Part shown: positions 1 to 64,000 of the stretch, one piece after another | Layout of the letters: every line of letters begins with the position of its first letter | Numbering within the stretch: the stretch's first letter is position 1 | From: Syntrophorhabdaceae bacterium | GTDB lineage: Bacteria > Desulfobacterota > Syntrophorhabdia > Syntrophorhabdales > Syntrophorhabdaceae | DNA length: 64,000 nucleotides | Reading direction: 5' to 3' | Assembly: GCA_963665295.1 (NCBI GenBank) | Contig: OY762209.1 | Location: 4,416,001 to 4,480,000, forward strand | Program-made: the position numbers and the translations under genes | Notes under the pieces: generated by a model | What the model saw: only the letters and a program-made list of their open reading frames with translations | The model's database searches: none | Told to the model about the DNA's origin: nothing

Positions 1-534
1 AACAGGATCGTCGAGGAATTTCTCCTTTCCACCAGATCTCACGTTCCATTTGTCACTGAAAACCTCTATACTTTCATAGAGGAACTGGTTATGGTGCTCA
101 CGGAAAAAGCACGGTCACAGGAAATCGTCCTGGCAAACAAGGTGGATTCGGTCATCACCCTCGAATGTCAGAAGGAACGGTTGAAACAGGCCCTCTACAA
201 CCTCGTGCTTAACGGCATGGAAGCGATCAAGAACGGAGGGACGATTGAAATTGCCACGGAGCTGAAAGGCAAGACCGTGGAGCTTTCCATAAAAGACTCG
301 GGACCTGGAATAAAGGCGGAAGACCTCCATACCATATTCGAGTATTATTATACAAGCAAGGATAAAGGGATGGGATTGGGCCTTCCTATATCATACATGA
401 TCGTCAAAGATCACGGGGGCGACATAAAGGTGACAAGCGAGGAAGGAAAAGGCGCGACCTTTACAATAACGCTCCCCCTCATTCATCCGGTTACGGGAGA
501 ACAAACGTCCACGCCGGACAGAATACCAAAATAA
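1..534 (+). CDS. Sensor histidine kinase, C-terminal HATPase part (5' truncated by window edge)
   Basis: Frame is open from position 1 (NRIVEEFLL...). N-box LYNLVLNGMEA, G1 DSGPGI, F-box, G2 GMGLGL. Confidence 0.9.
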   Translation, partial: NRIVEEFLLSTRSHVPFVTENLYTFIEELVMVLTEKARSQEIVLANKVDSVITLECQKERLKQALYNLVLNGMEAIKNGGTIEIATELKGKTVELSIKDSGPGIKAEDLHTIFEYYYTSKDKGMGLGLPISYMIVKDHGGDIKVTSEEGKGATFTITLPLIHPVTGEQTSTPDRIPK

Positions 535-568
535 CGGACGCATGGATAACGCGTCAGAGGATAACACC

Positions 569-1921
569 ATGGACAGGATAAACATATTGATAGTGGAAGA
601 TGAGGAAACACAAAGGTCTCTCCTCGCGGGCCTCCTGAAGAAGGAAGGCTACCCCGTCTACGAGGGGCCGGACGGAGAGACGGCCATTGCCATATTCAGG
701 AAAACACCCGTTGAGATCGCCCTTCTCGATTACAAGCTCCCTGATACGGACGGTCTTACCCTTCTTAAAAGGATGAAAGAGATAAACCCGGAGGTGGAGG
801 TGGTCATGATCACCGCTTTCGGGAGCATAGAAAACGCGGTGGAAGCCTTGAAGGCGGGTGCGTCGGAATACCTGACGAAGCCGATCGACATCGACGATCT
901 GCTGTTCAAGATAAAGAGAATAGAAGAGAAGACTCATCTCGTCAAGGAAAACAGGGTACTAAAGGAAACATTGAAGGACCGCTTCAAATCTGAGGCCTTC
1001 ATCTATTCAGGGGAAGGCATGCACGAGGTGGCAAGCCTCGTGGTGAGGGTTGCGCGAACGGACTCCACTTGTATCATAGAAGGCGAAAGCGGGGTCGGCA
1101 AGGAAGTCGTGGTCAACCTCATTCACGAACTGAGTGAAAGAAAAAACATGCCTCTCGTAAAGTTGAATTGCGCCGCCATACCGGAGTCCCTTCTCGAAAG
1201 CGAACTCTTCGGGTACGAAAAGGGGGCCTTCACCGGGGCGTACCAGAGGAAGATAGGCAAGTTCGAGCTTGCGAACAAAGGGACCATTTTCCTGGACGAA
1301 ATAGGTGATATCTCGCCCTTGCTCCAATCCAAGCTTCTACGGGCGATACAGGAAAGGGAGATCGAGAGGCTCGGGGGACTTCATACACTCAAAGTGGATG
1401 TAAGGATCATAGTTGCCACAAACAAACACCTCGAAGAGGAGGTTAAGAAGGGGTCCTTCAGAGAAGATCTCTATTACAGGCTGAATGTGGTAAAGATAAC
1501 CGTGCCTCCCTTGCGCGACCGAAAGGAGGACATTCCCCTTCTCATTGAATATTTCACCAAGAAATTCAACGACAGGCACAAACGCAACATAAAAGGGGTG
1601 ACCAGGGAGGCAAGGGATATACTGTTGAAATATGACTACCCCGGAAACGTGCGGGAGCTTGAAAACATCATAGAACGGGCAATAGTCCTTACGAGGGGTG
1701 ATTACATCTCCGTGGAGGATCTCCCTTCGGTTTCAGGAAAGGTGCCGCCTTCCTCCGAAGGAGGCATGAACGAGGTGGTGGAATCCATGGAAAAACACAT
1801 GCTCATAGATGCCCTCACGCAAAACGACTGGGTGCAGATCAAGGCGGCGCTGCAATTGGGAATAAGCGAGAGGATGCTGCGCTATAAGATGAAGAAGTAT
1901 AACATAGCTAAGGAACAGTAA
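569..1921 (+). CDS. Sigma-54-dependent response regulator (NtrC/AtoC family: REC, AAA+, HTH)
   Basis: REC domain (ILIVEDE, LLDYKLP), Walker A GESGVGKE, ESELFGYEKGAFTGA, C-terminal Fis-type HTH. ATG 569 follows GAGG. Confidence 0.95.
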   Translation: MDRINILIVEDEETQRSLLAGLLKKEGYPVYEGPDGETAIAIFRKTPVEIALLDYKLPDTDGLTLLKRMKEINPEVEVVMITAFGSIENAVEALKAGASEYLTKPIDIDDLLFKIKRIEEKTHLVKENRVLKETLKDRFKSEAFIYSGEGMHEVASLVVRVARTDSTCIIEGESGVGKEVVVNLIHELSERKNMPLVKLNCAAIPESLLESELFGYEKGAFTGAYQRKIGKFELANKGTIFLDEIGDISPLLQSKLLRAIQEREIERLGGLHTLKVDVRIIVATNKHLEEEVKKGSFREDLYYRLNVVKITVPPLRDRKEDIPLLIEYFTKKFNDRHKRNIKGVTREARDILLKYDYPGNVRELENIIERAIVLTRGDYISVEDLPSVSGKVPPSSEGGMNEVVESMEKHMLIDALTQNDWVQIKAALQLGISERMLRYKMKKYNIAKEQ

Positions 1922-1989
1922 ATACCGACCGGGCAGCCTGCGACCGGATCAGGAGGTCCATTGCTGCCCCGGTAGGCAGACCCGGCAGC

Positions 1990-2017
1990 AGGCGGTCGGC
2001 CTACCGCCTCATTTTTT
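1990..2017 (+). terminator. Probable intrinsic terminator
   Basis: AGGCGGT-cggcct-ACCGCCT stem followed by caTTTTTT. Confidence 0.6.
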
Positions 2018-2119
2018 CGTTACTTTTTTCGAAAGACCCTGCTATGATATAGCGAATTGTGAAGTGAAATTTTCGGGGGCTGCAGAAGATGCAACTCCAT
2101 ACAAGAGGTATGTAAGGTA

Positions 2120-3274
2120 TTGTCCTCCGCCGGCAAGCAGAAGAGCCCCACCACCTATGCCATCTCTGTCTCGGGAGAGAAGGGCGGCCCTGTAACACTC
2201 ATGATATCGGGACGCATGGCTCTCGAGAATATAGAAAAGATACTGGCCGAGGTCACATCCATTTTCGACGAGCACCTCCCGTCCGGAGTTACCCTCGATC
2301 TCGCAGGCATTGAATTCATGGACAGCGCGGGGGCCTTGCTCCTTTTCCAGTTGGAGGATATCGCCACCCGGCGCTCCTTGCCGTTTTCGGTGGTAAGTCT
2401 ATCGAAAAAGGCAGACGACATGCTCGGCCTTATCGACAAGCAGGCCCTTACCATGAAACCCATCAACCCGAGAGAGCGGTACATGGGCTTCATGGAAGAG
2501 ATCGGGGTGAGTTGCCTCGCCATGATCAGCGACGTGGCAAGATTCATAACCTTCGGTGGTACCCTCATTGCCGAGATTATCTCGTCCCTCCTTCATCCCA
2601 CCACCGTGAGGTGGGGCGACACGCTCAACTATATGAAAAAGGCGGGCGTGGACGGCCTTCCCATTCTCGGCCTCATCAGTTTCCTTCTCGGCCTTATTAT
2701 GGCTTTCATGTCCTCCTTGCAACTCAAACAGTTCGGCGCAAACATATACGTGGCGTCCCTCGTGGGACTCGCCATGGTAAGAGAACTCGGTCCCATCATA
2801 ACCGCCATCCTCGTGGCGGGAAGGTCGGGTTCCGCCTTCGCCGCCGAAATCGGGACCATGAAGGTCAATGAGGAAGTCGACGCCCTCGTGACTATGGGTT
2901 TCGAGCCCATAAGGTTCCTCGCCATACCCAAGGTCTTTGCCGCCATGGTCGTGGTCCCCATCCTCACCCTCTTCTCCGATGTGTTCGCCATCTTCGGCGG
3001 ACTTCTCGTGGGGGTTATAGGGCTGGAGATTACCCCTTATACCTACCTTCGTCAGACAGCAAGTTCCTTTGATAGTTTCGATATCGTGGCGGGGACCGTG
3101 AAGTCCATGGTCTTCGCAGTGTTGATCGCGGGAATCGGGTGCCAGAGAGGTTTCGAGGTCAGGGGCGGAGCGGAGGCCGTGGGTAACGCAACCACGTCCG
3201 CCGTGGTGTCTTCATTATTTCTCATCATTGTGACAGACTCGACGTTTGCCATAATACTCAACTACATACGGTAA
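2120..3274 (+). CDS. mlaE: MlaE-family ABC permease with N-terminal STAS domain
   Basis: STAS motif LDLAGIEFMDSAG; permease motif RELGPIITAILVAGRSGSAFAAEIGTMKVNEEVDAL. TTG start is approximate. Confidence 0.9.
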   Translation: MSSAGKQKSPTTYAISVSGEKGGPVTLMISGRMALENIEKILAEVTSIFDEHLPSGVTLDLAGIEFMDSAGALLLFQLEDIATRRSLPFSVVSLSKKADDMLGLIDKQALTMKPINPRERYMGFMEEIGVSCLAMISDVARFITFGGTLIAEIISSLLHPTTVRWGDTLNYMKKAGVDGLPILGLISFLLGLIMAFMSSLQLKQFGANIYVASLVGLAMVRELGPIITAILVAGRSGSAFAAEIGTMKVNEEVDALVTMGFEPIRFLAIPKVFAAMVVVPILTLFSDVFAIFGGLLVGVIGLEITPYTYLRQTASSFDSFDIVAGTVKSMVFAVLIAGIGCQRGFEVRGGAEAVGNATTSAVVSSLFLIIVTDSTFAIILNYIR

Positions 3275-3283
3275 GGTGCACAG

Positions 3284-4063
3284 GTGAGCAACAGCGTTCA
3301 GGCCATGACGAGGGACAGGGAAAAGGTCATATCCGTGCGGGGACTGACAGTCCGTTACGGCGAAAACACGATACTCGAAGACGTGGACCTCGAGGTGTTC
3401 AAGGGAGAAATCCTCGTCATCGCGGGAGGGAGCGGTTGCGGCAAATCGACCCTGCTCAAGCACGTAATGGGGCTGTCAAAGCCTTCGGCGGGCCGGGTAG
3501 TGATCAACGATGTTGACATTACCACCACAGATTATGATATGTTGACCCGGTTGCGCAAGGGAATCGGCATGCTCTTCCAATCCAGCGCCCTCTTCGGGTC
3601 TATGACGATATCCGAGAACGTATCTCTGCCCCTCGAAACATTTACCGACCTCTCTCACGAGACCATCACCCTCATTATGAGAATGAAACTGGGGATGGTG
3701 GGATTGGCCGGGTACGAAAACCATTTTCCCGCCGAACTCTCCGGAGGGATGCAGAAGAGGGCAGGCATCGCAAGGGCCATGGCCATGGACCCCGGTATAC
3801 TCTTCTTCGACGAACCATCCGCGGGTCTGGACCCTATTACCGCGGCAGGCCTTGACCGACTCATCAAGAGCATCAACGAGTCCATGGGCACCACAATGGT
3901 GATTGTCACCCACGAGTTGGCATCCATCTTTGCGGTAGCTCAGAGGATAATCATGCTTGACCGGAGCAAGAAAGGCATCATCGCGGAAGGCGACCCGTGG
4001 GAGCTTAAGGAAAAATCCGCCGATCCCCTCGTAAGGAATTTCTTCAACAGGCAGCCGGCATGA
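3284..4063 (+). CDS. mlaF: MlaF/Mkl-family ABC ATPase
   Basis: GGSGCGKS, LSGGMQKR, FFDEP, VTHEL. Confidence 0.93.
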   Translation: MSNSVQAMTRDREKVISVRGLTVRYGENTILEDVDLEVFKGEILVIAGGSGCGKSTLLKHVMGLSKPSAGRVVINDVDITTTDYDMLTRLRKGIGMLFQSSALFGSMTISENVSLPLETFTDLSHETITLIMRMKLGMVGLAGYENHFPAELSGGMQKRAGIARAMAMDPGILFFDEPSAGLDPITAAGLDRLIKSINESMGTTMVIVTHELASIFAVAQRIIMLDRSKKGIIAEGDPWELKEKSADPLVRNFFNRQPA

Positions 4064-4090
4064 AGGGAAAGGCACAGAAGGGATATAACC

Positions 4091-5020
4091 ATGCTTAAGA
4101 AACAGACATATTTTACGGTGGGCCTTTTTGTGATCATAGGGGTCGTTCTGGGTGCAGCGGCCATTGTGTGGGTAAGCACGACCAAATACTTCAAGAAAGG
4201 TGCATCTTTCGTTACCTATTTCGACGAGTCCGTTCAGGGACTCCAGGTCGACTCCATAGTGAAATATCGAGGAGTCGACGTAGGAAGGGTCGAAAAGATC
4301 GGGGTGGCGCCTGACTACCGCCTCATAGAGGTGGTAATGAAGATAGACTTCAAGGGAGATGTGATGCGCGAAACCGTGGCCAAGCTCCAGATGGCAGGCA
4401 TCACGGGTATTGTCTTCGTGGATCTGGACCGGAGAATACAGGGAGATGCCACGCCCTCACCAAAAATAACCTTCCCCACCCAGTATCCCGTCATACCGTC
4501 CCATCCTTCGGACATACAGCAGATATCTTCAGGGGTAAATGAGATAGTGGGAAGGATAAAGAAGGTGGACTTTCAAGCCATATCGGACGAAGTGCTGAGC
4601 ACCACCAAGGCCATGCAGTCGGTGATCGGTGGGGCTGCCGCGAAAAAGATGGTGGCAAACCTGGAATCGATAACAACCCGCCTTTCCAACACGACTGCGA
4701 GGATTGACAAGGTTGTGGAGGCAGGCGCCATCGAGGCCATCATCATGGAGGCTCAAGGCGCCATAAAGGATGCGAGGGGACTCATGGCGCGACTCAAGGC
4801 TGAAATTGATGCCGTCGATGTGTCCGAGACTGCCCGAAGGACCAATGCTCTCCTCGAAAATGCCGCAAAGAAGACCAACGCGGTCTCTATTGAGGCTCAG
4901 GTTACCCTGGAAAACCTTCGAAATGCATCCGAAACGCTTGACGGTCTTTTGAACAGACTGAAGGCGGACCCGTCCGAGATTATCTTCAGTTCACCGCCAA
5001 ACCAGGGGAGACAGAAATGA
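4091..5020 (+). CDS. MlaD/MCE-domain protein with helical extension
   Basis: N-terminal TM helix; MCE motif FDESVQGLQVDSIVKYRGVDVGRV. Confidence 0.9.
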   Translation: MLKKQTYFTVGLFVIIGVVLGAAAIVWVSTTKYFKKGASFVTYFDESVQGLQVDSIVKYRGVDVGRVEKIGVAPDYRLIEVVMKIDFKGDVMRETVAKLQMAGITGIVFVDLDRRIQGDATPSPKITFPTQYPVIPSHPSDIQQISSGVNEIVGRIKKVDFQAISDEVLSTTKAMQSVIGGAAAKKMVANLESITTRLSNTTARIDKVVEAGAIEAIIMEAQGAIKDARGLMARLKAEIDAVDVSETARRTNALLENAAKKTNAVSIEAQVTLENLRNASETLDGLLNRLKADPSEIIFSSPPNQGRQK

Positions 5021-5679
5021 TGATGAAGAATATAAGAGGAAGGATGATATCATTAGCAATCAGGATACAGATGGTGGGCGTATGCGCCCTTCTTCTCGCC
5101 GGATGTTTTCCAGGCGCCAAGGCTCCGCTCATGGTCGATCATTATACCCTTGAGTATGCCTCTCCCGCCTTCGGTAATATCAAGGCAGTCAGCGAAGCTA
5201 TCAGGGTCGAACGTTTCGCGGTGGCCCAAGCCTACAATACTACCTCCATGCTATACAAGCCCGCGCCCTATAAACTGGAAGCATACGGCTCCGCCCGGTG
5301 GCGGGTCGGACCTGGAGATATTCTCTCCGACTATCTGGTCCGCGATATAAGATCGGCCGGTATATTCCGGGGTGCCTTCTCCTATCGTGAGGGCGAGAGT
5401 GCAAGGTTCGTGCTTGAGGGCGGAGTGGAGGAATTTCTCGAGGTCGATGAGAAGAACAAGGGGACCGCGCTTCTCATCGTGAGAATAGCCCTTATAGACT
5501 CAAAGGAAACGGAGAGCACCAAAAGGCTCGTCTTTCAAAAAAGCTACCGCTTTGCGGAGCCCTTGGCGGAACAGTCGGCCAAATCCCTTGCGGAAGGTAT
5601 GAGTGTTGCGGTACAAAGGCTGTCAGAGCAGGCCTTGAAGGACGTCCTGGAGTCCGTGCAGCGTCTGAACGCCACGTAA
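5017..5679 (+). CDS. ABC-type transport auxiliary lipoprotein (PqiC-like)
   Basis: Lipobox LLAGC; last gene of the MCE operon. Confidence 0.75.
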   Translation: MMMKNIRGRMISLAIRIQMVGVCALLLAGCFPGAKAPLMVDHYTLEYASPAFGNIKAVSEAIRVERFAVAQAYNTTSMLYKPAPYKLEAYGSARWRVGPGDILSDYLVRDIRSAGIFRGAFSYREGESARFVLEGGVEEFLEVDEKNKGTALLIVRIALIDSKETESTKRLVFQKSYRFAEPLAEQSAKSLAEGMSVAVQRLSEQALKDVLESVQRLNAT

Positions 5680-5754
5680 AAGGACCCGCCGCCGTGCGTC
5701 CTCCGGGACGTTCGGTTTTGTGGCATAATAAAAAGAAGACTGAGGGAGGCAAAA

Positions 5755-7404
5755 ATTCGACCCCGAAAGATAAAACAAGATAAGACGGGGGACCCGGCCA
5801 TACCGGTTGTCCCTAAAGACGGTACAGTAAGCTGCCGCACCTCTCTCGCCACAACAAACCGCAAGCTCCATTTCCTTCTTGAACTCGGTGAGATCATCGG
5901 TCTCGACCTTGAGATTGACGACATGCTTGTGAGGATAGCCGGGAAGGCAGCCCAAATCACTGAGTCGGAACGGTTTGCCATACTCCTCTATGACCAGGAC
6001 ACCAATGAACTATGGAGCAGGATCCCCACACCCCAAGGCGAGAAGGTCCTGAGGATGCCTTCTCGCCTTGGCATCGCGGGGTACAGTTTCACCACGGGCA
6101 TGACCGTAAATGTAAAAGACGCCCAAAGAGACAAAAGATTCTACAAAAATATCGATATCCTCTCCGGCCATCAGACGAGGAGTATTCTCAGTGTGCCGTT
6201 TCACGGCAGATCAGGCCAGCCTTTGGGCGTTATCGAACTCATAAACAAGAGCCGAGGGTTTTTCACAAAGGAGGATGAGACTTTTCTCAAGACATTCAGC
6301 AATTACATAAAGGTCTTTATTGAAGTCGCCCAACTCCAGAAAGCCCGCCTCGATGCAATGAAACAGTCCAGGGAGGAATTGGAGCATCTCAACAGGGCAA
6401 AGGGTAAAGCCCTGGACCACCTTTCCCATGAACTGAAAACCCCTCTCGCCTTAATGCAGGGTGTGACCAGGCTTCTCGACCACAAACTGGGCAAGGACGA
6501 GGCGCAGGCCCCCCTTTTGCACCTTCTCGATATTCTTCAGAGGAATATCTCCCGTCTGTTCAAGATGGAGGAGGAGACAGAAAAGATCATCAGGGCTTAT
6601 CGCGAAATAGAAGGACGATTCATACTCAAGGAATTCGACCGTCTCTGGGCCCGCCTTGCCGATGTGACAACCATCCCTCCCCACGTAAGGACCAAGGTCG
6701 CCGACCTTCACGCATGGCTCGCCGGCCACCTTCCCCACAGCCCTGCCTCCTTTGAGCATATTCTCGTGGCGCCCTTTGTCGAGGAAAGAATCGAACGGGC
6801 AAAACAAGAGATCCCCTACCGCACACTGTCTTTCTCAGTCATCGGAGGAGAAGGCCTCTACGTCCTCTCCGACCCGGCTATGCTGGCGAGCATCGTGGAC
6901 GGCCTTCTGAAGAACGCCATCGAAAACACGCCCGATGAAGGGAAGATCACCGTGATCGTGGAGGGGACACGGGATCACTTTATATTGAAGGTACAGGACT
7001 TCGGTGTGGGCATTACCGAGGAAAACAAGGGACGTGTCCTCGACGGTCTTTTTCATACCCAGGAGACGGTTGATTACGGTTCAAAAAGGCCCTACGACTT
7101 CAACGCGGGCGGTAAAGGCCTCGACCTCCTCCTCATGAGAATTTATGGTCACCTGTTCGGATTTCGCTTGTCTGTGGAAAGCCGGAGATGTACTTATTTA
7201 CCTACAGACAAAGACCTTTGTCCCGGCAGGATATCCCTCTGTACCCACTGTAAAAACCCTGAAATGTGCCTGGAGTCCGGAGGAAGTATTTTTTCGGTAT
7301 TCTTTTCCCTTACCGGTCAATATGTGTTAAAATACAACGAAAGTTCAGTTAGCGTTTTAGAAAAGGATAGGGTAGAGCATGAACAGGAAGGAGCCTCTGA
7401 TTGA
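5755..7404 (+). CDS. GAF-domain sensor histidine kinase with Cys-rich insert; start uncertain (ATT 5755 or ATG 5923)
   Basis: GAF (RSILSVPF...GVIELINK...FTKEDE), HisKA SHELKTPL, HATPase KNAIE/DFGVGI. Frame is open from 5680. Confidence 0.85.
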   Translation: MRPRKIKQDKTGDPAIPVVPKDGTVSCRTSLATTNRKLHFLLELGEIIGLDLEIDDMLVRIAGKAAQITESERFAILLYDQDTNELWSRIPTPQGEKVLRMPSRLGIAGYSFTTGMTVNVKDAQRDKRFYKNIDILSGHQTRSILSVPFHGRSGQPLGVIELINKSRGFFTKEDETFLKTFSNYIKVFIEVAQLQKARLDAMKQSREELEHLNRAKGKALDHLSHELKTPLALMQGVTRLLDHKLGKDEAQAPLLHLLDILQRNISRLFKMEEETEKIIRAYREIEGRFILKEFDRLWARLADVTTIPPHVRTKVADLHAWLAGHLPHSPASFEHILVAPFVEERIERAKQEIPYRTLSFSVIGGEGLYVLSDPAMLASIVDGLLKNAIENTPDEGKITVIVEGTRDHFILKVQDFGVGITEENKGRVLDGLFHTQETVDYGSKRPYDFNAGGKGLDLLLMRIYGHLFGFRLSVESRRCTYLPTDKDLCPGRISLCTHCKNPEMCLESGGSIFSVFFSLTGQYVLKYNESSVSVLEKDRVEHEQEGASD

Positions 7405-8131
7405 TCTCTTGATCCACGACCTTACAGGTCCTATTTCGATCGTGCTTACAAGCGTCAGGAACCTCCTCGACAAAGAGGATAAATACAAAGACTCCACCCG
7501 CCGGAGAGAGGTCCTGGAGAGGATTCTCAGGAATTCCAGCAAAGCCAAAACCCTGTTGCAGGAGCTTGTCGAGGTGTACCGGTCAGAGGAAGGTCGGTTC
7601 TGCGTGGAGAGCGTTCCCGTGCGAGATCTCATGCGGGAGGCTTTTCTCGACGCATTTGAGATCACCAACTCCGCCGAGACGGAGAAGCTGTTATGTTGCG
7701 CCACCAATAACGATTTTTTCAACACCCTTCGGGCAAACGATATCATGGTGGAAGTATCCGGAAAATACGGTGACGCACCTTTTTCTCACGATTACAGGAA
7801 GGTGAGACAGATCGTGCGCAATCTCATCAGCAATGCGTTAAAGCACCGCAAGAAACAGGTAATTGTCTCCATAAGCGGGGAGACCGACCTCGTCGTCTCG
7901 GTGCAGGACGACGGGTGCGGAATATCCGGGAAGGAACAGGAAGAAGTGTTCAACAGGTTTGCCAATTTGACCGACAAGACTAATATTGATGTACAAGGGC
8001 TGGGATTCGGCCTTTCATGCGTGAAAACGCTGATAGATGCGATCGGGGGAGAGATCATGGTCAAAAGTGGGGAAGGCGCGGGCACGTGTTTTACCGTTCG
8101 CATCCCTCCCCTCTCTGAACCAAAACTTTGA
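7379..8131 (+). CDS. Sensor-less histidine kinase (HisKA plus HATPase)
   Basis: IHDLTGPI, RNLISNALKH, DDGCGI, GLGFGL. Confidence 0.88.
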   Translation: MNRKEPLIDLLIHDLTGPISIVLTSVRNLLDKEDKYKDSTRRREVLERILRNSSKAKTLLQELVEVYRSEEGRFCVESVPVRDLMREAFLDAFEITNSAETEKLLCCATNNDFFNTLRANDIMVEVSGKYGDAPFSHDYRKVRQIVRNLISNALKHRKKQVIVSISGETDLVVSVQDDGCGISGKEQEEVFNRFANLTDKTNIDVQGLGFGLSCVKTLIDAIGGEIMVKSGEGAGTCFTVRIPPLSEPKL

Positions 8132-8148
8132 GCAAGGAGGAAGGAGAT

Positions 8149-8658
8149 ATGAGCAATTCAATTTTGGACGGCAAGAAAATCCTGGCTGTAGATGACGAAC
8201 CGGATGTGTTGAGCGTGCTTCAAGAAGAGATCATGGATGCCTGCCCGAACTGTAAGTTCGAGAAGGCTACCAACTATGAGGATGCCACCAAGCTGCTCGA
8301 ATCCAACACCTACGATGTGGTTATCCTGGACATCATGGGCGTTCGCGGGTTTGACCTCCTTGAAACTGCGGTAAAGAGGGGGTTTAAGGTGGCTATGCTC
8401 ACCGCACATGCCTTATCACCGGAGGCGTTGAAACGCTCCATCGAATTGAAGGCACGGGCCTATCTTCCCAAGGAGAAACTCGGAGAGATAGTTCCTTTCC
8501 TCGAAGACCTGCTCAAGCTGGATTACGAGAGCGGCTGGAACCGCCTCTTCGAGAAACTCTATGGGTTCTTTACAGAGAAGTTCGAGTCCGACTGGGAAAA
8601 GAAGACAGGCGCAACCTGGCAGGAATGGGTGCGTGAAAGCTCGATAAAGAAGAAATAA
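8149..8658 (+). CDS. Response regulator (REC plus short C-terminal tail)
   Basis: ILAVDDE, ILDIMG, MLTAH, YLPK; AAGGAG before ATG 8149. Confidence 0.9.
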   Translation: MSNSILDGKKILAVDDEPDVLSVLQEEIMDACPNCKFEKATNYEDATKLLESNTYDVVILDIMGVRGFDLLETAVKRGFKVAMLTAHALSPEALKRSIELKARAYLPKEKLGEIVPFLEDLLKLDYESGWNRLFEKLYGFFTEKFESDWEKKTGATWQEWVRESSIKKK

Positions 8659-8787
8659 AACTATTCCCAAGTTCCGGCTGCAACTTCCGAGTCGCATAAT
8701 CCGCGGGAGTTGCAGCCCATATCACCCGCCGCAGCAGGCCGGTCCCTCTCAGAAAGGGTTCAGTTACAAAAATCTATTCCGGAACCA

Positions 8788-10407
8788 TCAGTTCACAAGT
8801 TCAATGAAGGCAAAGACCTCCCCGTCGAAAAGCCCTTTATCGCTCAATTTAAGCTTAGGTATCACGAGAAGGGCCATAAAGGAAAGGGTCATAAAGGGCG
8901 CATTCAGAAACGAACCGAGTTGTTTCGCCATATGGTCCAGCCTGTTGTATCTTCGTGCCACAATCTCCCCCTCTTCGTCGCTCATGAGCCCCGCTACCGG
9001 GAGAGGGAGTACTTCCGAGGTATGGTCATGCACCACGGATAAGCCGCCTTTTGCCTCTATCACCTGATTGACCGCCTCGCAGATATCCTCGTCCGTCACT
9101 CCGACTGCGATTATATTGTGGGAATCATGGGCAACAGACGAGGCTATCGCCCCCTTTTTCAAGCCGAAGTTCTTTACAAACCCTATTGCCGGGGGAAGGT
9201 CCTCATAACGGTTCACCACAGCGAGCTTCAATATATCCCCCTCTGTATCGGAGGCCAGTTTGCCCTTGTGAGATTTCAGCAGGGCCTTCGTCCTGCCTGT
9301 GATTACCTGATTATCAATGGCCTCAATGACGTTGACGGTCCTTTTCTGCCCTTGCACCGCGAAATCGCCGGGCACTTTCTTCGAGGCCCCAAAGGAGTTG
9401 ATCTTGAGAGCGGGCGCACGGGGAATAAGTGACACACCGTCCTTTGCCACGAGCCTGCCATCAATATATGTCTTGAGGATGTCGAGCCTGTTCAGGTTCC
9501 CCACCTCCAGAAAGTCTGCAGGGTCTCCCGTGCGGAGCAGCCCCACGTCGAGTCCATAATGTACGACCGGGTTGACAGAAGCACACTGAAGCAGGGTCAG
9601 TATATCAATGCCCATTTTCAGTCCCCTTTTTATCAATTCATTGATATGGCCGCTTACAAGGTCGTCAGGATGTTTGTCATCACTACAGAACAGGCACTGT
9701 TTGGGATACGCCGCAATAAGCGGGCTAAGGACATCGAAATTCTTCGCCGCTGATCCTTCCCTGATGATGAGCTTCATGCCGAGAGATAGCTTCTCCGCAC
9801 CTTCATCATACTGGAAGGATTCGTGATCCGTGGATATCCCCGCCATTACGTACTTTCTCAGCGCCTCACCCCTCACACCGGGAGCGTGCCCGTCAATCGG
9901 CACTCCAAGGCTCCGGGCGATCCTTATCTTTTCCATGACCTCCGGGTCACCATGGAGCACACCCGGAAAATTCATCATCTCGCTGAGGTATTTCACTCCG
10001 TCGTCCCTGAACAGGGACTCTATCGCCCGGGCATCCAGTTTCGCGCCCGCCGTCTCGAAGGGCGTCGCCGGCACGCAGGAAGGTGCCCCGAAACAGAACT
10101 TGAACGGCGTTGACCTACCGTTCTCTATCATGTACTTCACGCCCTCTACCCCGAGAACGTTGGCAATTTCGTGAGGATCGGAAACGCTCGCTACGGTACC
10201 GTGGATCACGGCGAGCCGCGAAAACTCGGCCGGCACCAGCATGGAGCTTTCGATATGAACATGAGCGTCGACAAAACCCGGCATGATGTACGTGCCGAAT
10301 TTTCTACTTTCCCTTTTGATGCCCGCAATTCTGCCGTCCCGCACGTCCACGGTTGCGGGATAGATCTCTGATTCCAGGACATTGATCAGGTTTCCCGAGA
10401 CACGCAT
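8788..10407 (-). CDS. ade: Adenine deaminase
   Basis: PGFVDAHVHIESSM, DPHEIANV, DGHAP, TDHES, SDDKHP, SVAHDSHN. Confidence 0.95.
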   Translation of the reverse strand: MRVSGNLINVLESEIYPATVDVRDGRIAGIKRESRKFGTYIMPGFVDAHVHIESSMLVPAEFSRLAVIHGTVASVSDPHEIANVLGVEGVKYMIENGRSTPFKFCFGAPSCVPATPFETAGAKLDARAIESLFRDDGVKYLSEMMNFPGVLHGDPEVMEKIRIARSLGVPIDGHAPGVRGEALRKYVMAGISTDHESFQYDEGAEKLSLGMKLIIREGSAAKNFDVLSPLIAAYPKQCLFCSDDKHPDDLVSGHINELIKRGLKMGIDILTLLQCASVNPVVHYGLDVGLLRTGDPADFLEVGNLNRLDILKTYIDGRLVAKDGVSLIPRAPALKINSFGASKKVPGDFAVQGQKRTVNVIEAIDNQVITGRTKALLKSHKGKLASDTEGDILKLAVVNRYEDLPPAIGFVKNFGLKKGAIASSVAHDSHNIIAVGVTDEDICEAVNQVIEAKGGLSVVHDHTSEVLPLPVAGLMSDEEGEIVARRYNRLDHMAKQLGSFLNAPFMTLSFMALLVIPKLKLSDKGLFDGEVFAFIELVN

Positions 10408-10510
10408 CAGATGGTACTCACCCTTCCCCCTGCCCGGCCTTCAATGGCTCGGCGGTAAAGGTAAAGGCCTTTCTTATACATACGTTATCTGCAGAACGGT
10501 TACGATACCG

Positions 10511-11059
10511 TCAGTCCGCCTTCAGGATAACCGTTTCATTAAATGCCCTTGTATAGGCATTAATATTCTTCTGAGCGTTTATCCCGAACCTGTTTTTCAC
10601 AGGCTCCTCAAGAGATTCGAGAGGTACCACTCCGGTGGCCTTTACGAGGGCTCCCAGCATAGTGGTATTTGTTATCGGCACCCCAAGCTCTTCCTTGGCG
10701 ATCTTTGTCCCATCCACATAGGCAATATTATGCCCCGGAAACAGCATCATGAGATCTTCAACGGGCTTGTGGGTATTTATGATGACGAATCCGTCTTTCA
10801 AACCTTCCGTGGGGTTAACGGTCCCCAGCAGCGTTGCATCCAGGATGATCACCGCGTCAGGCTTATAGACTTTCGACCTCAGCCTTATCGGTTTATCCGA
10901 CACTCTTAAAAAGGCAAGGACAGGCGCCCCTCTTCTTTCCGGGCCAAAACTCGGGAATGCCTGGGCATATCTGCCTTTCGCGATGGCTGCCTGGGCTATT
11001 ATTTCTGCCGAGGTTACAGCTCCCTGGCCGCCTCTTCCGTGAAATCTCACCTCTATCAT
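10511..11059 (-). CDS. Pyruvate/2-oxoacid:ferredoxin oxidoreductase gamma subunit
   Basis: MIEVRFHGRGGQGAVT...FGPERRGAP, NTTMLGA. ATGA overlap with the cysS stop. Confidence 0.92.
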   Translation of the reverse strand: MIEVRFHGRGGQGAVTSAEIIAQAAIAKGRYAQAFPSFGPERRGAPVLAFLRVSDKPIRLRSKVYKPDAVIILDATLLGTVNPTEGLKDGFVIINTHKPVEDLMMLFPGHNIAYVDGTKIAKEELGVPITNTTMLGALVKATGVVPLESLEEPVKNRFGINAQKNINAYTRAFNETVILKAD

Positions 11060-12519
11060 CTGTCCTCTCCTTTCGTCGTAACTCCACTTTTTATTCTCCA
11101 CTCGGTGCCCTTGGGCGAATCCTGCAAAAGGATTCCTTTCTGAGCGAGAGTATCTCTTATTTCATCCGACTTCTTGTAGTCCTTGTTCTTCCGGGCCTGC
11201 ACCCTTTCTTCGATCATACCCTCAATGGAGGCGGCATCCAGCCCCATACGACTCAGGTGCCTCGTTCTTTCCTTTTCCGAGAACGCGTCCACGTCGTCAA
11301 GCAAAAGACCTATGCCCTGCGCGAGGGTGACAAGAACGTCCCTGGCATAGAGAATGCGTGGGACCCTGCTCTCGTCATGCTCGTCCACCATCCGGTTTAC
11401 CATTTTCGACAGCTCAAAGACCGAACTGAGGGCAAGGGCTGTGTTGAAATCATCATCCATGGCCTCGTAGAACTTCTCCTCCAGTTCACGAGCTGCTCGA
11501 AAAGGCGCCGCTGATGCCTCTTTCCCTTTTCCTGCTTCCCGGGCTCTTTCCAGGGTATAATAGAGTCTCTGGAGCGCGTTATTCGTATCCTCTATCGATT
11601 TATCGGTATAATCAACAGGATTCCTGTAATGAGTCGATAGGAAGAAAAGTCTCAGGACCTCGGGATGATACTCCTTCATGAAGTCCTTTATGAGAAGAAA
11701 ATTGCCGAGAGACTTTGACATCTTTTCCTTCTCGATGTTCACGAATCCGTTGTGGACCCAGTAATTCACGAATCGAACGCCCGTGGCCGCCTCGCTCTGG
11801 GCGCGCTCGTTTTCATGGTGCGGGAAGACAAGGTCTTTCCCTCCCCCGTGTATGTCAAAGGGGGAGCCGAGGTATTTCGTGCTCATCACGGAGCACTCTA
11901 TATGCCATCCCGGTCTGCCTTTACCGAACGACGTCTCCCAGTACGGCTCACCCTCTTTCGAACCCTTCCACAGGGCAAAATCGAGGGGGTTCCTCTTCCT
12001 GTCATCCACATCGACCCGCGCCCCCGCCATCATCTCATCGAGACTCCGGTTGGACAGCCTGCCGTAACCGACAAAGCTTTCTACGGAAAAGTAGACATCG
12101 TCATCAACCCTGTATGCGTGTCCCTTGTCAAGGAGAGTTTCCACGAGACGTATCATATCATCGATATGTTCCGTGGCCCTCGGCTCATAGGTGGGAGTGA
12201 GGATGTTCAAGGCCCCCATATCTTCCTTAAAAGACCTGATATACTTCTCCCCTACTTCCTTCCACGGGACGCCTTCCGTATTCGCCTTCTTCAGTATCTT
12301 ATCGTCGATATCGGTGAAGTTCTTCACGAAGACGACGTCAAGACCTTTCGCCTTGAGATACCGGTAAATCACGTCGAATACGATGGCGCTCCTCGCGTGA
12401 CCGATATGACAATGGTCATAAACGGTTACACCGCATACATAGAGTTTTGCCCTGCCTTCCTCGACGGGTTTGAATTCTTCCTTGTTTCCAGTGAATGTGT
12501 TGTATATTTTTATAGACAT
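11056..12519 (-). CDS. cysS: Cysteinyl-tRNA synthetase
   Basis: CGVTVYDHCHIGH, GRPGWHIEC, FPHHENE, KMSKS. Confidence 0.98.
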   Translation of the reverse strand: MSIKIYNTFTGNKEEFKPVEEGRAKLYVCGVTVYDHCHIGHARSAIVFDVIYRYLKAKGLDVVFVKNFTDIDDKILKKANTEGVPWKEVGEKYIRSFKEDMGALNILTPTYEPRATEHIDDMIRLVETLLDKGHAYRVDDDVYFSVESFVGYGRLSNRSLDEMMAGARVDVDDRKRNPLDFALWKGSKEGEPYWETSFGKGRPGWHIECSVMSTKYLGSPFDIHGGGKDLVFPHHENERAQSEAATGVRFVNYWVHNGFVNIEKEKMSKSLGNFLLIKDFMKEYHPEVLRLFFLSTHYRNPVDYTDKSIEDTNNALQRLYYTLERAREAGKGKEASAAPFRAARELEEKFYEAMDDDFNTALALSSVFELSKMVNRMVDEHDESRVPRILYARDVLVTLAQGIGLLLDDVDAFSEKERTRHLSRMGLDAASIEGMIEERVQARKNKDYKKSDEIRDTLAQKGILLQDSPKGTEWRIKSGVTTKGEDR

Positions 12520-12592
12520 ATGTTGCTATTTTTATCACAACGTGCGCCCCCTTGTCAAAACTTATCTGAGCCTCGGGGCCGGCCTTTTGGAA

Positions 12593-12622
12593 TTGACAAG
12601 GGTCACCTCCTTGAATTATTAT
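12593..12622 (+). promoter_or_regulatory. Putative sigma-70 promoter of the metal-uptake operon
   Basis: TTGACA-N18-TATTAT. Confidence 0.55.
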
Positions 12623-12648
12623 TTGCCCATGAGATCGGAAGGACGCTC

Positions 12649-12963
12649 ATGAGTCTCGTGAGAAGGGAAGCGCACTCCCCTTCGTATGCCGGACGCAGAT
12701 CAACCGCCGGGAAGGTCCTGGCGGTTCTCTTTTGCGTTTGTCTTCTCCTTTCCCTCGGGATGGGCTTTCACCACCATACGGACGGGCTTGAACACCCCGA
12801 TTGCCCAACCTGTGCACTTTCGTCCCTACCGGTAATCGGATCGGCATCCTGCGATTCAGCGCCTTTTTTTGTGGACATCGTGTTTTTGGCGCCCCTCCGG
12901 GATTTCCGTCCTCTTTGTTCTTCCCTCGATTCCACTCATGCCATAAGGGCGCCTCCCGCCTGA
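12649..12963 (+). CDS. DUF2946/CruR-like leader peptide (TM/signal, HHH, CxxC, C-terminal RAPP), 104 aa
   Basis: MSLVRR...VLAVLFCVCLLLSLGMGFHHHTDGLEHPDCPTC...HAIRAPPA*; GGAAGGA before ATG 12649. It is the 3' end of the long shadow ORF 11752..12963. Confidence 0.8.
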   Translation: MSLVRREAHSPSYAGRRSTAGKVLAVLFCVCLLLSLGMGFHHHTDGLEHPDCPTCALSSLPVIGSASCDSAPFFVDIVFLAPLRDFRPLCSSLDSTHAIRAPPA

Positions 12964-13058
12964 CATTCTTCACCCGCACCACAAATCCATAATAAAAGAT
13001 TCCCAACGGAGGAGTATCACCACCGTACGCTCCGCCCTGAATTCGCGAGGAGGCACCA

Positions 13059-14411
13059 ATGCATAAGACGCTTGTCTTTGCCCTTCTCTTCGCGTGTCTC
13101 GGTTATTCAAGTTCATTTGCAGGTAATCTTGAATCGAGGCTGAACGCGATGGAGGAGACCTTAAGGAAGCAACAGGAGACAATCAACGAGCAGCGCAAAA
13201 TGATCGAGGAATTGAAAGGCGAATTGGCAACAGTAAAGAAGCAGGAGACCGCCCCCGCGGTTGCCGATATACCTCCGGGGACCGCGGGTGAGCCGAAGAT
13301 GTCCGGCATATCCGGTCTTTTCGGCGGCGCATGGATGACCAATCCGTATATTTCCTTTGTGTTGAACACCAATTTCTACTCCTCCAGCATCAATGAAAGG
13401 GAACTATCCAACAGGGGAATCCCCGGTTACTCAAACCTGGGTTTCGAGCAGAAGAAAGGGTTCAATATCAGCGAGGGTGAATTATTCCTTTTCGCTCCCG
13501 TGGATCCCTATTTTAATCTCTATGCCAATATACCCTTTACGGAAAGCGGCAGTTCCCTTGAAGAGGCATACTTTATTACCACCTCCCTCCCCGAGGGTTT
13601 GCAGGTAAAGGGAGGTAAATTCAAGAGCAACTTCAGTCGTTTCAATGCGCAGCACCCCCACGCATGGGATTTCGCCGACGCTCCTCTGTCGTACCGGGCC
13701 TTCCTCGGCAACGAAGGTCTCATCGAGAAGGGGGTACAGTTGACCTATCTCCCGGCTCTGCCCTTCTACACTCTCCTCGGAGTGGAAGTGCTCCAGGGGG
13801 AAAACGAAGTCATGTTCAACCAGAACGCCACAGGAGGTCCTCACGCCTTCACCGGGTATTTGAAACAATCCGTTGATCTGGGTGACTATTCCACCCTGCT
13901 TTTCGGCCCCTATGCCGTAGGCGGCCAAACGCGCACCACCACCGTTGCGAACGGTACCTTTCTGATGGGCAATACGCAACTCTATGGGTTTGAAACCGTC
14001 TTCAAATGGAAACCCTCGAAATACAGAAGCCTTATTGTCCAGGGAGAGTACATGATACGCAATCAGGACGGCACCCTTTACGATGCCTCGCCAAACACCG
14101 CCTCCAGTCTTAAGAGGTCCCAGGACGGCGCATACATTCAGGCCCTTTATCAGATCGACAGGTGGAGGTTCGGCGCGCGATACGATCGCCTCGGTCTGTT
14201 CAGGACCGATTACACGCTTGCGGGCGTGGAGCAGAGCTTCGGGCAGGACCCGTGGCGGGCCACTGCCGCAGTCGAGCTGAACCTGAGCGAGTTCTCCCGC
14301 CTGAGGCTTCAGTACAACTACGATCGGTCGGGCGGAGACGGACGGACAAACAACGAGGTCTTTTTGCAGCTTATTCTGGGCATCGGCGCACACGCCGCCC
14401 ATTCATTCTAA
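13059..14411 (+). CDS. Outer-membrane beta-barrel protein of metal (Zn/Mn-type) uptake operons
   Basis: Signal peptide, coiled coil, amphipathic strands, NAQHPHAW, C-terminal GAHAAHSF; lies upstream of a cluster A-I binding protein. Confidence 0.75.
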   Translation: MHKTLVFALLFACLGYSSSFAGNLESRLNAMEETLRKQQETINEQRKMIEELKGELATVKKQETAPAVADIPPGTAGEPKMSGISGLFGGAWMTNPYISFVLNTNFYSSSINERELSNRGIPGYSNLGFEQKKGFNISEGELFLFAPVDPYFNLYANIPFTESGSSLEEAYFITTSLPEGLQVKGGKFKSNFSRFNAQHPHAWDFADAPLSYRAFLGNEGLIEKGVQLTYLPALPFYTLLGVEVLQGENEVMFNQNATGGPHAFTGYLKQSVDLGDYSTLLFGPYAVGGQTRTTTVANGTFLMGNTQLYGFETVFKWKPSKYRSLIVQGEYMIRNQDGTLYDASPNTASSLKRSQDGAYIQALYQIDRWRFGARYDRLGLFRTDYTLAGVEQSFGQDPWRATAAVELNLSEFSRLRLQYNYDRSGGDGRTNNEVFLQLILGIGAHAAHSF

Positions 14412-14423
14412 GGAGACGTCACA

Positions 14424-15308
14424 ATGAAGAAACCAACCATACTGATCTTTCTCATCACATTCCTTTTTGCCTGGCCCGCCTTTGCCGAACTGAACGTGGT
14501 GACCACCCTTCCATGGATAGGGAGTATCGTGAACGATCTGGGCCGGGACAAGGTGAAGGTGACGGTCCTGGTCAAGCCGAGCCAGGATCCCCACATGATC
14601 GAAGCGAAACCGAGCATGATCCTTGCGGCGAGAAGGGCCGATCTCATTATGTACAACGGCCTCGACCTTGAAATAGGCTATCTTCCTATCCTTATCGAGT
14701 CATCACGGAATCCGAAGATTCAGCCGGGCAGGCCGGGTAATTTCGATTGTTCCCGTTTTGTGGCGGCCATCGAGAAGCCCCTCGCCGCCGACAGAAGCCT
14801 GGGGGACGTCCATCCCCTGGGCAACCCCCACTATCATCTTTCGCCCGGGAATATGCGTAATATTGCGGAAGGCATTTCCCGGACCCTGTCCCAATTGGAC
14901 CCCGGAAACGCATCTTTCTACCAGGAAAACGCGTCCGGCTTCCGGAAGAAGCTCGACGAGAGAAGGAAGGAGTGGGGAACAGCGCAATTGCGGGGGAAGA
15001 AATTTGTCAGCTACCACAAGTATTTCGAATACCTTGCACAGGAATACGGGTTCCAGCTTGTGGGATACATCGAAGCCAAGCCGGGTATCCCGCCGTCTCC
15101 CGGCCATATCGAAAGTCTCATTGAACTCGCGAAGGGAACAAAACTGGACGGCATACTTACCACCGCATATTTTCCACGGACAGCTCCCGATTTTCTTGCC
15201 CGAAAAACGGGCCTCAAGGTAATTGTCATTCCCCATGAAGTGGGTGCCACGCCTCAGGCAACGGACTGGTTCAAACTCATGGACCTTGTATTCGCCTCAT
15301 TATCGTAA
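14424..15308 (+). CDS. Metal ABC substrate-binding protein (ZnuA/TroA family)
   Basis: QDPH, YNGLDLE, GDVHPLGNPHY, YH. Confidence 0.92.
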   Translation: MKKPTILIFLITFLFAWPAFAELNVVTTLPWIGSIVNDLGRDKVKVTVLVKPSQDPHMIEAKPSMILAARRADLIMYNGLDLEIGYLPILIESSRNPKIQPGRPGNFDCSRFVAAIEKPLAADRSLGDVHPLGNPHYHLSPGNMRNIAEGISRTLSQLDPGNASFYQENASGFRKKLDERRKEWGTAQLRGKKFVSYHKYFEYLAQEYGFQLVGYIEAKPGIPPSPGHIESLIELAKGTKLDGILTTAYFPRTAPDFLARKTGLKVIVIPHEVGATPQATDWFKLMDLVFASLS

Positions 15309-15319
15309 GGAGACAATGA

Positions 15320-16117
15320 ATGGAAGCGCTACAGTTGCTTATGTATCCCTTTCTCGCCTGCCTCTGCCTGATCCTGATCCACGCCTATTTCGGTATTCAT
15401 GTTCTCGAACGGGGGATCATTTTCGTGGACCTTTCCCTCGCGCAATTCACGGGCCTCGGCATCGCGTGTGCCCTCTATGCCGGGGCCGGCTCGCACGGCC
15501 AGTACCTCTACTCCGCCGCCTTTGCCGTAATGGGCGCCCTTCTCCTTTCTTTCTCCCGCCGCATATCCCGGTTCGTCAATATAGAGGCCTTTATCGGTGT
15601 GCTCTACATCTTCGGTCTCTCCGCGAGCGTCCTCATACTCGACCGCACGCCTCACGGCCTCGAGGAATTGAAGTCCATCTTCAACGGCAACATACTCTGG
15701 GTAAGCGGAGGGGATGTGCTGAAGGCATTCTTTCTTTATGCAGTAATAGGGGCCTTCCATTTCATTTTCAGAAGACGTTTCTTTGCCCTCACAAGGAACG
15801 GGGAACAGTCCGTGCTATGGGAGTTTCTTTTCTTTCTCAGTTTTGCTCTCGTCCTTGTAAGCTCGGTGAAACTTGCAGGGATACTCCAAGTCTTTGCCTT
15901 CCTCGTTATTCCCGCTCTGATAGGAAGGCTTTTCGGCAACGCTCCCGGTAAGGTCCTCATTGGAGGCTGGCTCATCGGAGTCGGGGCAAGCATTTTCGGT
16001 CTTGCAGTCTCTTATCGCCTGGACCTGCCCGCCGCTCCCCTGATTGTTGCCTCCCTCTGTCTGGCCTTCTTCTCTCTTCTGGGAGCAAAGGCGCTCCTTG
16101 CAGGGAAGTCATCATGA
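15320..16117 (+). CDS. Metal ABC permease (ZnuB/ABC-3 family)
   Basis: GIHVLERGIIFVDLSLAQ, FNGNIL, FLVIPA; multiple TM helices. Confidence 0.88.
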   Translation: MEALQLLMYPFLACLCLILIHAYFGIHVLERGIIFVDLSLAQFTGLGIACALYAGAGSHGQYLYSAAFAVMGALLLSFSRRISRFVNIEAFIGVLYIFGLSASVLILDRTPHGLEELKSIFNGNILWVSGGDVLKAFFLYAVIGAFHFIFRRRFFALTRNGEQSVLWEFLFFLSFALVLVSSVKLAGILQVFAFLVIPALIGRLFGNAPGKVLIGGWLIGVGASIFGLAVSYRLDLPAAPLIVASLCLAFFSLLGAKALLAGKSS

Positions 16118-16159
16118 CGCCCTTGGCCACCCCTGGTTCCGTTTCCTCCGGGCCCCTTT

Positions 16160-16849
16160 CTACACCATGAGGTACTTCTTCTTCACATCCTCGTTGGCTT
16201 CAAGCTCGGCAACGGTCCCCTCGAAGCGGATGATCCCCTCGTCGATGACGTAGGCCCTGTCGATCATCCTCAAGGCGGATCTCACGTTCTGCTCGGAGAG
16301 GAGGATGCTGATCCCCGCGTCTTTGAGCTTTACGATCTGCTCCTCCAGGTCCCGGACAATAAGGGGAGCGAGCCCTTCGGTAGGCTCATCGAGGAGAAGG
16401 AGGTCGGGGCTGCTCATGAGGGCCCGGCCTATGGTGAGCATCTGCTGCTCCCCTCCGGAGAGGTTCCCTGCGCGTCTGGTCTTGATGTCGGCGAGAGGGG
16501 GGAATACCTGGTAGACCCGTTCCTTGGTCCACTGGTCGGTCCTTTTGAAGGCGATCTCCAGGTTGTCGTCCACGGAGAGGTCGGCGAATACCCTGCGGTC
16601 ATCGGGCACATACCCCATGCCCGCCCGTACGAGGAGGAAGGGTTTGCGGTGGGTGATATCCTCGTTCTTGAAGGTGATGGTCCCCTCTTTCGGAGGGGTG
16701 AGGCCCATGATACTCCTCATGGTGGTGCTCTTCCCTGCGCCGTTCCTCCCTAAGAGCCCCACTACCTCTCCTTTGGAGACCCTGAGGCTTACATCGAAGA
16801 GTATGTGGCTTAGACCGTAATAGGTGTGAATACTGTTTACATTAAGCAT
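16160..16849 (-). CDS. livF: Liv-type ABC ATPase
   Basis: GRNGAGKS, LSGGEQQ, LLDEPTEGLAP, EQN. Confidence 0.92.
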   Translation of the reverse strand: MLNVNSIHTYYGLSHILFDVSLRVSKGEVVGLLGRNGAGKSTTMRSIMGLTPPKEGTITFKNEDITHRKPFLLVRAGMGYVPDDRRVFADLSVDDNLEIAFKRTDQWTKERVYQVFPPLADIKTRRAGNLSGGEQQMLTIGRALMSSPDLLLLDEPTEGLAPLIVRDLEEQIVKLKDAGISILLSEQNVRSALRMIDRAYVIDEGIIRFEGTVAELEANEDVKKKYLMV

Positions 16850-17586
16850 ACGTCACTCCCGCCGAGATAGGCATCCTGCACCGCCTGGTTGCATCGCACT
16901 TCTTCGCAGGAGCCCTGAATGATGGTGGCGCCCCGGACCATGACCATGATCCGGTTCGAGATGGAGAAGACAAGTTCCATATCGTGCTCGCAGAAAAGGA
17001 TGGTGAGACCCATCTTTTCCGAAAGCTGCTTGATGAGGTCGATACAGCGGAGGGTCTCCTCAAGGGACATGCCCGCGGTGGGTTCGTCGAGGATCAGAAA
17101 CCGGGGGTTCCCTCCGAGGGCCATGGCGATCTCCAGGACCTTGCGGTCTCCGTGAGAGAGGGCGCCCGATACGGCGTCCCTTTTTCTGGTGAGGCCCACG
17201 CTTTCGAGGATGCCCTCCGTCTCCTCCCTTACGAGCTTATGGGAAGGGGTGAAGAGCTTCCACGTCATGTTTTCCCGGGCAAGGACCGCGACCTGGACGT
17301 TCTCGAAGACGGTCCTTCTCTGGAAGACGTTGACCACCTGGAAGGAGCGGGACATCCCTTTCTTGCAGACCTTGTAGGGGGGAAGGCCCGTAATGTTCTC
17401 CCCCTCGAAGAGGACCGTGCCGGAATCGGGCTTCAGTATCCCCGTGATGAGGTTGAAGAGGGTCGTCTTGCCCGCTCCGTTGGGGCCGATCACTGCGACG
17501 ATCTCACCCTTTTTCACTTCAAGGTTCGCGCCGTTGACCGCCTTGAACCCGCCGAATGTTTTTGTGAGAGATTTTACCTGTAGCAC
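16837..17586 (-). CDS. livG: Liv-type ABC ATPase
   Basis: GPNGAGKT, LSHG, EHDM, AYLG. Confidence 0.92.
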   Translation of the reverse strand: MLQVKSLTKTFGGFKAVNGANLEVKKGEIVAVIGPNGAGKTTLFNLITGILKPDSGTVLFEGENITGLPPYKVCKKGMSRSFQVVNVFQRRTVFENVQVAVLARENMTWKLFTPSHKLVREETEGILESVGLTRKRDAVSGALSHGDRKVLEIAMALGGNPRFLILDEPTAGMSLEETLRCIDLIKQLSEKMGLTILFCEHDMELVFSISNRIMVMVRGATIIQGSCEEVRCNQAVQDAYLGGSDVCLM

Positions 17587-17589
17587 GCC

Positions 17590-18504
17590 TTACCCCTTTT
17601 TTAGCTTTTTATGCCAGTATCCGAGCACCCCGTCGGGGAGAAAGAATATGATGATCATGAGGATAATCCCCAGGAAGAGCGCCCAGTAGACCGTGTAGGT
17701 GCTGATGAAGGTCCGGAGCAACACGATGAGCGCCGCCCCGAGGAGGGGACCCATGAAGGTGAACCATCCCCCGAGGAGGCACATGATCATGATCTCCATG
17801 GAGAAGGTCCAGAAGAGCATGTCAGGGAACACGGTCGTATCGACCACCACGAAAAGAACACCTGCAACGCCTGCGAAGAAACCCGCGATCACGAGGCCCG
17901 CCAGTTGGTGCCTCCTTACGTTGACCCCGATCATCTCGGACCTTATGGGGTTGTCCCTGATCCCCTGGAGCACGCTCCCGAAGGGGGACTTGAGTATCTT
18001 GTAAATGACGAAGAAGGCGGCGGCGGTGATGATCAGGGTGAAGTAGTATGCGCCGTTGGCGGAGGAGATGATGTCGGGGACGGGGACGCCGTGGATGCCG
18101 TCGTCACCCCCGGTCAGGGAATACCACCGGTAGATGACGGCCCACACGAGGGAGCCCAGGGATATCTGGAGCATCCCGAAGTAGAGCTTCGAGAGGCGTA
18201 TGCAGATAAGGCCCATGATGAAGCTTAAGACCGCGGAGACGAGGGGTCCCACGATAAAGCACACCCAGGGAGGGAAGCCCGTCTTGGTGAGCATCAGTGC
18301 CGCCCCGTAGGCCCCTACCCCGTAGAAGACCGCGTGATGGAACTGGTATACCCCCCCGAATCCGAGAATGAAGTTGAGGCTCGTGGCCAAGAGGCCGTAG
18401 AGCAGGATGAGGGAGGCGATGTAGACATAGAACCGGGGGAAGATAAAGGGCAGCGCAAGGAGTATGACCACTCCCCCGTATGCGAAGATGCGATTACGTG
18501 CCAT
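17590..18504 (-). CDS. livM: Liv-type ABC permease
   Basis: TGGDDG, SPFG..L..IRDN, P.G..G. Confidence 0.9.
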   Translation of the reverse strand: MARNRIFAYGGVVILLALPFIFPRFYVYIASLILLYGLLATSLNFILGFGGVYQFHHAVFYGVGAYGAALMLTKTGFPPWVCFIVGPLVSAVLSFIMGLICIRLSKLYFGMLQISLGSLVWAVIYRWYSLTGGDDGIHGVPVPDIISSANGAYYFTLIITAAAFFVIYKILKSPFGSVLQGIRDNPIRSEMIGVNVRRHQLAGLVIAGFFAGVAGVLFVVVDTTVFPDMLFWTFSMEIMIMCLLGGWFTFMGPLLGAALIVLLRTFISTYTVYWALFLGIILMIIIFFLPDGVLGYWHKKLKKG

Positions 18505-18516
18505 GGTGTAAACTCC

Positions 18517-19413
18517 TTACCACGTTGATTTGAGAAGTCCGGTAGGCCTGAAAAGCAGGACCACGATCACCGCAAGGTAGGGGAAGACGATACCGAATTG
18601 CGGCCATACCAGGATTCCTAAGGATTGGGTCAAGCCGAAGATGAGGGCGCCTAGGAGGGCCCCCCACATATTACCCAGTCCGCCCATGATGACAATGAGG
18701 AAGGCCTCCATGATGAGGGAGTGGTCCATCCCCAGGGTGACGCTCACCGTAGGGGCAACGAGCGCACCACCCAGGCCCGCAAGGAGACAGCCTATGACGA
18801 AGACCATGGCGAAGACCCAGCTCACGTTGATGCCCACGGCGCCCACCATCTCCCGGTCGACTGCCGCTGCCTGGGATACCTTGCCTATCTTGGTCTTCGT
18901 CACGAGGAGCCAGAGGGCAAGGGCCACGATGGGTCCCATGACAAGGAGGAAGACATTATACCGGGGGAAGGGAAGACCTCCGAAGAGGGGGACAAAACCC
19001 TGGAACACGTGGGGTACGGGCACGGATTTGTACTCCGCCCCCCAGACGAGCTTCACGAGGTCCCCGAAGACCAGGGAGATGGCGAAGGTAAAAAGGATGA
19101 GCATGAGGTGCTCCCTCTCGTAGAGATATTGAAAGAGGCCCCGTTCAGTGGCGAGGCTCACAAGTCCTACACCGATGGGGGCGCCTATCAGGGCGAGCCA
19201 GAAGCCTGTATCCCCTCCCACCAGGGAGGTAATGGTAAAGGCCATGAAGGCGCCGATCATGTAGAGCGACCCATGGAAGACGTTGGGGATGCGGAGCACC
19301 CCCAGGATAAGGCTCAAGCCGGAGGAGACGATAAAGAGTATGACCGTACGGCTTAAGCCCACGAATATCTGGCATAACACACCCGGCGGAATGATTGAAT
19401 AGATGAAATCCAC
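18517..19413 (-). CDS. livH: Liv-type ABC permease
   Basis: GLSLILG...HG, GGLGN, RPTGL. Confidence 0.9.
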   Translation of the reverse strand: MDFIYSIIPPGVLCQIFVGLSRTVILFIVSSGLSLILGVLRIPNVFHGSLYMIGAFMAFTITSLVGGDTGFWLALIGAPIGVGLVSLATERGLFQYLYEREHLMLILFTFAISLVFGDLVKLVWGAEYKSVPVPHVFQGFVPLFGGLPFPRYNVFLLVMGPIVALALWLLVTKTKIGKVSQAAAVDREMVGAVGINVSWVFAMVFVIGCLLAGLGGALVAPTVSVTLGMDHSLIMEAFLIVIMGGLGNMWGALLGALIFGLTQSLGILVWPQFGIVFPYLAVIVVLLFRPTGLLKSTW

Positions 19414-19549
19414 TTTGCTCTCCCTCTTTCAGTTAGTGGGGCTTGCGTCGCCCCCTCCACCGGCAAAGCCGCTGGAGCCTCCCCTTCGCGCGTGCCGTGC
19501 ACGCTAAATGACCCTGTTTCCTTTACTCTGTTTCCATCTCATTATTGGC

Positions 19550-19590
19550 AATGGCCCTTCCCTGCCCCATTGAAGCGGGGAAGGGCCATT
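19550..19590. terminator. Hairpin downstream of the binding-protein gene (terminator or mRNA stabiliser)
   Basis: AATGGCCCTTCCC ... GGGAAGGGCCATT, a 13-bp inverted repeat. Confidence 0.65.
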
Positions 19591-19601
19591 CGCTTCCTCG
19601 G

Positions 19602-20819
19602 CTATTTCTTCCGCAGCTTCAGGACCTCCTCACAGGTAGGCATGTAATCCTTCGGAGGTATGATCTGGTTCTCCGTCGATATGAGGAACGGATATTTGGC
19701 GTCTTTCTTTGTTACGCCGAAGTACGTGGGCAGTTCGAGCTGGTGGTCGCAGGCCCTGAGCGTGAGGGCGCCGACAGGACTGTCGAGAGTCATGCCCTCC
19801 ACCGCCTTGATAAGGGCCTCTCTGTCAACCTTGCCCGCCTTTTTGAAGCCCTCGGCTATGAACTGTGCGGTCATGTAACCAACCAGAGCTGACGCCTTGG
19901 GATATCTCTTGTAAGCCTTGGTGAACTCATCGACATAGGCCTTGTTGGCGGCCGACTCGGGATAGTAAAAAAGGTAATTAGCAGTACCGTATACGCCCTC
20001 GGGTGCATCCTTGCCCTGGGGCATGAGGGTTCCCAGTTCATTGGCCGTATGCTGGTAGAAGGGTATCTTCTGGCTTAAGCCCGTTGCCTTTGCGGCCTTC
20101 TGGAAATTGACCATGCCGGAGCCGCCCGTGGCGACGATGACGAAATCGGGTTTGGCGGAGAGTATCTGGGTGATGTAGGGGGTAAAGTCGGCCTCACCTA
20201 CCTTCCACCACGATTCTCCTACCTTCTGTACCTTGGGATTGAGTCTCTTCAGGTTGTTCCACACCGCGTCCGCGATGGCGTGACCGTATTCGTAGTCGTC
20301 GCCCGCGATCCAGTACTTCACGAAGGGCTTTTTCGCGAGGGCCACTGCCGCCGCCCTGCCTGCCATCTCGGTGTTCTCGTTCATATTGAAGACATACCGG
20401 TGTCCCTTCTCGCCGATGATCTTTTCACTTTTTGAATAGGTGACGAAGAAGGGGATCTTTTCCTTTCTCGCGAGGTCCGATACGGCAAGAGCGGTACCGC
20501 TGTTGATGGTGCCTACGAGGATATCGACTTTCTCTTTAAGGACGAGTTCCTTGGCCATGGCAAGGCCGATGTCCGGTTTGAACTTTTCGTCGCGGGTCGT
20601 ATATTCGATCTTCTTGCCCAGCACCCCGCCCTTTGCGTTGATCTTCTCGACAGCGAGCTTGAACCCGTCAAGCACGTCCTGGGTGAAGCTCGTCGCGGGA
20701 CCTGTGTAGGTGTCGACGATGCCTACCTTGATGGTGTCGGCCCCATAGGTAAAAGGACAAGCAAAAAAAACACCGATAACGGCGATCAGCAGAACAGAAA
20801 ACCATGATGATTTCTTCAT
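19602..20819 (-). CDS. Liv-type ABC substrate-binding protein
   Basis: Signal peptide MKKSSW...; INAKGGVLG, DYEYG; AAGGGAGG SD. Confidence 0.9.
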   Translation of the reverse strand: MKKSSWFSVLLIAVIGVFFACPFTYGADTIKVGIVDTYTGPATSFTQDVLDGFKLAVEKINAKGGVLGKKIEYTTRDEKFKPDIGLAMAKELVLKEKVDILVGTINSGTALAVSDLARKEKIPFFVTYSKSEKIIGEKGHRYVFNMNENTEMAGRAAAVALAKKPFVKYWIAGDDYEYGHAIADAVWNNLKRLNPKVQKVGESWWKVGEADFTPYITQILSAKPDFVIVATGGSGMVNFQKAAKATGLSQKIPFYQHTANELGTLMPQGKDAPEGVYGTANYLFYYPESAANKAYVDEFTKAYKRYPKASALVGYMTAQFIAEGFKKAGKVDREALIKAVEGMTLDSPVGALTLRACDHQLELPTYFGVTKKDAKYPFLISTENQIIPPKDYMPTCEEVLKLRKK

Positions 20820-20913
20820 AATGCACCCTCCCTTCATTTTTTTGAAATAGTAAGAATTACCCCCAGTGTCAATTCTAAAAACAAACCCCTTTATTGTCAA
20901 CATAAAAGCCTGC

Positions 20914-21597
20914 CTATTCCCCGCGCCGCCCGGGCTTCTCCCCGAAAACATTCTGCACTATGTCGCTCTGTGCAGTCCGGAGGTGTTCTCCTATTTCCCT
21001 GGCAACCGCATCTCCATCAGACTCTTCGATCGCACGAAGGATACGGATGTGTCCGTCTTTTGACCTGAAGGCCGTGTCGATGAAGCGCGTGGCCTTCAGA
21101 CCGTATCTCAGCATGTGACGCCTCAGGGTCTGTACCAGTTCGAGTATGCGCTCGCTGCCGCTCAGAGATGCGATGATCTCGTGGAACTGTGTATCCAGTT
21201 CTATATAGGCATCAAAGTTCCCTTTCTCGATTTCCTGCTCCTGACGAGCCACGTTTCTGGTCAGGTCCGCGACAAGTTTCCGGTGGGCTTTCGCCAGAGC
21301 CCTGCGAGCTGCCAGTCCTTCGATCACTTCCCTGAGTTCACATATCTGTTGGAGGTCCTCGACGCTCATCTTTTCCACTACATACCCTACACGGGGTATC
21401 GATTTCACGAGCTTCTCCATTTCAAGGTTATGGAGGGCCTCCCGGATGGGGGTCCTTGAGGTGCCGATATCTCCGGCGATCCTGGTTTCCACCAGCCTTT
21501 CGCCCGGAGCAAACACGCCTGTGAGTATCTTTTCACGGATATAATGGTACACCCGTTTCCTGATTGTCACCTGATCCTCAAACAACGGTTTCTTCAT
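20914..21597 (-). CDS. GntR (FadR/FCD) family regulator
   Basis: PGERLVE...GTSRTPIREAL, LRE.IE, D..FH, H. Confidence 0.92.
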   Translation of the reverse strand: MKKPLFEDQVTIRKRVYHYIREKILTGVFAPGERLVETRIAGDIGTSRTPIREALHNLEMEKLVKSIPRVGYVVEKMSVEDLQQICELREVIEGLAARRALAKAHRKLVADLTRNVARQEQEIEKGNFDAYIELDTQFHEIIASLSGSERILELVQTLRRHMLRYGLKATRFIDTAFRSKDGHIRILRAIEESDGDAVAREIGEHLRTAQSDIVQNVFGEKPGRRGE

Positions 21598-21681
21598 GGA
21601 TTGTATACGGTACTTTACGTATTTTCCCCTGTCAAGAAAAAAATAGAACCTCTTCCACTGAAGTACAGTATGCACCTTCCA

Positions 21682-21710
21682 TTGACCCCCTTTTAGAGAA
21701 AGGGTATAAT
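21682..21710 (+). promoter_or_regulatory. Sigma-70 promoter of the larA-like gene
   Basis: TTGACC-N17-TATAAT. Confidence 0.75.
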
Positions 21711-21714
21711 ACCA

Positions 21715-21732
21715 CTGTGAAATATTTAGCAA
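21715..21732. promoter_or_regulatory. Rex-like operator
   Basis: CTGTGAA-ATAT-TTAGCAA against consensus TTGTGAA-N4-TTCACAA; overlaps the predicted +1. Confidence 0.6.
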
Positions 21733-21748
21733 CCTCAAGGAGGAGCCA

Positions 21749-23050
21749 ATGAGTAAAGACTACCATCTCCGCATGGGTCCCGCGGAACAAGAGTACTTCG
21801 CCCTGCCAAAGAAATGGAGTCCTTTGCCTTTTTCTGATATCCGAAGCGACTCACCGAAGCCCTCGGTAGGGCAGATGACCCGCGACGCCCTCTCGAGACC
21901 CGCAAAGACGGCCCCTCTTAAGGATTTGGTTGCCGATGCGAAGAAGATCGCCATTATAATCGACGACTGTACCCGCCCCACGCCTGTCTCCGGTATCCTT
22001 GAGGTGCTGCTTCCCTATCTGGAGGACAACGGTCACAATCGCGCGGACATCACCATCGTGGTTGCCCTCGGCACTCACGCTCCGGTGCCGGCGGAGGATC
22101 TTAAGGTCCGGGTGGGAAGCGATGTGGTGGCCGGTTATCGCATCGTACAGCATAACTCCCGCCAAGTGGACCTTACACCCGTCCTCCTACCCGACAACGG
22201 TATGGTGGTGGGGATAAACCCCGAGGTAGCAGGGGCCGACGCAAAAATTGGGATAAGTTCGATTTTGCCCCACCCCATGGCGGGGTACGGGGGCGGACCA
22301 AAGATCGTGATGCCCGGGGTATCGGACTTTGAGTTTATCCGTGCCCACCATATGAAGCAAACCATAGCCCCCGGATCGTATGCGGGGAACACGACAGGAA
22401 ACCCTTTTCACGAAGGGTGTTTGAAAGTAGCCCGCGCAGTAGGACTCGATTTTTCCATAAACTGCGTGTATAACCGACAGGGGGAGATTGTCCGCATCCT
22501 GGGTGGCGGACTTGACGCTGCTTTCGGAGCGGCGGTGGATGTGTGTCTGGAGGAACTGGGGATAAGATTTGAGGAAAAGGTCGATATAACGATTGCATCA
22601 ACCTACCCTCATACGCACGCCCATCAGTTTATCAAGGGTCTGAACGCCGCCGACGTGGTTACCAGGGAAGATGGTGCCATCTTGCTCGCCGTGCCCACCC
22701 TGACACGGCTGCCCGGTGATTTTCTCAACTCCTTCAACCTGGTAAGAGAAAGGTCTCACAATAAGCCTGTCGTTTATATGAAAGAGGCTATGTCTCGCGG
22801 GATGCCCTTCCTGCCGGAAAAACCTCTGGAGTTCAATATGGCCATGAAATGCGCGGTTATCAGGCCGGGAATACGGACCATACTTGTATCGCCCATGATT
22901 TCCGAGACTGAAGCCCGTACCATGGGGTTCGAGTACGCCCCTTCCGTTTCCGCGGGAGTGGACATGCTCGAAGCTTCATACCCCGAAGCGCGGGTTGCAA
23001 TATTTCCTTCAGGAGGACTCATCGTCCCCATAACCGCCTGGGAAAGATGA
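21749..23050 (+). CDS. larA: Nickel-pincer-dependent lactate racemase family protein (LarA-like)
   Basis: IDDCTRPTP, ALGTH, HPMAGYGGGPKIVMPG, H, NPFH. Confidence 0.88.
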   Translation: MSKDYHLRMGPAEQEYFALPKKWSPLPFSDIRSDSPKPSVGQMTRDALSRPAKTAPLKDLVADAKKIAIIIDDCTRPTPVSGILEVLLPYLEDNGHNRADITIVVALGTHAPVPAEDLKVRVGSDVVAGYRIVQHNSRQVDLTPVLLPDNGMVVGINPEVAGADAKIGISSILPHPMAGYGGGPKIVMPGVSDFEFIRAHHMKQTIAPGSYAGNTTGNPFHEGCLKVARAVGLDFSINCVYNRQGEIVRILGGGLDAAFGAAVDVCLEELGIRFEEKVDITIASTYPHTHAHQFIKGLNAADVVTREDGAILLAVPTLTRLPGDFLNSFNLVRERSHNKPVVYMKEAMSRGMPFLPEKPLEFNMAMKCAVIRPGIRTILVSPMISETEARTMGFEYAPSVSAGVDMLEASYPEARVAIFPSGGLIVPITAWER

Positions 23051-23078
23051 CATTCTCTGTCTTCCGAGCGGCGAGCGC

Positions 23079-23627
23079 CTACCGGTCCCGGTTCGTCGTT
23101 CCTCTCTCGGAATAGGCCGCGCCTCTTCTCCTGCGGCCCCTCCACCCCTTGATAACATCACGGACCGCCCGAAGGACTCCGGGAAGGGCGGCCTCAACCG
23201 GCCCGGAAAGGTCAAGCCCGTAGTCAATGCTGGCGGGCTCGACACCGATCACGCTTATCTCCGATAGTCTGCTCCTGTCGATCATATGGAGTGCATTGAT
23301 GATAGAGAGTTCGTGGAGAGACGCCGGGATGCCTCCCTCGTCGATATCGTCTCCCACAGCCCTGTAGACTGTACCAGGAACTCCACCCGCTTTCATGGCG
23401 TCGATGAGCAGAATCCTTTCCGCCCACTCCAGGAGGTACATGGCGTCAAAGACCGCGCAGCCCACCTCCGCCACCCGGATGCCGGCTGCGACAGGTCTGC
23501 GAAGCAGCCTCACCGCATGGACCCCCACCCCGTCGTCGCGGAGAAGGAGGTTGCCAAGGCCGGCAACAAGGATCCGTGGTTCCCTTCCTTTTGCCGCTTC
23601 GGCTCGTATCCTTTTCTTCCGTCTCAT
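23079..23627 (-). CDS. Hydrogenase maturation protease (HybD/HycI family)
   Basis: GLGNLLLRDDGVG, IDA, SLHE, GVEP, LS.PV; divergent from the hydrogenase genes. Confidence 0.92.
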   Translation of the reverse strand: MRRKKRIRAEAAKGREPRILVAGLGNLLLRDDGVGVHAVRLLRRPVAAGIRVAEVGCAVFDAMYLLEWAERILLIDAMKAGGVPGTVYRAVGDDIDEGGIPASLHELSIINALHMIDRSRLSEISVIGVEPASIDYGLDLSGPVEAALPGVLRAVRDVIKGWRGRRRRGAAYSERGTTNRDR

Positions 23628-24217
23628 TATATACCCGCCTTCACTCAAGAAAAGGGGCAAGCCGGGACGGCGCGGAGGAATAGGATGTGTCACGACGCCG
23701 TCTGAAAAATGGCATTCATACTTTATACTATAAGAGCTGTCCTCCTGTTGGTAAAGGTAACCGGGAGTCCACCCGGAACAGGTCATATGCATCCCCCCCT
23801 TTTGACTCTGCTTTCGCCATGGCTTATTTAATATACCATACTGAGAAATGGATTTATCCCTTTCGAAGTGTCTACTTTAATTCTGATCTAAAGGAGTCCT
23901 TTCCGATGGAGAAGAGACCAGGTGCCATAGCAATACTGTTGTCAAACCGGGTAAGCGCTTTTCACATCACCTCACTCCTCACCAGTTTCGCGGAACTTGT
24001 TTCAGCGCAGCAGGGCGTTCCTCTGCGCGACAATCAGGTTAATGTTGTCTCTCTCGTCCCCTCAAAGGTGCGCTGCCTTCCGCAGATTCGAAGGGCTATG
24101 GAGGCGAGGCAGGCTCTTGCCAGCCTATCACCATATATATTACTCCTCCATTCATGTTCTAACATCCTGTTTTTATTGTTTTTATATGCTCTTAATATCC
24201 CACTGTTTACAATATAC

Positions 24218-24246
24218 TTGACATGAATTATAATGTACAGTATAAC
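24218..24246 (+). promoter_or_regulatory. Putative sigma-70 promoter of the hydrogenase operon
   Basis: TTGACA-N17-TATAAC in an AT-rich intergenic region. Confidence 0.6.
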
Positions 24247-24414
24247 ATGTCCTTTCAATTTGGTGAACATATGTACCGCAAAGTTTCTCCACATGGTCCT
24301 GAATTTACTCGTAATGAACTCTCCTCCTGCGCGCACGGACCCTCGAAACGGCACAATTCCAGACAAGTCCGGTAGATTATACCGGCACAATTCCCGTAAG
24401 GAGGGAGGTAATGC

Positions 24415-25323
24415 ATGAATAATGTTTCCCGCCGCGACTTTTTGAAGTATTGCGGGTTAGGGGCCGCGGCCCTGGGTCTTAGCATGTCGGATCTGGGACG
24501 CCTTGAAAAGGCCTTTGCAAACCCGACCGGCCCATCGGTGATCTGGCTCCAGGGAACCGGCTGCACCGGATGTTCGGAATCCTTTCTCAACAGGATCTCG
24601 ACTTCCAGCCCCAAGACCGCGGCCGCCGTTCTCGTCGACTCCATCAACCTCGTCTATCACCCTAACCTCATGGGCCCCGCGGGCCAGGAAGCGGTGGCCG
24701 AAGCGGAGGCCGCTTACAACAAAGGAGGGTATGTACTCGCAGTCGAAGGAGGGATTCCCACGGCCTTTGGCGGAGCCGCGTGCATGGCGTGGACATACAA
24801 CAACGTTGAGGTTACTTTCGAACACGCGGTGCGTGACCTTGCGGACCGTGCCGCGGCGATCCTTTGTATTGGAACGTGCGCGTCTTTCGGCGGCATTCCC
24901 GCCGCGCCGCCCAACCCGGCAGGCGTCATGGGAGTCGGGGAACTCACGGGAAGACCTACCATCAATATTGCGGGGTGCCCGACACACCCCGATTGGATCG
25001 TGTGGGCCGTGGTGCAGCTTATACTCGGCAATCCGATCCCCCTTGATTCATCCGGACGCCCCACTCAGTTCTTCAGCAACACGGTGCACAGCCAGTGTCC
25101 GCGCTACGGGACGGAAAAAGCGGAGACTTTCGGAGAGGACTACCACTGTCTCATGGATCTCGGGTGCCGCGGACCCCGGACCATGTCGAACTGCCCCCAG
25201 CAAAGGTGGAATAATCAGGCCAACTGGTGCGTTGACGCCAATGGGCCATGCATAGGGTGTACCGAGCCGACATACCCCGGTACTCAGTCATTCTATACCC
25301 AGGAAGGCAAAGGAGGTACGTAA
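24415..25323 (+). CDS. [NiFe]-hydrogenase small subunit, Tat-exported
   Basis: SRRDFLK Tat motif; CTGC, GTCA, GCP, HSQC...CL..LGC, C...WC...CIGC; no C-terminal anchor. Confidence 0.95.
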   Translation: MNNVSRRDFLKYCGLGAAALGLSMSDLGRLEKAFANPTGPSVIWLQGTGCTGCSESFLNRISTSSPKTAAAVLVDSINLVYHPNLMGPAGQEAVAEAEAAYNKGGYVLAVEGGIPTAFGGAACMAWTYNNVEVTFEHAVRDLADRAAAILCIGTCASFGGIPAAPPNPAGVMGVGELTGRPTINIAGCPTHPDWIVWAVVQLILGNPIPLDSSGRPTQFFSNTVHSQCPRYGTEKAETFGEDYHCLMDLGCRGPRTMSNCPQQRWNNQANWCVDANGPCIGCTEPTYPGTQSFYTQEGKGGT

Positions 25324-26753
25324 TGTCAACAGTCAAGATAGTAGACCCTGTCACACGCCTGGAAGGTCATCTTAAAATAGAGGTCACCATAGACACGGTC
25401 AACAGTACGCAGCAAGTCGTTGATGCACGGGCCACGGGCACCATGTTCCGCGGGTTCGAGCAGATCCTTGTGGGCAGAGCGCCCCAGGATGCTCAGCATA
25501 TCACCCAGAGAATCTGCGGCGTCTGCCCCGTTCCCCACGGCATTGCATCCGTACTTGCCCAGGACAAAGCATTCAAGGTCACTCCTCCCGCCAATGCGAT
25601 CGTTATGCGCAATCTGGTCCTCGGCGCGAATTTTATCCAGTCCCATATACTCCACTTCTATCACCTTGCCCTTCAGGATTATGTGGACGGACCAGCCATG
25701 CCGCCGTGGCAGCCTTCATGGAATGTGGACAAACGCATCAGCGGCACCGGCGCCACAAGCCTGGTGAACAATTACGTGGCGGCCCTCGACATGACAAGGA
25801 AAGCTCACGAGATGGGCGCCCTTTTCGGAGGACGCATGCCCGATCCCGTGGCGTACGTCGCGGGAGGCTTTACTGCAACCCCAAGGCCGGACCGCATTTT
25901 GAAATATCAGTCATACCTGGCCGAATTAATCCCTTTCATCAGGAACACCTATCTTCCCGATGTGACCGGCTTGAGCCAGGCATATCCGGATTATTCGAGT
26001 ATCGGCACCGGATACGGAAACCTTCTTTCTTTTGGGGTCTTCGATCTCGATGCGGCGGGGGCGAACAAGCTCCTGAAGCGCGGGAGATCAGCAGGCGGAT
26101 CGCAGACGGTAAGCTCGGTTGATGTGAATCAGATATCGGAAGCGATCAATCATTCCTGGTATAAGGATTCGTCTTCCAGCCGGAAACCTTCGGCAGGCCA
26201 GACGAATCCCAGTTACCCCAAGACAGGGGCCTATTCATGGCTCAAAGCGCCCCGTTATGGCGGAAAACCCTATGAGGCGGGGCCTCTCGCGCGAATGTGG
26301 GTAAACGGGGATTACCGCCGTGGTATCTCCGTCATGGACCGACATCTGGCCAGGGCCCAGGAGGCTCTAAAAATAGCCGGCGCCCTTCAATCGTGGGTGA
26401 CGCAGCTGCAACCCGGAGGCCCTGTCTATACCGCCCATACACCGGCCGCCACCGCGACCTCGTACGGACTTACCGAAGCGCCTCGGGGCGCGCTGGGACA
26501 CTGGCTCCAGATTGCCGCTGGCAAGATTTCACGTTATCAGATCATTACACCCACATGTTGGAACGCCTCCCCCAGGGACGGCTCAAATAAACCGGGGCCG
26601 ATAGAAAAGGCGCTCGTGGGCACTCCCGTAATCAGCATCGACGAACCCGTTGAAGTTTTGAGGATTATCCATTCCTTCGACCCCTGCCTTTCCTGCGCGG
26701 TCCATGTATCGAGACCCAAAGAAAATGCAAAGGTTCACGTTGTCTACACATAG
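25323..26753 (+). CDS. [NiFe]-hydrogenase large subunit (group 1a-like)
   Basis: DPVTRLEGH, L1 QRICGVCPVPH, EAPRGALGH, L2 FDPCLSCAVH plus a cleavable tail. Starts at the TAATG overlap. Confidence 0.95.
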   Translation: MSTVKIVDPVTRLEGHLKIEVTIDTVNSTQQVVDARATGTMFRGFEQILVGRAPQDAQHITQRICGVCPVPHGIASVLAQDKAFKVTPPANAIVMRNLVLGANFIQSHILHFYHLALQDYVDGPAMPPWQPSWNVDKRISGTGATSLVNNYVAALDMTRKAHEMGALFGGRMPDPVAYVAGGFTATPRPDRILKYQSYLAELIPFIRNTYLPDVTGLSQAYPDYSSIGTGYGNLLSFGVFDLDAAGANKLLKRGRSAGGSQTVSSVDVNQISEAINHSWYKDSSSSRKPSAGQTNPSYPKTGAYSWLKAPRYGGKPYEAGPLARMWVNGDYRRGISVMDRHLARAQEALKIAGALQSWVTQLQPGGPVYTAHTPAATATSYGLTEAPRGALGHWLQIAAGKISRYQIITPTCWNASPRDGSNKPGPIEKALVGTPVISIDEPVEVLRIIHSFDPCLSCAVHVSRPKENAKVHVVYT

Positions 26754-26802
26754 AGCGACAACGGTGGCATGGAGAATTTGCTGCATACGATAAGGAGACA
26801 GA

Positions 26803-28893
26803 ATGAAAAGACGAAAATTAACGACAGTTCTGACCGTGGCCTTTGTGACAATAATTGCAGGGCTGGCTTTCGGCGTAGGTTCCTATCTTACTCAATTCAA
26901 CACCCGTTACGGCACATCGGGCAGCGCTCTCGACTCGTGTAACCTGTGCCATCCAGGCGGCGCTACTTCGCAACTCAACGCCTACGCGAGTGCCTACGTG
27001 AGTGCCGGCCACAATTTTGCCTCTGTCGAGTCCCTGGACTCCGACGGGGACGGCTACACAAACCTCACCGAGATTAACGCGCGTACCAATCCGGGCGACG
27101 CTGCCAGTCATCCGGTCGCGGACGCGACGCCTCCGGTGGTTACGGCCTTCACCATACCCGCCACATCGGGTTCCCTTGTGGTTGCCATCAACAGTTTTAC
27201 CGCGACGGACAACGTAAGCGTAACCGGCTACCTCGTGACAGAGACGGCCCAGAAGCCCCTGGCCGCCGCAGCGGGCTGGACCTCTACACCTCCCGCAAAC
27301 CATACCTTCACCACCGCGGGTGTCAAGACGCTTTACGCATGGGCAAAGGACGCCGCGGGTAATGTCTCTTCCACCACGGTGAGCGCCTCCGTTACCATCA
27401 CCCTTGCCGATGCGACACCCCCCACGGTCACCGCTTTCACGATCCCTGTATCGTCGGCCTCCCTGACCGTGACAATCAGCGCCTTCACCGCTACGGACAA
27501 TGTGGGAGTGACGGGCTACCTTGTGACGGAAACGTCCACAAAGCCCCTTGCTTCCGCGTCGGGATGGAGTGCGACACGGCCGGCAAGTTACGCCTGTACT
27601 TCGGGCGGCGCAAAGACGCTTTACGCATGGGCCAAGGACGCCGCGGGTAATGTCTCCACCGGTGTGGTGAACGCCACTGTCAACATCACGGTTTCCGATA
27701 TGACGCCCCCCCTGATTACGGCTTTTGTCATACCCTCTGCCTCAAGTTCTCTCGTAATCACCATTACCAGCTTTACCGCAACGGACAACGTGGGAGTGAC
27801 GGGCTATCTCTTGACCACAACCTCTACGCCACCTTCGCCTACCGGCGCGGGCTGGACCGCAACGCCACCGGGAAGCTATACCTTTGTTTCTACGGGAGTG
27901 AAAACGCTTTACGCATGGGCCAAGGACGCTGCGGGTAATGTCTCCACCGGTGTGAGCCAGACCGTCAGCATCGTATCCGGCGACACCATACCACCGAACA
28001 TCACCAACTTCTCCCTTACCCCTTCGGCCGAGACGTTAAAGGTGCCTGTAGTCGCGTTCACCGCAACGGACGACGTGGCCGTTACGGGTTATATGCTTAC
28101 AGAGACCGCAAAAACTCCTCTTCCCACGGCAGCCGGCTGGAGCACCACTCCTCCCGCAAGCTACACCTTCACCTCGGAAGGACTCAAGGCACTTTACGCC
28201 TGGGCCAAGGACGCCGCGGGGAATGTATCGTTGCCGTGGAGCGACATGGTGGACATCGTGGTTACGGACGTTACGCCTCCCGACGTGATGGACTTCAGCC
28301 TCCGCAGCCCCAGTGATTCCCTTATCGTACCTATTACCGGCTTCACTGCCATAGACGACGTGGAAGTCACAGGCTATCTCGTAACGAAGAGTGCGTCGCG
28401 GCCAAAAGCGAATGCGGCCGGATGGAGCGCAAGCCCCCCGACCAGCTACACCTTCCCTCTTCATACGACGGGCACCAAAACCCTCTATGGCTGGGCAAAA
28501 GATGCCGCGGGGAATGTGTCCGATGGTCTTTCGGAACAGGTAGTCATCCAGATCGATGATCGTACTCCGCCGACGGTAACGGAGTTCAGGATACCTTCGT
28601 CATCGAGCAGCCTGACTGTCAGGCTCAGGACCTTCACCGCCACGGATAACAAGGTGATTGCAGGCTATATGGTAACCACGTCGTCCGCAAAACCGTCATG
28701 GTCGTCGCCCAAGTGGAACGCCGCTCCTCCCGCGAGCTTCACGTTTACGTCCCAGGGGACAAAAACACTCTACCCCTGGGTCAGGGACGCCGCGGGGAAT
28801 GTGTCCGGCAAATTTGTGGGCGCCGCCATGAAGGTCCGCATCTCTCTCGACCCTGAAGAAGAGGACAGGAACGAGCACGGCGATGACGATTAA
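26803..28893 (+). CDS. Secreted protein with one CxxCH heme c motif, a Ca-binding DxDxDG motif and six Ig-like repeats
   Basis: Signal peptide; CNLCH at 26938-26952; DSDGDGYTNLTE; repeats ending AWAKDAAGNVS. Confidence 0.85.
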   Translation: MKRRKLTTVLTVAFVTIIAGLAFGVGSYLTQFNTRYGTSGSALDSCNLCHPGGATSQLNAYASAYVSAGHNFASVESLDSDGDGYTNLTEINARTNPGDAASHPVADATPPVVTAFTIPATSGSLVVAINSFTATDNVSVTGYLVTETAQKPLAAAAGWTSTPPANHTFTTAGVKTLYAWAKDAAGNVSSTTVSASVTITLADATPPTVTAFTIPVSSASLTVTISAFTATDNVGVTGYLVTETSTKPLASASGWSATRPASYACTSGGAKTLYAWAKDAAGNVSTGVVNATVNITVSDMTPPLITAFVIPSASSSLVITITSFTATDNVGVTGYLLTTTSTPPSPTGAGWTATPPGSYTFVSTGVKTLYAWAKDAAGNVSTGVSQTVSIVSGDTIPPNITNFSLTPSAETLKVPVVAFTATDDVAVTGYMLTETAKTPLPTAAGWSTTPPASYTFTSEGLKALYAWAKDAAGNVSLPWSDMVDIVVTDVTPPDVMDFSLRSPSDSLIVPITGFTAIDDVEVTGYLVTKSASRPKANAAGWSASPPTSYTFPLHTTGTKTLYGWAKDAAGNVSDGLSEQVVIQIDDRTPPTVTEFRIPSSSSSLTVRLRTFTATDNKVIAGYMVTTSSAKPSWSSPKWNAAPPASFTFTSQGTKTLYPWVRDAAGNVSGKFVGAAMKVRISLDPEEEDRNEHGDDD
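27121..28850 (+). repeat. Six tandem coding repeats of about 95 aa (about 288 nt)
   Basis: DxTPP...FTATDN.GVTGY.VT...W...PP.SYTF...KTLYAWAKDAAGNVS six times; DNA core GGCCAAGGACGCCGCGGG(T/G)AATGT. Confidence 0.95.
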
Positions 28894-28974
28894 TTAACAG
28901 TCATCGGGCGAAGGCCACCCTCCATGGGCGCGGTCCCCGGTGACGATGGCAAAGCTCCTCTGTAACGGGTAAAT

Positions 28975-29007
28975 CGATAAGGGCGGGATTATTTCCCGCC
29001 CTTATCG
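28975..29007. terminator. Perfect 14-bp hairpin after the hydrogenase/cytochrome genes
   Basis: CGATAAGGGCGGGA-ttatt-TCCCGCCCTTATCG. Confidence 0.65.
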
Positions 29008-29117
29008 TAACATTGCACGTAAAAGCAGGAATAGAAAGCCCACCAGCCCGTGCTATGAAGTATTGAATTATCCGGACCCGGAAGTTATAATCTCCCATCA
29101 TATACAGGAGGTCGGAT

Positions 29118-29432
29118 ATGTCCGTTATGCTGGAGTTTGCCATGTTTCCCACGGATAAAGGGGACAGCGTGAGTGAATACGTAAGCAGAATAATTAAAAT
29201 GATCGACGAAAGCGGCGTATCCTATAAGTTGACGCCCATGGGAACCATTGTGGAAGTAGAGACCCTCGATGAAGCGCTTCGCATCGTCGGTAAAGCCTAC
29301 GGTCAGCTTGAACCCGATTGCGGGAGGATCTATTCCTCACTGAAACTGGACATACGCCAGGGAAAAAGCGAGAGGTTGCAGCAGAAAATAGCATCGATAG
29401 AGGGGAAGATAGGGCGGGAAGTCAAGAAGTAG
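29118..29432 (+). CDS. MTH1187/YkoF-like thiamine-binding family protein
   Basis: FP...SVS.YV...SG..Y.LTPMGT.VE...K.D.R. Confidence 0.88.
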   Translation: MSVMLEFAMFPTDKGDSVSEYVSRIIKMIDESGVSYKLTPMGTIVEVETLDEALRIVGKAYGQLEPDCGRIYSSLKLDIRQGKSERLQQKIASIEGKIGREVKK

Positions 29433-29524
29433 TGCCCGACTCGAAAGTTCCGCCATTTGCCGGAGGTGCCATATGATGCGACGATATTTCTTATCCGTAC
29501 AGTCGTCCCGAACAGGACTCGGCC

Positions 29525-29938
29525 ATGCATGAATGGGCATTGGCTCAATCAATCGTTGCCACCATCGCTTCAGAAATTGAAAAAAACGGGCTGTGCAAAG
29601 TATCGAGAGTTGAAGTCAAGGTGGGGGAACTGCAGCAGATCGACCTCGACATCTTCAGGTCTCTCATCGAGAGCGTTCTCTCAACCTATGACCTTCCTGT
29701 AGACATGTCTCAAATAGTCGTCTCCAAAGACAAGACTACCTTCAAATGCAGAATCTGCGGCTCGGAGTGGGGTTTTGCCGATACCGGCGATACCCTTACC
29801 CATGATGAAGGCGAGTCGATCCATTTCATCCCCGAAGTGGCGCACATTTACATGCGTTGTCCCGGGTGCGGAAGCCCGGACTTCGATATCTCGAAGGGAC
29901 GCGGCGTGTGGATCGAGTCCATCGAAGGAGAAACATGA
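29525..29938 (+). CDS. hypA: Hydrogenase nickel chaperone HypA (long, Thermococcales-like form)
   Basis: MHEWALA, VGEL, CRIC...IHFIPEV...CPGC, G.G. Confidence 0.92.
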   Translation: MHEWALAQSIVATIASEIEKNGLCKVSRVEVKVGELQQIDLDIFRSLIESVLSTYDLPVDMSQIVVSKDKTTFKCRICGSEWGFADTGDTLTHDEGESIHFIPEVAHIYMRCPGCGSPDFDISKGRGVWIESIEGET

Positions 29939-30696
29939 TAGACCCCAGACCTGCCGTAATTCAGGAGAGACTTGCCCATACCCGACGGATACTTGCCGTG
30001 TCAGGCGGTAAGGGAGGGATCGGCAAAAGCTCGATTGCCTGCCTTCTCGCCCTCTGCCTCTCCCGCAAAGGCCATAAAACAGGACTTTTCGACCTTGATT
30101 TCGCAGGCCCCACCGACCACGTGCTGCTGGGCATCAAGGGGGTCGGTCCCCACGAGATGAACGGGATTGTCCCTCCCGTGGTTCATGGGATCAGCTTCAT
30201 GTCCCTCACCTACTTTACCGGCGACCACCCATCCCCCTTCAGAGGTTCCGATATATCAAATTCCCTTGTTGAACTCCTTGCCATCACCCAATGGAACGAT
30301 CTCGATTTCCTGGTCATCGACATGCCTCCAGGGCTTGGCGACACTATCCTCGATGTAATAAGACTGATCAGACGGATGGAATTCCTCGCGGTAACTACAA
30401 GTTCGAAACTCGCCCTGGAAATAGTGAAGAAGGAGTTAACCATGCTGAAGGAACTCGGCATCCCGATCCTGGGCGTGGTTGAGAATATGAAGAGAAATTC
30501 CGACCCGCCGGTGGGACGACAGATATCCCCCCTTCAGGTCCCGTTTCTCGGTTCCATAGATTTCGATCCCGGTTTTGAGGAGACGCTGGGGGATATCGAC
30601 CGTTTGATAGGAACCCGATTCATGAAGCAATTGGAACTGATAGTCGATCGGGGCATGGTTGTCTCAGAAGAGGACCGCCACCGGCCGGAGCCCTGA
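29935..30696 (+). CDS. Mrp/MinD-family ATPase, probably ATPase-type HypB
   Basis: GGKGGIGKS, DLDF.G, DMPPG.GD, VENM with no following CxxC; ATGA-coupled to hypA. Confidence 0.82.
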   Translation: MIDPRPAVIQERLAHTRRILAVSGGKGGIGKSSIACLLALCLSRKGHKTGLFDLDFAGPTDHVLLGIKGVGPHEMNGIVPPVVHGISFMSLTYFTGDHPSPFRGSDISNSLVELLAITQWNDLDFLVIDMPPGLGDTILDVIRLIRRMEFLAVTTSSKLALEIVKKELTMLKELGIPILGVVENMKRNSDPPVGRQISPLQVPFLGSIDFDPGFEETLGDIDRLIGTRFMKQLELIVDRGMVVSEEDRHRPEP

Positions 30697-30745
30697 CCCG
30701 GAAACCCGGGCAGGCAAATTTGTCATATCATAAAGAGGAGGTCTC

Positions 30746-31501
30746 ATGGATGCGGTAAGAGAAGAATTCAAAGACGGTATATACACAATCATATTGAACA
30801 GGCCCGAAAAGAAGAACGCCATGGATTCCGAGCTTTTGCCGGCTCTTTTCCAGGCGCTTCAAAATGCCAGGGCGAAAAAGAGTTCGGTGGTCATTATCCG
30901 GGGCGCGGGAAAAGCGTTCTGCGCCGGTGGGGACATCGTTGAATTCCGGGAAAGCGAAGATACAGGCTCCCGTATCGATTACATGGCGGACGTACTCCAC
31001 AAAAGCATCGTCCTTATCAGACAGATGGACGCCATCGTGGTAGCGGCGGTGGAAGGTGTAGCGGTGGGAGCAGGCCTGGGCCTTGCCCTTGCCTGCGATG
31101 TTACCGCCGCGTCAAGAAATACGGTCATGAACATGGGATACAGACGGATCGGCCTCACCCCTGACGGCGGAGGCAGCTTCTTTCTCCCCCGCATCATAGG
31201 GGCAAAAAAATTCAGCGAGCTCTATCTTTTCTCCCGCAATATCACCATGGACGAGGCCAAGGACATGGGTCTCGTGAACTTCGTGTGGGAGGAAAGTGAG
31301 TTTGAGGAAAGATTGGAGAAGATGGTAGCAGACCTCACCGCCCTTCCCATGGAGACCATCGGGCATTTCAAGGACCTCGTGAACCACGCCGTGTTGTCGG
31401 GGCTTGAGGTCCACCTCGACAAGGAGCGGTTCTATGTATCCGAATTGGGAGGAAACAAACAATTCAAAGAGCGGCTGGACCAGTTCTTCAAGAAGAAATA
31501 G
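30746..31501 (+). CDS. Enoyl-CoA hydratase/isomerase (crotonase) family protein
   Basis: LNRPEKKNA, AFCAGGD, GAGLGLALACD, GLTPDGG. Confidence 0.92.
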   Translation: MDAVREEFKDGIYTIILNRPEKKNAMDSELLPALFQALQNARAKKSSVVIIRGAGKAFCAGGDIVEFRESEDTGSRIDYMADVLHKSIVLIRQMDAIVVAAVEGVAVGAGLGLALACDVTAASRNTVMNMGYRRIGLTPDGGGSFFLPRIIGAKKFSELYLFSRNITMDEAKDMGLVNFVWEESEFEERLEKMVADLTALPMETIGHFKDLVNHAVLSGLEVHLDKERFYVSELGGNKQFKERLDQFFKKK

Positions 31502-31570
31502 AGAAGGCAACCTTGCATTGTCAACCACGGCATGAGGGCAACATGAAGGCACAACCGTGAAAGGCGCCCC

Positions 31571-32938
31571 ATGAAGATGCTCTATCTTTTTTCCATTTTT
31601 GGATACATCTGTCTTTTATGGTTCGTCAGTATCTATGTGACGAGAAGATCGAGATCGACCGAGGCCTATCTTGTGGCATCCGGGAGCCTTTCGGTCCCAT
31701 TCATTTCAGTCCTCATCGCGGGCACCTGGATCGGTGGGGTATCGGTCGTCGGGATGGCCCAGGGCGCTTACATCCACGGGATAAGCGCCCTTTGGTTCCA
31801 GGCAGGCATCTGGATCGCCATGTGCATAACCGCCCTCCTGCTCCCCCGGATCATGCGGGGCAGGAAAACCTACTCCATACTTGATGTAGTAGGAAAACTC
31901 TATGACGCGAAGACAGCGCGTCTCGCAGGCATTCTTCAGCTCTTTTTCTCCATCTGGGTGGTTACCATGCAGATCGTGGGAGGGGGAGCCATACTGTCGG
32001 TCATTCTGGGTGAACGGATATCGTTCAGGGAAGGGATGGTGCTGACTGCCGCCGTCTTCACGCTGTATAACGTGGTAGGAGGTTTCGTCGCCACCGCATA
32101 CACAAATCTGGTCCATATCTGCGCCATCTTCCTGGGTATATTCCTTGGGGGCTTTTACGTCATATTCAATACCGGATCTCTCGCCCGGATGGCTGTCGAC
32201 ACCGGTGTCTTTCACCCCTTCGGGGATCTCGGGTTAGCCCAGGCCTTGAGTTGGGCTTATATCAACCTTACACTGGGAGTCCTTGCTCAGCCTGTAATCA
32301 ACACGGCTTCCTCCGCAAAGACTCTTTCCGATGGAAGAAAGGGGATTCTTATAGGTAATTTTATCGCCATCCCCGTGGTGGTCATGGCAGCCCTCTGCGG
32401 CATTGCGGCAAAGGACCTCTTTCCCTCCATCCCTTCCCTTGCCGCTTTACCCCGGCTCCTGGATGTCATGCCTCCCGCCATAGGCGTCTTCTTTCTTCTT
32501 GGAATGTGGGCTCCCCTCATGAGTTCAGGTTCTCCTTTTCTGATGGGTGCCACGACCCTGGCGGTTAAGGGCTACATAGGTCCCGCTTTCAGGATCGAAA
32601 ACGATAAAAGACTGCTTCTCGTATCGCGGATAACAACCCTGACGATAGGGGCCCTTTCGCTCTTCCTCGGTCTCTTCGTGAAAGAGATCCTGAGGGAAAT
32701 CACTTGGCTCGCCGTCTTTTTGAGCGCAATAGTTTACATCGTATTCGCGGGCTGGGCAGGAAACAGGGTGTCGAGCGCCCACGCCTTTATCGCTCTCCTC
32801 GGGACCATAGCGATAGTAGCCGCCTCCTTTGCCTTTGGATTCTACAAGCTCATACACCCCGTCTGGCCGGTTACCGTCTACATCGCGATAGTGACGGCCC
32901 CGGACCTCCTCCGGCCCCGGCGGGACAAGGCGAAGTAG
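31571..32938 (+). CDS. Sodium:solute symporter (SSS) family protein
   Basis: YLVA...TWIGG, GG..ATAYT, MSS; about 13 TM helices. Confidence 0.88.
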   Translation: MKMLYLFSIFGYICLLWFVSIYVTRRSRSTEAYLVASGSLSVPFISVLIAGTWIGGVSVVGMAQGAYIHGISALWFQAGIWIAMCITALLLPRIMRGRKTYSILDVVGKLYDAKTARLAGILQLFFSIWVVTMQIVGGGAILSVILGERISFREGMVLTAAVFTLYNVVGGFVATAYTNLVHICAIFLGIFLGGFYVIFNTGSLARMAVDTGVFHPFGDLGLAQALSWAYINLTLGVLAQPVINTASSAKTLSDGRKGILIGNFIAIPVVVMAALCGIAAKDLFPSIPSLAALPRLLDVMPPAIGVFFLLGMWAPLMSSGSPFLMGATTLAVKGYIGPAFRIENDKRLLLVSRITTLTIGALSLFLGLFVKEILREITWLAVFLSAIVYIVFAGWAGNRVSSAHAFIALLGTIAIVAASFAFGFYKLIHPVWPVTVYIAIVTAPDLLRPRRDKAK

Positions 32939-33125
32939 AATCAGCCCTCCGGCCCGGCCTTCCCGGACCGAGGCTTGCTCGATGGAGGCGCGGATACGCC
33001 CTGCCGTGATGTGGCATAATTTTCCTCAGTAGGAATTATTTTCCCATATAGACCCATATACGGCTCTGTGGCCCAGGGACCGATCCCCGTGAAATCATGT
33101 GATTATGTGCGCCCCCGGCAGCTTA

Positions 33126-33141
33126 CGGCATAGGGGTTGCA
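33126..33141 (+). promoter_or_regulatory. Sigma-54 -24/-12 promoter
   Basis: CGGCAT-AGGGG-TTGCA, exact GG-N10-GC spacing. Confidence 0.75.
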
Positions 33142-33212
33142 ACAAATCACGGTTGGAAGGGGCGAGCCAAGACCTACCTCTATCAAACTTCAATCGTTGA
33201 AAGGAGGTCAGT

Positions 33213-33956
33213 ATGATCAGCAGCATCGGCAGCAACAGCAGTTCACTCTATGAGTACCTAATGCAGTTGAGGGCGTCCGGTTCATCAACGTCATCAACGT
33301 CATCCACATCAACGACGGACGATCTTTTCAGCAAGATCGATACGAGCGGAGACGGGACGGTAAGCGAAGACGAGTTCAACACGTTCCGGTCGGAAATGGA
33401 AGCCCAGTTTAAGAACTCCGTAATGACATCGAAGTACGATTCCACGGGAGCCGCCACCTCAACCGACGATCTTTTCAGTAAGGTCGACTCGGACGGGGAC
33501 GGCACGGTAAGCGAAGACGAGTTCGGTATGTTCCGGTCGGCCATGGAATCCCACGGAGCTCCTCCTCCACCGCCGCCGCCGGACTCTTCGGCCTCATCCT
33601 CGTCAAGTTCGTCCATCGACGACCTTTTCGGCAAGATCGATACGGATGGGGACGGCACGGTAAGCGAGGACGAGTTCGGCACCTTCCTCGCCGGCATGGA
33701 GGCTGCAATTGAAAACGTCCTGCTTCAGGGTCAGGACAGTACAAGCATCGATTCCGACACATCCGTCGGCAGCACCGCCGAAGCCGCTTCGTCGGCAACA
33801 AGCGTCAGTACGGCCGCAACAGATTCAACGTCGGACCAGACGGACGGCGCAAGCCTTTTCGCGTCCCTTATTATGGAAGCAATAACCAAGTATATGACCT
33901 TCTCGCAGCCGCAGCAGGGTTCAACGTCTACAGGTCAGATAAGTGTAGCGGCTTAA
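33213..33956 (+). CDS. Ser/Thr-rich EF-hand calcium-binding protein (three EF-hand loops)
   Basis: DTSGDGTVSEDE, DSDGDGTVSEDE, DTDGDGTVSEDE; poly-Pro linker; AGGAGG SD. Confidence 0.88.
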   Translation: MISSIGSNSSSLYEYLMQLRASGSSTSSTSSTSTTDDLFSKIDTSGDGTVSEDEFNTFRSEMEAQFKNSVMTSKYDSTGAATSTDDLFSKVDSDGDGTVSEDEFGMFRSAMESHGAPPPPPPPDSSASSSSSSSIDDLFGKIDTDGDGTVSEDEFGTFLAGMEAAIENVLLQGQDSTSIDSDTSVGSTAEAASSATSVSTAATDSTSDQTDGASLFASLIMEAITKYMTFSQPQQGSTSTGQISVAA

Positions 33957-34001
33957 TGAATTATGCATCTTTTGAGAGAGGAGCATCCCGTCCCGGCAAT
34001 C

Positions 34002-34080
34002 GGGAGTGAGCAAGGCTTCATCTCTCGTATCAGAATCACCTGGCGTGGCATAGAGACTTGAGGTGGACCGGCTCGCCCCC
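34002..34080 (+). repeat. Structured repeat copy 1 (candidate ncRNA hairpin)
   Basis: Shares TCAGAATCACCTGGCGTGGCAT-N4-ACTTGAGGTGGACCGG-Y-TCGCCCCC with copy 2; ends are self-complementary. Confidence 0.8.
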
Positions 34081-34298
34081 CAAACCTCCTTGAAACGCCG
34101 CCTTTCCCCATCGTCGACCTCCCGTATCCGGATTGCGTAAAGAATTGAAGGGCATCTTTGCTCAGTCATTCATCCCGCCGCGACGCCTCGGCGATCACCT
34201 TCCCAAATTTTCGCAGAAAAGGGCAATTCCGTATTTCATCCCGGTATTCACGATCGGTTGTAACCTTTAGGGGATTCTTCGCGACTATGTAGCAAGAA

Positions 34299-34375
34299 GG
34301 GGGCGATCGCTTCACTCTCCTGTGTCAGAATCACCTGGCGTGGCATCTGGACTTGAGGTGGACCGGTTCGCCCCC
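34299..34375 (+). repeat. Structured repeat copy 2 (candidate ncRNA hairpin)
   Basis: GGGGGCGA...TCGCCCCC closing stem; same core as copy 1. Confidence 0.8.
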
Positions 34376-34577
34376 AAAATTACCGTGACAGCTTCGTCTT
34401 ACCACAGTATACCATAATGCCCGTCTTTCGTTCACAAATATTCGCATCGATCGTAAATAACGATGGGGCGCATACAAAACAAGGACCGCGGCAGCACGAC
34501 CGGACCGTTCTCCACCGATCCTCCCCCGGAAAAGAAGGATTGCCCGGGTATGGGCGACGCCGTCCCGGAGGGTGACG

Positions 34578-35294
34578 TTACTCCTTTTCCACGGGAAAAG
34601 TCAGACTCGCGCCAAACCACCCGATGACCGAGACCATAGCGGACAAGGAAAATACCAGTATGAGGTAGATTCCGCTCGAAAACCTCAGGTCCAGAAGAAT
34701 ATCGGGGACTGCGACGCGCCACACAAGGACGACAATGTTGACACCCAGGAGGGCCATTGAAAGCCGTTGTTTGATGGCTACGGGTCTCATGGGCCTTGCC
34801 CTATAGTTGAGCCACCATGTGTAGTAGCCTGTGGCCATAGCTACGGGAGTGAAGGCAAGCCCTGCCCCGAGGCAATTCAAAGCTGTCACTTCGAAACCCG
34901 GGACACGGGTGAACAGGAAAAGTAAAGTAAACAGGCCGGCGGAAAACATAAACACGATGGGGAAGTGGACCGTCATGGGGTGCGGATGACGTTTCAATAC
35001 GGGATATTGCCTAAGCAGTCTTGACAGCGAAGGGGGGACCTGTCTCTCACTTTCCTGTCCCTTTTTCAAAGTGCCCACTTGCGGGTACCGATCGAGCATC
35101 TCAGGCCCGTGGGGAGCCGCGGAAATGTCCGCGGTCAGGTCAGCGCCCCCATGGTGACGCTGCATATGGAAACCACCGGTCCACAGACGGCTGCCACTCA
35201 CGTCAAAGACCCTATTCCCGTGGGCCACGTACACAGGCTTTCCGTTCTTACCGTCGGCTTCCGCAAGCTCCTCAGGAGTGATTTCTTTCATCAA
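34578..35294 (-). CDS. Cytochrome b5-like domain fused to a DUF2231-like membrane domain
   Basis: DGKNG.PVYVA...VFDVS.S.LW.GG.H...H..G.DLT...APHG; HP..VHFP. Confidence 0.82.
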   Translation of the reverse strand: MMKEITPEELAEADGKNGKPVYVAHGNRVFDVSGSRLWTGGFHMQRHHGGADLTADISAAPHGPEMLDRYPQVGTLKKGQESERQVPPSLSRLLRQYPVLKRHPHPMTVHFPIVFMFSAGLFTLLFLFTRVPGFEVTALNCLGAGLAFTPVAMATGYYTWWLNYRARPMRPVAIKQRLSMALLGVNIVVLVWRVAVPDILLDLRFSSGIYLILVFSLSAMVSVIGWFGASLTFPVEKE

Positions 35295-35315
35295 CGGCTC
35301 TCTCCGAAGCAGGGG

Positions 35316-36269
35316 TCAGACCATGACCCTGATGACTGCCGCGGCAAGCAGAACGGCAGGGTAATAGCTGGCCCTGTTAAAAAGGTACAAGGCCCGGCAC
35401 CGGGCCCCCTCCTTTAGAAGGCGATACGCGGGCACTATGAGGAGATAGATCCCTGTGGCCAGCGACGCGCCAGTGTAAAAGACACGTCCCCCCTCATCCC
35501 GGCTGAAACCGGCGAGGACCCCGCTCAGAACCACGGTCATGAGAAGGCACGCAAAAACCATTGAAGCAGCGTGCGACGGCCTGAAGCATACCGGAATCGT
35601 TTTCGCCCGCATCGATCGGTCTTCCTCGATGTCGGTCCAGTCGGCAGGAATGTTCTGGCCGCCTATTTCCCAGAAAAAGAGCCACAGAAACAACATGACC
35701 AGAAATGTTATGGAGGGGTGGTGGTCCACTGCAAAAACCGCGGCTACGCCACCGGAAGTCTTCACCGCCCCGCTTACGAGGGTCCTCAGACAACTCGTTC
35801 TCCACATGAGACAATATGCCCCTTCGAGAAGACAGGCTACCACAAAAATAACGACACAGACCGGATTCAGAAGGTAGGCGCCTATAAGAGCGACGAATGT
35901 CCACGCTAATGCCCACGCCAACGCCTCCTTGAAGCTAAGAAGGTTGTAGGCCATGGGGTGCCGGACCAGGACGGCATCCAGATAGTCTTCTGTATCCTGA
36001 AATCCCCCTTGATCCCGCTTGAGTTTGTCCACACGATAGTCCATCAGGTCGTTCAGAGCATAGACTGCCGTATAACCCGCAAAGGCTGTTATGAAGCCCA
36101 ACAACACAGTTCTCAGAGGAGGGAACGCCCCGTACCAGAGCAGGGCCGCAAGGGCAGGCGTAGCCATATCCAGCAAACCATGAGGGGTTCTTGAAAGGGC
36201 AAAGAAAAGTCCTATGTGAGACAGGACCGAGTGATGTCTCTCTAAAGGCACTACGTTCACGATTCTCAC
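35316..36269 (-). CDS. UbiA prenyltransferase family protein
   Basis: NDLMDYRVD...HP and DWTDIEED...TIP aspartate motifs; TM helices. Confidence 0.88.
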   Translation of the reverse strand: MRIVNVVPLERHHSVLSHIGLFFALSRTPHGLLDMATPALAALLWYGAFPPLRTVLLGFITAFAGYTAVYALNDLMDYRVDKLKRDQGGFQDTEDYLDAVLVRHPMAYNLLSFKEALAWALAWTFVALIGAYLLNPVCVVIFVVACLLEGAYCLMWRTSCLRTLVSGAVKTSGGVAAVFAVDHHPSITFLVMLFLWLFFWEIGGQNIPADWTDIEEDRSMRAKTIPVCFRPSHAASMVFACLLMTVVLSGVLAGFSRDEGGRVFYTGASLATGIYLLIVPAYRLLKEGARCRALYLFNRASYYPAVLLAAAVIRVMV

Positions 36270-36388
36270 TCCCTGCTGAAGAGATCACAGGTCCTTCCGC
36301 ATAACCCCTATTCCTGGGGCCGGCGAAAGCGCTTATCCCGGCCCCCGCGCGGCTCACAGCCGACTGCCCGGGGTCAGACCTTAGCGAG

Positions 36389-36417
36389 AACATAAGAACT
36401 CCCATTTACCATGTCAA
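36389..36417 (-). promoter_or_regulatory. Putative sigma-70 promoter of the ubiA-like gene
   Basis: Minus strand TTGACA-N17-TATGTT. Confidence 0.5.
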
Positions 36418-36583
36418 GCAGGGGGTTGAGTGACAATTATCCATGATCGGGCCGGGACGAGAGGTGACGCGACAAGATCATCGTCTCTAAGTCCCGCCGG
36501 AACGGGACAGGGCACTTCGGGGGTGAGGTATCTTCACGACATTTCACCGGATATGGGATTAACCCGGGACTTCTCCCCGGTTA

Positions 36584-37540
36584 CTACTTATCACGCACCT
36601 TCTTCTCCCGGTTTTGGGCATAGGCGTCACGCATCGCCACATAGGGATCGATCGCCATACCTTTGAACGTCTCGTAATCTCCGATATGAAAGGAAGTGTC
36701 GTTTACCATGTAGTGAGCGTAAAGAATAACGCTCAGAGGGTTAATGAGTGAGTCTTTCGCGCTTTCCGGCCATATTACGTAGGCTGTGGGCACGAGATAC
36801 CAGTTTCCGACAAAACCTACTGAGTCCCGCGCGCTGTTGGGACCAAGGAAGGGCCATACGATATAGAAACCCTGTCCCACGCCATACTTTCCCAGAGTCT
36901 GACCGAAATCCGCATCGCGGCCGGTCACCCCGAAACACTCTTTCGCGCAATCCCTGAGACCGCCCACTCCCACGGTGGAGTTAATAACGAAACGGGCCAA
37001 TTCAAGTCCTGCGTACCCTGGCTTACCTTGCAGGAGGTTGTTCACAATGCGAATGGGCGCCCTGAGGTTTATATAAAAATTGTTGATAAGACCTCTTATG
37101 TCTTCGGGCAGGATATACCCGTAACCTTGAGCAACCGGCTTCAGCGCCCAGAAGTAAAGTTTGTCGTTAAAATGGTACATTGCCCTGTTCCAGGGCTCGA
37201 TGGGATCGGCGATGCGCGGCCCCTCTGCGGGCCCCGCTTCTTCCTCGGAGACATTTCCGAACTCGTCGGAAGGCTTCCCCCCCACATCTTTCTCCGTCAC
37301 GTCGCCGAATTCATCCGTGGGCTTCCCGCCTCCGGCAGCCTGAGCAAGTCTCGTCTCTGCCGCGGGCTGTTCGACTTGCGTGGATTCGGCGCCTTTCGTC
37401 ACCGCCGGACCCGGGCCGGTCTCTATCGCAGAGACTGCGGGAGGACTCCACAGGAGAGCAGACAACAAAAAGACCAGCGCTCCTCCTAAAAGTGTGGGTT
37501 TCCTCAGGTTCCGACGATGCAGGAGCCCACCACGGATCAT
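36584..37540 (-). CDS. mlaA: MlaA/VacJ family protein
   Basis: DPIEPWNR..FND, RFVINSTVGVGGL.D, DFGQTLG, P.LGP...RD, DPY..RDAY.Q.R. Confidence 0.92.
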   Translation of the reverse strand: MIRGGLLHRRNLRKPTLLGGALVFLLSALLWSPPAVSAIETGPGPAVTKGAESTQVEQPAAETRLAQAAGGGKPTDEFGDVTEKDVGGKPSDEFGNVSEEEAGPAEGPRIADPIEPWNRAMYHFNDKLYFWALKPVAQGYGYILPEDIRGLINNFYINLRAPIRIVNNLLQGKPGYAGLELARFVINSTVGVGGLRDCAKECFGVTGRDADFGQTLGKYGVGQGFYIVWPFLGPNSARDSVGFVGNWYLVPTAYVIWPESAKDSLINPLSVILYAHYMVNDTSFHIGDYETFKGMAIDPYVAMRDAYAQNREKKVRDK

Positions 37541-38130
37541 TTCTTTCCCACCTTCCTGCGCAAAGTATCGATCAGGGTAGCGGGGGGATTGTTTCCCAGT
37601 ATTTCACGAAATTGGGTACGGTAATTATTGATGAGGCTTACGCCTTCTATCACCACATCAAACACTTTCCAGTCGTTTTCCTTCTTCATTACCCTGTAGT
37701 AGATCGATACTTCGCTGCCCTTTGTGATCACCGTACTCTGGACCTCCACCTGGGTCTCGGTAATCGGCACCTCTTTGGTGAAATTGACCTGTTCGTTGGT
37801 GTAGGCGGTAATCTTATCAACATATGCGTCCTTGAGAATCTTCTTGTAAAGGTCGACGAATTCCTTTCTCTGTTCCGGGGTAAACTTGTTCCAGTTCATC
37901 CCCAGGGTCCTCTTTGAAAGTTCCACGAAGTCGAAAAGCTTCTCCGCAGCCGCCTCCACCCGTTGCTCCTTGACTTTCTTTCCGCTCTCGCCCTTAAGTT
38001 TGGGATCGCGCAGCACATCAAGCACGCCGTTTACGTTCACCTTCACCGTGTCGAGTGGGGTTCCGGCAAATGCAATCGCCGACATTATCAACAGGACAAA
38101 AATACTTGCAAGAATCGACCATTTCTTCAT
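37537..38130 (-). CDS. mlaC: MlaC/Ttg2D phospholipid-binding protein
   Basis: FDF....RTLG..W, WKVFDVVIEGVSLINNYRTQF. Confidence 0.93.
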   Translation of the reverse strand: MKKWSILASIFVLLIMSAIAFAGTPLDTVKVNVNGVLDVLRDPKLKGESGKKVKEQRVEAAAEKLFDFVELSKRTLGMNWNKFTPEQRKEFVDLYKKILKDAYVDKITAYTNEQVNFTKEVPITETQVEVQSTVITKGSEVSIYYRVMKKENDWKVFDVVIEGVSLINNYRTQFREILGNNPPATLIDTLRRKVGKK

Positions 38131-38149
38131 GAATCTGCTCCTTCCCCGA

Positions 38150-38635
38150 TCAGTTGGCGGGTTTTTCAGGGGATTTCCCCGGTTCTTTCTTCACGTCTCC
38201 AAAGGCAACCTTGCCTATAAGGTCTTCGATGTCGGTGGGCACGGATGTCTGAGTAATCATGGCGCCCGACTTCAGAAGGTCGCCCGCTCCGCCCGGGTCT
38301 ACCTTTACATACTTGTCGCCAATGAGACCTGCGGTCTTTATGGTTGCCGACCCGTCGTCATATACCTTCGTGCCCTTCTTGACCTGCATCTCCACGAGCG
38401 CCATCTGACGGTCCGTATCTATCCCGAGGCCGGTAACCCGGCCCACCTCGATGCCGTAAATATCTACGGAACTGCCGACCCTGAGACCCGAGACGGTGGC
38501 AAACCGGGCACGCAAAGGATAGGTATCCTCCCCGAATACGTGGAGCTTGCCCAGTTTCACCGCCATGTAGCCGACACAGAGAAGCCCGATCACAACAAAA
38601 ACGCCTACAGCCGTTTCCATGGAATATTTCTTCAT
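38150..38635 (-). CDS. mlaD: MlaD (MCE) protein
   Basis: ETAVGVFV, F..VSGL..G..V, IKTAGLIGDKY. Confidence 0.93.
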   Translation of the reverse strand: MKKYSMETAVGVFVVIGLLCVGYMAVKLGKLHVFGEDTYPLRARFATVSGLRVGSSVDIYGIEVGRVTGLGIDTDRQMALVEMQVKKGTKVYDDGSATIKTAGLIGDKYVKVDPGGAGDLLKSGAMITQTSVPTDIEDLIGKVAFGDVKKEPGKSPEKPAN

Positions 38636-39882
38636 TATTCATTACCTCCGAAATCACATCGGTGTCTCGCGATGATTTCCTGTTTAGTTTGAGCCTTCTC
38701 TATTATCTGATCGATCTCGTCACCGGCGGTAACTTCTATGATCCCGGCACGGATGTAGACATCGAAACAGACTGACGGGCCTATCCGGGCGCCCGCTATG
38801 CTGTGTATCCGGTCAAGGGCCTCCTCCTCGAGTTCCTCCGCGAAGCCGGCTACCAGTTGCCGCGCTTCCTGAGTATCCGTGTGAGGGAATATGGTGAGAA
38901 TCTGGTCTCTGCTGTGGCGGGTGGAGAAACCCCCGATGGGGCTGAAATGTCTGTTGGTGAACTCACCCAGGGCTCTCAGTACTTCCACCGCTACCTGGGG
39001 GCCGAGGGTCTCGTTCAACAGGTCGAATTCCACGCTGAAAAGTGCGGCGGAAACCGTAGGTTCGGTAGGCGCCGCCCCGAACATGGCTGCATGGTACACG
39101 CGGAACGACTCCCTCGAAAGAAGTCCGGTCAGTTCATCCTGAAACCCCTCCAGACTGCGCAGAAATTCATCAATGAGAGGCAGCTTGGCCTTAATGGCCT
39201 CCTCGTAGGTTCCCTCGAAACCGACGGAGCCTTCCCAGAGTATGACAAGTCGGTCCGAAATGAAAAAAATATCGGGTATGTCATGGCTGATTATTACCGC
39301 CGTGAAGCCGAACTTCCGCCTCGCATGGGCAATCATGCTCAGAATCATGTTCTTCCTGATAGGGTCCTGACCGGTAGTGGGCTCATCGAAGAGGACTATC
39401 TTCGGGTCGGTCACCAGGGCGCGGGCCAATGCCACTCGCTTCTGCATTCCGCCGGAAAGCTCGGAAGGGTACCTGTGGGACGCCTCGGAAAGCTCCAGGT
39501 CTTCGATCCTTTTCGACACCATGCTCTCTATTTCTTTCTTGCCGAGGGTCGTGGTTTGCCTGAGAGGAAGGGCGACATTCTCGAAGACCGTCATAGAGTC
39601 AAGGAGCGCATTGTTCTGGAAGAGATAGGCAATGGCACACCTGTACTCCTCGTTTTGCGTCTTGCTCATCTTGCGCACCGGAACTCCCTGAAAGAGAATC
39701 TCGCCTTCGTCCGGCTGAAGTAAGCCGATGATGTGTTTGAGGAATACGCTCTTTCCTGTGCCGCTCTTCCCTATTATCGTGGTAATCTGATTTTCATATA
39801 TCCTGACATTTACGTCCTTGAGTACGGTTTTACCGCCAAACCCTTTCGTGACGTTCCGGAATTCTATTAACGGCGTATCCAT
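38635..39882 (-). CDS. mlaF: MlaF ABC ATPase fused to a degenerate GGDEF-like domain
   Basis: GKSGTGKS, LSGGMQKR, FDEPTTG, SHD; C-terminal QDELTGLLSR...LNETLG...RHSRDQ. Confidence 0.85.
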   Translation of the reverse strand: MDTPLIEFRNVTKGFGGKTVLKDVNVRIYENQITTIIGKSGTGKSVFLKHIIGLLQPDEGEILFQGVPVRKMSKTQNEEYRCAIAYLFQNNALLDSMTVFENVALPLRQTTTLGKKEIESMVSKRIEDLELSEASHRYPSELSGGMQKRVALARALVTDPKIVLFDEPTTGQDPIRKNMILSMIAHARRKFGFTAVIISHDIPDIFFISDRLVILWEGSVGFEGTYEEAIKAKLPLIDEFLRSLEGFQDELTGLLSRESFRVYHAAMFGAAPTEPTVSAALFSVEFDLLNETLGPQVAVEVLRALGEFTNRHFSPIGGFSTRHSRDQILTIFPHTDTQEARQLVAGFAEELEEEALDRIHSIAGARIGPSVCFDVYIRAGIIEVTAGDEIDQIIEKAQTKQEIIARHRCDFGGNE

Positions 39883-39890
39883 CGTCGGCC

Positions 39891-40709
39891 TCACATAAGA
39901 AAAGAAGTTATTACATAATCGGCCACGAGAATCGTGACGCATGAAAGGACGACAGCGGAGATGGTCGCCAGTCCCACTGCCTTGGCGCCGAAGGTACCGG
40001 CCCGCAGGTGACAAAAGTAACCCTGGAAACAGCAAATACATGAAACGATTGCGGCAAATACAAGGGCCTTTATGAACCCGCCGCGGATGTCTACAATGTC
40101 CACTGACGACTGTACGCGGTAAAGGTAGGTCCCCCCATTCGTCCCCAGTAAGAATACGCCCGTAATGTACCCACCAAGTATCCCGATAAGATCGAAAAAG
40201 GCGGTAAGTAGAGGAAAGCTGATGATGGAAGCCGCTATCTTCGGACTCACAATATAGCGGATGGGATCGATCCGCATCGTATAGAGGGCATCAACCTGTT
40301 CCGACATCCGCAGTATCCCTATTTCTGCGGCCATGGCCGAACCCGCCCGGGCAGTGATCATAATGGCGGTGAGAACGGGCCCCAGTTCCCTGATAAGAGA
40401 GAGGGATATGGCCGACCCGAGGGCCCCCACGGAACCGAACTTTACAAGGACATAGAATAGCTGCAATCCAAGCACCATACCGGTGAACAACCCCACGAGC
40501 ATCACGATAAGTGACGAACCCGCGCCGATATGGTACACCTGGTTGATAATCTCGGCAAGCTGCTTTTTCCGGAAAATATTGATAAAACCCTGGAAAAAGA
40601 AGATACTCATGGCGCCCATATCGCCGACCTGGCGGATTACCTCCCTGCCTACCAAGCGGAAAAAGGGTATCACAGGATTGTTCCACTGCGGTAATCCGTT
40701 CTCCTTCAA
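39891..40709 (-). CDS. mlaE: MlaE permease
   Basis: RELGPVLTA....RAGSAMAAEIG.LR..EQVDAL. Confidence 0.93.
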   Translation of the reverse strand: MKENGLPQWNNPVIPFFRLVGREVIRQVGDMGAMSIFFFQGFINIFRKKQLAEIINQVYHIGAGSSLIVMLVGLFTGMVLGLQLFYVLVKFGSVGALGSAISLSLIRELGPVLTAIMITARAGSAMAAEIGILRMSEQVDALYTMRIDPIRYIVSPKIAASIISFPLLTAFFDLIGILGGYITGVFLLGTNGGTYLYRVQSSVDIVDIRGGFIKALVFAAIVSCICCFQGYFCHLRAGTFGAKAVGLATISAVVLSCVTILVADYVITSFLM

Positions 40710-40841
40710 ATCTTCCCCTCCGTTTATAGCTGCAATTAGAACTCCCGTCAGAATTCGTGTAGATATTCTAAGCTGGAGTTACCCCATTTAGTCAAGACAA
40801 AACAGTAGAGATCGCCCATAATCATCGCCATCCGGACCTTT

Positions 40842-41258
40842 CTACTCCCCAATTATCTTTATCAACACCCGCTTCTTCCGTCGTCCATCGAATTCGCCGT
40901 AAAAAATCTGTTCCCACGGCCCAAAGTCCAGCTTTCCATCCGTAACAGCTACCACCACTTCCCTCCCCATGACCGATCTTTTCAGATGGGCGTCCGCATT
41001 ATCTTCGCCCGTATTGTGTCTGTATTGCGAAATCGGCTCATGGGGCGCCAACCCCTCCAGCCATACTTCGAGGTCGTGAAACAAACCCCGTTCATCATCA
41101 TTAATGAACACGGAGGCCGTGATGTGCATTGCATTGACCAAAATCAGCCCCTCCTTTATCCCGCTTTCCCGGAGGCAGTCTTCCACCTCTCCTGTAATGT
41201 TTACGAACCCAAGTCTCGATGAAACATCAAACCACAATTCTTTCCGGTAACTTTTCAC
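40842..41258 (-). CDS. yjbQ: YjbQ/UPF0047 family protein
   Basis: [40 protein letters not shown] after GGAGGAG. Confidence 0.9.
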
Positions 41259-41522
41259 TGTCTCCTCCATAAATGGGATGAAAAGAAAATAATACATAAC
41301 GGTCATATTCATCAAGTCTTCTCATTCGGTCCGGGTATATCTTTCCCACGACACCTTCCCAATGAGAAGGCCCCGACGCGTGCCGACTGGGGAACCCCCC
41401 TTGCATGAAAACGGCAGCATCACATCGGATCATGGACATTGCCCTTTCGGGTACATAGTTGCAGACCATTTTTCGTACGACCGTAACCCTTCTTCCGTTG
41501 GCCGGTCCCGGCGGCCTCCGCC

Positions 41523-41551
41523 TTGACATCAGCATTACAGGGACTTAATAT
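41523..41551 (+). promoter_or_regulatory. Putative sigma-70 promoter of the SOD gene
   Basis: TTGACA-N17-TAATAT. Confidence 0.6.
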
Positions 41552-41726
41552 CTCTTCAGCGACGGGACTTCGTCCGGCGCGTAAACACCTTGAGGGCGTC
41601 GAAATTTTGGGACTTAACAGACGGGAATTCATTACGGTAGGCGTCGTCGGACTGATCGCCTCCCAGGGGTGGGAGCCGCAGTCCATGGCCCAGCCGCATA
41701 CCGCAAAATTCAAAGGAGGAACCAGA

Positions 41727-42302
41727 ATGTACTCAGCCAAAGATTATTCCGGACTTATAGGCATGGAAGGCTTCAGCGAGACCCTTCTAAAGAACCATTT
41801 TACCCTTTATCAGGGATACGTTGCCAATTCGAACAAACTCCTCGACACACTTGCCCAGATGCTCAAGGAAGATAAGGTGGCAGCCCCGGAGTTTGCCGAG
41901 TTGAAAAGACGTCTCGGCTGGGAATTCAACGGCATGCGGCTCCATGAGTACTATTTCGGAAACCTGGGCGGAAAGGCCGCGATCACGAAGGCAGGTCCTC
42001 TTGCCAAGAAACTGGAAGACAATTTCGGAAGTTACGAGGCATGGGAAAAGGATTTCAAGGCTGTCGGCTCCATGCGGGGGATCGGATGGACCGTCCTCTA
42101 CCAGGACACGGCCGCCGACAGACTGATCAATTTCTGGATAAATGAACACGACGTGTCGCACCCGGCGGGATGCAACCCCTTACTCATACTCGACGTGTTC
42201 GAGCATGCGTTTATGATCGATTACGGGTTGAAAAGGGCGGACTACATCGCCGCTTTTTTCAGGAACGTCAACTGGGCAAGCGTTGAATCGAGACTGAAAT
42301 AA
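41727..42302 (+). CDS. Fe/Mn superoxide dismutase family protein (alternative upstream start 41607 adds a Tat-like signal)
   Basis: H..LY.GYV, LHEYYF, DVFEHA metal ligands; AAAGGAGG SD. Confidence 0.88.
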   Translation: MYSAKDYSGLIGMEGFSETLLKNHFTLYQGYVANSNKLLDTLAQMLKEDKVAAPEFAELKRRLGWEFNGMRLHEYYFGNLGGKAAITKAGPLAKKLEDNFGSYEAWEKDFKAVGSMRGIGWTVLYQDTAADRLINFWINEHDVSHPAGCNPLLILDVFEHAFMIDYGLKRADYIAAFFRNVNWASVESRLK

Positions 42303-42404
42303 GACCGTTTACAGCACCGTATTATCCGGGACTCGCGGAGGTTTCCGCGGTCCCGCCCTTCCAGGCGGGGACTCCATGAGCCCCCGTTCCACACAAATTT
42401 ATCC

Positions 42405-42467
42405 CTATAAACCTTTTCCGGGCGTTTCGATATGGAAGCCCGCCTCCCTGAAGATCGGCGCAAGATA
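42405..42467 (-). pseudogene. Detached original 3' end of the sugar-phosphate isomerase gene
   Basis: In frame after removing the IS: YLAPIFREAGFHIETPGKGL*. Confidence 0.75.
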
Positions 42468-42473
42468 TTTAAA

Positions 42474-44394
42474 CCGAAGTTCCCCCTGTGAAATCCCCCC
42501 AATATCACTCTATCCCGTTGAAATGACGGGAATAGGGTGATAATCATATCTTCTACTTGTTGCCATGTAATAGTGCATTATGTACTTGACATGTAGGTAA
42601 GATATTTGCTATATATGTTCCATGTACATCGAAAGCATCCCCAACCGCAACTCCCGGCCCGCCATCCTCTTGAGGGAGGCATGGAGGGAAGGCAAAAAGA
42701 TAAAGAAGAAGACAGTCGCAAACCTCACTGATTGGCCGGAAGAGAAGATCGAGCTCTTGAGGCGTGTATTGAAAGGGGAGTCTCTCGTCTCTCCGAAGGA
42801 AGCCTTTAAGGTTGAGCAGTCTCTCCCCCACGGCCATGTGGAGGCCATACTCGGGACAATAAAGAAGCTTGGCCTTGATACGGTCATTGCCTCGAAGCCT
42901 GGAAGGGAGAGAGACCTCGTAATCGCCATGATCGTGGAACGCCTCATCCACCCCTCATCGAAATTAGCAACTACGAGGCTCTGGCATACTACTTCGGTGG
43001 CGGAGGAACTCTCGGTTGCAGATGCCGATGAGGACGAACTCTATGATGCCCTGGACTGGCTTTTGGCAAGACAGGAGCGGATCGAGAAGAAGCTGGCGAA
43101 TAAGCACCTTACCGAGGGCTCGCTCGTGCTCTACGATGTGACGAGCAGTTACTACGAGGGCCACACCTGTCCCCTTGCGCAGTTCGGCCATGACCGGGAT
43201 GAAAAGGGAAAGAGGATCATCGTCTATGGAGTACTCACCGATCACGAAGGCCGACCTGTTGCAGTTACCGTCTATCCGGGGAATACGGGCGATCCCTCTA
43301 CCATTCCCGACCAGACGGCAAAGCTCAAAGAAAGATTCGGTCTCGATCACCTCGTCCTCGTGGGCGACAGGGGCATGCTTACGGAGACACAGATTACAAA
43401 GATAAAGGAGATGCCCGGCATAGGGTGGATATCGGCCCTCAGGTCTTCCGCCATACGCGAGCTTGTGGGACAGGGGAGCATCCAGATGTCCCTCTTCGAT
43501 ACCCAGGACTTTGCGGAAATCACCTCTCCCGAGTATCCGGGGGAAAGGCTCATCGCTTGCTTCAACCCCCTTCTTGCCGAAGAGAGAAAGAGGAAAAGAA
43601 ACGCGCTCCTCGATGTGACGGAAAAGAAGTTGTCCTCCATTGTACGGGCGGTCGGGAGAAGGACAAGGACGCCTCTTTCCGCAGCGGAGATAGGGAAGAA
43701 AGTCGGCGCGGTAGTCAACGATCACAAGATGGCGAAGCACTTTATCCTTACCATCGGAGACGGGTCCTTCTCATTCGCCCGGAACGAGGAGTCAATCACC
43801 GAAGAAGAAGCCCTCGACGGGATCTATGTGATCCGTACGAGTGAACCAGCCCTTCCTCCCGCCGATGTGGTACGGAACTACAAGAACCTTGCCCGGGTAG
43901 AGCGGGCCTTCAGGACCTTGAAGGGCATCGATCTTCTCGTCCGTCCCATTCACCACCGTACCGAGGATCACGTGCGAGCCCACATCTTTCTCTGCACCCT
44001 CGCCTATTACGTAGAGTGGCATATGAGGGAGGCCCTTACGCCGCTGCTCTTCGACGATGAGGAGCTTCCCCTCTCACGAACGACGAGAGACCCGGTAAAG
44101 CCCGCGGAGTCATCTTCTTCCGCAAAGAAAAAGAAGACCACCAAGCTCACCCCTGACGGCCTTCCCGTCCAGAGCTTCCGTACCCTCCTTGCCGCACTGG
44201 GGACCCGATGCAAAAACCGGTGCAGGATGGTTTTGGACTCCATGGCCCCGGCCTTCACCCTTCTTACTGATCCGACACCTCTCCAGGCCCGCGCCCTTGC
44301 CCTCCTCGGACTGTAGCCAGTAACGGGAAATCAATTTCTGCCATAATCATTGGAATATCAAGGTGATGGGTTAATATTGGGCGGGGAACTTCGG
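42474..44394 (+). mobile_element. IS1634-family insertion sequence
   Basis: 12-bp terminal inverted repeats CCGAAGTTCCCC / GGGGAACTTCGG flanked by TTTAAA on both sides (42468-73, 44395-400). Confidence 0.9.
42622..44316 (+). CDS. IS1634-family DDE transposase
   Basis: LYDVTSSYYEG, GN..D, VGDRG, YK.L..VERAFR..K, RPI.H...RAH. Confidence 0.93.
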   Translation: MYIESIPNRNSRPAILLREAWREGKKIKKKTVANLTDWPEEKIELLRRVLKGESLVSPKEAFKVEQSLPHGHVEAILGTIKKLGLDTVIASKPGRERDLVIAMIVERLIHPSSKLATTRLWHTTSVAEELSVADADEDELYDALDWLLARQERIEKKLANKHLTEGSLVLYDVTSSYYEGHTCPLAQFGHDRDEKGKRIIVYGVLTDHEGRPVAVTVYPGNTGDPSTIPDQTAKLKERFGLDHLVLVGDRGMLTETQITKIKEMPGIGWISALRSSAIRELVGQGSIQMSLFDTQDFAEITSPEYPGERLIACFNPLLAEERKRKRNALLDVTEKKLSSIVRAVGRRTRTPLSAAEIGKKVGAVVNDHKMAKHFILTIGDGSFSFARNEESITEEEALDGIYVIRTSEPALPPADVVRNYKNLARVERAFRTLKGIDLLVRPIHHRTEDHVRAHIFLCTLAYYVEWHMREALTPLLFDDEELPLSRTTRDPVKPAESSSSAKKKKTTKLTPDGLPVQSFRTLLAALGTRCKNRCRMVLDSMAPAFTLLTDPTPLQARALALLGL

Positions 44395-45195
44395 TTTAAA
44401 ACTTACCCGACCGGCCTCTTCAGGCATATCCACATAAGGATAGAGTTCCAGACTGATGTCCCCACTGTACCCCTCCTCGGACATGGCCTTCAGCATGGCG
44501 GGAAACGGGACTGATCCCAGTCCGGCAATCAGGTGGTTATGGACCCGGCTCGAAGCGATGTCTTCAAGGTGGACGTGGCCCACCCACTCAGACAACTCGC
44601 GGAAGGATTCCACCGGGTCTTCCCCCACACAGAAGAAATGACCCATATCGAAATTTAAGCCCACGGACGCGGACTTTACCTCCGCGATAAACGATTTGAA
44701 TTGAGAACTGTTCTCGATCAAGAGACCCGGTTCGGGCTCTACAAGGACCTTCACGCCCAGGGCCTCTGCCGCAGGGATCACCCGTTCGAGTCCTTCCCGG
44801 AATAAGGACAGCGCCCGGCCCCTCGAATCCCCGTTCAAAGGGCCCCCGGGAGGCACGGATATATTTCCGCAACCGAGGTACCTGGCTACTCTCAGACATT
44901 CCAGCGTGTGGCGGACGCGGACGTCACGCCTCGCTTTGTCTTCCTCGATCCACGAAGGGAGGTAGGTGTCCCCCACCGCGAAAAGCGTGAAGCTGTTCAG
45001 GTTGGTAATCCTGAGCCCCCGTTCATCGATAAGCCTCTTCAGGCGGGCGAGGTCCGCCTCCCCGAAGTCGGGCGGGTAGAGGTGGGGCCGGTCGCACATA
45101 ATCTCCACACCCCCAAACCCCAGAGAGGCAATTCTCTCCACCGATTCAAAAAGGTCGAACTTAACGAACGCGTTGGTACTGTATCCGAATCTCAT
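44371..45195 (-). CDS. Sugar-phosphate isomerase/epimerase (xylose-isomerase-like TIM barrel); C-terminus replaced by IS sequence
   Basis: GF.GVE, VEPEP, FDMGH, HVHLED, H...G.G, SLE. Confidence 0.85.
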   Translation of the reverse strand: MRFGYSTNAFVKFDLFESVERIASLGFGGVEIMCDRPHLYPPDFGEADLARLKRLIDERGLRITNLNSFTLFAVGDTYLPSWIEEDKARRDVRVRHTLECLRVARYLGCGNISVPPGGPLNGDSRGRALSLFREGLERVIPAAEALGVKVLVEPEPGLLIENSSQFKSFIAEVKSASVGLNFDMGHFFCVGEDPVESFRELSEWVGHVHLEDIASSRVHNHLIAGLGSVPFPAMLKAMSEEGYSGDISLELYPYVDMPEEAGRVSFKPKFPAQY

Positions 45196-45271
45196 GGTCT
45201 GCTCCTTTTCCGGCTTGCGAGGGTGCGTCTCCGTCGGTACGGCTCTACTCCGGTTTTCACGAGACTACCGG

Positions 45272-46429
45272 TCACGTGCTGCCGCACGAACGCTCCAGTT
45301 GATCAAGGCTATGCAACTGGTCCTGAAAACTGAGGGGGACGCCTTCGCCCAGGGGCTTCTTAAAGAAGAAAGCGAGTTCCGGGACCGGTCCCATCCTCCC
45401 CGCCTCCTTAAGGACTGCCATCCACCTGGCCAGATCAAGGACCATCGGGGCGGCGAGAATCGAGTCCCTCCCCAGAAGGTTGAGACGAAGGCTCATGGGG
45501 AGACCGAAGAGTCCCATAAAGTCGATGACATCCCATGCCTCTTTCGCGTCCCCGCGAGGTGGGTAATAGTCGATACGGACCTTGTGGGACGATGAACCGT
45601 ATCTTTCTCCCACATGATAGCCAAGGACCTCGTCGAGGAGTTCCGTCTTGTTTGAAAGCTTGGCGTCGGCCCTGCCGGGCTCCACAAGATTTTCTCCGTC
45701 CGCGTTTCCAAGAATATTCATGCTGTACCAGCCATCGACATACAGACTTCTCGCTTTCAAAGCCGATGCGAGCACTACTTTCAGGTAAGTTTGGCCGCTT
45801 TTACCGTCCCTTCCGCAAAGCGGGACGCGCGACCCCATCGCCGCTCGCTGAATGGCAGGAATCTCCACCTCATTGGAGGTGAAATTCACCACGGGCACAC
45901 CGCTTTCTATTGCCGCTGCCACGTAAGCGATGTCCTGCGGCTCATTCCTTATCCGCCGCGCATAAAGGTCGTGAAGGGACCGGCAATCGCCGGAATCGAA
46001 ACGAACGGAGGCGGGCAGCAGGTTAATGAAAACGGGTCGGCAACGCGGGTACATGCTTCTGAAGGCATCCATGTCCTCTGCCAGACGGATCACTCTGGTT
46101 TTAAGGGGGATGTCGGGCCTTGGCGCCTCGCGGACAGGTATCTCCGTGAGCCTTTCGAGACAGCCCATCCAGGTCTTTCCAGGGAGAACGCCATGGTGCT
46201 TTATGGAATCGGGAAGACTCCTCGTACTCGTGTCCCATCCCACCATTCTGGTAGCTTGCGGCAGCCCCAGGCCGGGAAACTTGTCGGCAGTGGTGAGGCT
46301 CGCAAGTACCAGGTCCGGGTTCACGCCCAGTGTCGCAACCGCAACAGCCAGAGTGGACCCCACCGCACCTTTTGCCCCCGCAACCATAAGGAGAAGTCCC
46401 GGCAGACCCGGGTCACCAAAAGCCGTCAT
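45272..46429 (-). CDS. myo-Inositol-1-phosphate synthase family protein
   Basis: GAKGAVGST, GRDGKSGQT.LK, N.LGN.DG, IDYYPP.GD.K, DS.LAAP..LD. Confidence 0.88.
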   Translation of the reverse strand: MTAFGDPGLPGLLLMVAGAKGAVGSTLAVAVATLGVNPDLVLASLTTADKFPGLGLPQATRMVGWDTSTRSLPDSIKHHGVLPGKTWMGCLERLTEIPVREAPRPDIPLKTRVIRLAEDMDAFRSMYPRCRPVFINLLPASVRFDSGDCRSLHDLYARRIRNEPQDIAYVAAAIESGVPVVNFTSNEVEIPAIQRAAMGSRVPLCGRDGKSGQTYLKVVLASALKARSLYVDGWYSMNILGNADGENLVEPGRADAKLSNKTELLDEVLGYHVGERYGSSSHKVRIDYYPPRGDAKEAWDVIDFMGLFGLPMSLRLNLLGRDSILAAPMVLDLARWMAVLKEAGRMGPVPELAFFFKKPLGEGVPLSFQDQLHSLDQLERSCGST

Positions 46430-46496
46430 ACTTCCCGCTCCAAAACAGATTTGTCAGTCATATTCATCATGCGGCTATTCTCCTGCGACATATTTT

Positions 46497-48266
46497 TCAA
46501 GCTCCCCTTTCTTCGAGGGGGCGGCGCGACAGCGCTTCTGAAATCATTCCGGATAACTGCCTAAGGCCTTCTGCCGTATTTCCACCCACATGGACGCGTA
46601 TGGTGCGTCTTCCATGCTTTTTCAGGGCTTCCATGTCCCCCACTGCCTGGGCGCGCTTCAATACGCCGAAGGAGTAATTTGAACCGGGAATGGCAACGTC
46701 CTCTTCGTCATCCGAGGTAATCTGGAGAAAGAGGCCCTTATTGGGGCCTCCCTTATGGAACTGACCCGTGGAATGGAGAAACCTCGGGCCATATCCCATA
46801 GTTGTGGCAAGACCAAGGCGGTCCCTCACGGTCACCCGTATATCCTGCAAGGCCTTCGTAGCATCCGGTGTTTCGGTGAGGTATGCCTGGAGAGCGACAT
46901 AGTCGGAGGTCCGCGCCCGCGCTAGAAACTTCGAGAGAATCGTGACCCCGTCCTCCCCTCCCGCGGTGTCGCCATAGAAAGAGAGACCCCTTTCCCGTAG
47001 TTGAGGCTCTGCCTCCGTCAGGCCGCCGGCTCTACACACTTCTTCGAGCAGCTTGTTTGTCACATCCTTGCTTTCCTGGACATTCGGCTGGTCGAAAGGG
47101 TTTATGTCCAGAATCCGCCCCGCGGTCGCCGTGGCAATCTCAAAACGGTAGAACTCTTGAGCAATGTCAAACAAGTCGTTGAGCCTGATCACGATGACCG
47201 GCTTGCCCGCCCGCTTCAGCCTGTCCACTGCTTTCTCGAAAGACGGGTCTTCCTGCCCCTTCACCTCAAAACAGACAAAAAGCCTGTCCTCTCCATAGAC
47301 GGAGGGGTCGCCCAGCGGTTCGTCGGCCACCGGCAGAATGCCGGTTCCTTCCTTGCCGGTACTTTCCGCAATCAACTGTTCCAGCCACAACCCGATGGCG
47401 CCGATCGATTCAGGCACGAGAAAGGTGAGCTTGTCTATCCCCTGTCGTGCAAGCTCGCCCATGGCAGCACCCAGCACGACCCCCGGGTTCTCGCGAAGAG
47501 GCACGCCGTAGAGGCATGCCTTCTCCATCCTCAGAGCCCTCAGAACGAGTTTGTCAATATTGAGACCCATGAGGGCGGCGGGAACGAGCCCGAAATAGGA
47601 AATTGCAGAATATCTGCCTCCAATGTCTTTGAAGTTGTGGATTACACTCCTGAAACACCGCTTTTTCGCGAGAGTCTCAAGGGAGCTTCCCGGATCGGTA
47701 ATAACCGCAAAATTGCCTCCCGCGGTTATCTCGTTTATCCCGACCAATCTTTCGAAAAAGTACTCACCAAAAGCATTCGGCTCCACAGTGGTCCCCGACT
47801 TACTTGCGATAATAAAGAGTGTCTCCTTGAGGGGCGTCCCTTTTTCGGTCGCCAGGACCGTGGCAGGGTCGGTGGTGTCAAGAACCGCAACCGGCATACC
47901 CTTGACGCTGTGCCCGAAGGTGCGGGCAAAGACAATGGGGGCCATGCTGCTGCCCCCCATGCCCATAAGGACGGCGCGGTTCAGACCCGCGGAAAGCACT
48001 TCCGCGGCAAATTCATAGATATCATCGACATGGAGAGCCATTTTCTCCGGTGCGTCAAGCCATCCCAGGCAACCCCTTATCTGGTCGGCGCTCTTCTCGT
48101 CCTTCTTCCAAAGGGTTGGGTCCCTTTGCCACATACGTTCGACAAAGTTTTCCTCAGCGAGCATCCTTAAGCGGGCATTCACCGCTTCCTCGTGTTCCCC
48201 GAGGTAGAGGACCTGCCTGCTCAGCCCTTCTTCCGCGCCTGTTTCCTTTCTTCCGGTCTTCACCAT
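46497..48266 (-). CDS. pgi: Glucose-6-phosphate isomerase (type found in Tal-Pgi fusions)
   Basis: GMGGS, SKSGTTVE, IGGRYS, QLIAESTGK, NPFDQPNVQESK, HSTGQ.HKGG. Confidence 0.9.
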   Translation of the reverse strand: MVKTGRKETGAEEGLSRQVLYLGEHEEAVNARLRMLAEENFVERMWQRDPTLWKKDEKSADQIRGCLGWLDAPEKMALHVDDIYEFAAEVLSAGLNRAVLMGMGGSSMAPIVFARTFGHSVKGMPVAVLDTTDPATVLATEKGTPLKETLFIIASKSGTTVEPNAFGEYFFERLVGINEITAGGNFAVITDPGSSLETLAKKRCFRSVIHNFKDIGGRYSAISYFGLVPAALMGLNIDKLVLRALRMEKACLYGVPLRENPGVVLGAAMGELARQGIDKLTFLVPESIGAIGLWLEQLIAESTGKEGTGILPVADEPLGDPSVYGEDRLFVCFEVKGQEDPSFEKAVDRLKRAGKPVIVIRLNDLFDIAQEFYRFEIATATAGRILDINPFDQPNVQESKDVTNKLLEEVCRAGGLTEAEPQLRERGLSFYGDTAGGEDGVTILSKFLARARTSDYVALQAYLTETPDATKALQDIRVTVRDRLGLATTMGYGPRFLHSTGQFHKGGPNKGLFLQITSDDEEDVAIPGSNYSFGVLKRAQAVGDMEALKKHGRRTIRVHVGGNTAEGLRQLSGMISEALSRRPLEERGA

Positions 48267-48293
48267 AGTACCGCTACCCCCTCTTATTCGTCT

Positions 48294-49046
48294 TTAATGG
48301 GCCTTTCTTTTTTGCGTCAACAACCGGGCCGCCTCCCTGTCTACAAGGAAGCAAAGGGAACCATCCCGCGGCACAACGTGCGAGGCCGGCAGGGCCGCGT
48401 TCCCGTCTTCCACAACCCCTTTGAGGGACGCCGCCTTGCGGGACCCGCAAACCAGAAATATGATTCGTCGGGCATTGTTCATTACCGGCAGCGTGAGCGT
48501 AATCCTGTCATGACGCGCACTGTCGAGTGTTACGGCCCTTGACAACCTCTTCGACTCCCCGAGCGCAGGGTTGCCCGGAAAGAGCGAAGCCGTGTGGCCG
48601 TCTTCGCCGAGACCGAGGATGATGAGGTCAAACCGCGGGAGTTCTCCCGGTTTCAGCCGGAAGTGCCTCCTTAACTCTTCCTCGTACCTTTCCGCCGCTT
48701 CATCAGGCGTAGGCCCTTCCGTCACTACGTGATGAAGATGGTTTTCAAACGTGGAAACGGCGTCACCCATGGTCTCCCGCACCATATGATAGTTGCTTTC
48801 TTTGTCGGTAAGGGGAACAAACCGCTCGTCCGCAAGGAAGATGTGAATATTTCCCCGTCCCGGGTTCTCGTCCGTCCGTGCCAGGGCGCGGTATAGATCC
48901 ACCGGCGTTTCTCCCCCGGAGAGGGCGACGGTCATATATCCCCGCACTGCAACAGATTCCCCATACGCCTCGCGCCATATCCCCATTGCGAATTCCACAA
49001 GCGATTTCTTCTCATCGAATACGATTACCCTTCCGGTGCTACCCAT
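48294..49046 (-). CDS. pgl: 6-Phosphogluconolactonase
   Basis: LSGG.TP, DERFVP....SN, LGLGEDGHTASLFP, RITLT. Confidence 0.95.
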   Translation of the reverse strand: MGSTGRVIVFDEKKSLVEFAMGIWREAYGESVAVRGYMTVALSGGETPVDLYRALARTDENPGRGNIHIFLADERFVPLTDKESNYHMVRETMGDAVSTFENHLHHVVTEGPTPDEAAERYEEELRRHFRLKPGELPRFDLIILGLGEDGHTASLFPGNPALGESKRLSRAVTLDSARHDRITLTLPVMNNARRIIFLVCGSRKAASLKGVVEDGNAALPASHVVPRDGSLCFLVDREAARLLTQKRKAH

Positions 49047-49098
49047 TCCACTTCAACTCCTCGACGGCGTTCCGCTTCTTATGCCCTCAACCATGGCC

Positions 49099-50643
49099 TT
49101 ACGTAGTGAGCCAACTCCGCCCCTCTTGCTCAATTAGTTGCCCGGCCTCAGGAGGTCCCCATGTGCCGGCCTCATAGTTCGGGGGATTTGCAGGCCGCTG
49201 GTCCTCCCACCGGGAGATAATCGGGTCGACCACATCCCACATGGCCTCGATCTCATCCTCCCTGACGAAGAGAGTAAGGTCCCCTTTCATGATATCGATG
49301 AGCAGACGCTCATAGGGGCGGTGAAGGTGTACCTTGAAGGTATCCTTGTAGCTGAATGCCATGTTTACCGAGTATATCTGATTGTTGGAATACGGATATT
49401 TCACGCCGAAACGCATGGCTATCTTCTCGTCCGGTTGGATGGTCAGCCTCAGGACATTAGGCTCCAGTTCGTCGCAGGTCCTGCCGAAAAGCCTCAAGGG
49501 AAGCCTTTTGAGTTCTATGCATATCTCGGTAACCTGGGAGGGCATTCTCTTTCCCGTGCGGACAAAGAACGGCACGCCCGCCCACCGGAGGTTGTCTATT
49601 TGGATTTTTCCCGCAAAAAAGGTCGATACCGCAGAGTCGGGGGACACGTTTGGTTCAGCCCTGTAACCAGGCACCGGCATATTTCGTATCATGCCCGGCC
49701 CGTACTGGCCGCGTACCATAAACCTGTCGACGTAGGCCTCGTCCATGGGGCGGACGGAACGCATTATCTTGAGTTTCTCGTCCCGGACGTAATCAGCCTC
49801 GAAGCCGATGGGCGGTTCCATTGCTACCAGCCCTATAAGCTGCATGATATGGTTCTGGACGATGTCCCTCACTACGCCCGCATGCTCGTAGAAAGCGCCC
49901 CTGTGCTCGACGCCTATTTCCTCGGCGACGGTTATCTGCACATTGTCCACAAAACGACGGTTCCAGATCTCCTCGAAAAGGGTGTTGGAAAACCGGAAAA
50001 ACATGATGTTCTGGACAGGGTCCCTCGCAAGGTAGTGATCAATCCTGTATATCTGTCTCTCATCAAAGGCATCGGTGAGAATCATATTCAGGTTCACCGC
50101 CGACGCGCGGTCCCGGCCGAAAGGCTTTTCCATCACTATCCGCGCAGGCACCGGTCCCTTTGCAAGGCCATTGCTTTTCAGCTTGCCGATCACCATGGGC
50201 GCCACCTGTGGGGGAACCGCCATGTAGTATATGGCGTCACCGGCATCCAGAGACCCGCATCTTTCCAGCCGGCGCCTCAAAATCGCATAGTTTTCGTCGT
50301 CCTCGAAGGAACCGGACAGAAATTCGAGGTGTCCGGCAAATTCCGCCCAGGTCTTTTCATCGAAAGGCTCCCCTTCGAAGAAACCCACCGCTTCTTTCAT
50401 GAATGACAGGTATTCTTCCCCGGAGAGGGCAACTTTATCGAAGGCAAAGATCGAGAAGTTCTTCGCCAGTTCATTCTCTTTGTACAGATGATAGAGGGAA
50501 GGCAGAAGCTTTCTCTTCGTAAGGTCTCCTGCACCTCCGAAAATTACCATTATGAAAGGCACCGGGCTGAATGATTCCTCCGCGATATCGCACAATTTGA
50601 GGAATCTGCTGTCAATGATGCCGTCGTATCCCTTTGTCCTCAT
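49099..50643 (-). CDS. zwf: Glucose-6-phosphate dehydrogenase
   Basis: G..GDL..RKL.P, EKPFG, RIDHYL, RDIVQNH, RW.GVPF..RTGK, YERL. Confidence 0.93.
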
Positions 50644-51122
50644 AAAACATCCGCCTCCATAATTTCTTCTTCAATCCTCCGGATTTTTTCGAGCCTCCTC
50701 ACGTGGCGTTCTCCCGCGGAAAATCTCGCTTCAAGGAAAAGGGCCACGATTTCTTTCGCCAGTTCCTCGCCCACGACTCTTTCCCCGAGACAGAGCACGT
50801 TCATGTCGTCATGTTCCACGCCCTGGTGGGCTGAGTAAGAATCGTGGCAAACCGCCGCCCTGACCCCGGGAAATTTTGACGCCGCGATGGAGGCGCCTAC
50901 GCCGCTCCCGCAGATGATGATGCCCCTCGCCGCTTCCCCCGCGCGGACGGATTCCGCCACGGCCCGGGCGAAGTCGGGATAATCGTCCGAGGGGTTTTCA
51001 TGGCGTGCGCCGAGATCGGTCACCTCATACCCTTTCGACCTGAGAAAGAGGGATATCTTTTCTTTCAGCCTGAAACCTCCGTGATCGGCGCCCACAACAA
51101 CCTTCATAGCTTCACGAACCAT
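50640..51122 (-). CDS. rpiB: Ribose-5-phosphate isomerase B
   Basis: [26 protein letters not shown]. Confidence 0.95.
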
Positions 51123-51128
51123 AATCGT

Positions 51129-51992
51129 CTATCCTATAAGTGAATTCCAGTCCGCGGAGAACCGTTCCATGCCTTTTAGCGTGAGGTCGTGGGCAATATT
51201 ATAATCCTGCCAATCCTTCGAAAGATCGATTTCTTCATAGGGAATCCGCTTCAGGCCGGTTGCCGCATACCGGTAGTCCTCCCCGGGCACGGGAAGCCCC
51301 TTTTCGCTCCACTCCTTCAGGACCGAATAGGGGGCGGTGATAATGTCCGAGCCCAGTTTCAGGGCGCAGAGGAGGTGGCCGAGGTTCCGCACGCTCGCGG
51401 TCAGGACCTCCACATGGCCATCGGCTCCTTGATACATTCTGATGATATTCCCGATCAGGTCCATTCCGTTTTCGCCTCTGTCGTCGAGCCGACCGATAAA
51501 AGGGGAAACAAACACATCACCCTTTTTCGCTCCGCGGGTTGCTGCATGCACCGCGGCAGCCTGCTCTTGCGAAAAACAGAGGGTCATATTCACTCGAAGT
51601 CCTTCTGCTGTCGCCCTGCCCGCCGCCTTCAAACCCTCCCGGGAAGTAGGAAATTTCACGTGGGCGTTCGGGATCCAGGAAAACATCTCCCTTCCCTGGA
51701 CAAGCATCCCCTCCGCGGGCGATGAAGGGTCGGAGTAAACCTCCACTGAGACGGAACCGTCGGGTATCATGGCGGATATCCGCCGGACCACGTCTTTGTA
51801 AAAACCCAACGCTGTCTTCTCATCGAATTTCCGGCCCGATTCAAGGTGTTTTCGTGCCTCCGGGTTCTTCGAGATGAGGGTCGGGTTCGTGGTCTGGCCG
51901 TCCAGGAAACCCATAATACCGATAATCTCCTTTGTCTCATCAGGGTTTCCGCCGTCAAGAAAGATTCTAGTCTTGAGACCTGCAGGTTTCAT
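51129..51992 (-). CDS. tal: Transaldolase
   Basis: FLD, G.TTNPTL, Schiff-base lysine in VKFP, NMTL.FS, SPFIGRLDD, ASVR. Confidence 0.9.
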   Translation of the reverse strand: MKPAGLKTRIFLDGGNPDETKEIIGIMGFLDGQTTNPTLISKNPEARKHLESGRKFDEKTALGFYKDVVRRISAMIPDGSVSVEVYSDPSSPAEGMLVQGREMFSWIPNAHVKFPTSREGLKAAGRATAEGLRVNMTLCFSQEQAAAVHAATRGAKKGDVFVSPFIGRLDDRGENGMDLIGNIIRMYQGADGHVEVLTASVRNLGHLLCALKLGSDIITAPYSVLKEWSEKGLPVPGEDYRYAATGLKRIPYEEIDLSKDWQDYNIAHDLTLKGMERFSADWNSLIG

Positions 51993-53827
51993 AGGACCTC
52001 CTTCACCTTTTCTATGATGCCCCTCTTCGATATGCCTTCATAGTCGAGAAGCTGCTCAGGCGTACCGCTTGCCGGCATCTTTCTGACCGCAAGTATGTGG
52101 ACTGGGGCGAGTCCTGCGAGGGCGCCCTGCACGGCCTCGCCCAGGCCCCCTTCCGCATAGTGGTCTTCCACGGTGATCACCTTTCCCGTTACCCGTGCCG
52201 CTTCCTCAAGAGTGGGGAGATCGAGGGGTTTTATGCTGTAGAGGTCTATCACGCGAATGAGAATATTCTCTTCTTTCAGTGCGTCGTAGGCCGAAAGAGC
52301 CTCAAAGAGGGTCACTCCCCCCGCTACCACCGTCACGAGGTCCAACTCGCTCTCGCGCAGCACTTTGCTCCCCCCGATGACAAACTCGTCGTCCACGTCG
52401 TAGAGAACAGGGGTGTCCATTCTCGTGGTGCGCATATAGACGAGCCCCTTGTGACCGGCCGCCTTCTCCACGAGTCTTTCGGTGGAAATCGCGTCTGCGG
52501 GATAAAGCACTACGCCGCCGAGTAATGTCCTGAACATGGCAATATCTTCCAGGCCCATCTGGGACGGACCGTCCTGACCTATCGACACGCCCGCGTGAGA
52601 ACCCACGAATTTGATATTGCTTCCTGAATACACGGCCATCCTGATCTGGTCAAAAGCCCTGGTCAGAAAAGCGGCAAAGGTGGAGACAAAGGGTATCTTG
52701 CCCCGGGCTGCGAGACCGGAGGCACATCCCGCCATGTTCTGTTCCGCAACGAACATTTCAAAAAATCTCTCCCGGTGAGCCGTCTCGAAGATCTCGGAAA
52801 AGGTGGAATTGCTCACTTCTCCGTCCAGAGCCACAATATTCGGGAACTGGTCGATCACCCTCGTGAGGGCGTTGCCGTATGCCCGCCGGGTCGACACGGG
52901 TTTCTCAACGGGGTAATGAGGGGCCTTTGACCTCCTCACGGGTTTTATTACAGGCCGCACGTCCTCCGGCTTCGGCATCTCGCCGATAATCGACCTATCG
53001 ATCGCACCCAGTTCCACTGTCGCCCTCTCAAACTGCTCCCGGTCCAAGACCTTGCCGTGCCAGCCGTTCTTATCTTCGATGAAGGAAACGCCCTTTCCCT
53101 TGATCGTACGCGCGATTATCATCACGGGCCTGTCCGAGACAGTCAGGGCTTCCTCGTAAGCTCCGAGTATCTGATCCAGACGGTGGCCGTCGATGGTGAT
53201 CGTCTCCCAACCAAAGGGGGCGATCCGCTTTTCGTAGGCCCTCAGGTCATGGCCGTACATTGTCTCACCCCTCTGGCCGAGACGGTTCACATCAATGATG
53301 CCGATGAGGTTATTCAGTTTGTAATGGGCTGCTATCTGAAGCGCTTCCCACTGCGAACCTTCGGCCATTTCACTGTCACCAAGGAGCACATAGGTCCTGT
53401 AAGGCAATCGGTCCAGGTATTTGGCATTAAGGGCCATTCCAACCCCTATGGAAAGGCCCTGGCCCAGGGAGCCCGTGGCTGCCTCAGCGTAGGGGAACGC
53501 GATAGTGGGGTGCCCTTCGAGACGGCTGCCGAATTTTCTCAGGGTCATCAATTCATCGAAGGTCACCTGTCCCGCCGCGGCCCACATTGCGTAGAACAAG
53601 GGGGAGGCATGGCCCTTGGAAAAGATGACCCGGTCGTTGTTCGGATGGTCCGGGTGCGCCGCATCAAATCTGAAGGTGCCGCCGAACATGAGCCCCGCCA
53701 TGAGGTCCGTCGCCGACAGAGACGATGTGGGATGGCCGGAGCCCGCGGCGGTGGTCGAGGCAAGGATATAATACCTGATTAATTTCGCCAACTTTTCCAA
53801 ACGTACTTCAACAGCAGGATTGATCAT
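51989..53827 (-). CDS. tkt: Transketolase
   Basis: SGHPTS, SKGHA, GSLGQG, GDSE..EG, IGQDGPSQ, EDH. Confidence 0.95.
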   Translation of the reverse strand: MINPAVEVRLEKLAKLIRYYILASTTAAGSGHPTSSLSATDLMAGLMFGGTFRFDAAHPDHPNNDRVIFSKGHASPLFYAMWAAAGQVTFDELMTLRKFGSRLEGHPTIAFPYAEAATGSLGQGLSIGVGMALNAKYLDRLPYRTYVLLGDSEMAEGSQWEALQIAAHYKLNNLIGIIDVNRLGQRGETMYGHDLRAYEKRIAPFGWETITIDGHRLDQILGAYEEALTVSDRPVMIIARTIKGKGVSFIEDKNGWHGKVLDREQFERATVELGAIDRSIIGEMPKPEDVRPVIKPVRRSKAPHYPVEKPVSTRRAYGNALTRVIDQFPNIVALDGEVSNSTFSEIFETAHRERFFEMFVAEQNMAGCASGLAARGKIPFVSTFAAFLTRAFDQIRMAVYSGSNIKFVGSHAGVSIGQDGPSQMGLEDIAMFRTLLGGVVLYPADAISTERLVEKAAGHKGLVYMRTTRMDTPVLYDVDDEFVIGGSKVLRESELDLVTVVAGGVTLFEALSAYDALKEENILIRVIDLYSIKPLDLPTLEEAARVTGKVITVEDHYAEGGLGEAVQGALAGLAPVHILAVRKMPASGTPEQLLDYEGISKRGIIEKVKEVL

Positions 53828-53845
53828 GATCGATTCTCCCGTTTT

Positions 53846-54784
53846 TTACTTCTTGAACACGTCGTGTTTGCCGAACTGGTTACGGAGGGCGGCGATAATC
53901 TGCCCCTCATAGCTGGGGTGGGTATTTGAAGCAATCCTGAAATTGACTGCGCCTTCGATAATAGGAGTCGTAACCCCGTATTCCCTCCCCGCTTCCACCG
54001 TCCACTTACCTTCTCCGCTCTGGGCCACCGAACCTGAAATAACATCCAGGTTTTCCCCGTATTCTTCGAACGCTTTCCGGAGCCATCCGGTCAGCCTCGA
54101 AGTAATCACGCTGCCGTGGTCGTAAAGTTCCGCCACCTCGGTAAGGTTAAGTTCGAAGGGGGAGGACTTCATGAGAGAAAATCCCTCTGCCAGGGCCTGC
54201 ATCATTCCATACTCGATCCCGTTGTGGACCATCTTCACAAAATGTCCTGCCCCGTGTCCCCCCATGTACCCGTAGCCGTGCGGTACGGCGAGGTCCCGAA
54301 ACAGTTGTTCATAGCGGTCAAAAACCTCCCTCCTGCCCCCTGCCATAATGCAGGCGCCGCTTCGGGCCCCCGCGGGGCCACCGCTTACACCCACATCGAG
54401 AAATTCAATGCCCTTCTTTGCCACGTCACCCGCACGCCTGATGGAATCCTTGTAATATGAGTTGCCTCCGTCCACGACAATATCCCCCGCGGCGAGGGAG
54501 GGGACAAGGGTTTCCAAAACGCTGTCGACGACGGTGTGGGGGACCATCAGCCAAACAAGCCGGGGAGGTTCAAGACGAGCGGCCAGGCCCTCGATGGACA
54601 CGGCTCCCTCCGCCCCGAGTCTGGCGGTGTCCTCGACAGCATGGTCGTTCGCATCGAAGACCGCTATGCGGTACCCCTTTTCAAGAAGCCTGCCCACCAT
54701 ATTGAAACCCATCTTTCCGAGACCTATATAGCCAATCCTCGGTATGCGCATCGCAGTTCTGTCATTACGACCCTGCTTTTCCAT
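53846..54784 (-). CDS. gnd: Short-type decarboxylating 6-phosphogluconate dehydrogenase
   Basis: GLGKMG, DGGNS, GVSGG, GHFVKMVHNGIEYG, SGEG.WT, R.QFG.H; AGGAGG SD. Confidence 0.93.
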   Translation of the reverse strand: MEKQGRNDRTAMRIPRIGYIGLGKMGFNMVGRLLEKGYRIAVFDANDHAVEDTARLGAEGAVSIEGLAARLEPPRLVWLMVPHTVVDSVLETLVPSLAAGDIVVDGGNSYYKDSIRRAGDVAKKGIEFLDVGVSGGPAGARSGACIMAGGRREVFDRYEQLFRDLAVPHGYGYMGGHGAGHFVKMVHNGIEYGMMQALAEGFSLMKSSPFELNLTEVAELYDHGSVITSRLTGWLRKAFEEYGENLDVISGSVAQSGEGKWTVEAGREYGVTTPIIEGAVNFRIASNTHPSYEGQIIAALRNQFGKHDVFKK

Positions 54785-55103
54785 TCTTGAGCCTCCTTCT
54801 TCGCCAAAGCGCCCAAACCGCCTTCCCTCAGGGGAACAACGGCCATCCGGCCTCGTGTGCCCGGCCCGACCCGCGATTAATAACAATATAAGGTGGGGTC
54901 AAACCGGTTTCAAGGTGAGCGGACGAACCTGGAAACCCGCCCCGACGAAAGGACCGCCGGAAAGCGGAGGAAGTCCGGCAGCCCGGGAGGGAATCGGCTC
55001 GCTTTTGCCTCAGCCTGTCTTTTTTTTGTGAAGGGGACGCCCCAAAACAGGATCGGATGGTCTATAATGTTATATGGATTAGTTCTTCCAGGAGGGGGGT
55101 CAA

Positions 55104-57548
55104 ATGGAGGAAAAAGACACTGACAGGAAGCAGGTGCTTCAAAGTCGCCCGGCACGGAGGTCGGGACACAAGTCCACAGGACGGATATTCGCACAAGACG
55201 GCGGCGGAACGGCCGGTCCCCGCGATCCCGCCTTTTCCCAGCCAACCGCTGACCCTACATTGTTTGCCGAACATACGAATGCCATGAAAGAGTCGGAAAA
55301 GAGATACCGGGACCTGGTTGACGGAGCACCAGTGGGGGTATATCAGACAACCCGCGACGGGGATATCATTTACGTGAACAATACGCTTGCCGGCATGTTG
55401 GGGTTTGACACGCCCGAAAAGGCCGCGTCAAACGGCGCTCTCGACCTGTACAAAAACCCCGCCGACCGGGCTGCCATAATCCGGATACTCGACCATAGGG
55501 GCAAGGTGGCCAATCGTGAGGTTGAATTTGTCACCAGGACAGGGCGCCCGGTTAATGTGTTGCTGAGCGCGACACTGGATGGGGGCATCATATCCGGAAT
55601 GATGATAGATATAACCGAGCGGCGGAAGGCCATCAAAGACCTTCAAAGGGAAAGGGAGACGTTCTACTCCATTCTGGAGAATGATCCGAGCGGCGTAGTG
55701 CTGATCGACGCCCACGGTGTATACCAGTATGTCAACCCGGAGTTCACCCACATAACGGGCTACACCATCAAGGATGTGCCCACAGGGAAGGTATGGTTCG
55801 AGAAGGCTTACCCCGACGCGGATTATCGAAGGAAGGCCGTCCACATGTGGAGGACCAACCGCCTGCCTGAAGGCAGGAGTGTCGACGTGGAATTCACCAT
55901 TACATGCAAGGATGGACAGACAAAGGACGTGGAATTCAGGACCTCCCATCTGAAACGCGGCACCGTTACCGTATTGGTCGACATTACAAGGCGCAGGGAC
56001 ACGGAAAGAGCGCTCCACGAAAGCGAGGAAAAGTATCGGAGCATCTTCGAGAACGCCATGGAAGGCATATTCCAGACTACGCCGGAAGGACGGTTTCTGA
56101 GCGTGAATCCCGCCCTTGCAAGAATATACGGTTATGATTCCCCGCAGGAACTGATAGAGTGTATCACCAATATCAGGGAACAGATGTACGTTGACCCCAA
56201 GGACCGCAGTCTCCTTGTGGAGCTTTACAGAAAACGGGGATTCGTGGAGGGCTTCGAGACCCAACTGTATCGCAAGGACCAGAGTAAGGTCTGGATTTCC
56301 ATGAGCGCCCGCGCAATTTACGGGCCCGAAGGGAATGTGCTCCGCTACGAAGGCACTATCGAAAACATCACCGCCCGTAAAGAGAAAGAGGCGGTGGAAG
56401 CGCAACTCCGCCAGTCTCAGAAGATGGAGGCCCTGGGAACCCTCGCAGGAGGGATAGCCCACGACTTCAACAACATTCTCACCGGGATCATAGGGTTCTC
56501 GGAGATGCTTCTCGACGATGTGCCGCCCGGTAACCCCATGCACCGTAAACTTGAGCTTATCTTCAGGAGCGCGAGACGGGGATACGACCTCGTGAGGCAG
56601 ATTCTCGCCTTTAGCCGCAAAGGAGGGACCGACAAAAAGCCTGTTCAGTTGGGCGCTCTTATCAGGGACGTGGTGAAGATGCTTCGTGCCACCACCCCCT
56701 CAACCATCGATATCCGTGAGCATATTCTTACCGGGGAGGACCTGATCCTTGCCGACCAGGTCCAGATCCATCAGATACTCCTTAACCTCTGCACGAACGG
56801 AGTGCACGCCATGGGGAACAAAGGCGGCGTCCTCGAAATAAGCCTTACCGCCGAACAACCCGCCCTCGATGACCATCCTTCAGGGGGCACCGACAAGGGA
56901 CCCTATGTGAAGATCGCGGTTCGGGACACAGGGTCCGGCATGGCTCCCGACGTGGTGGAGCGGGTTTTCGACCCTTTCTTCACCACAAAAAGTCCCGGAG
57001 AAGGCACCGGACTCGGCCTCTCCGTGGTTCACGGCATCATCAAGGGACATGGCGGGTTGATATCGGTGTGGAGCAAACCTCATGAAGGGTCTCTCTTTTC
57101 CGTCTTCCTCCCCCGCCTCCGGCCTAAATGTGCCCCTGCCTCCGAGGTTCCCCAAGTCGCTCCCACAGGAAAAGGTCGCGTCCTCCTTGTGGACGATGAG
57201 GAGATAATAGCCGAAATGGGCAAGGAAAGGCTTGAACGTCTCGGCTATGAAGTGGCGGTCACCACGAGCAGCACGGAAGCCCTCGTCATGTTCCGCAGTG
57301 ATCCCTCGTCATTCGACCTTGTGATTACCGACTACACAATGCCCGTAATGACCGGTATCGGCCTCGCCGCAGAGATGATCGCCCTGAGGCCGGATACCCC
57401 GATTATCCTGTGCAGCGGATTAAACGACCCCGTTTCCTCCAAAAGGCTGAAGAAGGTAGGCATCAGGGGGTTTCTGACGAAGCCCATTCTAAAAGAAGAC
57501 CTCGCAAAGCTCATCCAGTTTGTGCTCAAGAAGCCTGTTCCGTCATAA
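55104..57548 (+). CDS. Hybrid histidine kinase with three PAS domains and a C-terminal REC domain
   Basis: Three PAS repeats; QKMEALGTLAGGIAHDFNNIL; GTGLGL; LLVDDE...ITDY.MP. Confidence 0.95.
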   Translation: MEEKDTDRKQVLQSRPARRSGHKSTGRIFAQDGGGTAGPRDPAFSQPTADPTLFAEHTNAMKESEKRYRDLVDGAPVGVYQTTRDGDIIYVNNTLAGMLGFDTPEKAASNGALDLYKNPADRAAIIRILDHRGKVANREVEFVTRTGRPVNVLLSATLDGGIISGMMIDITERRKAIKDLQRERETFYSILENDPSGVVLIDAHGVYQYVNPEFTHITGYTIKDVPTGKVWFEKAYPDADYRRKAVHMWRTNRLPEGRSVDVEFTITCKDGQTKDVEFRTSHLKRGTVTVLVDITRRRDTERALHESEEKYRSIFENAMEGIFQTTPEGRFLSVNPALARIYGYDSPQELIECITNIREQMYVDPKDRSLLVELYRKRGFVEGFETQLYRKDQSKVWISMSARAIYGPEGNVLRYEGTIENITARKEKEAVEAQLRQSQKMEALGTLAGGIAHDFNNILTGIIGFSEMLLDDVPPGNPMHRKLELIFRSARRGYDLVRQILAFSRKGGTDKKPVQLGALIRDVVKMLRATTPSTIDIREHILTGEDLILADQVQIHQILLNLCTNGVHAMGNKGGVLEISLTAEQPALDDHPSGGTDKGPYVKIAVRDTGSGMAPDVVERVFDPFFTTKSPGEGTGLGLSVVHGIIKGHGGLISVWSKPHEGSLFSVFLPRLRPKCAPASEVPQVAPTGKGRVLLVDDEEIIAEMGKERLERLGYEVAVTTSSTEALVMFRSDPSSFDLVITDYTMPVMTGIGLAAEMIALRPDTPIILCSGLNDPVSSKRLKKVGIRGFLTKPILKEDLAKLIQFVLKKPVPS

Positions 57549-57942
57549 CCCTTCCCCCCGGTCTTCCGGAGGCAACCGTCAGTAAACGTTCAGTCACTGG
57601 AACCGTATGGGGGATGCCGCCCCTATCGGTTCGTAAATTCCCTTTACTACCTAATTAGTCTAAGACAAATATACGCAATGGATGTGAATAAATACCGCTA
57701 AAGGGCTCCTTCTTTTATGCTTATATCAGATAGGTAGTATGTAGAGAATCAATTGATATACCAAAACTTTCTTTATCTATATACAATAGCATCGTCCTTG
57801 TTAACTTTAAACCTACACACTAATGATTACGGGCTCGATGGGAAGGGCAAAAAGAATCGGAAGCCTCGTGATCTTAAATACAGCGTTCTATCCGGGCAGT
57901 AACGCCCTTTGAGAAGGGCTTATAAAAAAAGGGGAGGGTATT

Positions 57943-59541
57943 ATGAATTTCGCAAGTTTTTGCCAACTCAATGCAAGCAAGTTTCCGGACCGTGAATTTC
58001 TCATCGAAAGTTATCCGTCGAAAAAGGAGCGGCGGGTAATGACGTGGGGGGCGTTGGAGGAGCAGACGAACAAAGTAGCCAACTATCTGGTCACGGAGTG
58101 CGGCATCAAGAAAGGCGACGTTGTACAGCACCTGCTTACGAATAACCTGGAATGGTATGTGACATATATGGCGGTTCTTAAGGCAGGCGCGGTGGTAAGC
58201 CCGCTCAATTTCCGCTTCGCCAGCGGCGACATCAAATATGCCTGCGACGTGACGAAAAGTAAGGTCTTTATTCTGGGAGAAGCCTTCATCTCCAAGGTCG
58301 AGCCTATAATGAACGAAATGCCTTATTGCAAACACTATATATGTGTCGGCGGCAAAGCCCCGGACAGCATGAAAGACTACAAGGAGATCATGGCCGCCGG
58401 TGATGTCTCCCCGTTTCTCGCGGAGACATCGGACGACGACATGGCGGAACTCATGTTCACCTCCGGCACCACGGGCGCGCCAAAGCCGGTATCCCATACA
58501 CACGGCACACTCTTCTGGATCGGCATCGGGAACGCTCTCACTTATAATCTGGGGTTCAGAAGCGTCTACCTGGCTCCCCACCCCTTCTATCACAGCGGAA
58601 CGCTCTTTCTCTCCTTCCCGTGTTACATCGCCGCGGGCAAAATTCTCATGCCCATGGAGTTGCAGCCGGAGAATTACCTGAGATCCCTCGCCGACGAGCA
58701 GTGCACGGGTGGATGGAACACGGTACCCACCTGGGCCGACTTGTTGAGCGCCATCAAATCGGGTCGCATCGACCTGAAAGATTATGACCTATCCGCCATG
58801 AGACACATCGAGATCGGGGCCCAGCCTGTTCCCTACGCCCTCCTCGAAGATTCGAAGAAGATATTCCCGGGCCTGCCCATCGCCAATATATACGGCATTA
58901 CTGAAGGCGGAGGCGGCGGGTTGACCAACTGTTATGATGAAGACATTATGAGGAAGCCGGGCTCCATCGGTAAGGCGACCGCCTTTATGGAAGCCAAAGT
59001 GGTTGCCGACAACGGCGATGAACTGCCCGCCGGAGGAATCGGTGAACTGGTCCTCAAAGGACCCAGGCTGATGAAGGAATATGCCTTCAACAAGGAGATG
59101 ACCGCGAAGACGATCATCGACGGCTGGCTCCACACGGGCGATCTCGCTTACAAAGATGACGAAGGGTTCATCTTCTTTGCCGACCGGGCCAAGGACCTCA
59201 TCATCCGAGGCGGCGAGAACATATTCCCTGCAGAGATCGAGGATGCCCTCCGCAAGCATCCGAAGATTCAGGACGCGGCAGTGCTCGGTTATCCCCACCC
59301 CCGACTCGTGGAGATAGTCATGGCCATTATCCAGGTAAGAGATGGAGAAAGCCTCACGGATGAGGAAGTAATAGGCTTCGTCAAAGACCGGGGACTCGCC
59401 AAATACAAATGGCCCGAAAAGCTTGTCTACACCGTTATTCCCAGGAATCCTGCCGGGAAGATCGAAAAACCGAAATTGAGAGACATGTATGTGAAACCCG
59501 CGAAAGAAGCCTTGGAGAAAGAGTTCAAGAAGAACGCTTAA
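57943..59541 (+). CDS. AMP-forming acyl-CoA synthetase
   Basis: FTSGTTGAPK, YGITE, HTGD, RGGENIFP.EIE, GK. Confidence 0.93.
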   Translation: MNFASFCQLNASKFPDREFLIESYPSKKERRVMTWGALEEQTNKVANYLVTECGIKKGDVVQHLLTNNLEWYVTYMAVLKAGAVVSPLNFRFASGDIKYACDVTKSKVFILGEAFISKVEPIMNEMPYCKHYICVGGKAPDSMKDYKEIMAAGDVSPFLAETSDDDMAELMFTSGTTGAPKPVSHTHGTLFWIGIGNALTYNLGFRSVYLAPHPFYHSGTLFLSFPCYIAAGKILMPMELQPENYLRSLADEQCTGGWNTVPTWADLLSAIKSGRIDLKDYDLSAMRHIEIGAQPVPYALLEDSKKIFPGLPIANIYGITEGGGGGLTNCYDEDIMRKPGSIGKATAFMEAKVVADNGDELPAGGIGELVLKGPRLMKEYAFNKEMTAKTIIDGWLHTGDLAYKDDEGFIFFADRAKDLIIRGGENIFPAEIEDALRKHPKIQDAAVLGYPHPRLVEIVMAIIQVRDGESLTDEEVIGFVKDRGLAKYKWPEKLVYTVIPRNPAGKIEKPKLRDMYVKPAKEALEKEFKKNA

Positions 59542-59660
59542 ACCGGCACCGACCACCCCCCCCAATCCCCTTGGGCAGAGGAAGGGGGGGGTGAAAATAT
59601 AGAAGGAGAAACAACTGTTTTAGTACTTGCAAAATTGAAATACGAACTAAGGAGGGTTCC

Positions 59661-61268
59661 ATGAGAAACGGGCACTGGATGACAGCAAAAGACGTACTAA
59701 GAGTAAATGCGTCTAAATGGCCGAACAAGGTCGGCATTAAAGACCTCTACAAGAGCTACACATTCAAACAGTGGGATGAGAGAGCCGCAAGGCTCGCGAA
59801 TGCCCTTGCCGACATGGGCATGAAAAAAGGCGACAGGTTCGCGGTCCTCGCGTACAACTGCGTGGAGTGGATGGAGATCTACGGAGCAGCAGCGAAGGGA
59901 GGCTTCGTATGCGTGCCCCTCATGTTCAGGCTCGCCCCGGTGGAGATGGAATACAATATCAACCACAGCGAGTGCAAGGTCTTCATCGTTCAGGGCGGCT
60001 TTGACGGCGCGGACGGAAAAGAGTTCCCCTGGATCAAACAGGTCACGGAAATGAAGAAGAGTCTCCCCACGGTAAAAGGATACATCTCCTTTGCCCTTAA
60101 GAACGAGACCTATGACGGTTTCACTCCTTACGAGGAAGCCCTCGCCAAGGCGAGCGCCGAGGAGCCGAAGACGGTGGTGGACGCCGACGATCCGTGGGTG
60201 ATCATGTACACGGGCGGTACCACAGGCAAACCGAAGGGCGTGGTCAAGAGCCACCTCAACCTCTTCTCCCAGTACTTCATCATGATCTACGACCACCAGT
60301 TCAACGATAACGATGTAAACCTTCTCGTCATGCCCTGCTGCCACGTAAACTCCCTCTTCTACTCCTTCGTGGCCACATGGGTAGGCGGCGCGGTAATGTG
60401 CTACAACATGGTAAGCTTCAACGCAGAGAACCTCTTAAAGACCTTCTCGGACCACAAGGTAACCTTTACCTCCCTGGTCCCGACCCACTACATCATGATG
60501 CTCGCCCTGCCGGACGACGTCAAGAAGAAATACGACCTCACCAGCGTAAAGAAACTCCTTATCTCCTCCGCCCCGGCGAGAAGAGACACGAAGCTCGGCG
60601 TCCTCGAGATGTTCTCCAACTCGGAACTGTACGAGGCCTACGGCTCCACGGAAGCGGGTATCGTGACGGTACTGAAACCCAACGAACAGCTAGTCAAGCT
60701 CGGCTCCTGCGGACGCGAGGTTATCGGTACGGACCTGATCGAGCTCTATGACGAAGACGGGAAGCTCGTGACGAAACCGAACGAAGTAGGCGAACTCTAT
60801 TCAAGAAGCCCCATGCTCTTCGAAGAGTACTGGAAAGACCCTGAGAAGACCGCCGCAGCCATGAAAGGCGAATTCTTCAGCGCCGGCGACATGGCGTACA
60901 AGGACGAGGACGGCTACATCATCCTCGTAGACAGAAAGGCCAACATGATCATCTCAGGCGGCGAGAACATCTTCCCCTCCGAGGTTGAGAACTGCGTAGG
61001 CGGTTATGCCAAGGTAAAGGACGTGGCGGTAATCGGCGTACCTCATGAGAAATGGGGCGAGCAGGTAACCGCAGTCATCGTCCTTCATGAAGGGCAAGCT
61101 GCCACAGCCGAGGAAATATCGGCCCATTGCAAGGGCAAGATCGCGGGATTCAAGGTACCCAAGAGCATCATCTTCATCAAAGACGAAGAGATGCCGAGAA
61201 GCGGCGCCGGCAAGATACTCCACCGGATGCTGAGAGAGAAATACGGCAAGTGGGCCGACCATCAGTAA
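59661..61268 (+). CDS. AMP-forming acyl-CoA synthetase
   Basis: YTGGTTGKPKG, YGSTE, GD, SGGENIFP.EVE, GK. Confidence 0.93.
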   Translation: MRNGHWMTAKDVLRVNASKWPNKVGIKDLYKSYTFKQWDERAARLANALADMGMKKGDRFAVLAYNCVEWMEIYGAAAKGGFVCVPLMFRLAPVEMEYNINHSECKVFIVQGGFDGADGKEFPWIKQVTEMKKSLPTVKGYISFALKNETYDGFTPYEEALAKASAEEPKTVVDADDPWVIMYTGGTTGKPKGVVKSHLNLFSQYFIMIYDHQFNDNDVNLLVMPCCHVNSLFYSFVATWVGGAVMCYNMVSFNAENLLKTFSDHKVTFTSLVPTHYIMMLALPDDVKKKYDLTSVKKLLISSAPARRDTKLGVLEMFSNSELYEAYGSTEAGIVTVLKPNEQLVKLGSCGREVIGTDLIELYDEDGKLVTKPNEVGELYSRSPMLFEEYWKDPEKTAAAMKGEFFSAGDMAYKDEDGYIILVDRKANMIISGGENIFPSEVENCVGGYAKVKDVAVIGVPHEKWGEQVTAVIVLHEGQAATAEEISAHCKGKIAGFKVPKSIIFIKDEEMPRSGAGKILHRMLREKYGKWADHQ

Positions 61269-61565
61269 GAAGTTAAGGCTTCCGGGACTGCCGGGCAGGC
61301 CCCGGGCATTCGATATGTACGGGCAGGCCGCCCTGTTTCACGATGCGATAAATCGGGGGTAATGCAGCTGATTGCGTGAAACGAAACAGAAGGGCGCGGG
61401 AGGAACACAGGGCGGTTCGAATGTTTGGGACAACGGCGCCGGACCTTGGCAAAATAGCTCCATCATCCTGGGGATACGCGATTTGACTGCCACGGTGTCA
61501 AGCCGTGGGAATCTTAAAACGGCACGTTCTGTCCGACAAAGCGGGGCAGGCGAAAGAGGGGAAAA

Positions 61566-62726
61566 ATGAATGAAATAAATGGAAATGGACTGGCAACAGC
61601 CGGGAAATATTACGAGCAGTACGGACTGAGGGCGCAGGAGTTAAAGGCGGACGGCAAGCAGGTCATCGGGTACATGACTGCTCTGGCTCCGGTGGAGATA
61701 CTGACGGCCGCGGGGGTAACGCCCTTCAGGTTGAAAGGCTTCGCATCGGAAGCCATCACAAAGGCGGACGCCCACATGGAGACGATTGTCTGTCCCTTCG
61801 TCCGTAATGTGTTCGATTCGGCACTCAAGGGCAAATACGACTTTCTCGACGGCATGGTCCTGCCTCACCTGTGCGACAGCATCGACAGGACCAACGACGT
61901 GTGGAGTTACAACCTTGACCTGCCCTACTGGCATTTCCTCAATGTGCCTCACGTCACCGACGGGCCGTCAGTGGAGTTTACGAAATCCATATTCCGCGCC
62001 TTTATCAAAAGCCTGGAGGCGTTCACCGGCAGGAAGATCACCGATGAGGCAATGGCTGAAGCAGTGAATAAACATAACGAAAACAGGCGGCTCATGAGGG
62101 AGCTCTATTCTCTGAGAAAGGGCTACCCCCCGCTTATCTCGGGCGTTGAAATGATGAAGGTCATTGTGGCGGCAATGAGCCTGCCTGTTGATGAATCATC
62201 GGCGCTTATAAAGAGCGTCACCGAAGAGGTCAAAAAGAGAGAGGTGACTTCCGGCAAGAAGTCACCTCGCATCATGATCGTCGGCGGTCAGATTGACAAC
62301 GTTGCCGTGGCGGAACTCATCGAAAACGCAGGCGCATGCCTCGTAATGGATGACGTCACCATGGGAAGCAAGGTTTACTGGCCCGAGACCGACCCCACTC
62401 CCGATCCCGTGCAGGGTATCGTGGAACGTTATCTGAGAAAGGTGAAAGTGGCCACCACGTACGTGGACACAGGCGACACCTACGAGGAAAACCTGGACGC
62501 CCGGTTCGGCCATATGAAGCAGTACATTGATGAATTCAAGGTCGATGGCGCGATTCTCTTCGTTTACAAATACTGCGACCCTTACGGCTTCGATGTTCCC
62601 GCCATGAAGAGCTACATCGAGTCCACGGGTACGCCCGTCCTTTACCTCGAGGACGAATACTCCACGTCGAGTTTGTCGAGAGTGAAGACCAGGATCGAGG
62701 CGTTCCTGGAGATGATTGCACAGTAA
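61566..62726 (+). CDS. 2-Hydroxyacyl-CoA dehydratase / class I benzoyl-CoA reductase family subunit (beta, BzdN-like)
   Basis: P.E...AAG, CPF, CD, VDG......CDP...D, TRIEAFLE. Confidence 0.85.
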   Translation: MNEINGNGLATAGKYYEQYGLRAQELKADGKQVIGYMTALAPVEILTAAGVTPFRLKGFASEAITKADAHMETIVCPFVRNVFDSALKGKYDFLDGMVLPHLCDSIDRTNDVWSYNLDLPYWHFLNVPHVTDGPSVEFTKSIFRAFIKSLEAFTGRKITDEAMAEAVNKHNENRRLMRELYSLRKGYPPLISGVEMMKVIVAAMSLPVDESSALIKSVTEEVKKREVTSGKKSPRIMIVGGQIDNVAVAELIENAGACLVMDDVTMGSKVYWPETDPTPDPVQGIVERYLRKVKVATTYVDTGDTYEENLDARFGHMKQYIDEFKVDGAILFVYKYCDPYGFDVPAMKSYIESTGTPVLYLEDEYSTSSLSRVKTRIEAFLEMIAQ

Positions 62727-62832
62727 GCGGGCGAATGACAGATAACTCAAGGCTGAAGGTCGGACCTTTTGCCCTTAACCATTCAGCCCCTGCTGAGGCT
62801 GATGATTCAATATAGAGACGGAGGAGAATCTC

Positions 62833-64000
62833 ATGGCCGAACAAAGAACACCAAGAGCACTTGCAACAGAGGCAGCGGCAAAAATACCCAAGATGGCGCG
62901 GGCTAACCTCGCCAGAACGGTCAAGGCCAAAGAGGAGGGCAAGAAAGTTGCCTACTCGTTCATTGTAGTGGGTCAGGACGAGATCATGAGAGCGATGGAT
63001 ATAGTGCCCGCATGGGGTGAAAGCTTCTCGGGCATTGCTTCGGCAAAACGTGATGCAGAGAAGTACCTGCAGAAGGCGGAGGCGGATAATTTCTCCCGCT
63101 CTCTCTGCACTTACGCTACCTGTAACATCGGCTTTGATATGTGGCGCGAGGAATTGGGCGGTGAAATGCCTCCCGGCGCACCCTGGGGAGGTATCGGGAG
63201 ACCGGATATGATCCTGGGCACGGCGCAGCAGTTGTGTGATCCGCGTTATAAATGGCCTCAGGCGACGCGTCACTACCTCCAGGACGTGCCCGTCTTCATC
63301 GGGGGCATGTACTACCCCTCCTGGGATCCTAAAATAGATCAGAAGGAGCAGGAAGAGTTCTATGTCAAGTACAATACGGAGCAGCTCCACGCATGCGTCC
63401 GTTTCTGCGAGAAACACACGGGCAAGAAGATGGACTGGGATAAACTCGCGGAAGTGGTCGATCTTACCGACCGCACCTGGAACCTCTTCGTAGAGACCTA
63501 CGAACTGAGAAAACATATTCCATGCCCCATGGACACGGGTGATGCCATGAACACCATGGTCCCCATGGCCTTTATGCTGGGCACCCAGGAGTGTTATGAT
63601 TTCTTCCTCGGCCTCAACGCCGAGTTGAAACAAAAGATAGCCGCGAATAAGGGTGTCGCGGAGAACGAGAAGTACCGGCTTCTCTGGGGCGCGGGCCTGC
63701 CTTCGTGGTTTGCCCTTAACGACTTCCAGTATTTCAACGACAAGGGAGCAGTGTTCCCGGTGGAGACAACCTACCGTTGCTACGAGCCGGTTTACAACCT
63801 CGATCTCCCCAAGACAAGCGACCCCCTGGAACATATCTCCTGGAGATGGGTGCGCTTCTGGACCCATTGGTACGACAAGGCGCGCAAGCGGCCCGGCTCC
63901 ACACCGGCAGTCGAACGCCTTATCGATTACATCGAGGACTACAAGTGCGACGGCGTGGTGTTCCATTCAGCCTTCTCCTGCCGGTCATGGCACGCGGGAA
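62833..64000 (+). CDS. 2-Hydroxyacyl-CoA dehydratase / class I BCR family subunit (alpha, BzdO-like), 3' truncated
   Basis: Translated by hand and absent from the ORF track: MAEQRTPRAL...EI.RAMD...E....LCTY...PD.......CD...KW...DGVVFH...SCR; GGAGGAG SD. Confidence 0.85.
   Translation, partial: MAEQRTPRALATEAAAKIPKMARANLARTVKAKEEGKKVAYSFIVVGQDEIMRAMDIVPAWGESFSGIASAKRDAEKYLQKAEADNFSRSLCTYATCNIGFDMWREELGGEMPPGAPWGGIGRPDMILGTAQQLCDPRYKWPQATRHYLQDVPVFIGGMYYPSWDPKIDQKEQEEFYVKYNTEQLHACVRFCEKHTGKKMDWDKLAEVVDLTDRTWNLFVETYELRKHIPCPMDTGDAMNTMVPMAFMLGTQECYDFFLGLNAELKQKIAANKGVAENEKYRLLWGAGLPSWFALNDFQYFNDKGAVFPVETTYRCYEPVYNLDLPKTSDPLEHISWRWVRFWTHWYDKARKRPGSTPAVERLIDYIEDYKCDGVVFHSAFSCRSWHAG

Follow-up and report, generated by a model that had tools for sequence, protein, structure and literature searches.

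What is the role of a short reading frame that ends in the codons of a ribosome-arrest motif and stands at the head of genes for metal uptake? The locus that raises this question belongs to a Syntrophorhabdaceae bacterium (GCA_963665295.1), and the window analyzed here is a stretch of 64,000 nucleotides of its genome (OY762209.1:4416001-4480000), numbered from its first letter. An earlier note on this DNA had seen in the reading frame a hidden metal-sensing arrest peptide. We consider it probable, from sequence comparisons, that the ORF, 104 codons long, serves as regulatory leader (uORF) to an uptake operon of the porin-znuA-znuB type and that its product belongs to the metal-sensing arrest peptides of the CruR/CutF class.

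This class of leaders is itself known (PMC9426467; PMC9973294; bioRxiv 10.1101/2025.02.05.636593; PMC12992588). CruR (Bp2923) from Bordetella pertussis, the prototype of Pfam DUF2946 (PF11162), has a spacing of 45 residues between CxxC and RAPP with a tolerance of one or two residues, and mutations show that all of its features but the signal matter for the copper control of bfrG (PMC9426467). In the PURE system CruR arrests ribosomes, the P and A sites being occupied by its two Pro codons (Fujiwara et al., PMC12992588). Arrest at RAPP together with control by copper has been reported for CruR (PMC9426467; PMC12992588) as well as for CutF (bioRxiv 10.1101/2025.02.05.636593), and sensing of metals other than copper by CutF-like peptides is already in print, some of them having been suggested as Ni or Co sensors (PMC9973294).

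Results

A 104-Codon Reading Frame Concealed by the Antisense of cysS

The reading frame begins with ATG at 12649 and ends with TGA at 12961-12963, and its translation reads MSLVRREAHSPSYAGRRSTAGKVLAVLFCVCLLLSLGMGFHHHTDGLEHPDCPTCALSS...THAIRAPPA followed by the stop (Table 1). A basic N-terminus with five basic residues (R5, R6, R16, R17, K22) precedes, on inspection, a single hydrophobic stretch of 18 residues, after which come FHHHTDGLEHPDCPTC, 44 residues without an obvious motif and the ending RAPPA-stop, so that the hydrophobic segment, the His/Cys motif and the terminal RAPPA described at the outset are all found in the translation of 12649-12963. By inspection, the basic N-terminus and the hydrophobic segment form a putative export signal or N-in anchor. 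Upstream of its ATG the frame remains free of stops through the antisense of cysS (11056-12519, minus strand; PF01406), and therefore a mechanical ORF list shows a 403-aa ORF at 11752-12963 that hides the short gene, just as the claim of a leader masked inside an antisense shadow ORF had it. The leader ORF itself lies wholly outside cysS, the end of which is at 12519. A terminator-like hairpin at 12702-12736 of the window (11 pairs, 7 of them G-C), followed by CTCTTTTGCG, is situated within the coding region of the leader and shows no clear conservation in the same-genus relative.

Table 1. Features of the leader and of the operon behind it, in window coordinates.
Feature	Coordinates	Strand	Basis
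Promoter-like site TTGACA-18 nt-TATTAT, 27 nt upstream of leader ATG	12593..12622	+	11/12 consensus matches; consensus match only
Leader SD-like GGAAGGA, 5 nt before ATG	12637..12643	+	Read from sequence
Leader ORF, 104 aa, CruR/CutF-like (DUF2946-like) candidate peptide	12649..12963	+	Homologues, alignment, spacing, profile comparison
Hydrophobic segment, residues 23-40, VLAVLFCVCLLLSLGMGF	12715..12768	+	Read from translation; hydrophobic block kept in 31/31 aligned sequences
Putative metal-binding motif HHHTDGLEHPDCPTC, H41-C55	12769..12813	+	H41, H43, H49, C52, C55 invariant; H42, D45 in at least 90% of 31 sequences
RAPP codons AGG GCG CCT CCC, R100-P103; expected stall site (P102 in P site, P103 in A site)	12946..12957	+	R100, P102, P103 invariant; register from the CruR toeprint in PMC12992588
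Putative anti-Shine-Dalgarno GCGCCUCCCGC, A-P-P-A codons	12949-12959	+	Predicted pairing with porin SD
Intergenic region, 95 nt, C-rich, G-poor (35% C, 18% G)	12964..13058	+	Composition
GCGAGGAGGC, including the porin gene's Shine-Dalgarno; 5 nt to ATG	13045..13054	+	Predicted RAPP-codon partner, MFE and centroid
Outer-membrane porin-fold protein, 450 aa, signal peptide, N-terminal coiled coil	13059..14411	+	AlphaFold2, Foldseek
ZnuA-family periplasmic metal-binding protein, 294 aa, all-His site	14424..15308	+	PF01297 at 2e-49
ABC-3 (ZnuB-type) permease, 265 aa	15320..16117	+	PF00950 at 2e-23

The promoter-like site ahead of the leader is the only sigma-70-like site within 12400-16300 (shuffled sequences contain 2.5 on average), its TTGACAA is kept in the same-genus relative, and by this consensus match the leader is the first cistron behind it. 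A perfect inverted repeat of 10 nt, CCCTTGTCAA at 12549-12558 and TTGACAAGGG at 12593-12602 with 34 nt between its arms, overlaps the -35 hexamer with its right arm and may represent an operator or else a mirror image of the -35 in the divergent cysS promoter. Up to three mismatches to a 19-nt Fur box consensus were allowed in a search of the whole window, which gave no match with this enterobacterial consensus, a weak test as the motif of the host may differ, and no gene for a Fur-family (Zur-type) repressor is seen beside the porin-ZnuA-ABC-3 operon.

The Leader Is Conserved

A word-index search with the single leader sequence gave no match, so that an exhaustive search was needed for finding its homologues. 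Phmmer comparison with 1.84 billion (1.84e9) representative proteins yielded 31 proteins at E<=0.001, four of which reach E<=1e-10. Thirty of them were aligned with the window protein (alignment A1, 31 rows), P0007 being left out because, with 1085 aa and seven matched stretches, it is not leader-sized. Identity of the members to the window leader amounts to 24-45%, and yet H41, H43, H49, C52, C55, R100, P102 and P103 are invariant in all 31 rows, with H42, D45 and A101 kept in at least 90% of them. A profile made from A1 finds 39 more proteins in a collection of 5.8 billion, none of which has a precomputed Pfam domain, and it matches 31 of 401 genomes, or 24 of 254 genera, sampled across the phylum.

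The genome of the window contains a second match to this profile, a leader of 92 aa (...CLHHHNDGDSAHTDCALC...SRAPPHRII) encoded at L026:9264-9542 on the minus strand (G000:C1:3277269-3277541). It heads a gene for a ZnuA with a His-rich loop, followed by genes for an ArsP_1 permease (PF03773) and a TIGR03943/DUF1980 subunit.

The distance between the two conserved blocks is nearly constant. Among 62 parsed sequences, a tally in which the window leader is counted twice (as P0001 and W) and from which five unparsable sequences are missing, 60 have 43-46 residues between CxxC and RxPP, as 44 (27 sequences, the value of the window leader), 45 (25), 46 (5) or 43 (3); one further sequence has 48, and one value is a parsing artefact. 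The tail after RxPP comprises 1-9 residues in 61 of the 62. One locus, L080 (G262:C155:10900-17110), retains an intact HHHxD..H..CxxC block without an RxPP ending and without transporter genes behind it, and may represent a decayed leader.

A functionless ORF that arose by chance in the shadow of cysS would account for the embedding in a 403-aa mechanical ORF and for the absence of the exact protein from the 5.8-billion-protein collection. Against this stand the homologues with invariant motifs in 24 of 254 sampled genera, the leader's own SD and promoter-like site, and its position outside cysS. As the leader is conserved, the chance explanation is refuted, and we give it practically no weight; judged by its conservation, the leader is a real, apparently unannotated gene encoding a selected peptide.

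Relation to DUF2946

A search with the DUF2946 HMM had been proposed as a check, and its outcome is divided. The window leader gives no match to PF11162 at E<=1, and none appears at the leader locus when all six frames of the genome are searched at E<=10, so that formally the leader is not a member of DUF2946. Its relatives do approach the family, since 20 of the 31 aligned proteins match PF11162 at E<=1, with a best value of 4.2e-4, all below the gathering threshold of 23.7 bits. The second leader of the genome scores 16.2 bits, and a phylum-wide search with PF11162 places sub-threshold matches (17.9-21.5 bits; profile positions 51/53-117) exactly on five leader loci. Among ESM Atlas clusters, the nearest ones bear the name DUF2946 or have PF11162 in 44% of their members.

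Profile-profile comparison points in the same direction. Hhalign of A1 with A3, a small DUF2946-scoring family (7 of 7 members match PF11162 at E<=0.1, best 2e-5), gives a probability of 93.1% and E 3.1e-7 over 64 columns, with the His block/CxxC and RAPP in register, but this alignment is short and driven by the motifs and may reflect convergence. The spacing in the leader family equals that reported for DUF2946/CruR (43-46 in 60 of 62, versus 45 in CruR), which bears out the description of the ORF as CruR-like in having CxxC plus RAPP. Taken together, the comparisons suggest that the leader family is probably a true relative of DUF2946 that branches just outside the Pfam threshold. The earlier idea of a sensor analogous to CruR thus holds for its predictions at the sequence level, whereas "merely analogous" seems too weak a term.

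Genes Behind the Leader

As had been stated, genes for an outer-membrane barrel, a ZnuA-like protein and a ZnuB-like protein follow directly upon the leader (Table 1). No ATPase gene comes after ABC-3; the next gene (16160-16849, minus strand) encodes a convergent ABC ATPase beside a Peripla_BP_6 binding-protein gene. Three further ABC-3 genes are present elsewhere in the genome.

The porin matches no Pfam or NCBIfam family, and comparison of its sequence with solved structures gave only a chance match (E 0.5), so that a fold search was needed. The AlphaFold2 model, built with 24 homologues (mean pLDDT 81.4), displays a signal helix, a coiled coil at residues 24-62, a linker that is disordered, and a beta-barrel, and Foldseek relates it to VhChiP, MOMP, OmpT, OprP and DcaP, general as well as specific porins, at E values from 8e-12 to 9e-10. 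Exact look-up finds the porin, with its chosen start codon, absent from the protein collection, and the ZnuA-like protein as an entry without a name, both of which are uninformative. Across 24 sequences of the porin family, H199, H201 and H445 are invariant and H448 is kept in at least 90%, and there is a DcaP-like N-terminal coiled coil. The porin may be a metal-selective, TonB-independent channel.

Synteny was assessed at 36 loci, i.e., 28 phylum profile hits, six relatives reached via the porin and the second copy of the own genome (6-7 kb around each), together with the window. In 27 of the 36 the leader is succeeded by a ZnuA-family gene, as it is in 19 of 28 if only loci found via the leader alone are considered; together with one RND system, this makes 28 of 36 loci with metal-transport genes downstream. 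In 23 loci the leader and ZnuA are separated by a porin-like gene. Eight loci include an ABC ATPase gene, and 14 lack it and have ABC-3 immediately after ZnuA; these 14 are the window (14424-16117), L057, L085, L061, L063, L065, L067, L068, L070, L071, L086, L073, L076 and L078. Loci without ZnuA are L060 and L074, which have only the porin-like gene, L066, L069, for which there is no clear assignment, L080 (the copy lacking RAPP) and L081-L084, where the hit is weak or the contig breaks off. The RND locus, L066 (G237:C76:16800-23600), has a leader (...FHHHPDGLTHDECSLC...RAPPTF) that heads an efflux operon (HlyD_D23, ACR_tran, OEP) instead of an importer.

Approached from the porin, the synteny check suggested in the earlier note likewise turned out well, as six of eight full-length porin homologues (L002, L003, L005, L006, L007, L008; not L004 and L013) have the RAPP leader directly upstream. 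L013 is a porin paralogue of the own genome (L027:4772-6190, minus strand; 54% identical) that has no leader upstream and is followed by a gene for a Fur-family regulator (L027:4245-4736, minus strand), for which NCBIfam gives Fur, PerR and Zur as best matches, each below its cut-off. This arrangement suggests that the second porin is under transcriptional rather than translational control.

The leader product might instead be a small periplasmic metal-binding protein that is stable and anchored in the membrane, assisting porin/ZnuA as a chaperone or accessory, and in which RAPP has no regulatory part. An anchor and a metal motif that are both conserved, taken as always standing in an operon with transport genes, would suit such a protein, but conservation is confined to the motif and RxPP, and the spacer of 44-45 residues is variable in sequence and fixed in length. 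RAPP/RGPP is moreover reported to be underrepresented in proteomes and overrepresented close to the C-termini of small uORF products that are exported (PMC12992588), and the mature forms of CruR and CutF are described as undetectable (PMC9426467; PMC9973294). We therefore regard a stable accessory protein as improbable.

More improbable still is a monitor of secretion or membrane insertion of the SecM/ApdA type, in which the pulling force of the translocon releases the arrest independently of any metal. ApdA and ApdP have an N-terminal hydrophobic segment and a C-terminal RAPP, which is the layout of the leader. This ApdA/ApdP-type arrest class is described in PMC12992588. A gene for a Sec component or YidC is, however, found downstream in none of 30 loci scanned on the same strand (95 proteins; window and second copy were scanned separately), nor is there one in the window, and the invariant His/Cys motif would be left without a role.

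Zinc as the Likeliest Metal

In all of the 27 ZnuA-like proteins, H57, H130, H136 and H198 are invariant, and three of them, H57, H136 and H198, fall on the DPH, DPH and H positions in ZnuA from Synechocystis (2ov1), which we take to be its three zinc ligands. Relatives of ZnuA of the Mn/Fe type carry Glu at the third ligand position. The best NCBIfam match of the window's ZnuA-like protein is AztC (9e-30, below cut-off), and the best matches overall are AztC/AdcA zinc types, also below cut-off. Four loci, among them the second leader copy of the own genome, encode a ZnuA with a long His-rich loop. Since the ZnuA-family neighbors (27 of 36 loci) always have the four invariant His, zinc is the likeliest metal and, by these comparisons, the best supported one for leader and operon.

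The earlier suggestion of Zn, Ni or Co can accordingly be narrowed, with zinc favored by the ZnuA-type genes downstream and nickel losing ground. Nickel enzymes are indeed encoded nearby, namely a LarA-like protein (Lar_N; 21749-23050) and the small and large subunits of a NiFe hydrogenase (24415-26753), but they lie outside the operon. A link to nickel through these genes was rejected, as they form separate transcription units behind a convergent amino-acid ABC operon.

The same leader mechanism could serve another metal, copper or else Ni, Co, Fe or Mn, which the operon would then import. CxxC is a classic site for Cu(I). By analogy copper is the main alternative, as both characterized relatives, CruR and CutF, respond to copper via a Cys motif (PMC9426467; bioRxiv 10.1101/2025.02.05.636593), and the circumstance that all characterized relatives of the leader sense copper, not zinc, counts against a zinc leader. 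Further points in favor of another metal are the proposed CutF-like Ni or Co sensors (PMC9973294), the nickel enzymes 9-12 kb away, and the best solved match of the ZnuA-like protein, 6ru4/6r3z, which is named only "adhesion protein". We take 6ru4/6r3z to be an Fe(II)-binding FpvC. On the other side are the ZnuA-family genes in 27 of 36 loci with His as third ligand in 27 of 27, the His-rich loops and the AztC/AdcA matches mentioned above and, with regard to copper, the fact that PCuAC, YcnI, CopC and PepSY, typical of cruR operons, are found in none of the 95 scanned downstream proteins. A metal other than zinc is thus unlikely, if still worth keeping in mind.

Predicted RNA Pairing and a Possible Involvement of Rho

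When the region 12925-13075 is folded in silico, GCGCCUCCCGC pairs with GCGAGGAGGC, in the MFE structure as well as in the centroid. According to the partition function, 9.2 base pairs are expected between RAPP codons and porin SD, compared with 2.3 after shuffling of the upstream part (2 of 30 shuffles are as high), although the 151-nt fold as a whole is no more stable than its shuffles (z -0.89). Among 30 loci, pairing of RAPP codons with the next SD reaches at least 3 bp in 15, and the stall zone is the main partner of the SD in 14. The same-genus relative L085 has the codons CCA CCC and no such pairing, whereas at L066 the RAPP codons are predicted to pair with the next SD through 8.8 expected base pairs (0 of 30 shuffles as high). 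At 18 of 34 loci the first Pro codon of RAPP reads CCU, where neighboring genes would lead one to expect 7.2; the binomial p of 4e-5 overstates independence, since the counts of codons and of pairing come from related genomes. A universal masking of the SD by the RAPP codons was considered and downgraded, since 14-15 of 30 loci conform to it and the closest relative does not.

In 29 of 30 loci the final ~190 nt of the leader contain more C than G, but this is so in the intergenic regions of only 16 of 30 and in the next gene of 13 of 30; the window leader has 35% C and 21% G in this part, and rho is encoded in the genome. The richness in C may simply follow from the content of Pro, Ala, Ser, Leu and His of the peptide. 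Masking of the SD and Rho may both act on the operon.

Discussion

The comparisons lead us to regard the leader as a zinc-linked, sub-threshold branch of the CruR/CutF class of arrest peptides, an assignment made at the level of sequence, and by analogy it is probably a translational metal switch. From conservation, geometry, synteny and the zinc-type neighbors, which are observed, we infer arrest, metal sensing, sign of control and RNA mechanism as follows. Transcription would start from the promoter-like site at 12593-12622, and the leader would be translated first. The ribosome would arrest with Pro102 in the P site and Pro103 in the A site (codons 12952-12957), at which moment HHHxDxxxHxxCxxC, 44 residues behind, should be just out of the exit tunnel. 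Such a ribosome would cover GCGCCUCCCGC and leave the SD of the porin gene free, following the logic of SecM and CutF, and it might also keep the C-rich leader RNA from Rho, so that the operon is expressed. Plentiful metal, most likely Zn2+, would bind to the His/Cys motif of the nascent chain, and folding or pulling force induced by the metal would release the arrest and let the ribosome terminate, whereupon the anti-SD:SD helix could form and/or Rho could terminate transcription, and uptake would be switched off. A stall that means ON and a metal that means release would be the coherent sign for an uptake operon. The leader of L066 heads an efflux operon and would therefore need the opposite sign, which is the same contrast as that between CruR and CutF (bioRxiv 10.1101/2025.02.05.636593).

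A bolder version of this proposal, which we put forward tentatively and with rather more doubt than confidence, is that of a natural zinc-sensing nascent peptide, whose membrane-tethered His3/Cys2 mini-domain binds Zn2+ while leaving the ribosome, exactly 44-45 residues from the peptidyl-transferase center, and thereby releases the RAPP arrest, with CCU CCC serving as anti-Shine-Dalgarno of the next gene. It would be the first translational, Zur-independent zinc switch of bacteria and would govern an outer-membrane zinc porin, His-lined, TonB-independent and so far without a name, together with an ABC-type importer that has no ATPase gene of its own.

Roy et al. point out in their discussion (PMC9426467) that riboswitches for Cu or Zn are not known. 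In a supplementary table of PMC12992588, RAPP uORFs are listed without comment upstream of genes named "zinc-regulated ... receptor"; one "zinc-regulated" entry in its supplementary file 8 is too short for a TonB-dependent transporter and near the size of the porin family. Neither "zinc" nor "ZnuA" appears in the main text of PMC9426467, PMC9973294 or PMC12992588, or in the supplements of PMC9426467, and literature searches turned up no study that connects RAPP/DUF2946 leaders with ZnuA or the uptake of zinc; the supplements of PMC9973294 (File S1) and part of those of PMC12992588 may list such neighbors.

Copper sensing at the post-transcriptional level by nascent leader peptides was described only in 2022-2025, and a ZnuA-linked branch would extend the principle to zinc; if true, zinc homeostasis would gain a second layer beside Zur. 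With ~100 codons, a fixed ruler of 44-45 residues and synonymous changes that separate effects of peptide and RNA, the leader would offer a simple experimental system, which could show how binding of a metal outside the tunnel releases an arrest inside. The finding also draws attention to an unannotated leader gene and to an uncharacterized porin family with invariant histidines.

In comparison with known systems, the likeness to CruR is close. Both are small first-cistron ORFs with an N-terminal export signal, putative in the case of the leader, an invariant CxxC and a RAPP a few residues from the C-terminus, in both, CxxC and RAPP are 44-45 residues apart, the intergenic region is long and the leader RNA has more C than G, and both stand at the head of an outer-membrane uptake system whose metal should turn it off. 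The window leader differs from CruR in lacking a match to PF11162 and in the additional invariant HHHxDxxxH block of its family, and it precedes a TonB-independent porin with ZnuA/ABC-3, whereas CruR precedes a TonB-dependent transporter with PepSY. The metal of CruR is copper and that of the leader likely zinc, and pairing of stall codons with the SD, as predicted for the window, does not form part of the CruR model.

CutF from Rhodobacter capsulatus and the CutF-like proteins (PMC9973294; bioRxiv 10.1101/2025.02.05.636593) are similarly DUF2946-like exported peptides with a Cys/His site and a C-terminal proline motif, and the stalled ribosome melts a stem-loop that conceals the ribosome-binding site belonging to the next gene. 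RND efflux is the commonest class of neighbors of CutF-like proteins, and L066 of the leader family also heads an RND efflux operon. In contrast to what an uptake operon needs, metal induces stalling on CutF and turns the detoxifying enzyme ON, a process that requires EF-P. SecM, ApdA and ApdP (RAPP or RAGP) share with the leader the C-terminal R-A-P-P arrest core, the exported nascent chain and control of the next gene via mRNA structure, but they have no metal motif and monitor the Sec/YidC machinery, whereas the genes downstream of the window leader include none for protein localization and code for a porin and parts of a putative zinc importer.

Follow-up and report, generated by a model that had tools for sequence, protein, structure and literature searches.

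We report a short leader ORF whose last codons are complementary to the following gene's Shine-Dalgarno (SD) sequence, located in a 64-kb stretch of DNA that is referred to here as the window. The SD/anti-SD element formed by positions 12951-12959 and 13045-13054 is real. The leader ORF ends in ...AIRAPPA-stop, and GCCTCCCGC at 12951-12959 consists of the last base of Ala101 (GCG), Pro102 (CCT), Pro103 (CCC) and two bases of Ala104 (GCC), with the TGA stop at 12961-12963. With moderate confidence we propose the following mechanism: the leader is CruR-like, a ribosome stalled near its end occupies the anti-SD, metal releases the stall, and the helix between anti-SD and SD then closes. The features on which this proposal builds are, in order along the window:

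12593-12622, + strand: sigma-70-like promoter TTGACA-N18-TATTAT ahead of the leader ORF (11/12 consensus matches)
12649-12963, + strand: leader ORF (uORF) of 104 aa, CruR/CutF-like, putative distant DUF2946 relative (translation; homologues)
12715-12768, + strand: hydrophobic segment, residues 23-40, presumed N-in signal anchor (sequence and alignment, by inspection)
12769-12813, + strand: presumed metal-binding motif HHHTDGLEHPDCPTC, residues 41-55 (conservation)
12814-12945, + strand: 44-residue linker ('ruler') of variable sequence and fixed length (spacing count)
12946-12957, + strand: RAPP arrest codons AGG GCG CCT CCC, predicted stall site (conservation; analogy to CruR, ApdA and ApdP)
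12951-12959, + strand: anti-SD arm GCCUCCCGC (sequence; RNAduplex; recoding test)
12964-13038, + strand: C-rich, G-poor, rut-like spacer (C 0.37, G 0.13)
13007-13034, + strand: loop-shortening inner hairpin, CGGAG (13007-13011) with CUCCG (13030-13034), with a second GGAGGAG in its 5' arm
13045-13054, + strand: SD arm GCGAGGAGGC of the outer-membrane-protein gene (sequence; RNAduplex; ATG at 13059-13061)
13059-14411, + strand: first regulated gene, a 450-aa secreted protein with signal peptide, coiled coil and presumed beta-barrel (outer-membrane protein, OMP)
13081-13094, + strand: competing SD partner inside the OMP coding region, codons 8-12 (folding)
14424-15308, + strand: ZnuA-family periplasmic metal-binding protein (PF01297 at 2e-49)
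15320-16117, + strand: ABC-3 family permease (PF00950 at 2e-23)

The leader peptide has a conserved architecture. By inspection, Arg/Lys-rich residues 5-22 precede the hydrophobic residues 23-40, which are followed by a Cys/His motif of the pattern HHHxDxxxHxDCxxC. In an alignment of 28 sequences, H41, H43, H49, C52 and C55 of this motif are invariant, as are R100, P102 and P103 at the C-terminus, and H42 and D45 are kept in at least 90%. The linker between CxxC and RxPP is conserved in length and without conservation in sequence (70 ORFs and the 28-sequence alignment, respectively); the distance is 43-47 aa in 70/70 leader ORFs, being 44 residues in 22 of them, as in the window leader, and 45 in 39. 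The second position of RxPP is mostly Ala (57 of the 70 ORFs; Gly in 7, Pro and Ser in 3 each), and the tail after RxPP is a single amino acid in 47/70.

A word-based homologue search with the 104-aa leader returned no relatives, and an exhaustive HMMER search identified 31 at E<=0.001. For the wider comparison, relatives of the downstream 450-aa protein served as anchors, and the best 80 of the 198 found supplied the loci. In 69/80 of these, a small ORF with the leader's architecture sits directly upstream of the OMP gene. In three further loci the leader's two motifs are in different frames, and in one the leader is cut by the contig end, with RGPPA-stop still visible. A leader-type ORF was not found in the upstream DNA of four loci, one of which has only 301 nt, and three come without any upstream DNA. 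The spacer from leader to OMP gene measures 95 nt in the window and has a median of 93 nt (range 36-264) across loci. A search of the 64-kb window for other credible RAPP-type leaders found none. We treat the leader promoter as a consensus match only, because one such site was found against a mean of 0.7 in shuffled sequence. Two other candidates at the locus were discarded: an intrinsic terminator in the spacer, where no T run comes after the inner hairpin and a terminator scan found none, and a sub-threshold Rfam match to DnaX on the opposite strand, which was taken as chance.

As judged from its sequence, the closest family of the leader is CruR/CutF (DUF2946-like), of which it appears to be a distant relative. 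Pfam and NCBIfam scans of the 104-aa peptide gave nothing above threshold, and the window peptide does not match PF11162 (DUF2946) even at E<=10. PF11162 does weakly match 18 of 28 relatives scanned singly (best E 4e-4, below the gathering score). We have filed the leader as a distant, sub-threshold branch of CruR/CutF because its relatives match PF11162 weakly and the window peptide does not. The traits of the CruR/CutF type are present, namely the Cys/His motif, a C-terminal RAPP near the stop, the spacing of about 45 residues, the first position in the operon and, by inspection, an N-terminal signal/TM segment. The leader also carries the R-A/G-P-P core with invariant Arg of the RAPP type (ApdA/ApdP class).

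CruR (Bp2923, DUF2946/PF11162) is the first gene of a copper-uptake operon in Bordetella pertussis (Roy et al. 2022, PMC9426467). As described there, it carries a signal for export, a CXXC motif and, 45 residues after this, RAPP at the C-terminus (DUF2946 spacing 45 +/- 1-2); the RAPP stall keeps the operon on, copper relieves the stall, and the output is Rho-dependent termination. In a later study (EMBO J 2025, PMC12992588), toeprinting of CruR in the PURE system placed its two Pro codons in the P and A sites of the stalled ribosome, and RAPP/RGPP caused stalling in many sequence contexts. The same P/A-site geometry is described for the structures of ApdA and ApdP (Morici 2024, PMC10951233). 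Our leader resembles CruR in being the small first ORF of a metal-uptake operon with an export/TM segment, CxxC, RAPP 45 (here 44) residues further on and a long intergenic spacer, and, in our proposal, in a RAPP stall that leaves the downstream genes on until metal relieves it. It differs in its sensor (HHHxDxxxHxDCxxC), in its sub-threshold Pfam match, in its cargo (OMP, ZnuA and ABC-3 here, a TonB-dependent transporter and PepSY in CruR), in the proposed output (SD masking by the arrest codons instead of Rho termination) and in its hosts, which are Nitrospirota, delta-proteobacterial lineages, Omnitrophota and Acidobacteriota.

CutF of Rhodobacter capsulatus is another DUF2946 leader (Ozturk et al. 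2023, PMC9973294; preprint bioRxiv 10.1101/2025.02.05.636593). In the presence of copper the ribosome stalls at its proline motif, and the stem-loop by which the SD of cutO is shielded is melted by this ribosome. CutF shares with the present locus a DUF2946-like leader and, in our proposal, the C-terminal proline stall and the SD-shielding stem opened by the stalled ribosome. It differs in its CxxxC and PPP motifs, in that copper induces the stall rather than relieving it, and in that it controls a detoxifying oxidase.

The earlier note on this DNA had called the logic of the arrangement SecM/MifM-like. SecM, MifM and VemP have a C-terminal arrest near the stop (RAGP in SecM), their stall prevents an SD-sequestering stem and thereby keeps the next gene on, and they are released by an event acting on the emerged nascent chain. 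However, they monitor Sec or YidC, control secA, yidC2 or secDF2, lack a metal motif and have no sequence relation to our leader, for which CruR/CutF is the closest family. Membership in the SecM/MifM group was rejected, and the label dropped, because the cargo (OMP, ZnuA, ABC-3) is neither Sec nor YidC. Most likely, the leader senses metal and not secretion activity. ApdA, ApdP and ApcA share the RAPP core with it (Sakiyama 2021, PMC7897499; Morici 2024, PMC10951233), and differ in lying upstream of Sec components.

By analogy with CruR, the proposed mechanism would run as follows. The N-terminal hydrophobic segment would bring the nascent leader chain to the membrane, and the ribosome would stall with Arg100-Ala101-Pro102 on the P-site tRNA and Pro103-tRNA in the A site. 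The predicted P site is the Pro102 codon at 12952-12954 and the predicted A site the Pro103 codon at 12955-12957; these two Pro codons and their neighbours (12951-12959) would double as the anti-SD of the next gene. The anti-SD thus lies exactly where a stalled ribosome would sit, since CruR stalls with its Pro codons in the P and A sites. While stalled, the ribosome would block the long-range helix with the SD at 13045-13054 and leave the uptake genes translatable. Binding of metal, most likely zinc, to the His/Cys motif, which is 44-45 residues from the arrest point, would release the arrest, termination would follow two codons on, the helix would close, and uptake would be switched off. Both the stall and its position are predicted from the analogy, as are the metal response and its direction, which follow the CruR precedent, and the helix would presumably limit translation in vivo.

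The kinship with CruR also suggests a different output, in which the stall shields a rut region, release leads to Rho-dependent termination, and the anti-SD is secondary or a by-product. This mechanism was shown for CruR (PMC9426467), and the base composition of the locus is compatible with it: within the final 90 nt of the leader, C is at least 1.5 times as frequent as G in 57/65 loci (mean C 0.29, G 0.15), and the window spacer has C 0.37 against G 0.13. Because the spacer and the 3' part of the leader are C-rich and G-poor, a Rho route is possible, alone or together with SD masking, and both outputs could act jointly. However, the C-richness may merely mirror a linker rich in Ser, Pro, Leu and Phe, the spacer itself is C-rich in just 25/65 loci, and a Rho-type output leaves unexplained the CCU bias, the covarying flank and the dedicated post-stop anti-SDs described below. 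We consider Rho termination as the main output to be unlikely, and return to the proposal that the arrest codons mask the SD.

In the window itself, the pairing is exactly that described in the earlier note. The sequence and the ORF translation confirm the Ala-Pro-Pro-Ala codons at 12951-12959, and RNAduplex returns nine pairs along the 5' arm, a single bulged A in the opposite arm (13045-13054, the SD of the ATG at 13059) and two further pairs, at -21.9 kcal/mol. The inner CGGAG...CUCCG hairpin that shortens the loop was likewise recovered, as the MFE fold of 12930-13075 holds both the SD/anti-SD helix and this hairpin. Compared with 293 other 15-mers of leader and spacer, the arrest 15-mer ranks first as partner for the SD region, and the native RAPP codons stand at the weighted quantile 0.007 of all synonymous recodings (-21.9 kcal/mol against an expected -12.7).

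An obvious objection is chance, as Pro-Pro codons are inherently complementary to an SD of the GGNGG type (CCNCC against GGNGG), in which case the window SD would be governed by a local hairpin with the coding region or by nothing. The folding data lend this objection some weight. The MFE of the whole region (-33.6 kcal/mol) is unexceptional, with z = -1.44 and 18/200 shuffles as stable, and the folding of the SD/anti-SD helix in the window is context-dependent. The probability that the SD is paired with 12946-12963 is 0.83 in the stretch 12930-13075 and 0.80 in 12560-13260, but about zero in 12880-13100 and 12850-13130 and 0.11 in 12649-13200. The competitor is a local hairpin (13044-13094; -20.7 kcal/mol, z -2.2) in which the SD pairs with codons 8-12 of the OMP gene, the third strongest of its kind among 65 loci. 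With the footprint 12940-12969 masked, the SD is largely free in a fold ending at 13075 (P paired 0.46) but sits in the local coding hairpin with P 0.98 when 12930-13100 is folded. Since the local hairpin survives footprint masking, stalling by itself may be insufficient to open the SD completely at this locus. In L001 and L002, the closest two relatives, folding does not predict this hairpin, however (cds mass 0.00).

Among the relatives, the pairing recurs in excess of expectation. Five of the 69 loci (L028, L031, L046, L073 and L078) were left out of the fold statistics because their OMP start codon could not be placed. Native arrest codons pair with the SD at -13.3 kcal/mol against -10.5 for synonymous recodings (Wilcoxon 3e-7); they fall in the best 5% of recodings in 21/65 loci and above the recoding median in 16/65. 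Pairing is likewise stronger with the SD of the same locus than with SDs swapped in from elsewhere in the set (-12.5 against -11.1 kcal/mol; none of 5000 permutations as good). In a scan for the best 12-mer partner of the SD, from 150 nt upstream of the first Pro codon (Pro1) to the SD, the partner fell in the arrest codons in 29/65 loci, on the stop or immediately 3' of it in 13/65 and elsewhere in 23/65. In 47/65 loci, where about 8 are expected, the best partner is inside the stall zone, which spans -8 to +27 relative to the P-site codon.

The arms of the post-stop class start 12-13 nt from the P-site codon, for example UAA-CUCUUUUCCAG with UUGGAAAGGAG and UAG-CUCCUUUUCAA with UUGAAAAGGAG. 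On the mRNA, a stalled ribosome covers roughly -12 to +15 nt. By analogy with the CruR stall, these post-stop anti-SDs would lie at the mRNA channel entrance of a ribosome stalled on RAP|P. Partition functions are neutral or speak against selection: pairing of the SD core to the arrest 15-mer exceeds P>0.5 in 28/65 loci in narrow context, and the dominant SD partner lies inside the footprint in 37/65 in wider context. By partner position, a predicted SD-sequestering helix within reach of the stalled ribosome is found in 42-47 of 65 loci, and is context-dependent in the window, where it also has a competing hairpin. The hosts of loci with the pairing include Nitrospirota, several delta-proteobacterial orders, Omnitrophota and Acidobacteriota lineages. 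The helix measures 11 bp in locus L047, from the culturable Geobacter argillaceus.

Covariation adds to this picture. It was followed in 32 loci chosen for CCUCC and GGAGG, a subset whose core pairs are invariant by construction because it was selected on these two sequences. In 22/32 loci, against a shuffle mean of 12.5, the wobble base of the codon preceding Pro-Pro can pair with the nucleotide 3' of GGAGG, and all four Watson-Crick types occur. After removal of near-duplicates the flanking pair is present in 18/28, which exceeds the 11.9 of GC-stratified shuffles (P 0.007; slid controls not significant), and the second flanking pair, at 12/28 against 9.9 in GC-stratified shuffles, is not significant (P 0.10); these P values are indicative and not exact, because the loci are related and the subset used for flanks and pair count was selected. 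A structure-pair count (count_structure_pairs) over the 32 stretches, each ending 4 nt after GGAGG and scored on a structure that we had preset, which favours that structure, found 69.4% of cells paired, where shuffles gave 61.8 +/- 1.4, and covariation scoring 0.173, where shuffles gave 0.081; none of 500 shuffles reached either value, and all six slid registers score below the true one. When 14 natural stretches were aligned with MAFFT, RNAalifold predicted 0 pairs; the SD columns are out of register in this alignment because the SD-to-ATG spacing varies. The covariation that the earlier note named as a check is hence borne out for one flanking pair, and neither for the second flank nor in the RNAalifold consensus.

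Taken across the family, the comparative sequence data favour selection for pairing between SD and arrest codons. Chance complementarity can point to the context-dependent folds with their strong local hairpin, to the unexceptional stability of the region, to the lack of an RNAalifold consensus and to the lack of association between CCU and GGAGG (see below). It is at odds with the recoding quantile of the window, with codon bias and covariation throughout the family, with the concentration of best partners at the stall site and with the lack of a predicted local hairpin in the closest relatives, and we regard it as rather improbable. The helix is not universal, as the arrest codons are the best partner in 29/65 loci. 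The view of the earlier note that the stall covers the anti-SD is thus strengthened by the class of the leader, the stall geometry and the codon and covariation data, and weakened by the competing local hairpin and by this limited share of loci.

The codon bias resides in Pro1. This codon is CCU in 43/70 loci, as compared to 21-22% CCU among the other Pro codons of the same loci, and the second Pro codon has no CCU bias in the 70 loci. The bias might stem from a decoding or tRNA requirement of the arrest and not from RNA pairing, given that the biased codon is the P-site codon and that CCU is equally frequent with and without a GGAGG-type SD (28/45 with, 7/13 without; Fisher 0.75, no association). 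Yet at Pro1 CCU is preferred over CCC (43 against 11) despite CCC being commoner in the background (517 against 342). In the usual bacterial tRNA sets, the tRNAs that read CCU also read CCC, and a decoding requirement would leave the flank covariation unexplained; we consider it very unlikely as the source of the bias. Hardly credible is a stable membrane metal-binding protein (chaperone or sensor) with RAPPA as a mature C-terminal signal and no role in cis, which would accord with the TM segment and the conserved His/Cys motif, but not with a linker kept in length and not in sequence, with RxPP one residue from the stop in 47/70 ORFs, with an ORF that is always first in the operon, or with CruR and CutF being short-lived and cis-acting (PMC9426467, PMC9973294).

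The genes downstream of the leader point to the metal. The 450-aa OMP lacks a Pfam family and, by sequence, a solved relative, and some of its relatives carry precomputed PF07642 or PF00593 matches. From the 65 loci with a placed OMP start, 22 were picked by hand; a ZnuA-family gene follows the OMP gene in all 22, and the next ORF is ABC-3 in 18/21. Three His positions of the ZnuA-family protein are presumably zinc ligands, and manganese-type binding proteins have Glu at the third ligand position. The best NCBIfam match of the ZnuA-family protein is AztC, a zinc protein, below the cut-off. In alignment with the zinc-type Synechocystis ZnuA (2ov1), the His is kept in each of the motifs DPH, NPH and xxH. 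Because the protein resembles zinc-type proteins in its AztC match and its His pattern, zinc is most likely the metal that is sensed and imported. The most specific version of our proposal, which we offer as a possibility with considerable reservation, is a zinc-sensing arrest leader whose P- and A-site codons are the anti-SD of the uptake operon, combining arrest and read-out in four codons, with the anti-SD of related lineages shifted by a few bases to a place right after the stop. If true, it would be the first translational-arrest leader that responds to zinc.

Parts of this scheme are already in print. Metal-sensing DUF2946 leaders with stall-dependent control, including the SD-shielding stem of CutF, are described in the papers cited above. 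Our search of the full-text literature, with several supplements outside its scope, found neither a His-rich clade ahead of an OMP/ZnuA/ABC-3 operon, nor arrest codons that themselves serve as anti-SD, nor codon-level or covariation evidence for such a helix. The words 'hairpin' and 'Shine' are absent from PMC9426467 and 'zinc', 'ZnuA' and 'Nitrospir' from PMC9973294; the main text of PMC12992588 does not contain 'zinc', 'ZnuA', 'Shine-Dalgarno' or 'codon usage'. Supplementary file 8 of PMC12992588 is a catalogue of RAPP/RGPP uORFs, and a catalogue only; in it, RAPP/CxxC leaders stand ahead of annotated zinc-regulated outer-membrane receptors of similar size. Since this catalogue contains such leaders, the link to zinc is already implicit in public annotation.

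Leaders of the CruR/CutF kind are recent discoveries that so far concern two proteobacteria and copper. The locus described here would extend them to an unstudied clade found in anaerobic lineages and located ahead of a ZnuA-type importer, and suggests a metal other than copper. It also offers a compact read-out in which the arrest codons mask the following gene's ribosome-binding site, and which predicts that uptake should become deregulated when a single proline codon is changed silently. For ApcA, ApdA and ApdP, SD-sequestering hairpins could not be predicted (Sakiyama 2021, PMC7897499); if our proposal is true, the same trick may explain other RAPP leaders without a predictable hairpin. 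The combination of RxPP encoded with CCU-CC and a complementary SD provides a signature by which other genes can be searched.

The true start of the leader, the 104-aa ORF with the His/Cys motif and the RAPPA-stop end, is the ATG at position 12649, downstream of a promoter-like site. The list of ORFs in the window also includes a 403-aa ORF (11752-12963) that shares the frame of the leader, and it is listed because upstream of the leader this frame continues without a stop codon, on the strand opposite to cysS (minus strand, 11056-12519). At the downstream gene for the secreted, presumed outer-membrane protein, the copy in the protein set has 420 aa and covers 93% of the 450-aa reading from 13059, so the gene caller probably took the internal Met31 (ATG 13149) as the start codon and thereby lost the signal peptide (region 13059-13148). 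The 450-aa reading is covered in full (100%) by relatives with lengths of 448-472 aa.

Leader and spacer contain further elements that could pair:

12702-12726, inside the leader ORF (codons 18-26): terminator-like hairpin of 11 pairs, 7 of them G-C, followed by CTCTTTTGCG

13008-13015, within the inner hairpin of the spacer: second GGAGGAG

13030-13036, within the same hairpin: second CUCCGCC

Together with the anti-SD in the RAPP codons (segment 1) and the SD of the downstream gene (segment 4), the second GGAGGAG (segment 2) and the second CUCCGCC (segment 3) could in principle form an attenuator-like arrangement, in which segments pair either as 1:4 and 2:3 or as 1:2 and 3:4. The terminator-like hairpin may be due to chance, as the terminator scan returned two sites as compared to a shuffle mean of 1.0. 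On the minus strand, Rfam matched the DnaX frameshift element weakly at 12699-12753 (19.8 bits, E 0.09); this score is below the gathering score of 35 and the match is taken as chance.

In 31 of the 65 loci, the SD region paired with early signal-peptide codons with a probability above 0.5 when the region from -24 to +42 around the start of the outer-membrane protein gene was folded alone. This pairing may stem from base composition, through CU-rich Leu and Phe codons, or it may constitute a second layer of control.

At three loci (L013, L061, L079), about 100-400 nt upstream of the match to the outer-membrane protein, the leader is divided between reading frames, one with its His/Cys motif and another with its RxPP end, and these split leaders represent either MAG assembly errors or decayed leaders. 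Locus L044 is without a leader and has in its place, upstream of the outer-membrane protein gene, a 250-aa ORF (L044:2075-2827), the C-terminal part of which presumably resembles FeoA.

Within 15320-16849 of the window, no ABC ATPase gene follows the ABC-3 family permease gene, and the next gene is:

16160-16849, minus strand: convergent gene with an ABC_tran domain

The same-strand neighbour after the permease gene is variable or absent in the 13 other loci examined.

Follow-up and report, generated by a model that had tools for sequence, protein, structure and literature searches.

A predicted heme-headed protein on an Ig-like stalk, encoded behind a periplasmic [NiFe] hydrogenase in a Syntrophorhabdaceae bacterium

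In the genome of a Syntrophorhabdaceae bacterium, the structural genes of a periplasmic [NiFe] hydrogenase are followed by a gene for a stalked protein, P0001, with a signal peptide, a small head containing a single CxxCH motif, six Ig-like repeats, and an acidic tail. Genes of the same architecture stand behind orthologous hydrogenases in five further operons. P0001 probably represents a hydrogenase accessory protein of a new kind. The explanation that fits best, to which we give about an even chance, is that it is a facultative and clade-specific accessory cytochrome, whose heme head would exchange electrons with the hydrogenase small subunit while the rod and the tail position the head. The features of the window (the whole stretch of 64,000 nucleotides that was analysed) on which this discussion is based are collected in Table 1.

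Table 1. Features of the hydrogenase locus and of P0001 (positions in the window)
Feature	Position	Strand	Basis or detail
HycI-type hydrogenase maturation protease	23079-23792	-	Pfam HycI, 3e-12
Promoter-like site upstream of hydS	24206-24234	+	TTTACA-17-TATAAT, 11/12 matches in a consensus scan; pattern match only
hydS, [NiFe] hydrogenase small subunit	24415-25323	+	Pfam Oxidored_q6 and NiFe_hyd_SSU_C; TIGR00391, 223 bits (cut-off 179.5)
hydL, large subunit	25323-26753	+	Pfam NiFeSe_Hases, 1.9e-120; NF033181, 576 bits, just below the cut-off of 600
Spacer between hydL and P0001	26754-26802	+	49 nt; AAGGAG (RBS) at 26792-26797
P0001 gene (ORF)	26803-28893	+	696 aa
Sec-type signal peptide	26803-26874	+	aa 1-24; probable cleavage after A22-F23-G24 (between AFG and V), read by eye
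Head module	26875-27117	+	aa 25-105, about 80 aa
Putative c-type heme site CNLCH	26938-26952	+	C46-N-L-C49-H50
EF-hand-like 12-residue loop DSDGDGYTNLTE	27037-27072	+	D79-E90
Six tandem Ig-like (PKD/FN3-type) beta-sandwich repeats of 95-97 aa	27118-28842	+	DNA repeat families, 285-291 nt spacing
Acidic C-terminal tail SLDPEEEDRNEHGDDD and stop codon	28843-28893	+	Translation
Hairpin 3' of the P0001 gene	28975-29007	+	14-bp G+C-rich stem, 5-nt loop, no U-tract

The P0001 gene and the anatomy of its product

The initial annotation had placed the open reading frame 49 nt after the end of hydL and upstream of a hairpin, and all three elements are where it located them. With hundreds of homologues, the reading frame is beyond chance. 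Its GC content (0.588) and GC3 (0.673) are both similar to those of hydS and hydL, and on this ground a recent foreign origin of the gene was rejected. A consensus scan found no promoter-like or terminator-like site in the spacer between hydL and P0001. The 131-nt region around the hairpin folds with z = -4.4, and none of 200 shuffled sequences folded equally well; the hairpin is absent from the list of the terminator scan, and it is possible that it marks the end of the transcription unit. Judging from the arrangement of these elements, the P0001 gene may well be co-transcribed with hydSL.

The anatomy is also as first described, from the signal peptide through the head of about 80 residues, with its CNLCH motif and DSDGDGYTN loop, to the six beta repeats and the acidic tail. 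Homologues have AXA-type cleavage sites in the same place, followed by a conserved SYL..F...Y stretch. Export of P0001 by the Tat system was considered and rejected, as its relatives lack the RR pair. The repeats (aa 106-201, 202-297, 298-392, 393-487, 488-584, and 585-680) share 42-69% pairwise identity. Repeat 1 was modelled by AlphaFold2 with pLDDT above 90, and comparison of this model with solved folds in Foldseek gave the PKD domain of ColH (4jgu, E = 1.6e-4) and 6aem (6.3e-4), with 3pe9 and the FN3 domain 1k85 also listed; by phmmer, the repeats match 1k85 at E = 0.024. According to the model, the repeats are FN3/PKD-type Ig-like beta-sandwich domains. They resemble the spacers of chitinase A1 (1k85) and ColH (4jgu) in their predicted beta-sandwich fold and in their TDNVGVTGY...AKDAAGNVS motifs, but they form the stalk of a putatively heme-headed protein and do not match the Pfam fn3 and PKD sequence models. 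No recognisable anchoring motif was found in P0001 with Pfam and NCBIfam.

The CNLCH motif, from which the initial annotation had proposed a heme, turned out to be strongly conserved. CxxCH is present in 46 of the 47 homologues of an earlier set (the lone exception is N-terminally truncated), in 141 of 144 checked representatives (the remaining three match the Ca loop only), and in all 43 aligned heads. Residues F32, Y36, C46, C49, H50, D79, S80, D81, D83, E90, I91, and P97 are invariant in these 43 heads. The same alignment contains no invariant His or Met that could provide a sixth axial ligand, in agreement with the earlier remark that no second ligand pattern was obvious; the only candidate side chains for a distal ligand would be those of the invariant Y36 and the near-invariant Y28 and Y61. 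Both cysteines of the head lie in CxxCH. The genome of the window encodes ResB (228 bits) and CcsA-type genes (187 and 169 bits), which constitute system II machinery, and many c-type cytochromes, multiheme ones included. P0001 therefore appears to combine the features by which c-type cytochromes are recognised, a conserved CxxCH and a predicted export route with a maturation system. Most likely, the head carries one covalent heme c, attached to C46 and C49 with H50 as the proximal ligand, and one Ca2+ in the EF-hand-like loop.

The AlphaFold2 model of the head (pLDDT 89.5) consists of four helices. It had no Foldseek match in the PDB at E<=10, and the best Z in a VIA-align comparison with 48,161 chains was 2.1; a small helical apo-model may be hard to match, and we do not claim a new fold. 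The head profile likewise had no match at E<=10 among PDB sequences. Below threshold, the head matches TSP3_bac (18.9 bits), Temptin_C (15.6 bits, E = 0.023, cut-off 27), and NF041762 (56.4 bits, cut-off 300).

The hydrogenase and the recurrence of the linkage

By its Tat signal, its RxCGxC and DPCxxCxxH motifs, and the accompanying maturation protease, the enzyme encoded next to P0001 is a group-1 periplasmic [NiFe] hydrogenase of the [NiFeSe]-like clade. HydS bears the twin-arginine signal SRRDFLK and has no C-terminal membrane helix, and its stop codon overlaps the ATG of hydL (TAATG). HydL contains RICGVCPVPH and, with Cys replacing Sec, DPCLSCAVH together with a 15-aa extension; the alignment of its orthologues begins at residue 26 of the longer open reading frame. 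The slot behind hydL had been regarded as one usually held by a cytochrome b or c3 gene, and this has to be corrected, since orthologous operons have a HycI-type maturation protease there. Indeed, the protease lies downstream of hydL in every protease-bearing orthologous operon; in the window, hycI is found upstream of hydS on the opposite strand. Its product is 46-64% identical to the post-hydL proteases of genomes G108, G019, G125, and G158. Compared with G019, the window is locally rearranged: the ECH and SSF genes are on the other side, and hycI lies upstream in inverted orientation.

The linkage of the head with hydrogenases was approached from two sides. With the whole of P0001 as query, the loci of the best 80 of 382 relatives were inspected over about 10 kb; 19 genome loci carried a head, and in none of these was HydS or HydL among the neighbours. 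Among metagenome loci, one of 80 had a hydrogenase within 10 kb, many of the contigs being short. The first verdict, drawn from the 19 genome loci, was that the linkage is incidental, and it was overturned by searches starting from the hydrogenase. Among 16 operons, the window included, whose HydL shows 54% identity or more, six have a gene for head, repeats, and acidic tail after hydS-hydL(-hycI). Beside the window, these are the metagenome locus L156 (HydL 56% identical), G389 and G204 (both 72%), G434 (70%), and G435 (72%), in all of which the gene follows hydS-hydL-hycI. Slot and orientation are the same in all of them, and at least four genus-level lineages are spanned. The synteny suggested in the initial annotation thus recurs in five operons beyond the window, but the majority of the family lies away from hydrogenases.

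The other 10 operons, the closest one (G108, HydL 76% identical) among them, do not have the gene, so the hydrogenase works without a P0001-type protein. The operon of G019, the only one of 24 same-family genomes with this hydrogenase, has no head gene either, and the two head genes of G019 are on other contigs. G001 and G003, the two genomes of the same genus, have no head, and G002 has a weak match only. Nine genomes contain both the hydrogenase clade and the head; three of their 14 head genes are in the post-hydL slot, for which the chance expectation is about 0.003 by our own estimate for a density of about one gene per kb. The genes of G389 and G204 are frame-broken in the assemblies, in G389 at poly-C runs.

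The six linked proteins share further traits. All end in acidic residues (GDDD, EEDD, EEDD, EEDD, GGDD, and GEDG), and at least five D/E among the last 15 residues are seen in just two of 85 other complete family proteins. The rod of the linked relatives has from about 3-4 to 8 repeats. By sequence, P0001 is a member of a hydrogenase-linked subgroup composed of head, three to eight repeats, and acidic tail. A quick and poorly resolved tree (106 heads, 87 columns) has the linked rows in three places; the linked lineages may nevertheless trace to one origin, in which case they would not be fully independent.

The head family, known systems, and rival explanations

The head defines an uncharacterised family of 1,522 representatives at E<=1e-3, in which it is the N-terminal module of highly diverse cell-surface proteins. 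Its C-terminal partners include Big_5, PKD, FG-GAP, SLH, cohesin/dockerin, and GH26 domains, and some relatives of P0001 have C-terminal cell-surface sorting signals. Tandem head arrays exist, with 4-9 CxxCH about 80 aa apart; other heads are fused to multiheme domains, MtrC-like ones among them, and the distant relatives P0045-P0047 have two CxxCH before the same Ca loop. MtrA/MtrB-like genes adjoin head genes at four of the 19 loci from genomes and at eight of the 80 from metagenomes. No described member of the family was found in the literature searched.

In Desulfovibrio, the type I tetraheme cytochrome c3 (class III, PF02085) is the periplasmic partner of [NiFe] and [NiFeSe] hydrogenases, and periplasmic hydrogenases are thought to pass electrons to cytochrome c3 or to a membrane cytochrome b. 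P0001 resembles cytochrome c3 in its predicted Sec export and in its proposed role of accepting electrons from the distal cluster of a group-1 hydrogenase that is soluble and periplasmic. However, it has one CxxCH instead of four, its gene stands in the hydrogenase operon, and it differs further by its Ca loop, its rod of six domains, and its acidic tail. It was rejected as a class III cytochrome c3 because of its single CxxCH and the missing PF02085 match (none for the protein at E<=0.01, none for the head at E<=10). The true tetraheme cytochrome c3 of the genome, the textbook partner, is encoded elsewhere (C1:2704495-2704875; PF02085, 58 bits), which speaks against a redox role for P0001 at the hydrogenase.

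Outer-surface cytochromes of the MtrC/OmcA type belong to MtrCAB porin-cytochrome conduits. Other members of the head family hold the mtrC gene position beside MtrA- and MtrB-like genes, as at locus L051, where the order head protein, MtrA, MtrB mirrors mtrCAB. In contrast to MtrC and OmcA, P0001 has one putative heme site only, and non-redox Ig-like domains make up the greater part of the protein; one heme on a non-redox rod of about 20 nm cannot alone form a conduit, a further point against the preferred reading. No match to MtrB/PioB was found in the genome of the window. Residues 41-114 of P0001 align to positions 46-131 of NF041762 (GEGP motif-containing diheme protein), but the rest of that profile is unmatched, and with one CxxCH and a score below the cut-off, P0001 was rejected as such a diheme protein. 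The CxxCH-helix-DSDGDG loop portion of the head aligns to positions of about 27-75 of Temptin_C (PF24784), the domain carried by the nearest Atlas clusters, whose bacterial members are uncharacterised in function. The whole protein does not match this profile at E<=0.01, and the P0001 head is at best a divergent relative. Animal temptins are pheromone-type proteins and, as far as the consulted part of PMC2762978 describes them, have two disulfide bonds and not heme, so that this resemblance also weighs against the preferred reading.

That the head lacks heme altogether, being a temptin-like Ca2+-binding domain whose CxxC is a disulfide or metal site, seems to us very improbable. Head relatives do pass the Pfam Temptin_C model (P0163 with 31 bits, P0128 with 31.8 bits), the Atlas neighbours are bacterial clusters named 'Temptin C-terminal domain-containing', and the sixth ligand is not conserved. 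However, the His following CxxC is invariant, members of the family occur in association with MtrAB and multiheme cytochromes, the host has heme-attachment machinery, and since the head has only two cysteines, the two long-range disulfides of temptin cannot form. We consider it unlikely, though less so, that P0001 is a tether or scaffold and not an electron carrier. It would then position the soluble hydrogenase in the envelope, attached at one end (head or acidic tail) to the enzyme or else to a basic cytochrome and at the opposite end to the wall or outer membrane, and the heme would have a structural, docking, or redox-sensing role off the main electron path. A rod of variable length, reminiscent of spacers and adhesins, the acidic tail as signature of the linked subgroup, the anchored surface proteins with non-redox tails and C-terminal sorting signals elsewhere in the family, and the c3 partner already in the genome would all fit. 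Yet the invariant CxxCH, the tandem arrays, and the multiheme fusions indicate redox use of the head, and P0001 itself shows no recognisable anchoring motif.

It is also quite unlikely that P0001 has no functional relation to the enzyme and is a surface or adhesin-like protein whose gene happens, in some lineages, to close the hydrogenase operon. Such a coincidence would agree with the promiscuity of the family in fusion partners and context, with the near absence of hydrogenases within 10 kb of the genome and metagenome head loci, with the operons that do not have the gene, and with the local rearrangement of the window; but the recurrence of slot and orientation down to 56% HydL identity, and the shared type of tail, seldom seen in the rest of the family, argue for a connection with the enzyme. 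The preferred reading, an accessory cytochrome of the hydrogenase, has to accommodate the same missing genes, the location of most family members away from hydrogenases, and the lack of a conserved sixth ligand, all of which count against it. On this reading, the P0001 gene would be transcribed together with hydSL, and the product would be exported by the Sec route and receive its heme from the system II machinery. The head would dock by the distal Fe-S cluster of HydS, where electrons could pass either way, as with cytochrome c3 in Desulfovibrio, and the rod and the tail would hold the head, and hence the enzyme, at a fixed position in the envelope.

A bolder and, in our estimate, improbable proposal is that the head is a new class of single-heme, Ca2+-stabilised cytochrome domain, a universal 'electron plug' at the tip of stalked envelope proteins, which would dock on MtrA-type porin cytochromes in some bacteria and on the small subunit of the periplasmic hydrogenase in the syntroph-like ones considered here. 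In the linked form, the stalk and the acidic tail would then bring hydrogenase electrons to the outer cell face or beyond it.

Significance

In the literature searched, no P0001-type hydrogenase partner was found described in print, in line with the initial annotation, whose author knew of no hydrogenase described with such a partner. Nothing on the P0001 gene was found in the Syntrophorhabdus hydrogenase literature, no paper was found on the GEGP motif, and a search for temptin in connection with cytochromes returned mollusc papers only. The predicted head, being small and modelled with confidence, should be easy to express and test.

From a biological perspective, this hydrogenase clade repeatedly carries a companion of a different kind, a putative one-heme head on an Ig-like rod. 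Should the 'electron plug' proposal be true, the hydrogenase would feed a route by which electrons are exchanged directly with minerals or partners, in addition to H2 diffusion; a role of P0001 in interspecies electron or H2 transfer is pure conjecture. A head that serves as redox partner or tether would alter the picture of H2 electron flow in syntrophic Thermodesulfobacteriota. It would also offer a first way into the function of a family that comprises at least 1,500 sequence clusters of predicted heme-headed surface proteins, some of which adjoin MtrAB-type extracellular electron conduits.

The gene at the end of the hydrogenase operon

P0001, the 696-aa product of the gene that follows hydL, represents a conserved, exported type of protein with a CxxCH-bearing head on an Ig-like rod and an acidic tail, and its gene lies, in some but not all cases, at the end of the hydrogenase operon of one clade. 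The initial annotation had placed the gene behind that for the hydrogenase large subunit, after a 49-nt gap and before a hairpin, and had read from it a signal peptide, a CNLCH head, six repeats and an acidic tail; the ORF is real and all of these features are present (see table). The hydL ATG at 25323 overlaps the hydS stop codon (TAATG). A consensus scan of the 49-nt spacer after hydL found no promoter-like or terminator-like site, and AAGGAG lies 5 bases 5′ of the P0001 ATG. The ORF (GC 0.588, GC3 0.673) is similar in composition to hydS and hydL. The hydL product matches Pfam NiFeSe_Hases (1.9e-120); its best NCBIfam model is a [NiFeSe]-type large subunit (576 bits, below the cut-off of 600), and Cys replaces Sec (DPCLSCAVH). 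The repeats of P0001 are ordinary FN3/PKD-type Ig-like spacer domains: repeat 1, modeled with the head (AlphaFold2, alignment of 21 sequences), is a beta sandwich with pLDDT >90, Foldseek lists PKD and FN3 domains (4jgu, E = 1.6e-4; also 6aem, 3pe9 and 1k85), and phmmer matches the FN3 domain of chitinase A1 (E = 0.024), with which TDNVGVTGY and AKDAAGNVS are shared.

Coordinates of features in the window (nucleotides) and in P0001 (aa)
Feature	Position	Strand	Details
hycI, HycI-type maturation protease	23079-23792	-	upstream of hydS
ORF, weak TM1266-like (ACT-type regulator) match	23687-24226	+	overlapped by the long hycI ORF
Promoter-like site	24206-24234	+	5′ of hydS; consensus scan, 11/12 matches
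hydS, [NiFe] hydrogenase small subunit	24415-25323	+	twin-arginine signal SRRDFLK
P0001 gene	26803-28893	+	
P0001 Sec-type signal	aa 1-24		
P0001 head	aa 25-105		CNLCH; loop D79-SDGDGYTNLT-E90
P0001 six repeats			95-97 aa each; pairwise identity 42-69%
P0001 acidic tail	C-terminus		SLDPEEEDRNEHGDDD
Hairpin	28975-29007		3′ of P0001 gene; 14-bp stem, z = -4.4
EF-hand protein	33213-33956	+	247 aa; EF-hand_7, 4e-19
Cytochrome b5-like/DUF2231 protein	34578-35294	-	
UbiA prenyltransferase	35316-36269		

The protease gene lies 3′ of hydL in every protease-bearing orthologous operon and on the opposite strand, upstream of hydS, in the window. ECH and SSF genes, 5′ of hydS in the related genome G019, are downstream in the window; the locus has therefore been rearranged. 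About 4 kb downstream of the P0001 gene is a gene for a protein with several canonical EF-hand motifs, which are unusual in bacteria. Beyond it, a gene adjoining that of a UbiA prenyltransferase encodes a fusion of a cytochrome b5-like heme-binding domain with a DUF2231 membrane domain.

Linkage of head proteins to the hydrogenase

Synteny of head and hydrogenase, which the initial annotation had put forward as a check, was absent around the head-bearing loci of sequenced genomes and present, in a subset of operons, in a metagenome scan and in searches from the hydrogenase side. A search with the whole protein against one-genome-per-species contigs yielded 78 loci (from the best 80 of 382 relatives), and none of the 19 head-bearing loci among them carries HydS, HydL, HycI or HypA within ~10 kb. 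The head is present in eight of 40 genomes related to that of the window; G019 alone has the hydrogenase at high identity (65%), and its hydS-hydL-hycI operon has no head gene while its two head genes are on other contigs. Scanning metagenomes with the head alignment gave 80 loci, of which only 23 reach 8 kb. One metagenome locus, L156, has the order sigma-54 activator, HydS, HydL (56% identical to that of the window), HycI and an 885-aa protein that combines a head with eight repeats and has the tail ...NDDDDEEDD.

From the other side, a HydL search of 401 genomes from the phylum gave 13 matches at E<=1e-120 and one of 21 genomes from the order of G389 gave 6 at E<=1e-150, and the DNA downstream was inspected in operons with a HydL at least 54% identical. 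A head-and-repeat gene is linked to the hydrogenase in 6 of these 16 operons, the window's included; in the other five it lies 3′ of hydS-hydL-hycI, namely in three members of one genus (G389, G204 and G434), in G435 from a second genus of the same family and in L156. No head gene follows hydL in the remaining ten (G108, G437, G322, G019, G331, G158, G125, G200, G430 and G374, the last inspected over 1.7 kb only); in G430, one lies ~25 kb from the operon with unrelated genes between. The linkage is thus confined to a subset of operons, recurrent and not universal. The nine genomes with both this hydrogenase clade and the head have 14 head genes, 3 of them in the slot after the hydrogenase genes, with a chance expectation of ~0.003 (our arithmetic, assuming about one gene per kb). 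The linked genes of G389 and G204 are frame-broken, and the position of the G389 breaks at poly-C runs suggests assembly error. A quick, poorly resolved head tree does not separate one from several origins of the linked proteins.

All six linked proteins have D/E residues at their ends (window ...NEHGDDD, L156 ...DDEEDD, G435 ...DDEEEEDD, G434 ...NNQEEDD, G389 ...NDHGGDD, G204 ...GGGGEDG), and this D/E-rich C-terminus is their common signature: at least five D/E in the last 15 residues occur in only 2 of 85 other complete head-family proteins.

The head family

Conservation of CxxCH, on which the initial annotation had made its proposal depend, holds in nearly all members compared. Of 47 proteins retrieved by a word-indexed search with residues 1-120, 46 have the motif and the other is N-terminally truncated. 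Exhaustive phmmer with residues 22-109 yielded 1,522 representatives at E<=1e-3 (537 at E<=1e-10); the best 150 include 144 new proteins, of which 141 have CxxCH and three match the Ca loop only. Twelve positions are invariant in 43 aligned heads (F32, Y36, C46, C49, H50, D79, S80, D81, D83, E90, I91, P97). By our own reading, the D79-E90 loop is spaced like a canonical 12-residue EF-hand loop. The head alone was modeled as four helices (AlphaFold2, pLDDT 89.5, pTM 0.80), and searching the PDB by structure and by sequence gave no usable match, although a small helical apo-model may match poorly.

The head nearly always directly follows the signal peptide. Among 118 members, Pfam places after it Big_5, PKD, FN3, TIG, FG-GAP, DUF4214, SLH, cohesin/dockerin, GH26, MopE motifs, PGF-CTERM, a T9SS sorting tail and multiheme cytochrome domains. 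In many members the C-terminus is a hydrophobic helix with an Arg-rich tail, in others it is GGGC...helix...RRR, and in the short stand-alone heads L201, L190, L202 and P0099 it consists of SPGFEAI, a helix and a basic tail and resembles PGF-CTERM (P0099 has the Pfam match). Given these varied endings, several different sorting systems appear to handle head proteins. Tandem arrays of 4-9 heads (P0002, P0048, P0049, P0050), in which a CxxCH and a DxDGDG loop recur once per head every ~80 aa, amount to "multi-monoheme" proteins.

MtrB/PioB-type porin and MtrA-like decaheme genes adjoin 4 of the 19 head-bearing genome loci, and MtrA- and/or MtrB-like neighbors occur in 8 of the 80 metagenome loci. 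Such members are found in L051 (10001-16403), L043, L020, L078, L159, L162, L171, L188, L210 and L229; those of L043, L020 and L159 have C-terminal membrane helices and an Arg-rich tail. In L051, genes for a head protein, a head-repeat protein, MtrA and MtrB share one strand, an order like that of mtrCAB. These associations suggest, in an extension we regard as a long shot, that the head may serve envelope redox machines in general as a unit for docking and electron exchange. In a more distant operon (G236, HydL 46% identical; L252:5507-8890, minus strand), two other heme-motif proteins follow hydL: P0193 (199 aa, one CxxCH), unrelated to P0001, and P0194 (908 aa), of MtrC/MtrF type with CarboxypepD_reg domains and nine CxxCH.

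A possible role beside cytochrome c3

We propose, with confidence evenly balanced, that the head would carry heme c and Ca2+, that electrons would pass between it and the distal cluster of HydS, and that rod and acidic tail would set its position. The proposal builds on what is established about c-type cytochromes and about the coupling of c3 to hydrogenases. Consistent with the lack of an evident second axial ligand pattern noted initially, no His or Met is invariant in the 43 heads, so the sixth ligand would be absent, a Tyr or partner-supplied. Speculatively, a heme that is five-coordinate or has His/Tyr ligation would tend to low potential, suiting the H2 couple.

That P0001 is instead a tether whose heme is structural or sensory seems unlikely. 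Somewhat less probable still is a surface protein unrelated to the hydrogenase, with its gene at the end of the operon. Least probable is that the head is a temptin-like Ca domain without heme. The nearest Atlas clusters consist of bacterial "Temptin C-terminal domain-containing proteins" and some relatives pass the Temptin_C cut-off, whereas the head itself is below threshold for every family model (Temptin_C 15.6 bits, cut-off 27; TSP3_bac 18.9, 25; NF041762 56, 300) and would be at best a divergent relative of Temptin_C and NF041762. Animal temptin, a protein of the pheromone type, contains two disulfides (PMC2762978), whereas the only cysteines of the P0001 head are those of CxxCH.

By genome search, the window's genome has only one head copy and no MtrB/PioB match; it has several further multiheme cytochromes. 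It encodes system II cytochrome c biogenesis (ResB, CcsA) and, directly beside these genes and outside the window, a genuine tetraheme cytochrome c3 (PF02085, 58 bits); biogenesis and c3 genes together occupy G000:C1:2702414-2704875. Cytochrome c3 is the textbook hydrogenase partner. Heme attachment is therefore feasible and that partner available, which makes P0001 an addition, not a replacement. By no membership test is P0001 a cytochrome c3, although c3 is the partner it is proposed to resemble most in its working. As the initial annotation had supposed, we found no publication on such a hydrogenase companion, nor on the head family, in a literature search made mainly at abstract level. The pairing of a hydrogenase with a c-type cytochrome is already known, and P0001 would be a variant of it.

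Follow-up and report, generated by a model that had tools for sequence, protein, structure and literature searches.

The stretch of DNA analysed here, referred to below as the window, comprises 64,000 nucleotides of the genome of a Syntrophorhabdaceae bacterium (contig OY762209.1, positions 4,416,001 to 4,480,000). The window carries, on the forward strand, two overlapping genes encoding a HypA protein and an ATPase of the Mrp/MinD family, together with the genes of a [NiFe] hydrogenase. The features are as follows.

23082..23792, reverse strand: hydrogenase maturation endopeptidase of the HyaD/HybD/HycI superfamily (PF01750; TIGR00072, 107.4 bits against a cut-off of 47.45)
24415..25323, forward strand: [NiFe] hydrogenase small subunit with a twin-arginine signal (PF14720, PF01058; TIGR00391, 223.2 bits, above the cut-off; TAT signal by TIGR01409)
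25320..26753, forward strand: [NiFe] hydrogenase large subunit (PF00374, 404 bits)
29118..29432, forward strand: MTH1187-family protein, flanking the hypA-hypB cassette on the left without being specific to it (PF01910, TIGR00106)
29525..29938, forward strand: hypA, encoding a long-insert (Thermococcales-type) nickel metallochaperone of 137 residues (translation, PF01155, NF003008, PDB 3a43)
29927..29932, forward strand: putative ribosome-binding-like site GGAGAA within the 3' end of hypA (sequence)
29935..30696, forward strand: ATPase-type HypB of the Mrp/MinD family, 253 residues (PDB 3vx3, tree, lack of a CxxC)
30746-31501, forward strand: enoyl-CoA hydratase gene, conserved right flank (Pfam, BLASTP against the hypA neighbours of relatives)
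31571-32938, forward strand: sodium:solute symporter-family gene, conserved right flank (Pfam, BLASTP against the hypA neighbours of relatives)

The gene order in the window is maturation protease (reverse strand), TAT small subunit, large subunit, a 696-residue repeat protein, MTH1187-family gene, hypA, ATPase, enoyl-CoA hydratase gene and symporter gene. A gene of the LarA family (nickel-pincer-dependent racemase-like) is located at 21749-23050. The open reading frame of the large subunit is listed from 25248, and the start at 25320 is our choice; its translation ends in DPCLSCAVH followed by a 15-residue tail. The ATPase reading frame as listed opens with a TTG at 29857, and the in-frame ATG at 29935 (MIDPRPAV...) was chosen as the start. 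The gene was taken to span 29935-30696 because this ATG shares the bases ATGA with the hypA stop codon and lies 2 bases downstream of a GGAGAA, an arrangement consistent with translational coupling of hypA and the ATPase gene.

The window HypA begins with MHEWALAQ and contains two cysteine pairs, CRIC and CPGC, between which lies the stretch ESIHFIPEVAH. The zinc site is predicted to consist of C75/C78/C112/C115, and the insert carries His100; M1, H2, E3, the four cysteines and H100 are invariant across 13 HypA sequences. The protein scores 74.8 bits against the Pfam HypA family (PF01155) and passes the curated model of the long-insert type, NF003008 (PRK03824), with 150.2 bits against a cut-off of 125, while it fails the model of ordinary HypA, TIGR00100, with 55.8 against 88.1. 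The traits that define NF003008 are all present, namely an N-terminal MHE, a four-cysteine zinc site and a histidine in the insert aligned with His98 of Thermococcus kodakarensis, which we take to be a nickel ligand. Among solved structures, the top match is T. kodakarensis HypA (PDB 3a43; 103.3 bits, residues 1-134, E 1.1e-28), with around 52 of 134 positions identical (~39%, counted by eye from the alignment), and the IHFIP of the window protein falls on the IHFIP of the archaeal one. HypA of Helicobacter pylori reaches 23.8 bits and aligns with the first 79 residues only.

The ATPase shows the motifs GGKGGIGKSS, DLDFAGPTDHVLLG, PFRGSDIS and DMPPGLGD as well as an N-terminal DPR, and its GKGGIGKS is a deviant Walker A motif. 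Across 29 ATPases of the family, K26, K31, D53, D55 and D129, which include the signature lysine of the deviant Walker A and the aspartates of Walker A' and B, are invariant, as is His62; further polar residues are near-invariant, and there is no invariant cysteine. No match to PF02492 or TIGR00073 was found in the ATPase with the Pfam and NCBIfam models, so it is not a G3E GTPase HypB. When the nearest CHARACTERISED relatives are sought among solved structures, the top match of the ATPase is 3vx3, the Mrp/MinD-family protein of T. kodakarensis that is also represented by 5aun, 5auo, 5aup and 5auq. The alignment covers residues 2-233 with 239.9 bits (E 2.8e-70) and around 115 identities in 232 positions (~50%, counted by eye), and lower matches comprise ApbC (8zkc, 120.3 bits), Nbp35-like proteins (~100-108.9) and MinD (37 or less). 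Given the Pfam scores (172.7 bits for the ATPase and 74.8 for HypA) and the PDB E-values (2.8e-70 and 1.1e-28), the likeness of the two proteins to their families is not a matter of chance. The preliminary description of this DNA had read the two genes as a Thermococcus-type pair from MHEWALA and an IHFIPEV insert between the CxxC motifs of HypA and from IDPR, DLDF.G..DHV.LG, P.RG..IS and DMPPGLGD in the ATPase; all of these motifs are in the translations, and the T. kodakarensis matches of both proteins stand far above those to other solved proteins.

It could be argued that the ATPase lies next to hypA by coincidence and works as an ordinary Mrp/ApbC/Nbp35 carrier of iron-sulfur clusters, a reading we regard as extremely improbable. 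The ATPase does fall within Pfam PF10609 (172.7 bits), the top NCBIfam matches are MrpORP and ApbC, and one close homologue is labelled "Iron-sulfur cluster carrier protein" in UniRef. However, the Pfam match covers profile positions 3-185 and ends there, out of 246, and the ATPase stays below the cut-offs of all 13 NCBIfam families listed for it, with scores of 147.9 against 450 for MrpORP and 127.4 against 348 for ApbC. Downstream of VVENMKRNSDPPVG there is no CxxC, the stretch reading VVENMKRNSD, and a CxxC within 30 residues past ENM occurs in 0 of 83 ingroup rows of the alignment but in 14 of 15 Mrp rows, as the preliminary description had noted for the single protein. All three full-length Mrp paralogues of the window's genome have this CxxC. 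The N-terminal DPR motif, in turn, occurs within the ingroup (73 of 83 rows) but is absent from all 15 Mrp outgroup rows. A careful tree built on 45 rows separates an ATPase clade (36 rows) from an Mrp clade (9 rows) with support of 100/100, and a quick tree of 98 rows gives the same split with an SH-aLRT of 99; the rows of both trees were hand-picked from search returns, among which there were no Thermococcales sequences. Grouping with ApbC/Nbp35, which had been named beforehand as the result that would speak against the pair, is thus not what the tree gives. Furthermore, the long HypA accompanies the ATPase in 12 of 12 genomes. The missing CxxC, the DPR motif and the 100/100 split together contradict an Fe-S carrier identity, and the window pair is a bacterial member of the known ATPase-type HypB system that is misnamed by current annotation.

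The extent of this misnaming, anticipated in the preliminary description, can be seen among the best 120 homologues, where the visible names include "P-loop NTPase", "Iron-sulfur cluster carrier protein", "MinD" and "chromosome partitioning", and HypB occurs in none. The homologue search also places the ATPase family widely in anaerobic bacteria. The bacterial case is therefore less unusual than had been assumed, and the pairing has been noted in a preprint (10.64898/2026.10.19.760177). A scan of genome contigs with generic P-loop patterns yielded 79 loci of ordinary Mrp, a source of outgroups, and a single true relative, from Methanophagales. In another genome of the same family (G357), the ATPase is identical to an NCBI protein named from Syntrophorhabdus sp.

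The window's genome is a single 5.5-Mb contig and 98% complete. Genes for MlaA, C, D and E and for a sigma-54 activator are encoded in the window, from which the host can be taken to be a diderm bacterium. Its cysteinyl-tRNA synthetase has its best named matches, at 68-80% identity, in MAGs labelled Syntrophorhabdaceae, Syntrophorhabdus and "Syntrophobacterales", in line with a Syntrophorhabdaceae-like host. There is one HypA in the genome and no GTPase hypB, the best match to TIGR00073 scoring 25.9 bits; this check had been called for at the outset. Two weak G3E matches proved to be MeaB (287 and 305 bits with the MeaB model) and not GTPase HypB. The hypD and hypF genes lie together 1.4 Mb away from the pair. 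A [NiFe] hydrogenase of the PF00374 type is encoded at one locus in the genome, which is the one in this window, 2.8 kb upstream of the pair. Its small subunit is expected to be periplasmic on account of the twin-arginine signal. This upstream hydrogenase is the likely client enzyme, with the large subunit as nickel recipient; it may not be the sole client, as the survey covered PF00374 and group-4 types fall outside that family.

The distribution of the two HypB types was compared across 96 genomes of the order. The ATPase was detected by protein query at E 1e-40 or better, a threshold at which the window's genome yields one match and its own Mrp paralogues are excluded. The ATPase was found in 12 of the 96 genomes, and HypA above the NF003008 cut-off in the identical 12, directly upstream on the same strand, with the matched stretches 2-8 bases apart. 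GTPase HypB above cut-off occurs in 30 genomes of the order and is absent from 11 of the 12 ATPase genomes; the exception, G303, is the only genome with both HypB types, located on different contigs, and the types are hence not strictly exclusive. Among the matches listed, HypA proteins partnering the GTPase cover at most positions 1-84 of the 135-position NF003008 profile. HypD was found in 38 of the 96 genomes, which, with the tables crossed by hand, divide into 9 with the ATPase pair only, 24 with the GTPase only, 1 with both and 4 with neither. The last group consists of two genomes of 96-99% completeness (G334, G243) and two of 78-80% (G355, G371). Conversely, the 12 genomes that carry the ATPase pair include 10 with hypD, and no HypD was found in the other two, G305 and G352, which are fragmented assemblies (95% complete in ~610 contigs and 92% in ~290 contigs, respectively). 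Five genomes of the order have a GTPase HypB and lack a HypD match. Among 301 genomes sampled across the phylum, the 5 that have the ATPase are also the 5 that have the long HypA, all belonging to the order of the window, while GTPase HypB occurs in 202. As judged from gene content, the ATPase pair and the GTPase pair appear as functional alternatives that follow a near-exclusive either/or in this order.

The six regions that were annotated with Pfam for gene order add the operon context. In family f2 (G085), the genes read hydratase-hypA(long)-ATPase-hypF-hypC-hypD-hypE, and in family f99 (G380, G378 and G382) they read hypA(short)-GTPase hypB-hypF-(hypC)-hypD-hypE. Past hypE in family f99, on the opposite strand, two flavoprotein genes are followed by the same hydratase and symporter genes, and in G382 an integrase gene is inserted. 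In family f1 (G303), the order is hydratase, symporter, long hypA and ATPase. By BLASTP, the hydratase and symporter of the window are 49-53% and 72-75% identical, respectively, to the genes adjoining hypA in the relatives. That the A-B pair differs while operon and surroundings stay constant is the strongest argument that both pairs do the same job, and since the two kinds of pair share one slot in one and the same hyp operon, beside the same flanking genes, the ATPase pair may amount to a complete in-place replacement. Three points go further than the original observation, namely the one-to-one match of HypA type with HypB type, the near-exclusive either/or of the ATPase type with the GTPase, and the exchange of the cassette within one operon.

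The flanking genes themselves were considered as parts of the system and rejected. The hydratase (30746-31501) could in principle be a HypX-like enzyme supplying the CO ligand, yet an orthologue is present in 90 of the 96 genomes of the order, including ones without hyp genes, and the best 60 of its 170 PDB matches all bear names of crotonase-superfamily enzymes or crotonase-fold proteins, with HypX named in none of these. The hydratase gene is a conserved flank outside the Hyp system. The MTH1187-family gene is likewise not part of it, being kept beside the hydratase gene in two genomes of the same genus that lack hypA.

Three other species of the window's genus (93-100% complete) gave no match to HypD, HypA or HypB. 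One congener, G348, is collinear with the window over 20.6-41.3 kb; in it, however, the hydratase gene comes ~200 bases after the MTH1187 gene, with no counterpart to the hydrogenase block at 23.1-29.1 kb. The MTH1187-hydratase junction is the same in G347. The pair has these same flanks in other families, and for this reason its loss from the congeners is favoured over a fresh insertion in the window's genome as the more economical account; replacement of the site by recombination with DNA of a relative is an alternative that would also fit.

On a wider scale, the careful tree unites all 12 sequences of the order with the nine nearest proteins from the database (64-74% identity) and with two sequences of Desulfotomaculia type, from Pelotomaculum propionicicum and Desulfotomaculaceae, in a clade supported at 95/90. 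Six sequences from the phylum of the Methanophagales genome form a separate clade (100/100), and the WOR-3 and Hadesarchaea rows fall outside both the bacterial and the archaeal clade. In the archaeal phylum of the Methanophagales genome, the long HypA occurs in 13 of 201 sampled genomes, and in the phylum holding a Syntrophomonas genome in 0 of 201. At eight archaeal loci, the ATPase gene directly follows hypA in four, is 0.9 kb off in one and is not within 1.5 kb in three. The thin and patchy spread in both domains, together with a bacterial clade that crosses phyla, points to lateral transfer in the ATPase family. A recent transfer from archaea to the window's genome was rejected, as the ATPase belongs to the bacterial 95/90 clade with the archaeal rows apart, and the flanks are also the same where further families of the order have the pair. 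The horizontal acquisition considered possible in the preliminary description is hence supported as an old event, the pair occurring in 5 of 301 genomes of the phylum and in one order, but not as a direct gift of archaea, as the nearest relatives are bacterial. Any transfer would thus appear to be old and not directly archaeal.

Taking these observations further, we lean, by a modest margin of confidence, towards a broader picture in which HypA and HypB form a matched cassette of two genes that moves and is swapped as a unit. The ATPase pair, as a complete in-place replacement, would have spread laterally among syntrophic anaerobes such as Syntrophorhabdaceae-like bacteria, Pelotomaculum, WOR-3 and ANME-1-type archaea, and hydrogenase-bearing anaerobes would systematically be scored as hypB-less for want of an annotation model.

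As for function, the two coupled genes very probably encode the ATPase form of the module that inserts nickel during [NiFe]-hydrogenase maturation, standing in for the GTPase HypB and short HypA of most relatives. This role rests on homology and conserved residues, on strict co-occurrence with adjacency, on a shared slot in the operon and on the lack of a GTPase HypB. In T. kodakarensis, loss of the ATPase-type HypB reportedly causes a hydrogenase defect that is relieved by added nickel. In the proposed sequence of events, Ni(II) would be captured by HypA at its N-terminal Met-His-Glu. The ATP-bound Mrp/MinD-type HypB would then dock on HypA, whereby His100 of the insert would enter the nickel site and the nickel affinity of HypA would rise. 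Finally, ATP hydrolysis would free HypA, which could hand its nickel to the precursor of the large subunit encoded just upstream, already carrying the Fe(CN)2CO group from HypCDEF, whose genes lie elsewhere in the genome. For the bacterial proteins, docking in an ATP-dependent manner and the switch in affinity are carried over by analogy from work on T. kodakarensis.

ATPase-type HypB is an accepted class whose description comes from T. kodakarensis, and Thermococcus appears to be the one archaeon in which the gene pair has been studied to date. According to PMC13202556, GTPase and ATPase types exist, and the ATP-bound MinD-type HypB alters HypA for nickel capture; the current model described there has HypA draw nickel from the cytosol, while GTPase HypB binds nickel and passes it on to HypA. 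ATPase HypBs are ascribed to "some organisms" in PMC9164220. A preprint of October 2026 reports that genes of a ParA-clade NTPase and of HypA-domain proteins are linked by neighbourhood "in certain archaea and bacteria", and it proposes that the NTPase replaces HypB (10.64898/2026.10.19.760177); a detailed treatment of a bacterial example beyond this preprint was not found in the literature covered.

While the role may be the same, the mechanism could differ in that the ATPase itself binds nickel and hands it over, like GTPase HypB and the MinD-family protein CooC, and is more than an enhancer of HypA affinity. This seems very unlikely to us. The invariance of His62 and the near-invariance of other polar residues in the 29 family members would suit such a metal site, and related NTPase chaperones hold metal at the dimer interface, as stated in PMC9164220 and PMC11672702. 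On the other hand, no cysteine is invariant in the family, a review states that the T. kodakarensis HypB structure revealed no nickel site (PMC7055735), and in the current model it is HypA that takes up cytosolic nickel (PMC13202556).

A further question concerns the client, and we consider it very unlikely that some different nickel enzyme takes this place, be it instead of hydrogenase or alongside it. Candidates for such an enzyme exist in the LarA-family gene at 21749-23050, of which there is another after hypE in G085, and in Acetobacterium and Pelotomaculum, a putative isoprene reductase dependent on Ni has been reported to be linked with hypA/hypB (10.64898/2026.02.25.708027). However, the LarA-like gene is retained in genomes of the same genus that have neither hypA nor the ATPase nor hypD, whereas hypD accompanies the pair in most of its genomes, as counted above. 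In addition, the pair opens the hypFCDE operon in family f2 and comes after the hydrogenase genes in the window's genome.

Once the pair is recognised, the pathway by which a syntroph matures its hydrogen-cycling enzyme no longer has a gap. In genome inventories of the host and its relatives, hypB would otherwise be reported as missing, or a fourth "Fe-S carrier" would be counted. A dedicated profile for the ATPase, or the combination of an NF003008-type HypA with its neighbour, would correct many annotations. Moreover, the comparison across the order supplies bacterial proteins with which it can be asked whether the "enhancer" mechanism of Thermococcus is general.

Among known systems, the GTPase HypB (G3E, TIGR00073) with short HypA, as in Escherichia coli and H. 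pylori, occupies the same hyp operon position in sister families and presumably performs the same task. It differs in belonging to another P-loop family (PF02492, compared with PF10609 for the window ATPase) and in a partner HypA that lacks the insert. The Mrp/ApbC/Nbp35 carriers share the Pfam family and the Walker A type with the ATPase and are 33-43% identical to it in bacterial and archaeal members, but have a CxxC after ENM, lack the N-terminal DPR and form a separate clade (100/100); the three true Mrp carriers of the window's genome are encoded elsewhere. CooC, a maturation factor for the nickel enzyme CO dehydrogenase, is likewise a P-loop ATPase of the MinD/BioD class (PMC9164220). 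It is, however, absent among the 23 PDB matches of the window ATPase. CooC is also said to bind metal itself and to act without HypA (in part after PMC9164220).

The closest counterpart is the pair of T. kodakarensis, which is shared in full-length alignment, in the MHE, the four zinc cysteines and the HFIPE insert with its conserved histidine of HypA, and in the deviant Walker A and the lack of a CxxC in the ATPase. In both organisms, hypA lies directly upstream of the ATPase gene in a genome without GTPase hypB. The archaeal proteins have been solved (PDB 3a43, 3vx3, the complex 5aun and others), and identity between the two pairs is only ~50% for HypB and ~39% for HypA (by-eye count). Finally, the bacterial pair differs in its setting, being found in a mesophile-like diderm bacterium with a periplasmic, group-1-like hydrogenase as its likely client.

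In several families of the order, hyp genes of one type or the other, the long HypA with its ATPase or the short HypA with the GTPase HypB, adjoin the same conserved gene pair.

30746-32938: enoyl-CoA hydratase gene and sodium:solute symporter-family gene; the corresponding regions of relatives' genomes are L114, L115, L117 and L118

Since the hydratase is a core gene, present in 90 of the 96 genomes of the order, the linkage of the hyp genes to it is positional. Both nickel-insertion pairs are found together in one genome of family f1, G303 (region L118 and contig C274), possibly as an intermediate of pair replacement or as a genome in which two clients are served.

Genes related to nickel enzymes also lie on the other side of the window's hydrogenase and in a relative of family f2, G085.

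21749-23050, +: LarA-family gene, resembling nickel-pincer-cofactor racemases and adjoining the hydrogenase protease gene
23082-23792, -: hydrogenase maturation protease ORF, 237 aa
9463-9999 of region L115 (G085): LarA N-terminal domain gene, following hypE and enolase genes

A LarA-type gene is a second nickel-related gene close to hyp genes in two families. The gene in the window scores under every NCBIfam cut-off, and it is kept in congeners without hyp genes. The protease domain covers residues ~73-215 of its ORF, indicating either that the true start lies further in or that the protein carries an unusual 70-residue N-terminal extension.

Directly 3' of the hydrogenase large subunit gene lies a gene encoding a large repeat protein, and another repeat-containing protein is encoded beyond the hydratase-symporter pair.

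26803-28893, +: repeat protein, 696 aa
33213-33956, +: Ser/Thr-rich protein, 247 aa

The 696-aa protein has a signal-like segment at the N-terminus, a single CxxCH (CNLCH) and about seven repeats of ~90 residues each with the pattern …TAFTIP…FTATDNV.VTGY…KTLYAWAKDAAGNVS…. Its residues 41-114 weakly match the 'GEGP motif diheme' model, and further weak matches are to OmpL47-type domains. A possible role for this protein is that of a partner of the periplasmic hydrogenase, either accepting its electrons or lying at the cell surface. The 247-aa protein contains three EF-hand pairs with the repeat DDLFSK.D.DGDGTVSEDEF as well as a poly-Pro stretch. Neither protein has a counterpart in the collinear region of the same-genus genome G348.

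Further downstream, the window encodes a transposase and a set of CoA-related enzymes.

42622-44316, +: DDE transposase gene, 12 kb downstream of the hypA-ATPase pair
57943-63999, +: two AMP-binding CoA-ligase genes, then two 2-hydroxyglutaryl-CoA dehydratase D-component-family genes

No link between the transposase gene and the hyp genes was seen. The ligase and dehydratase genes fit an aromatic- or acyl-CoA-degrading syntroph.

Finally, hypA is preceded in two genomes of the same family by a gene for a protein of ~285 aa.

2651-3514 of region L103 and 128-973 of region L104: ~285-aa protein gene

The protein appears to be secreted and has a His/Thr-rich C-terminal tail, …TTHSTTTHSTTSHH, for which a putative metal-binding role is only a guess; among known proteins, it weakly resembles Leptospira lipoproteins.
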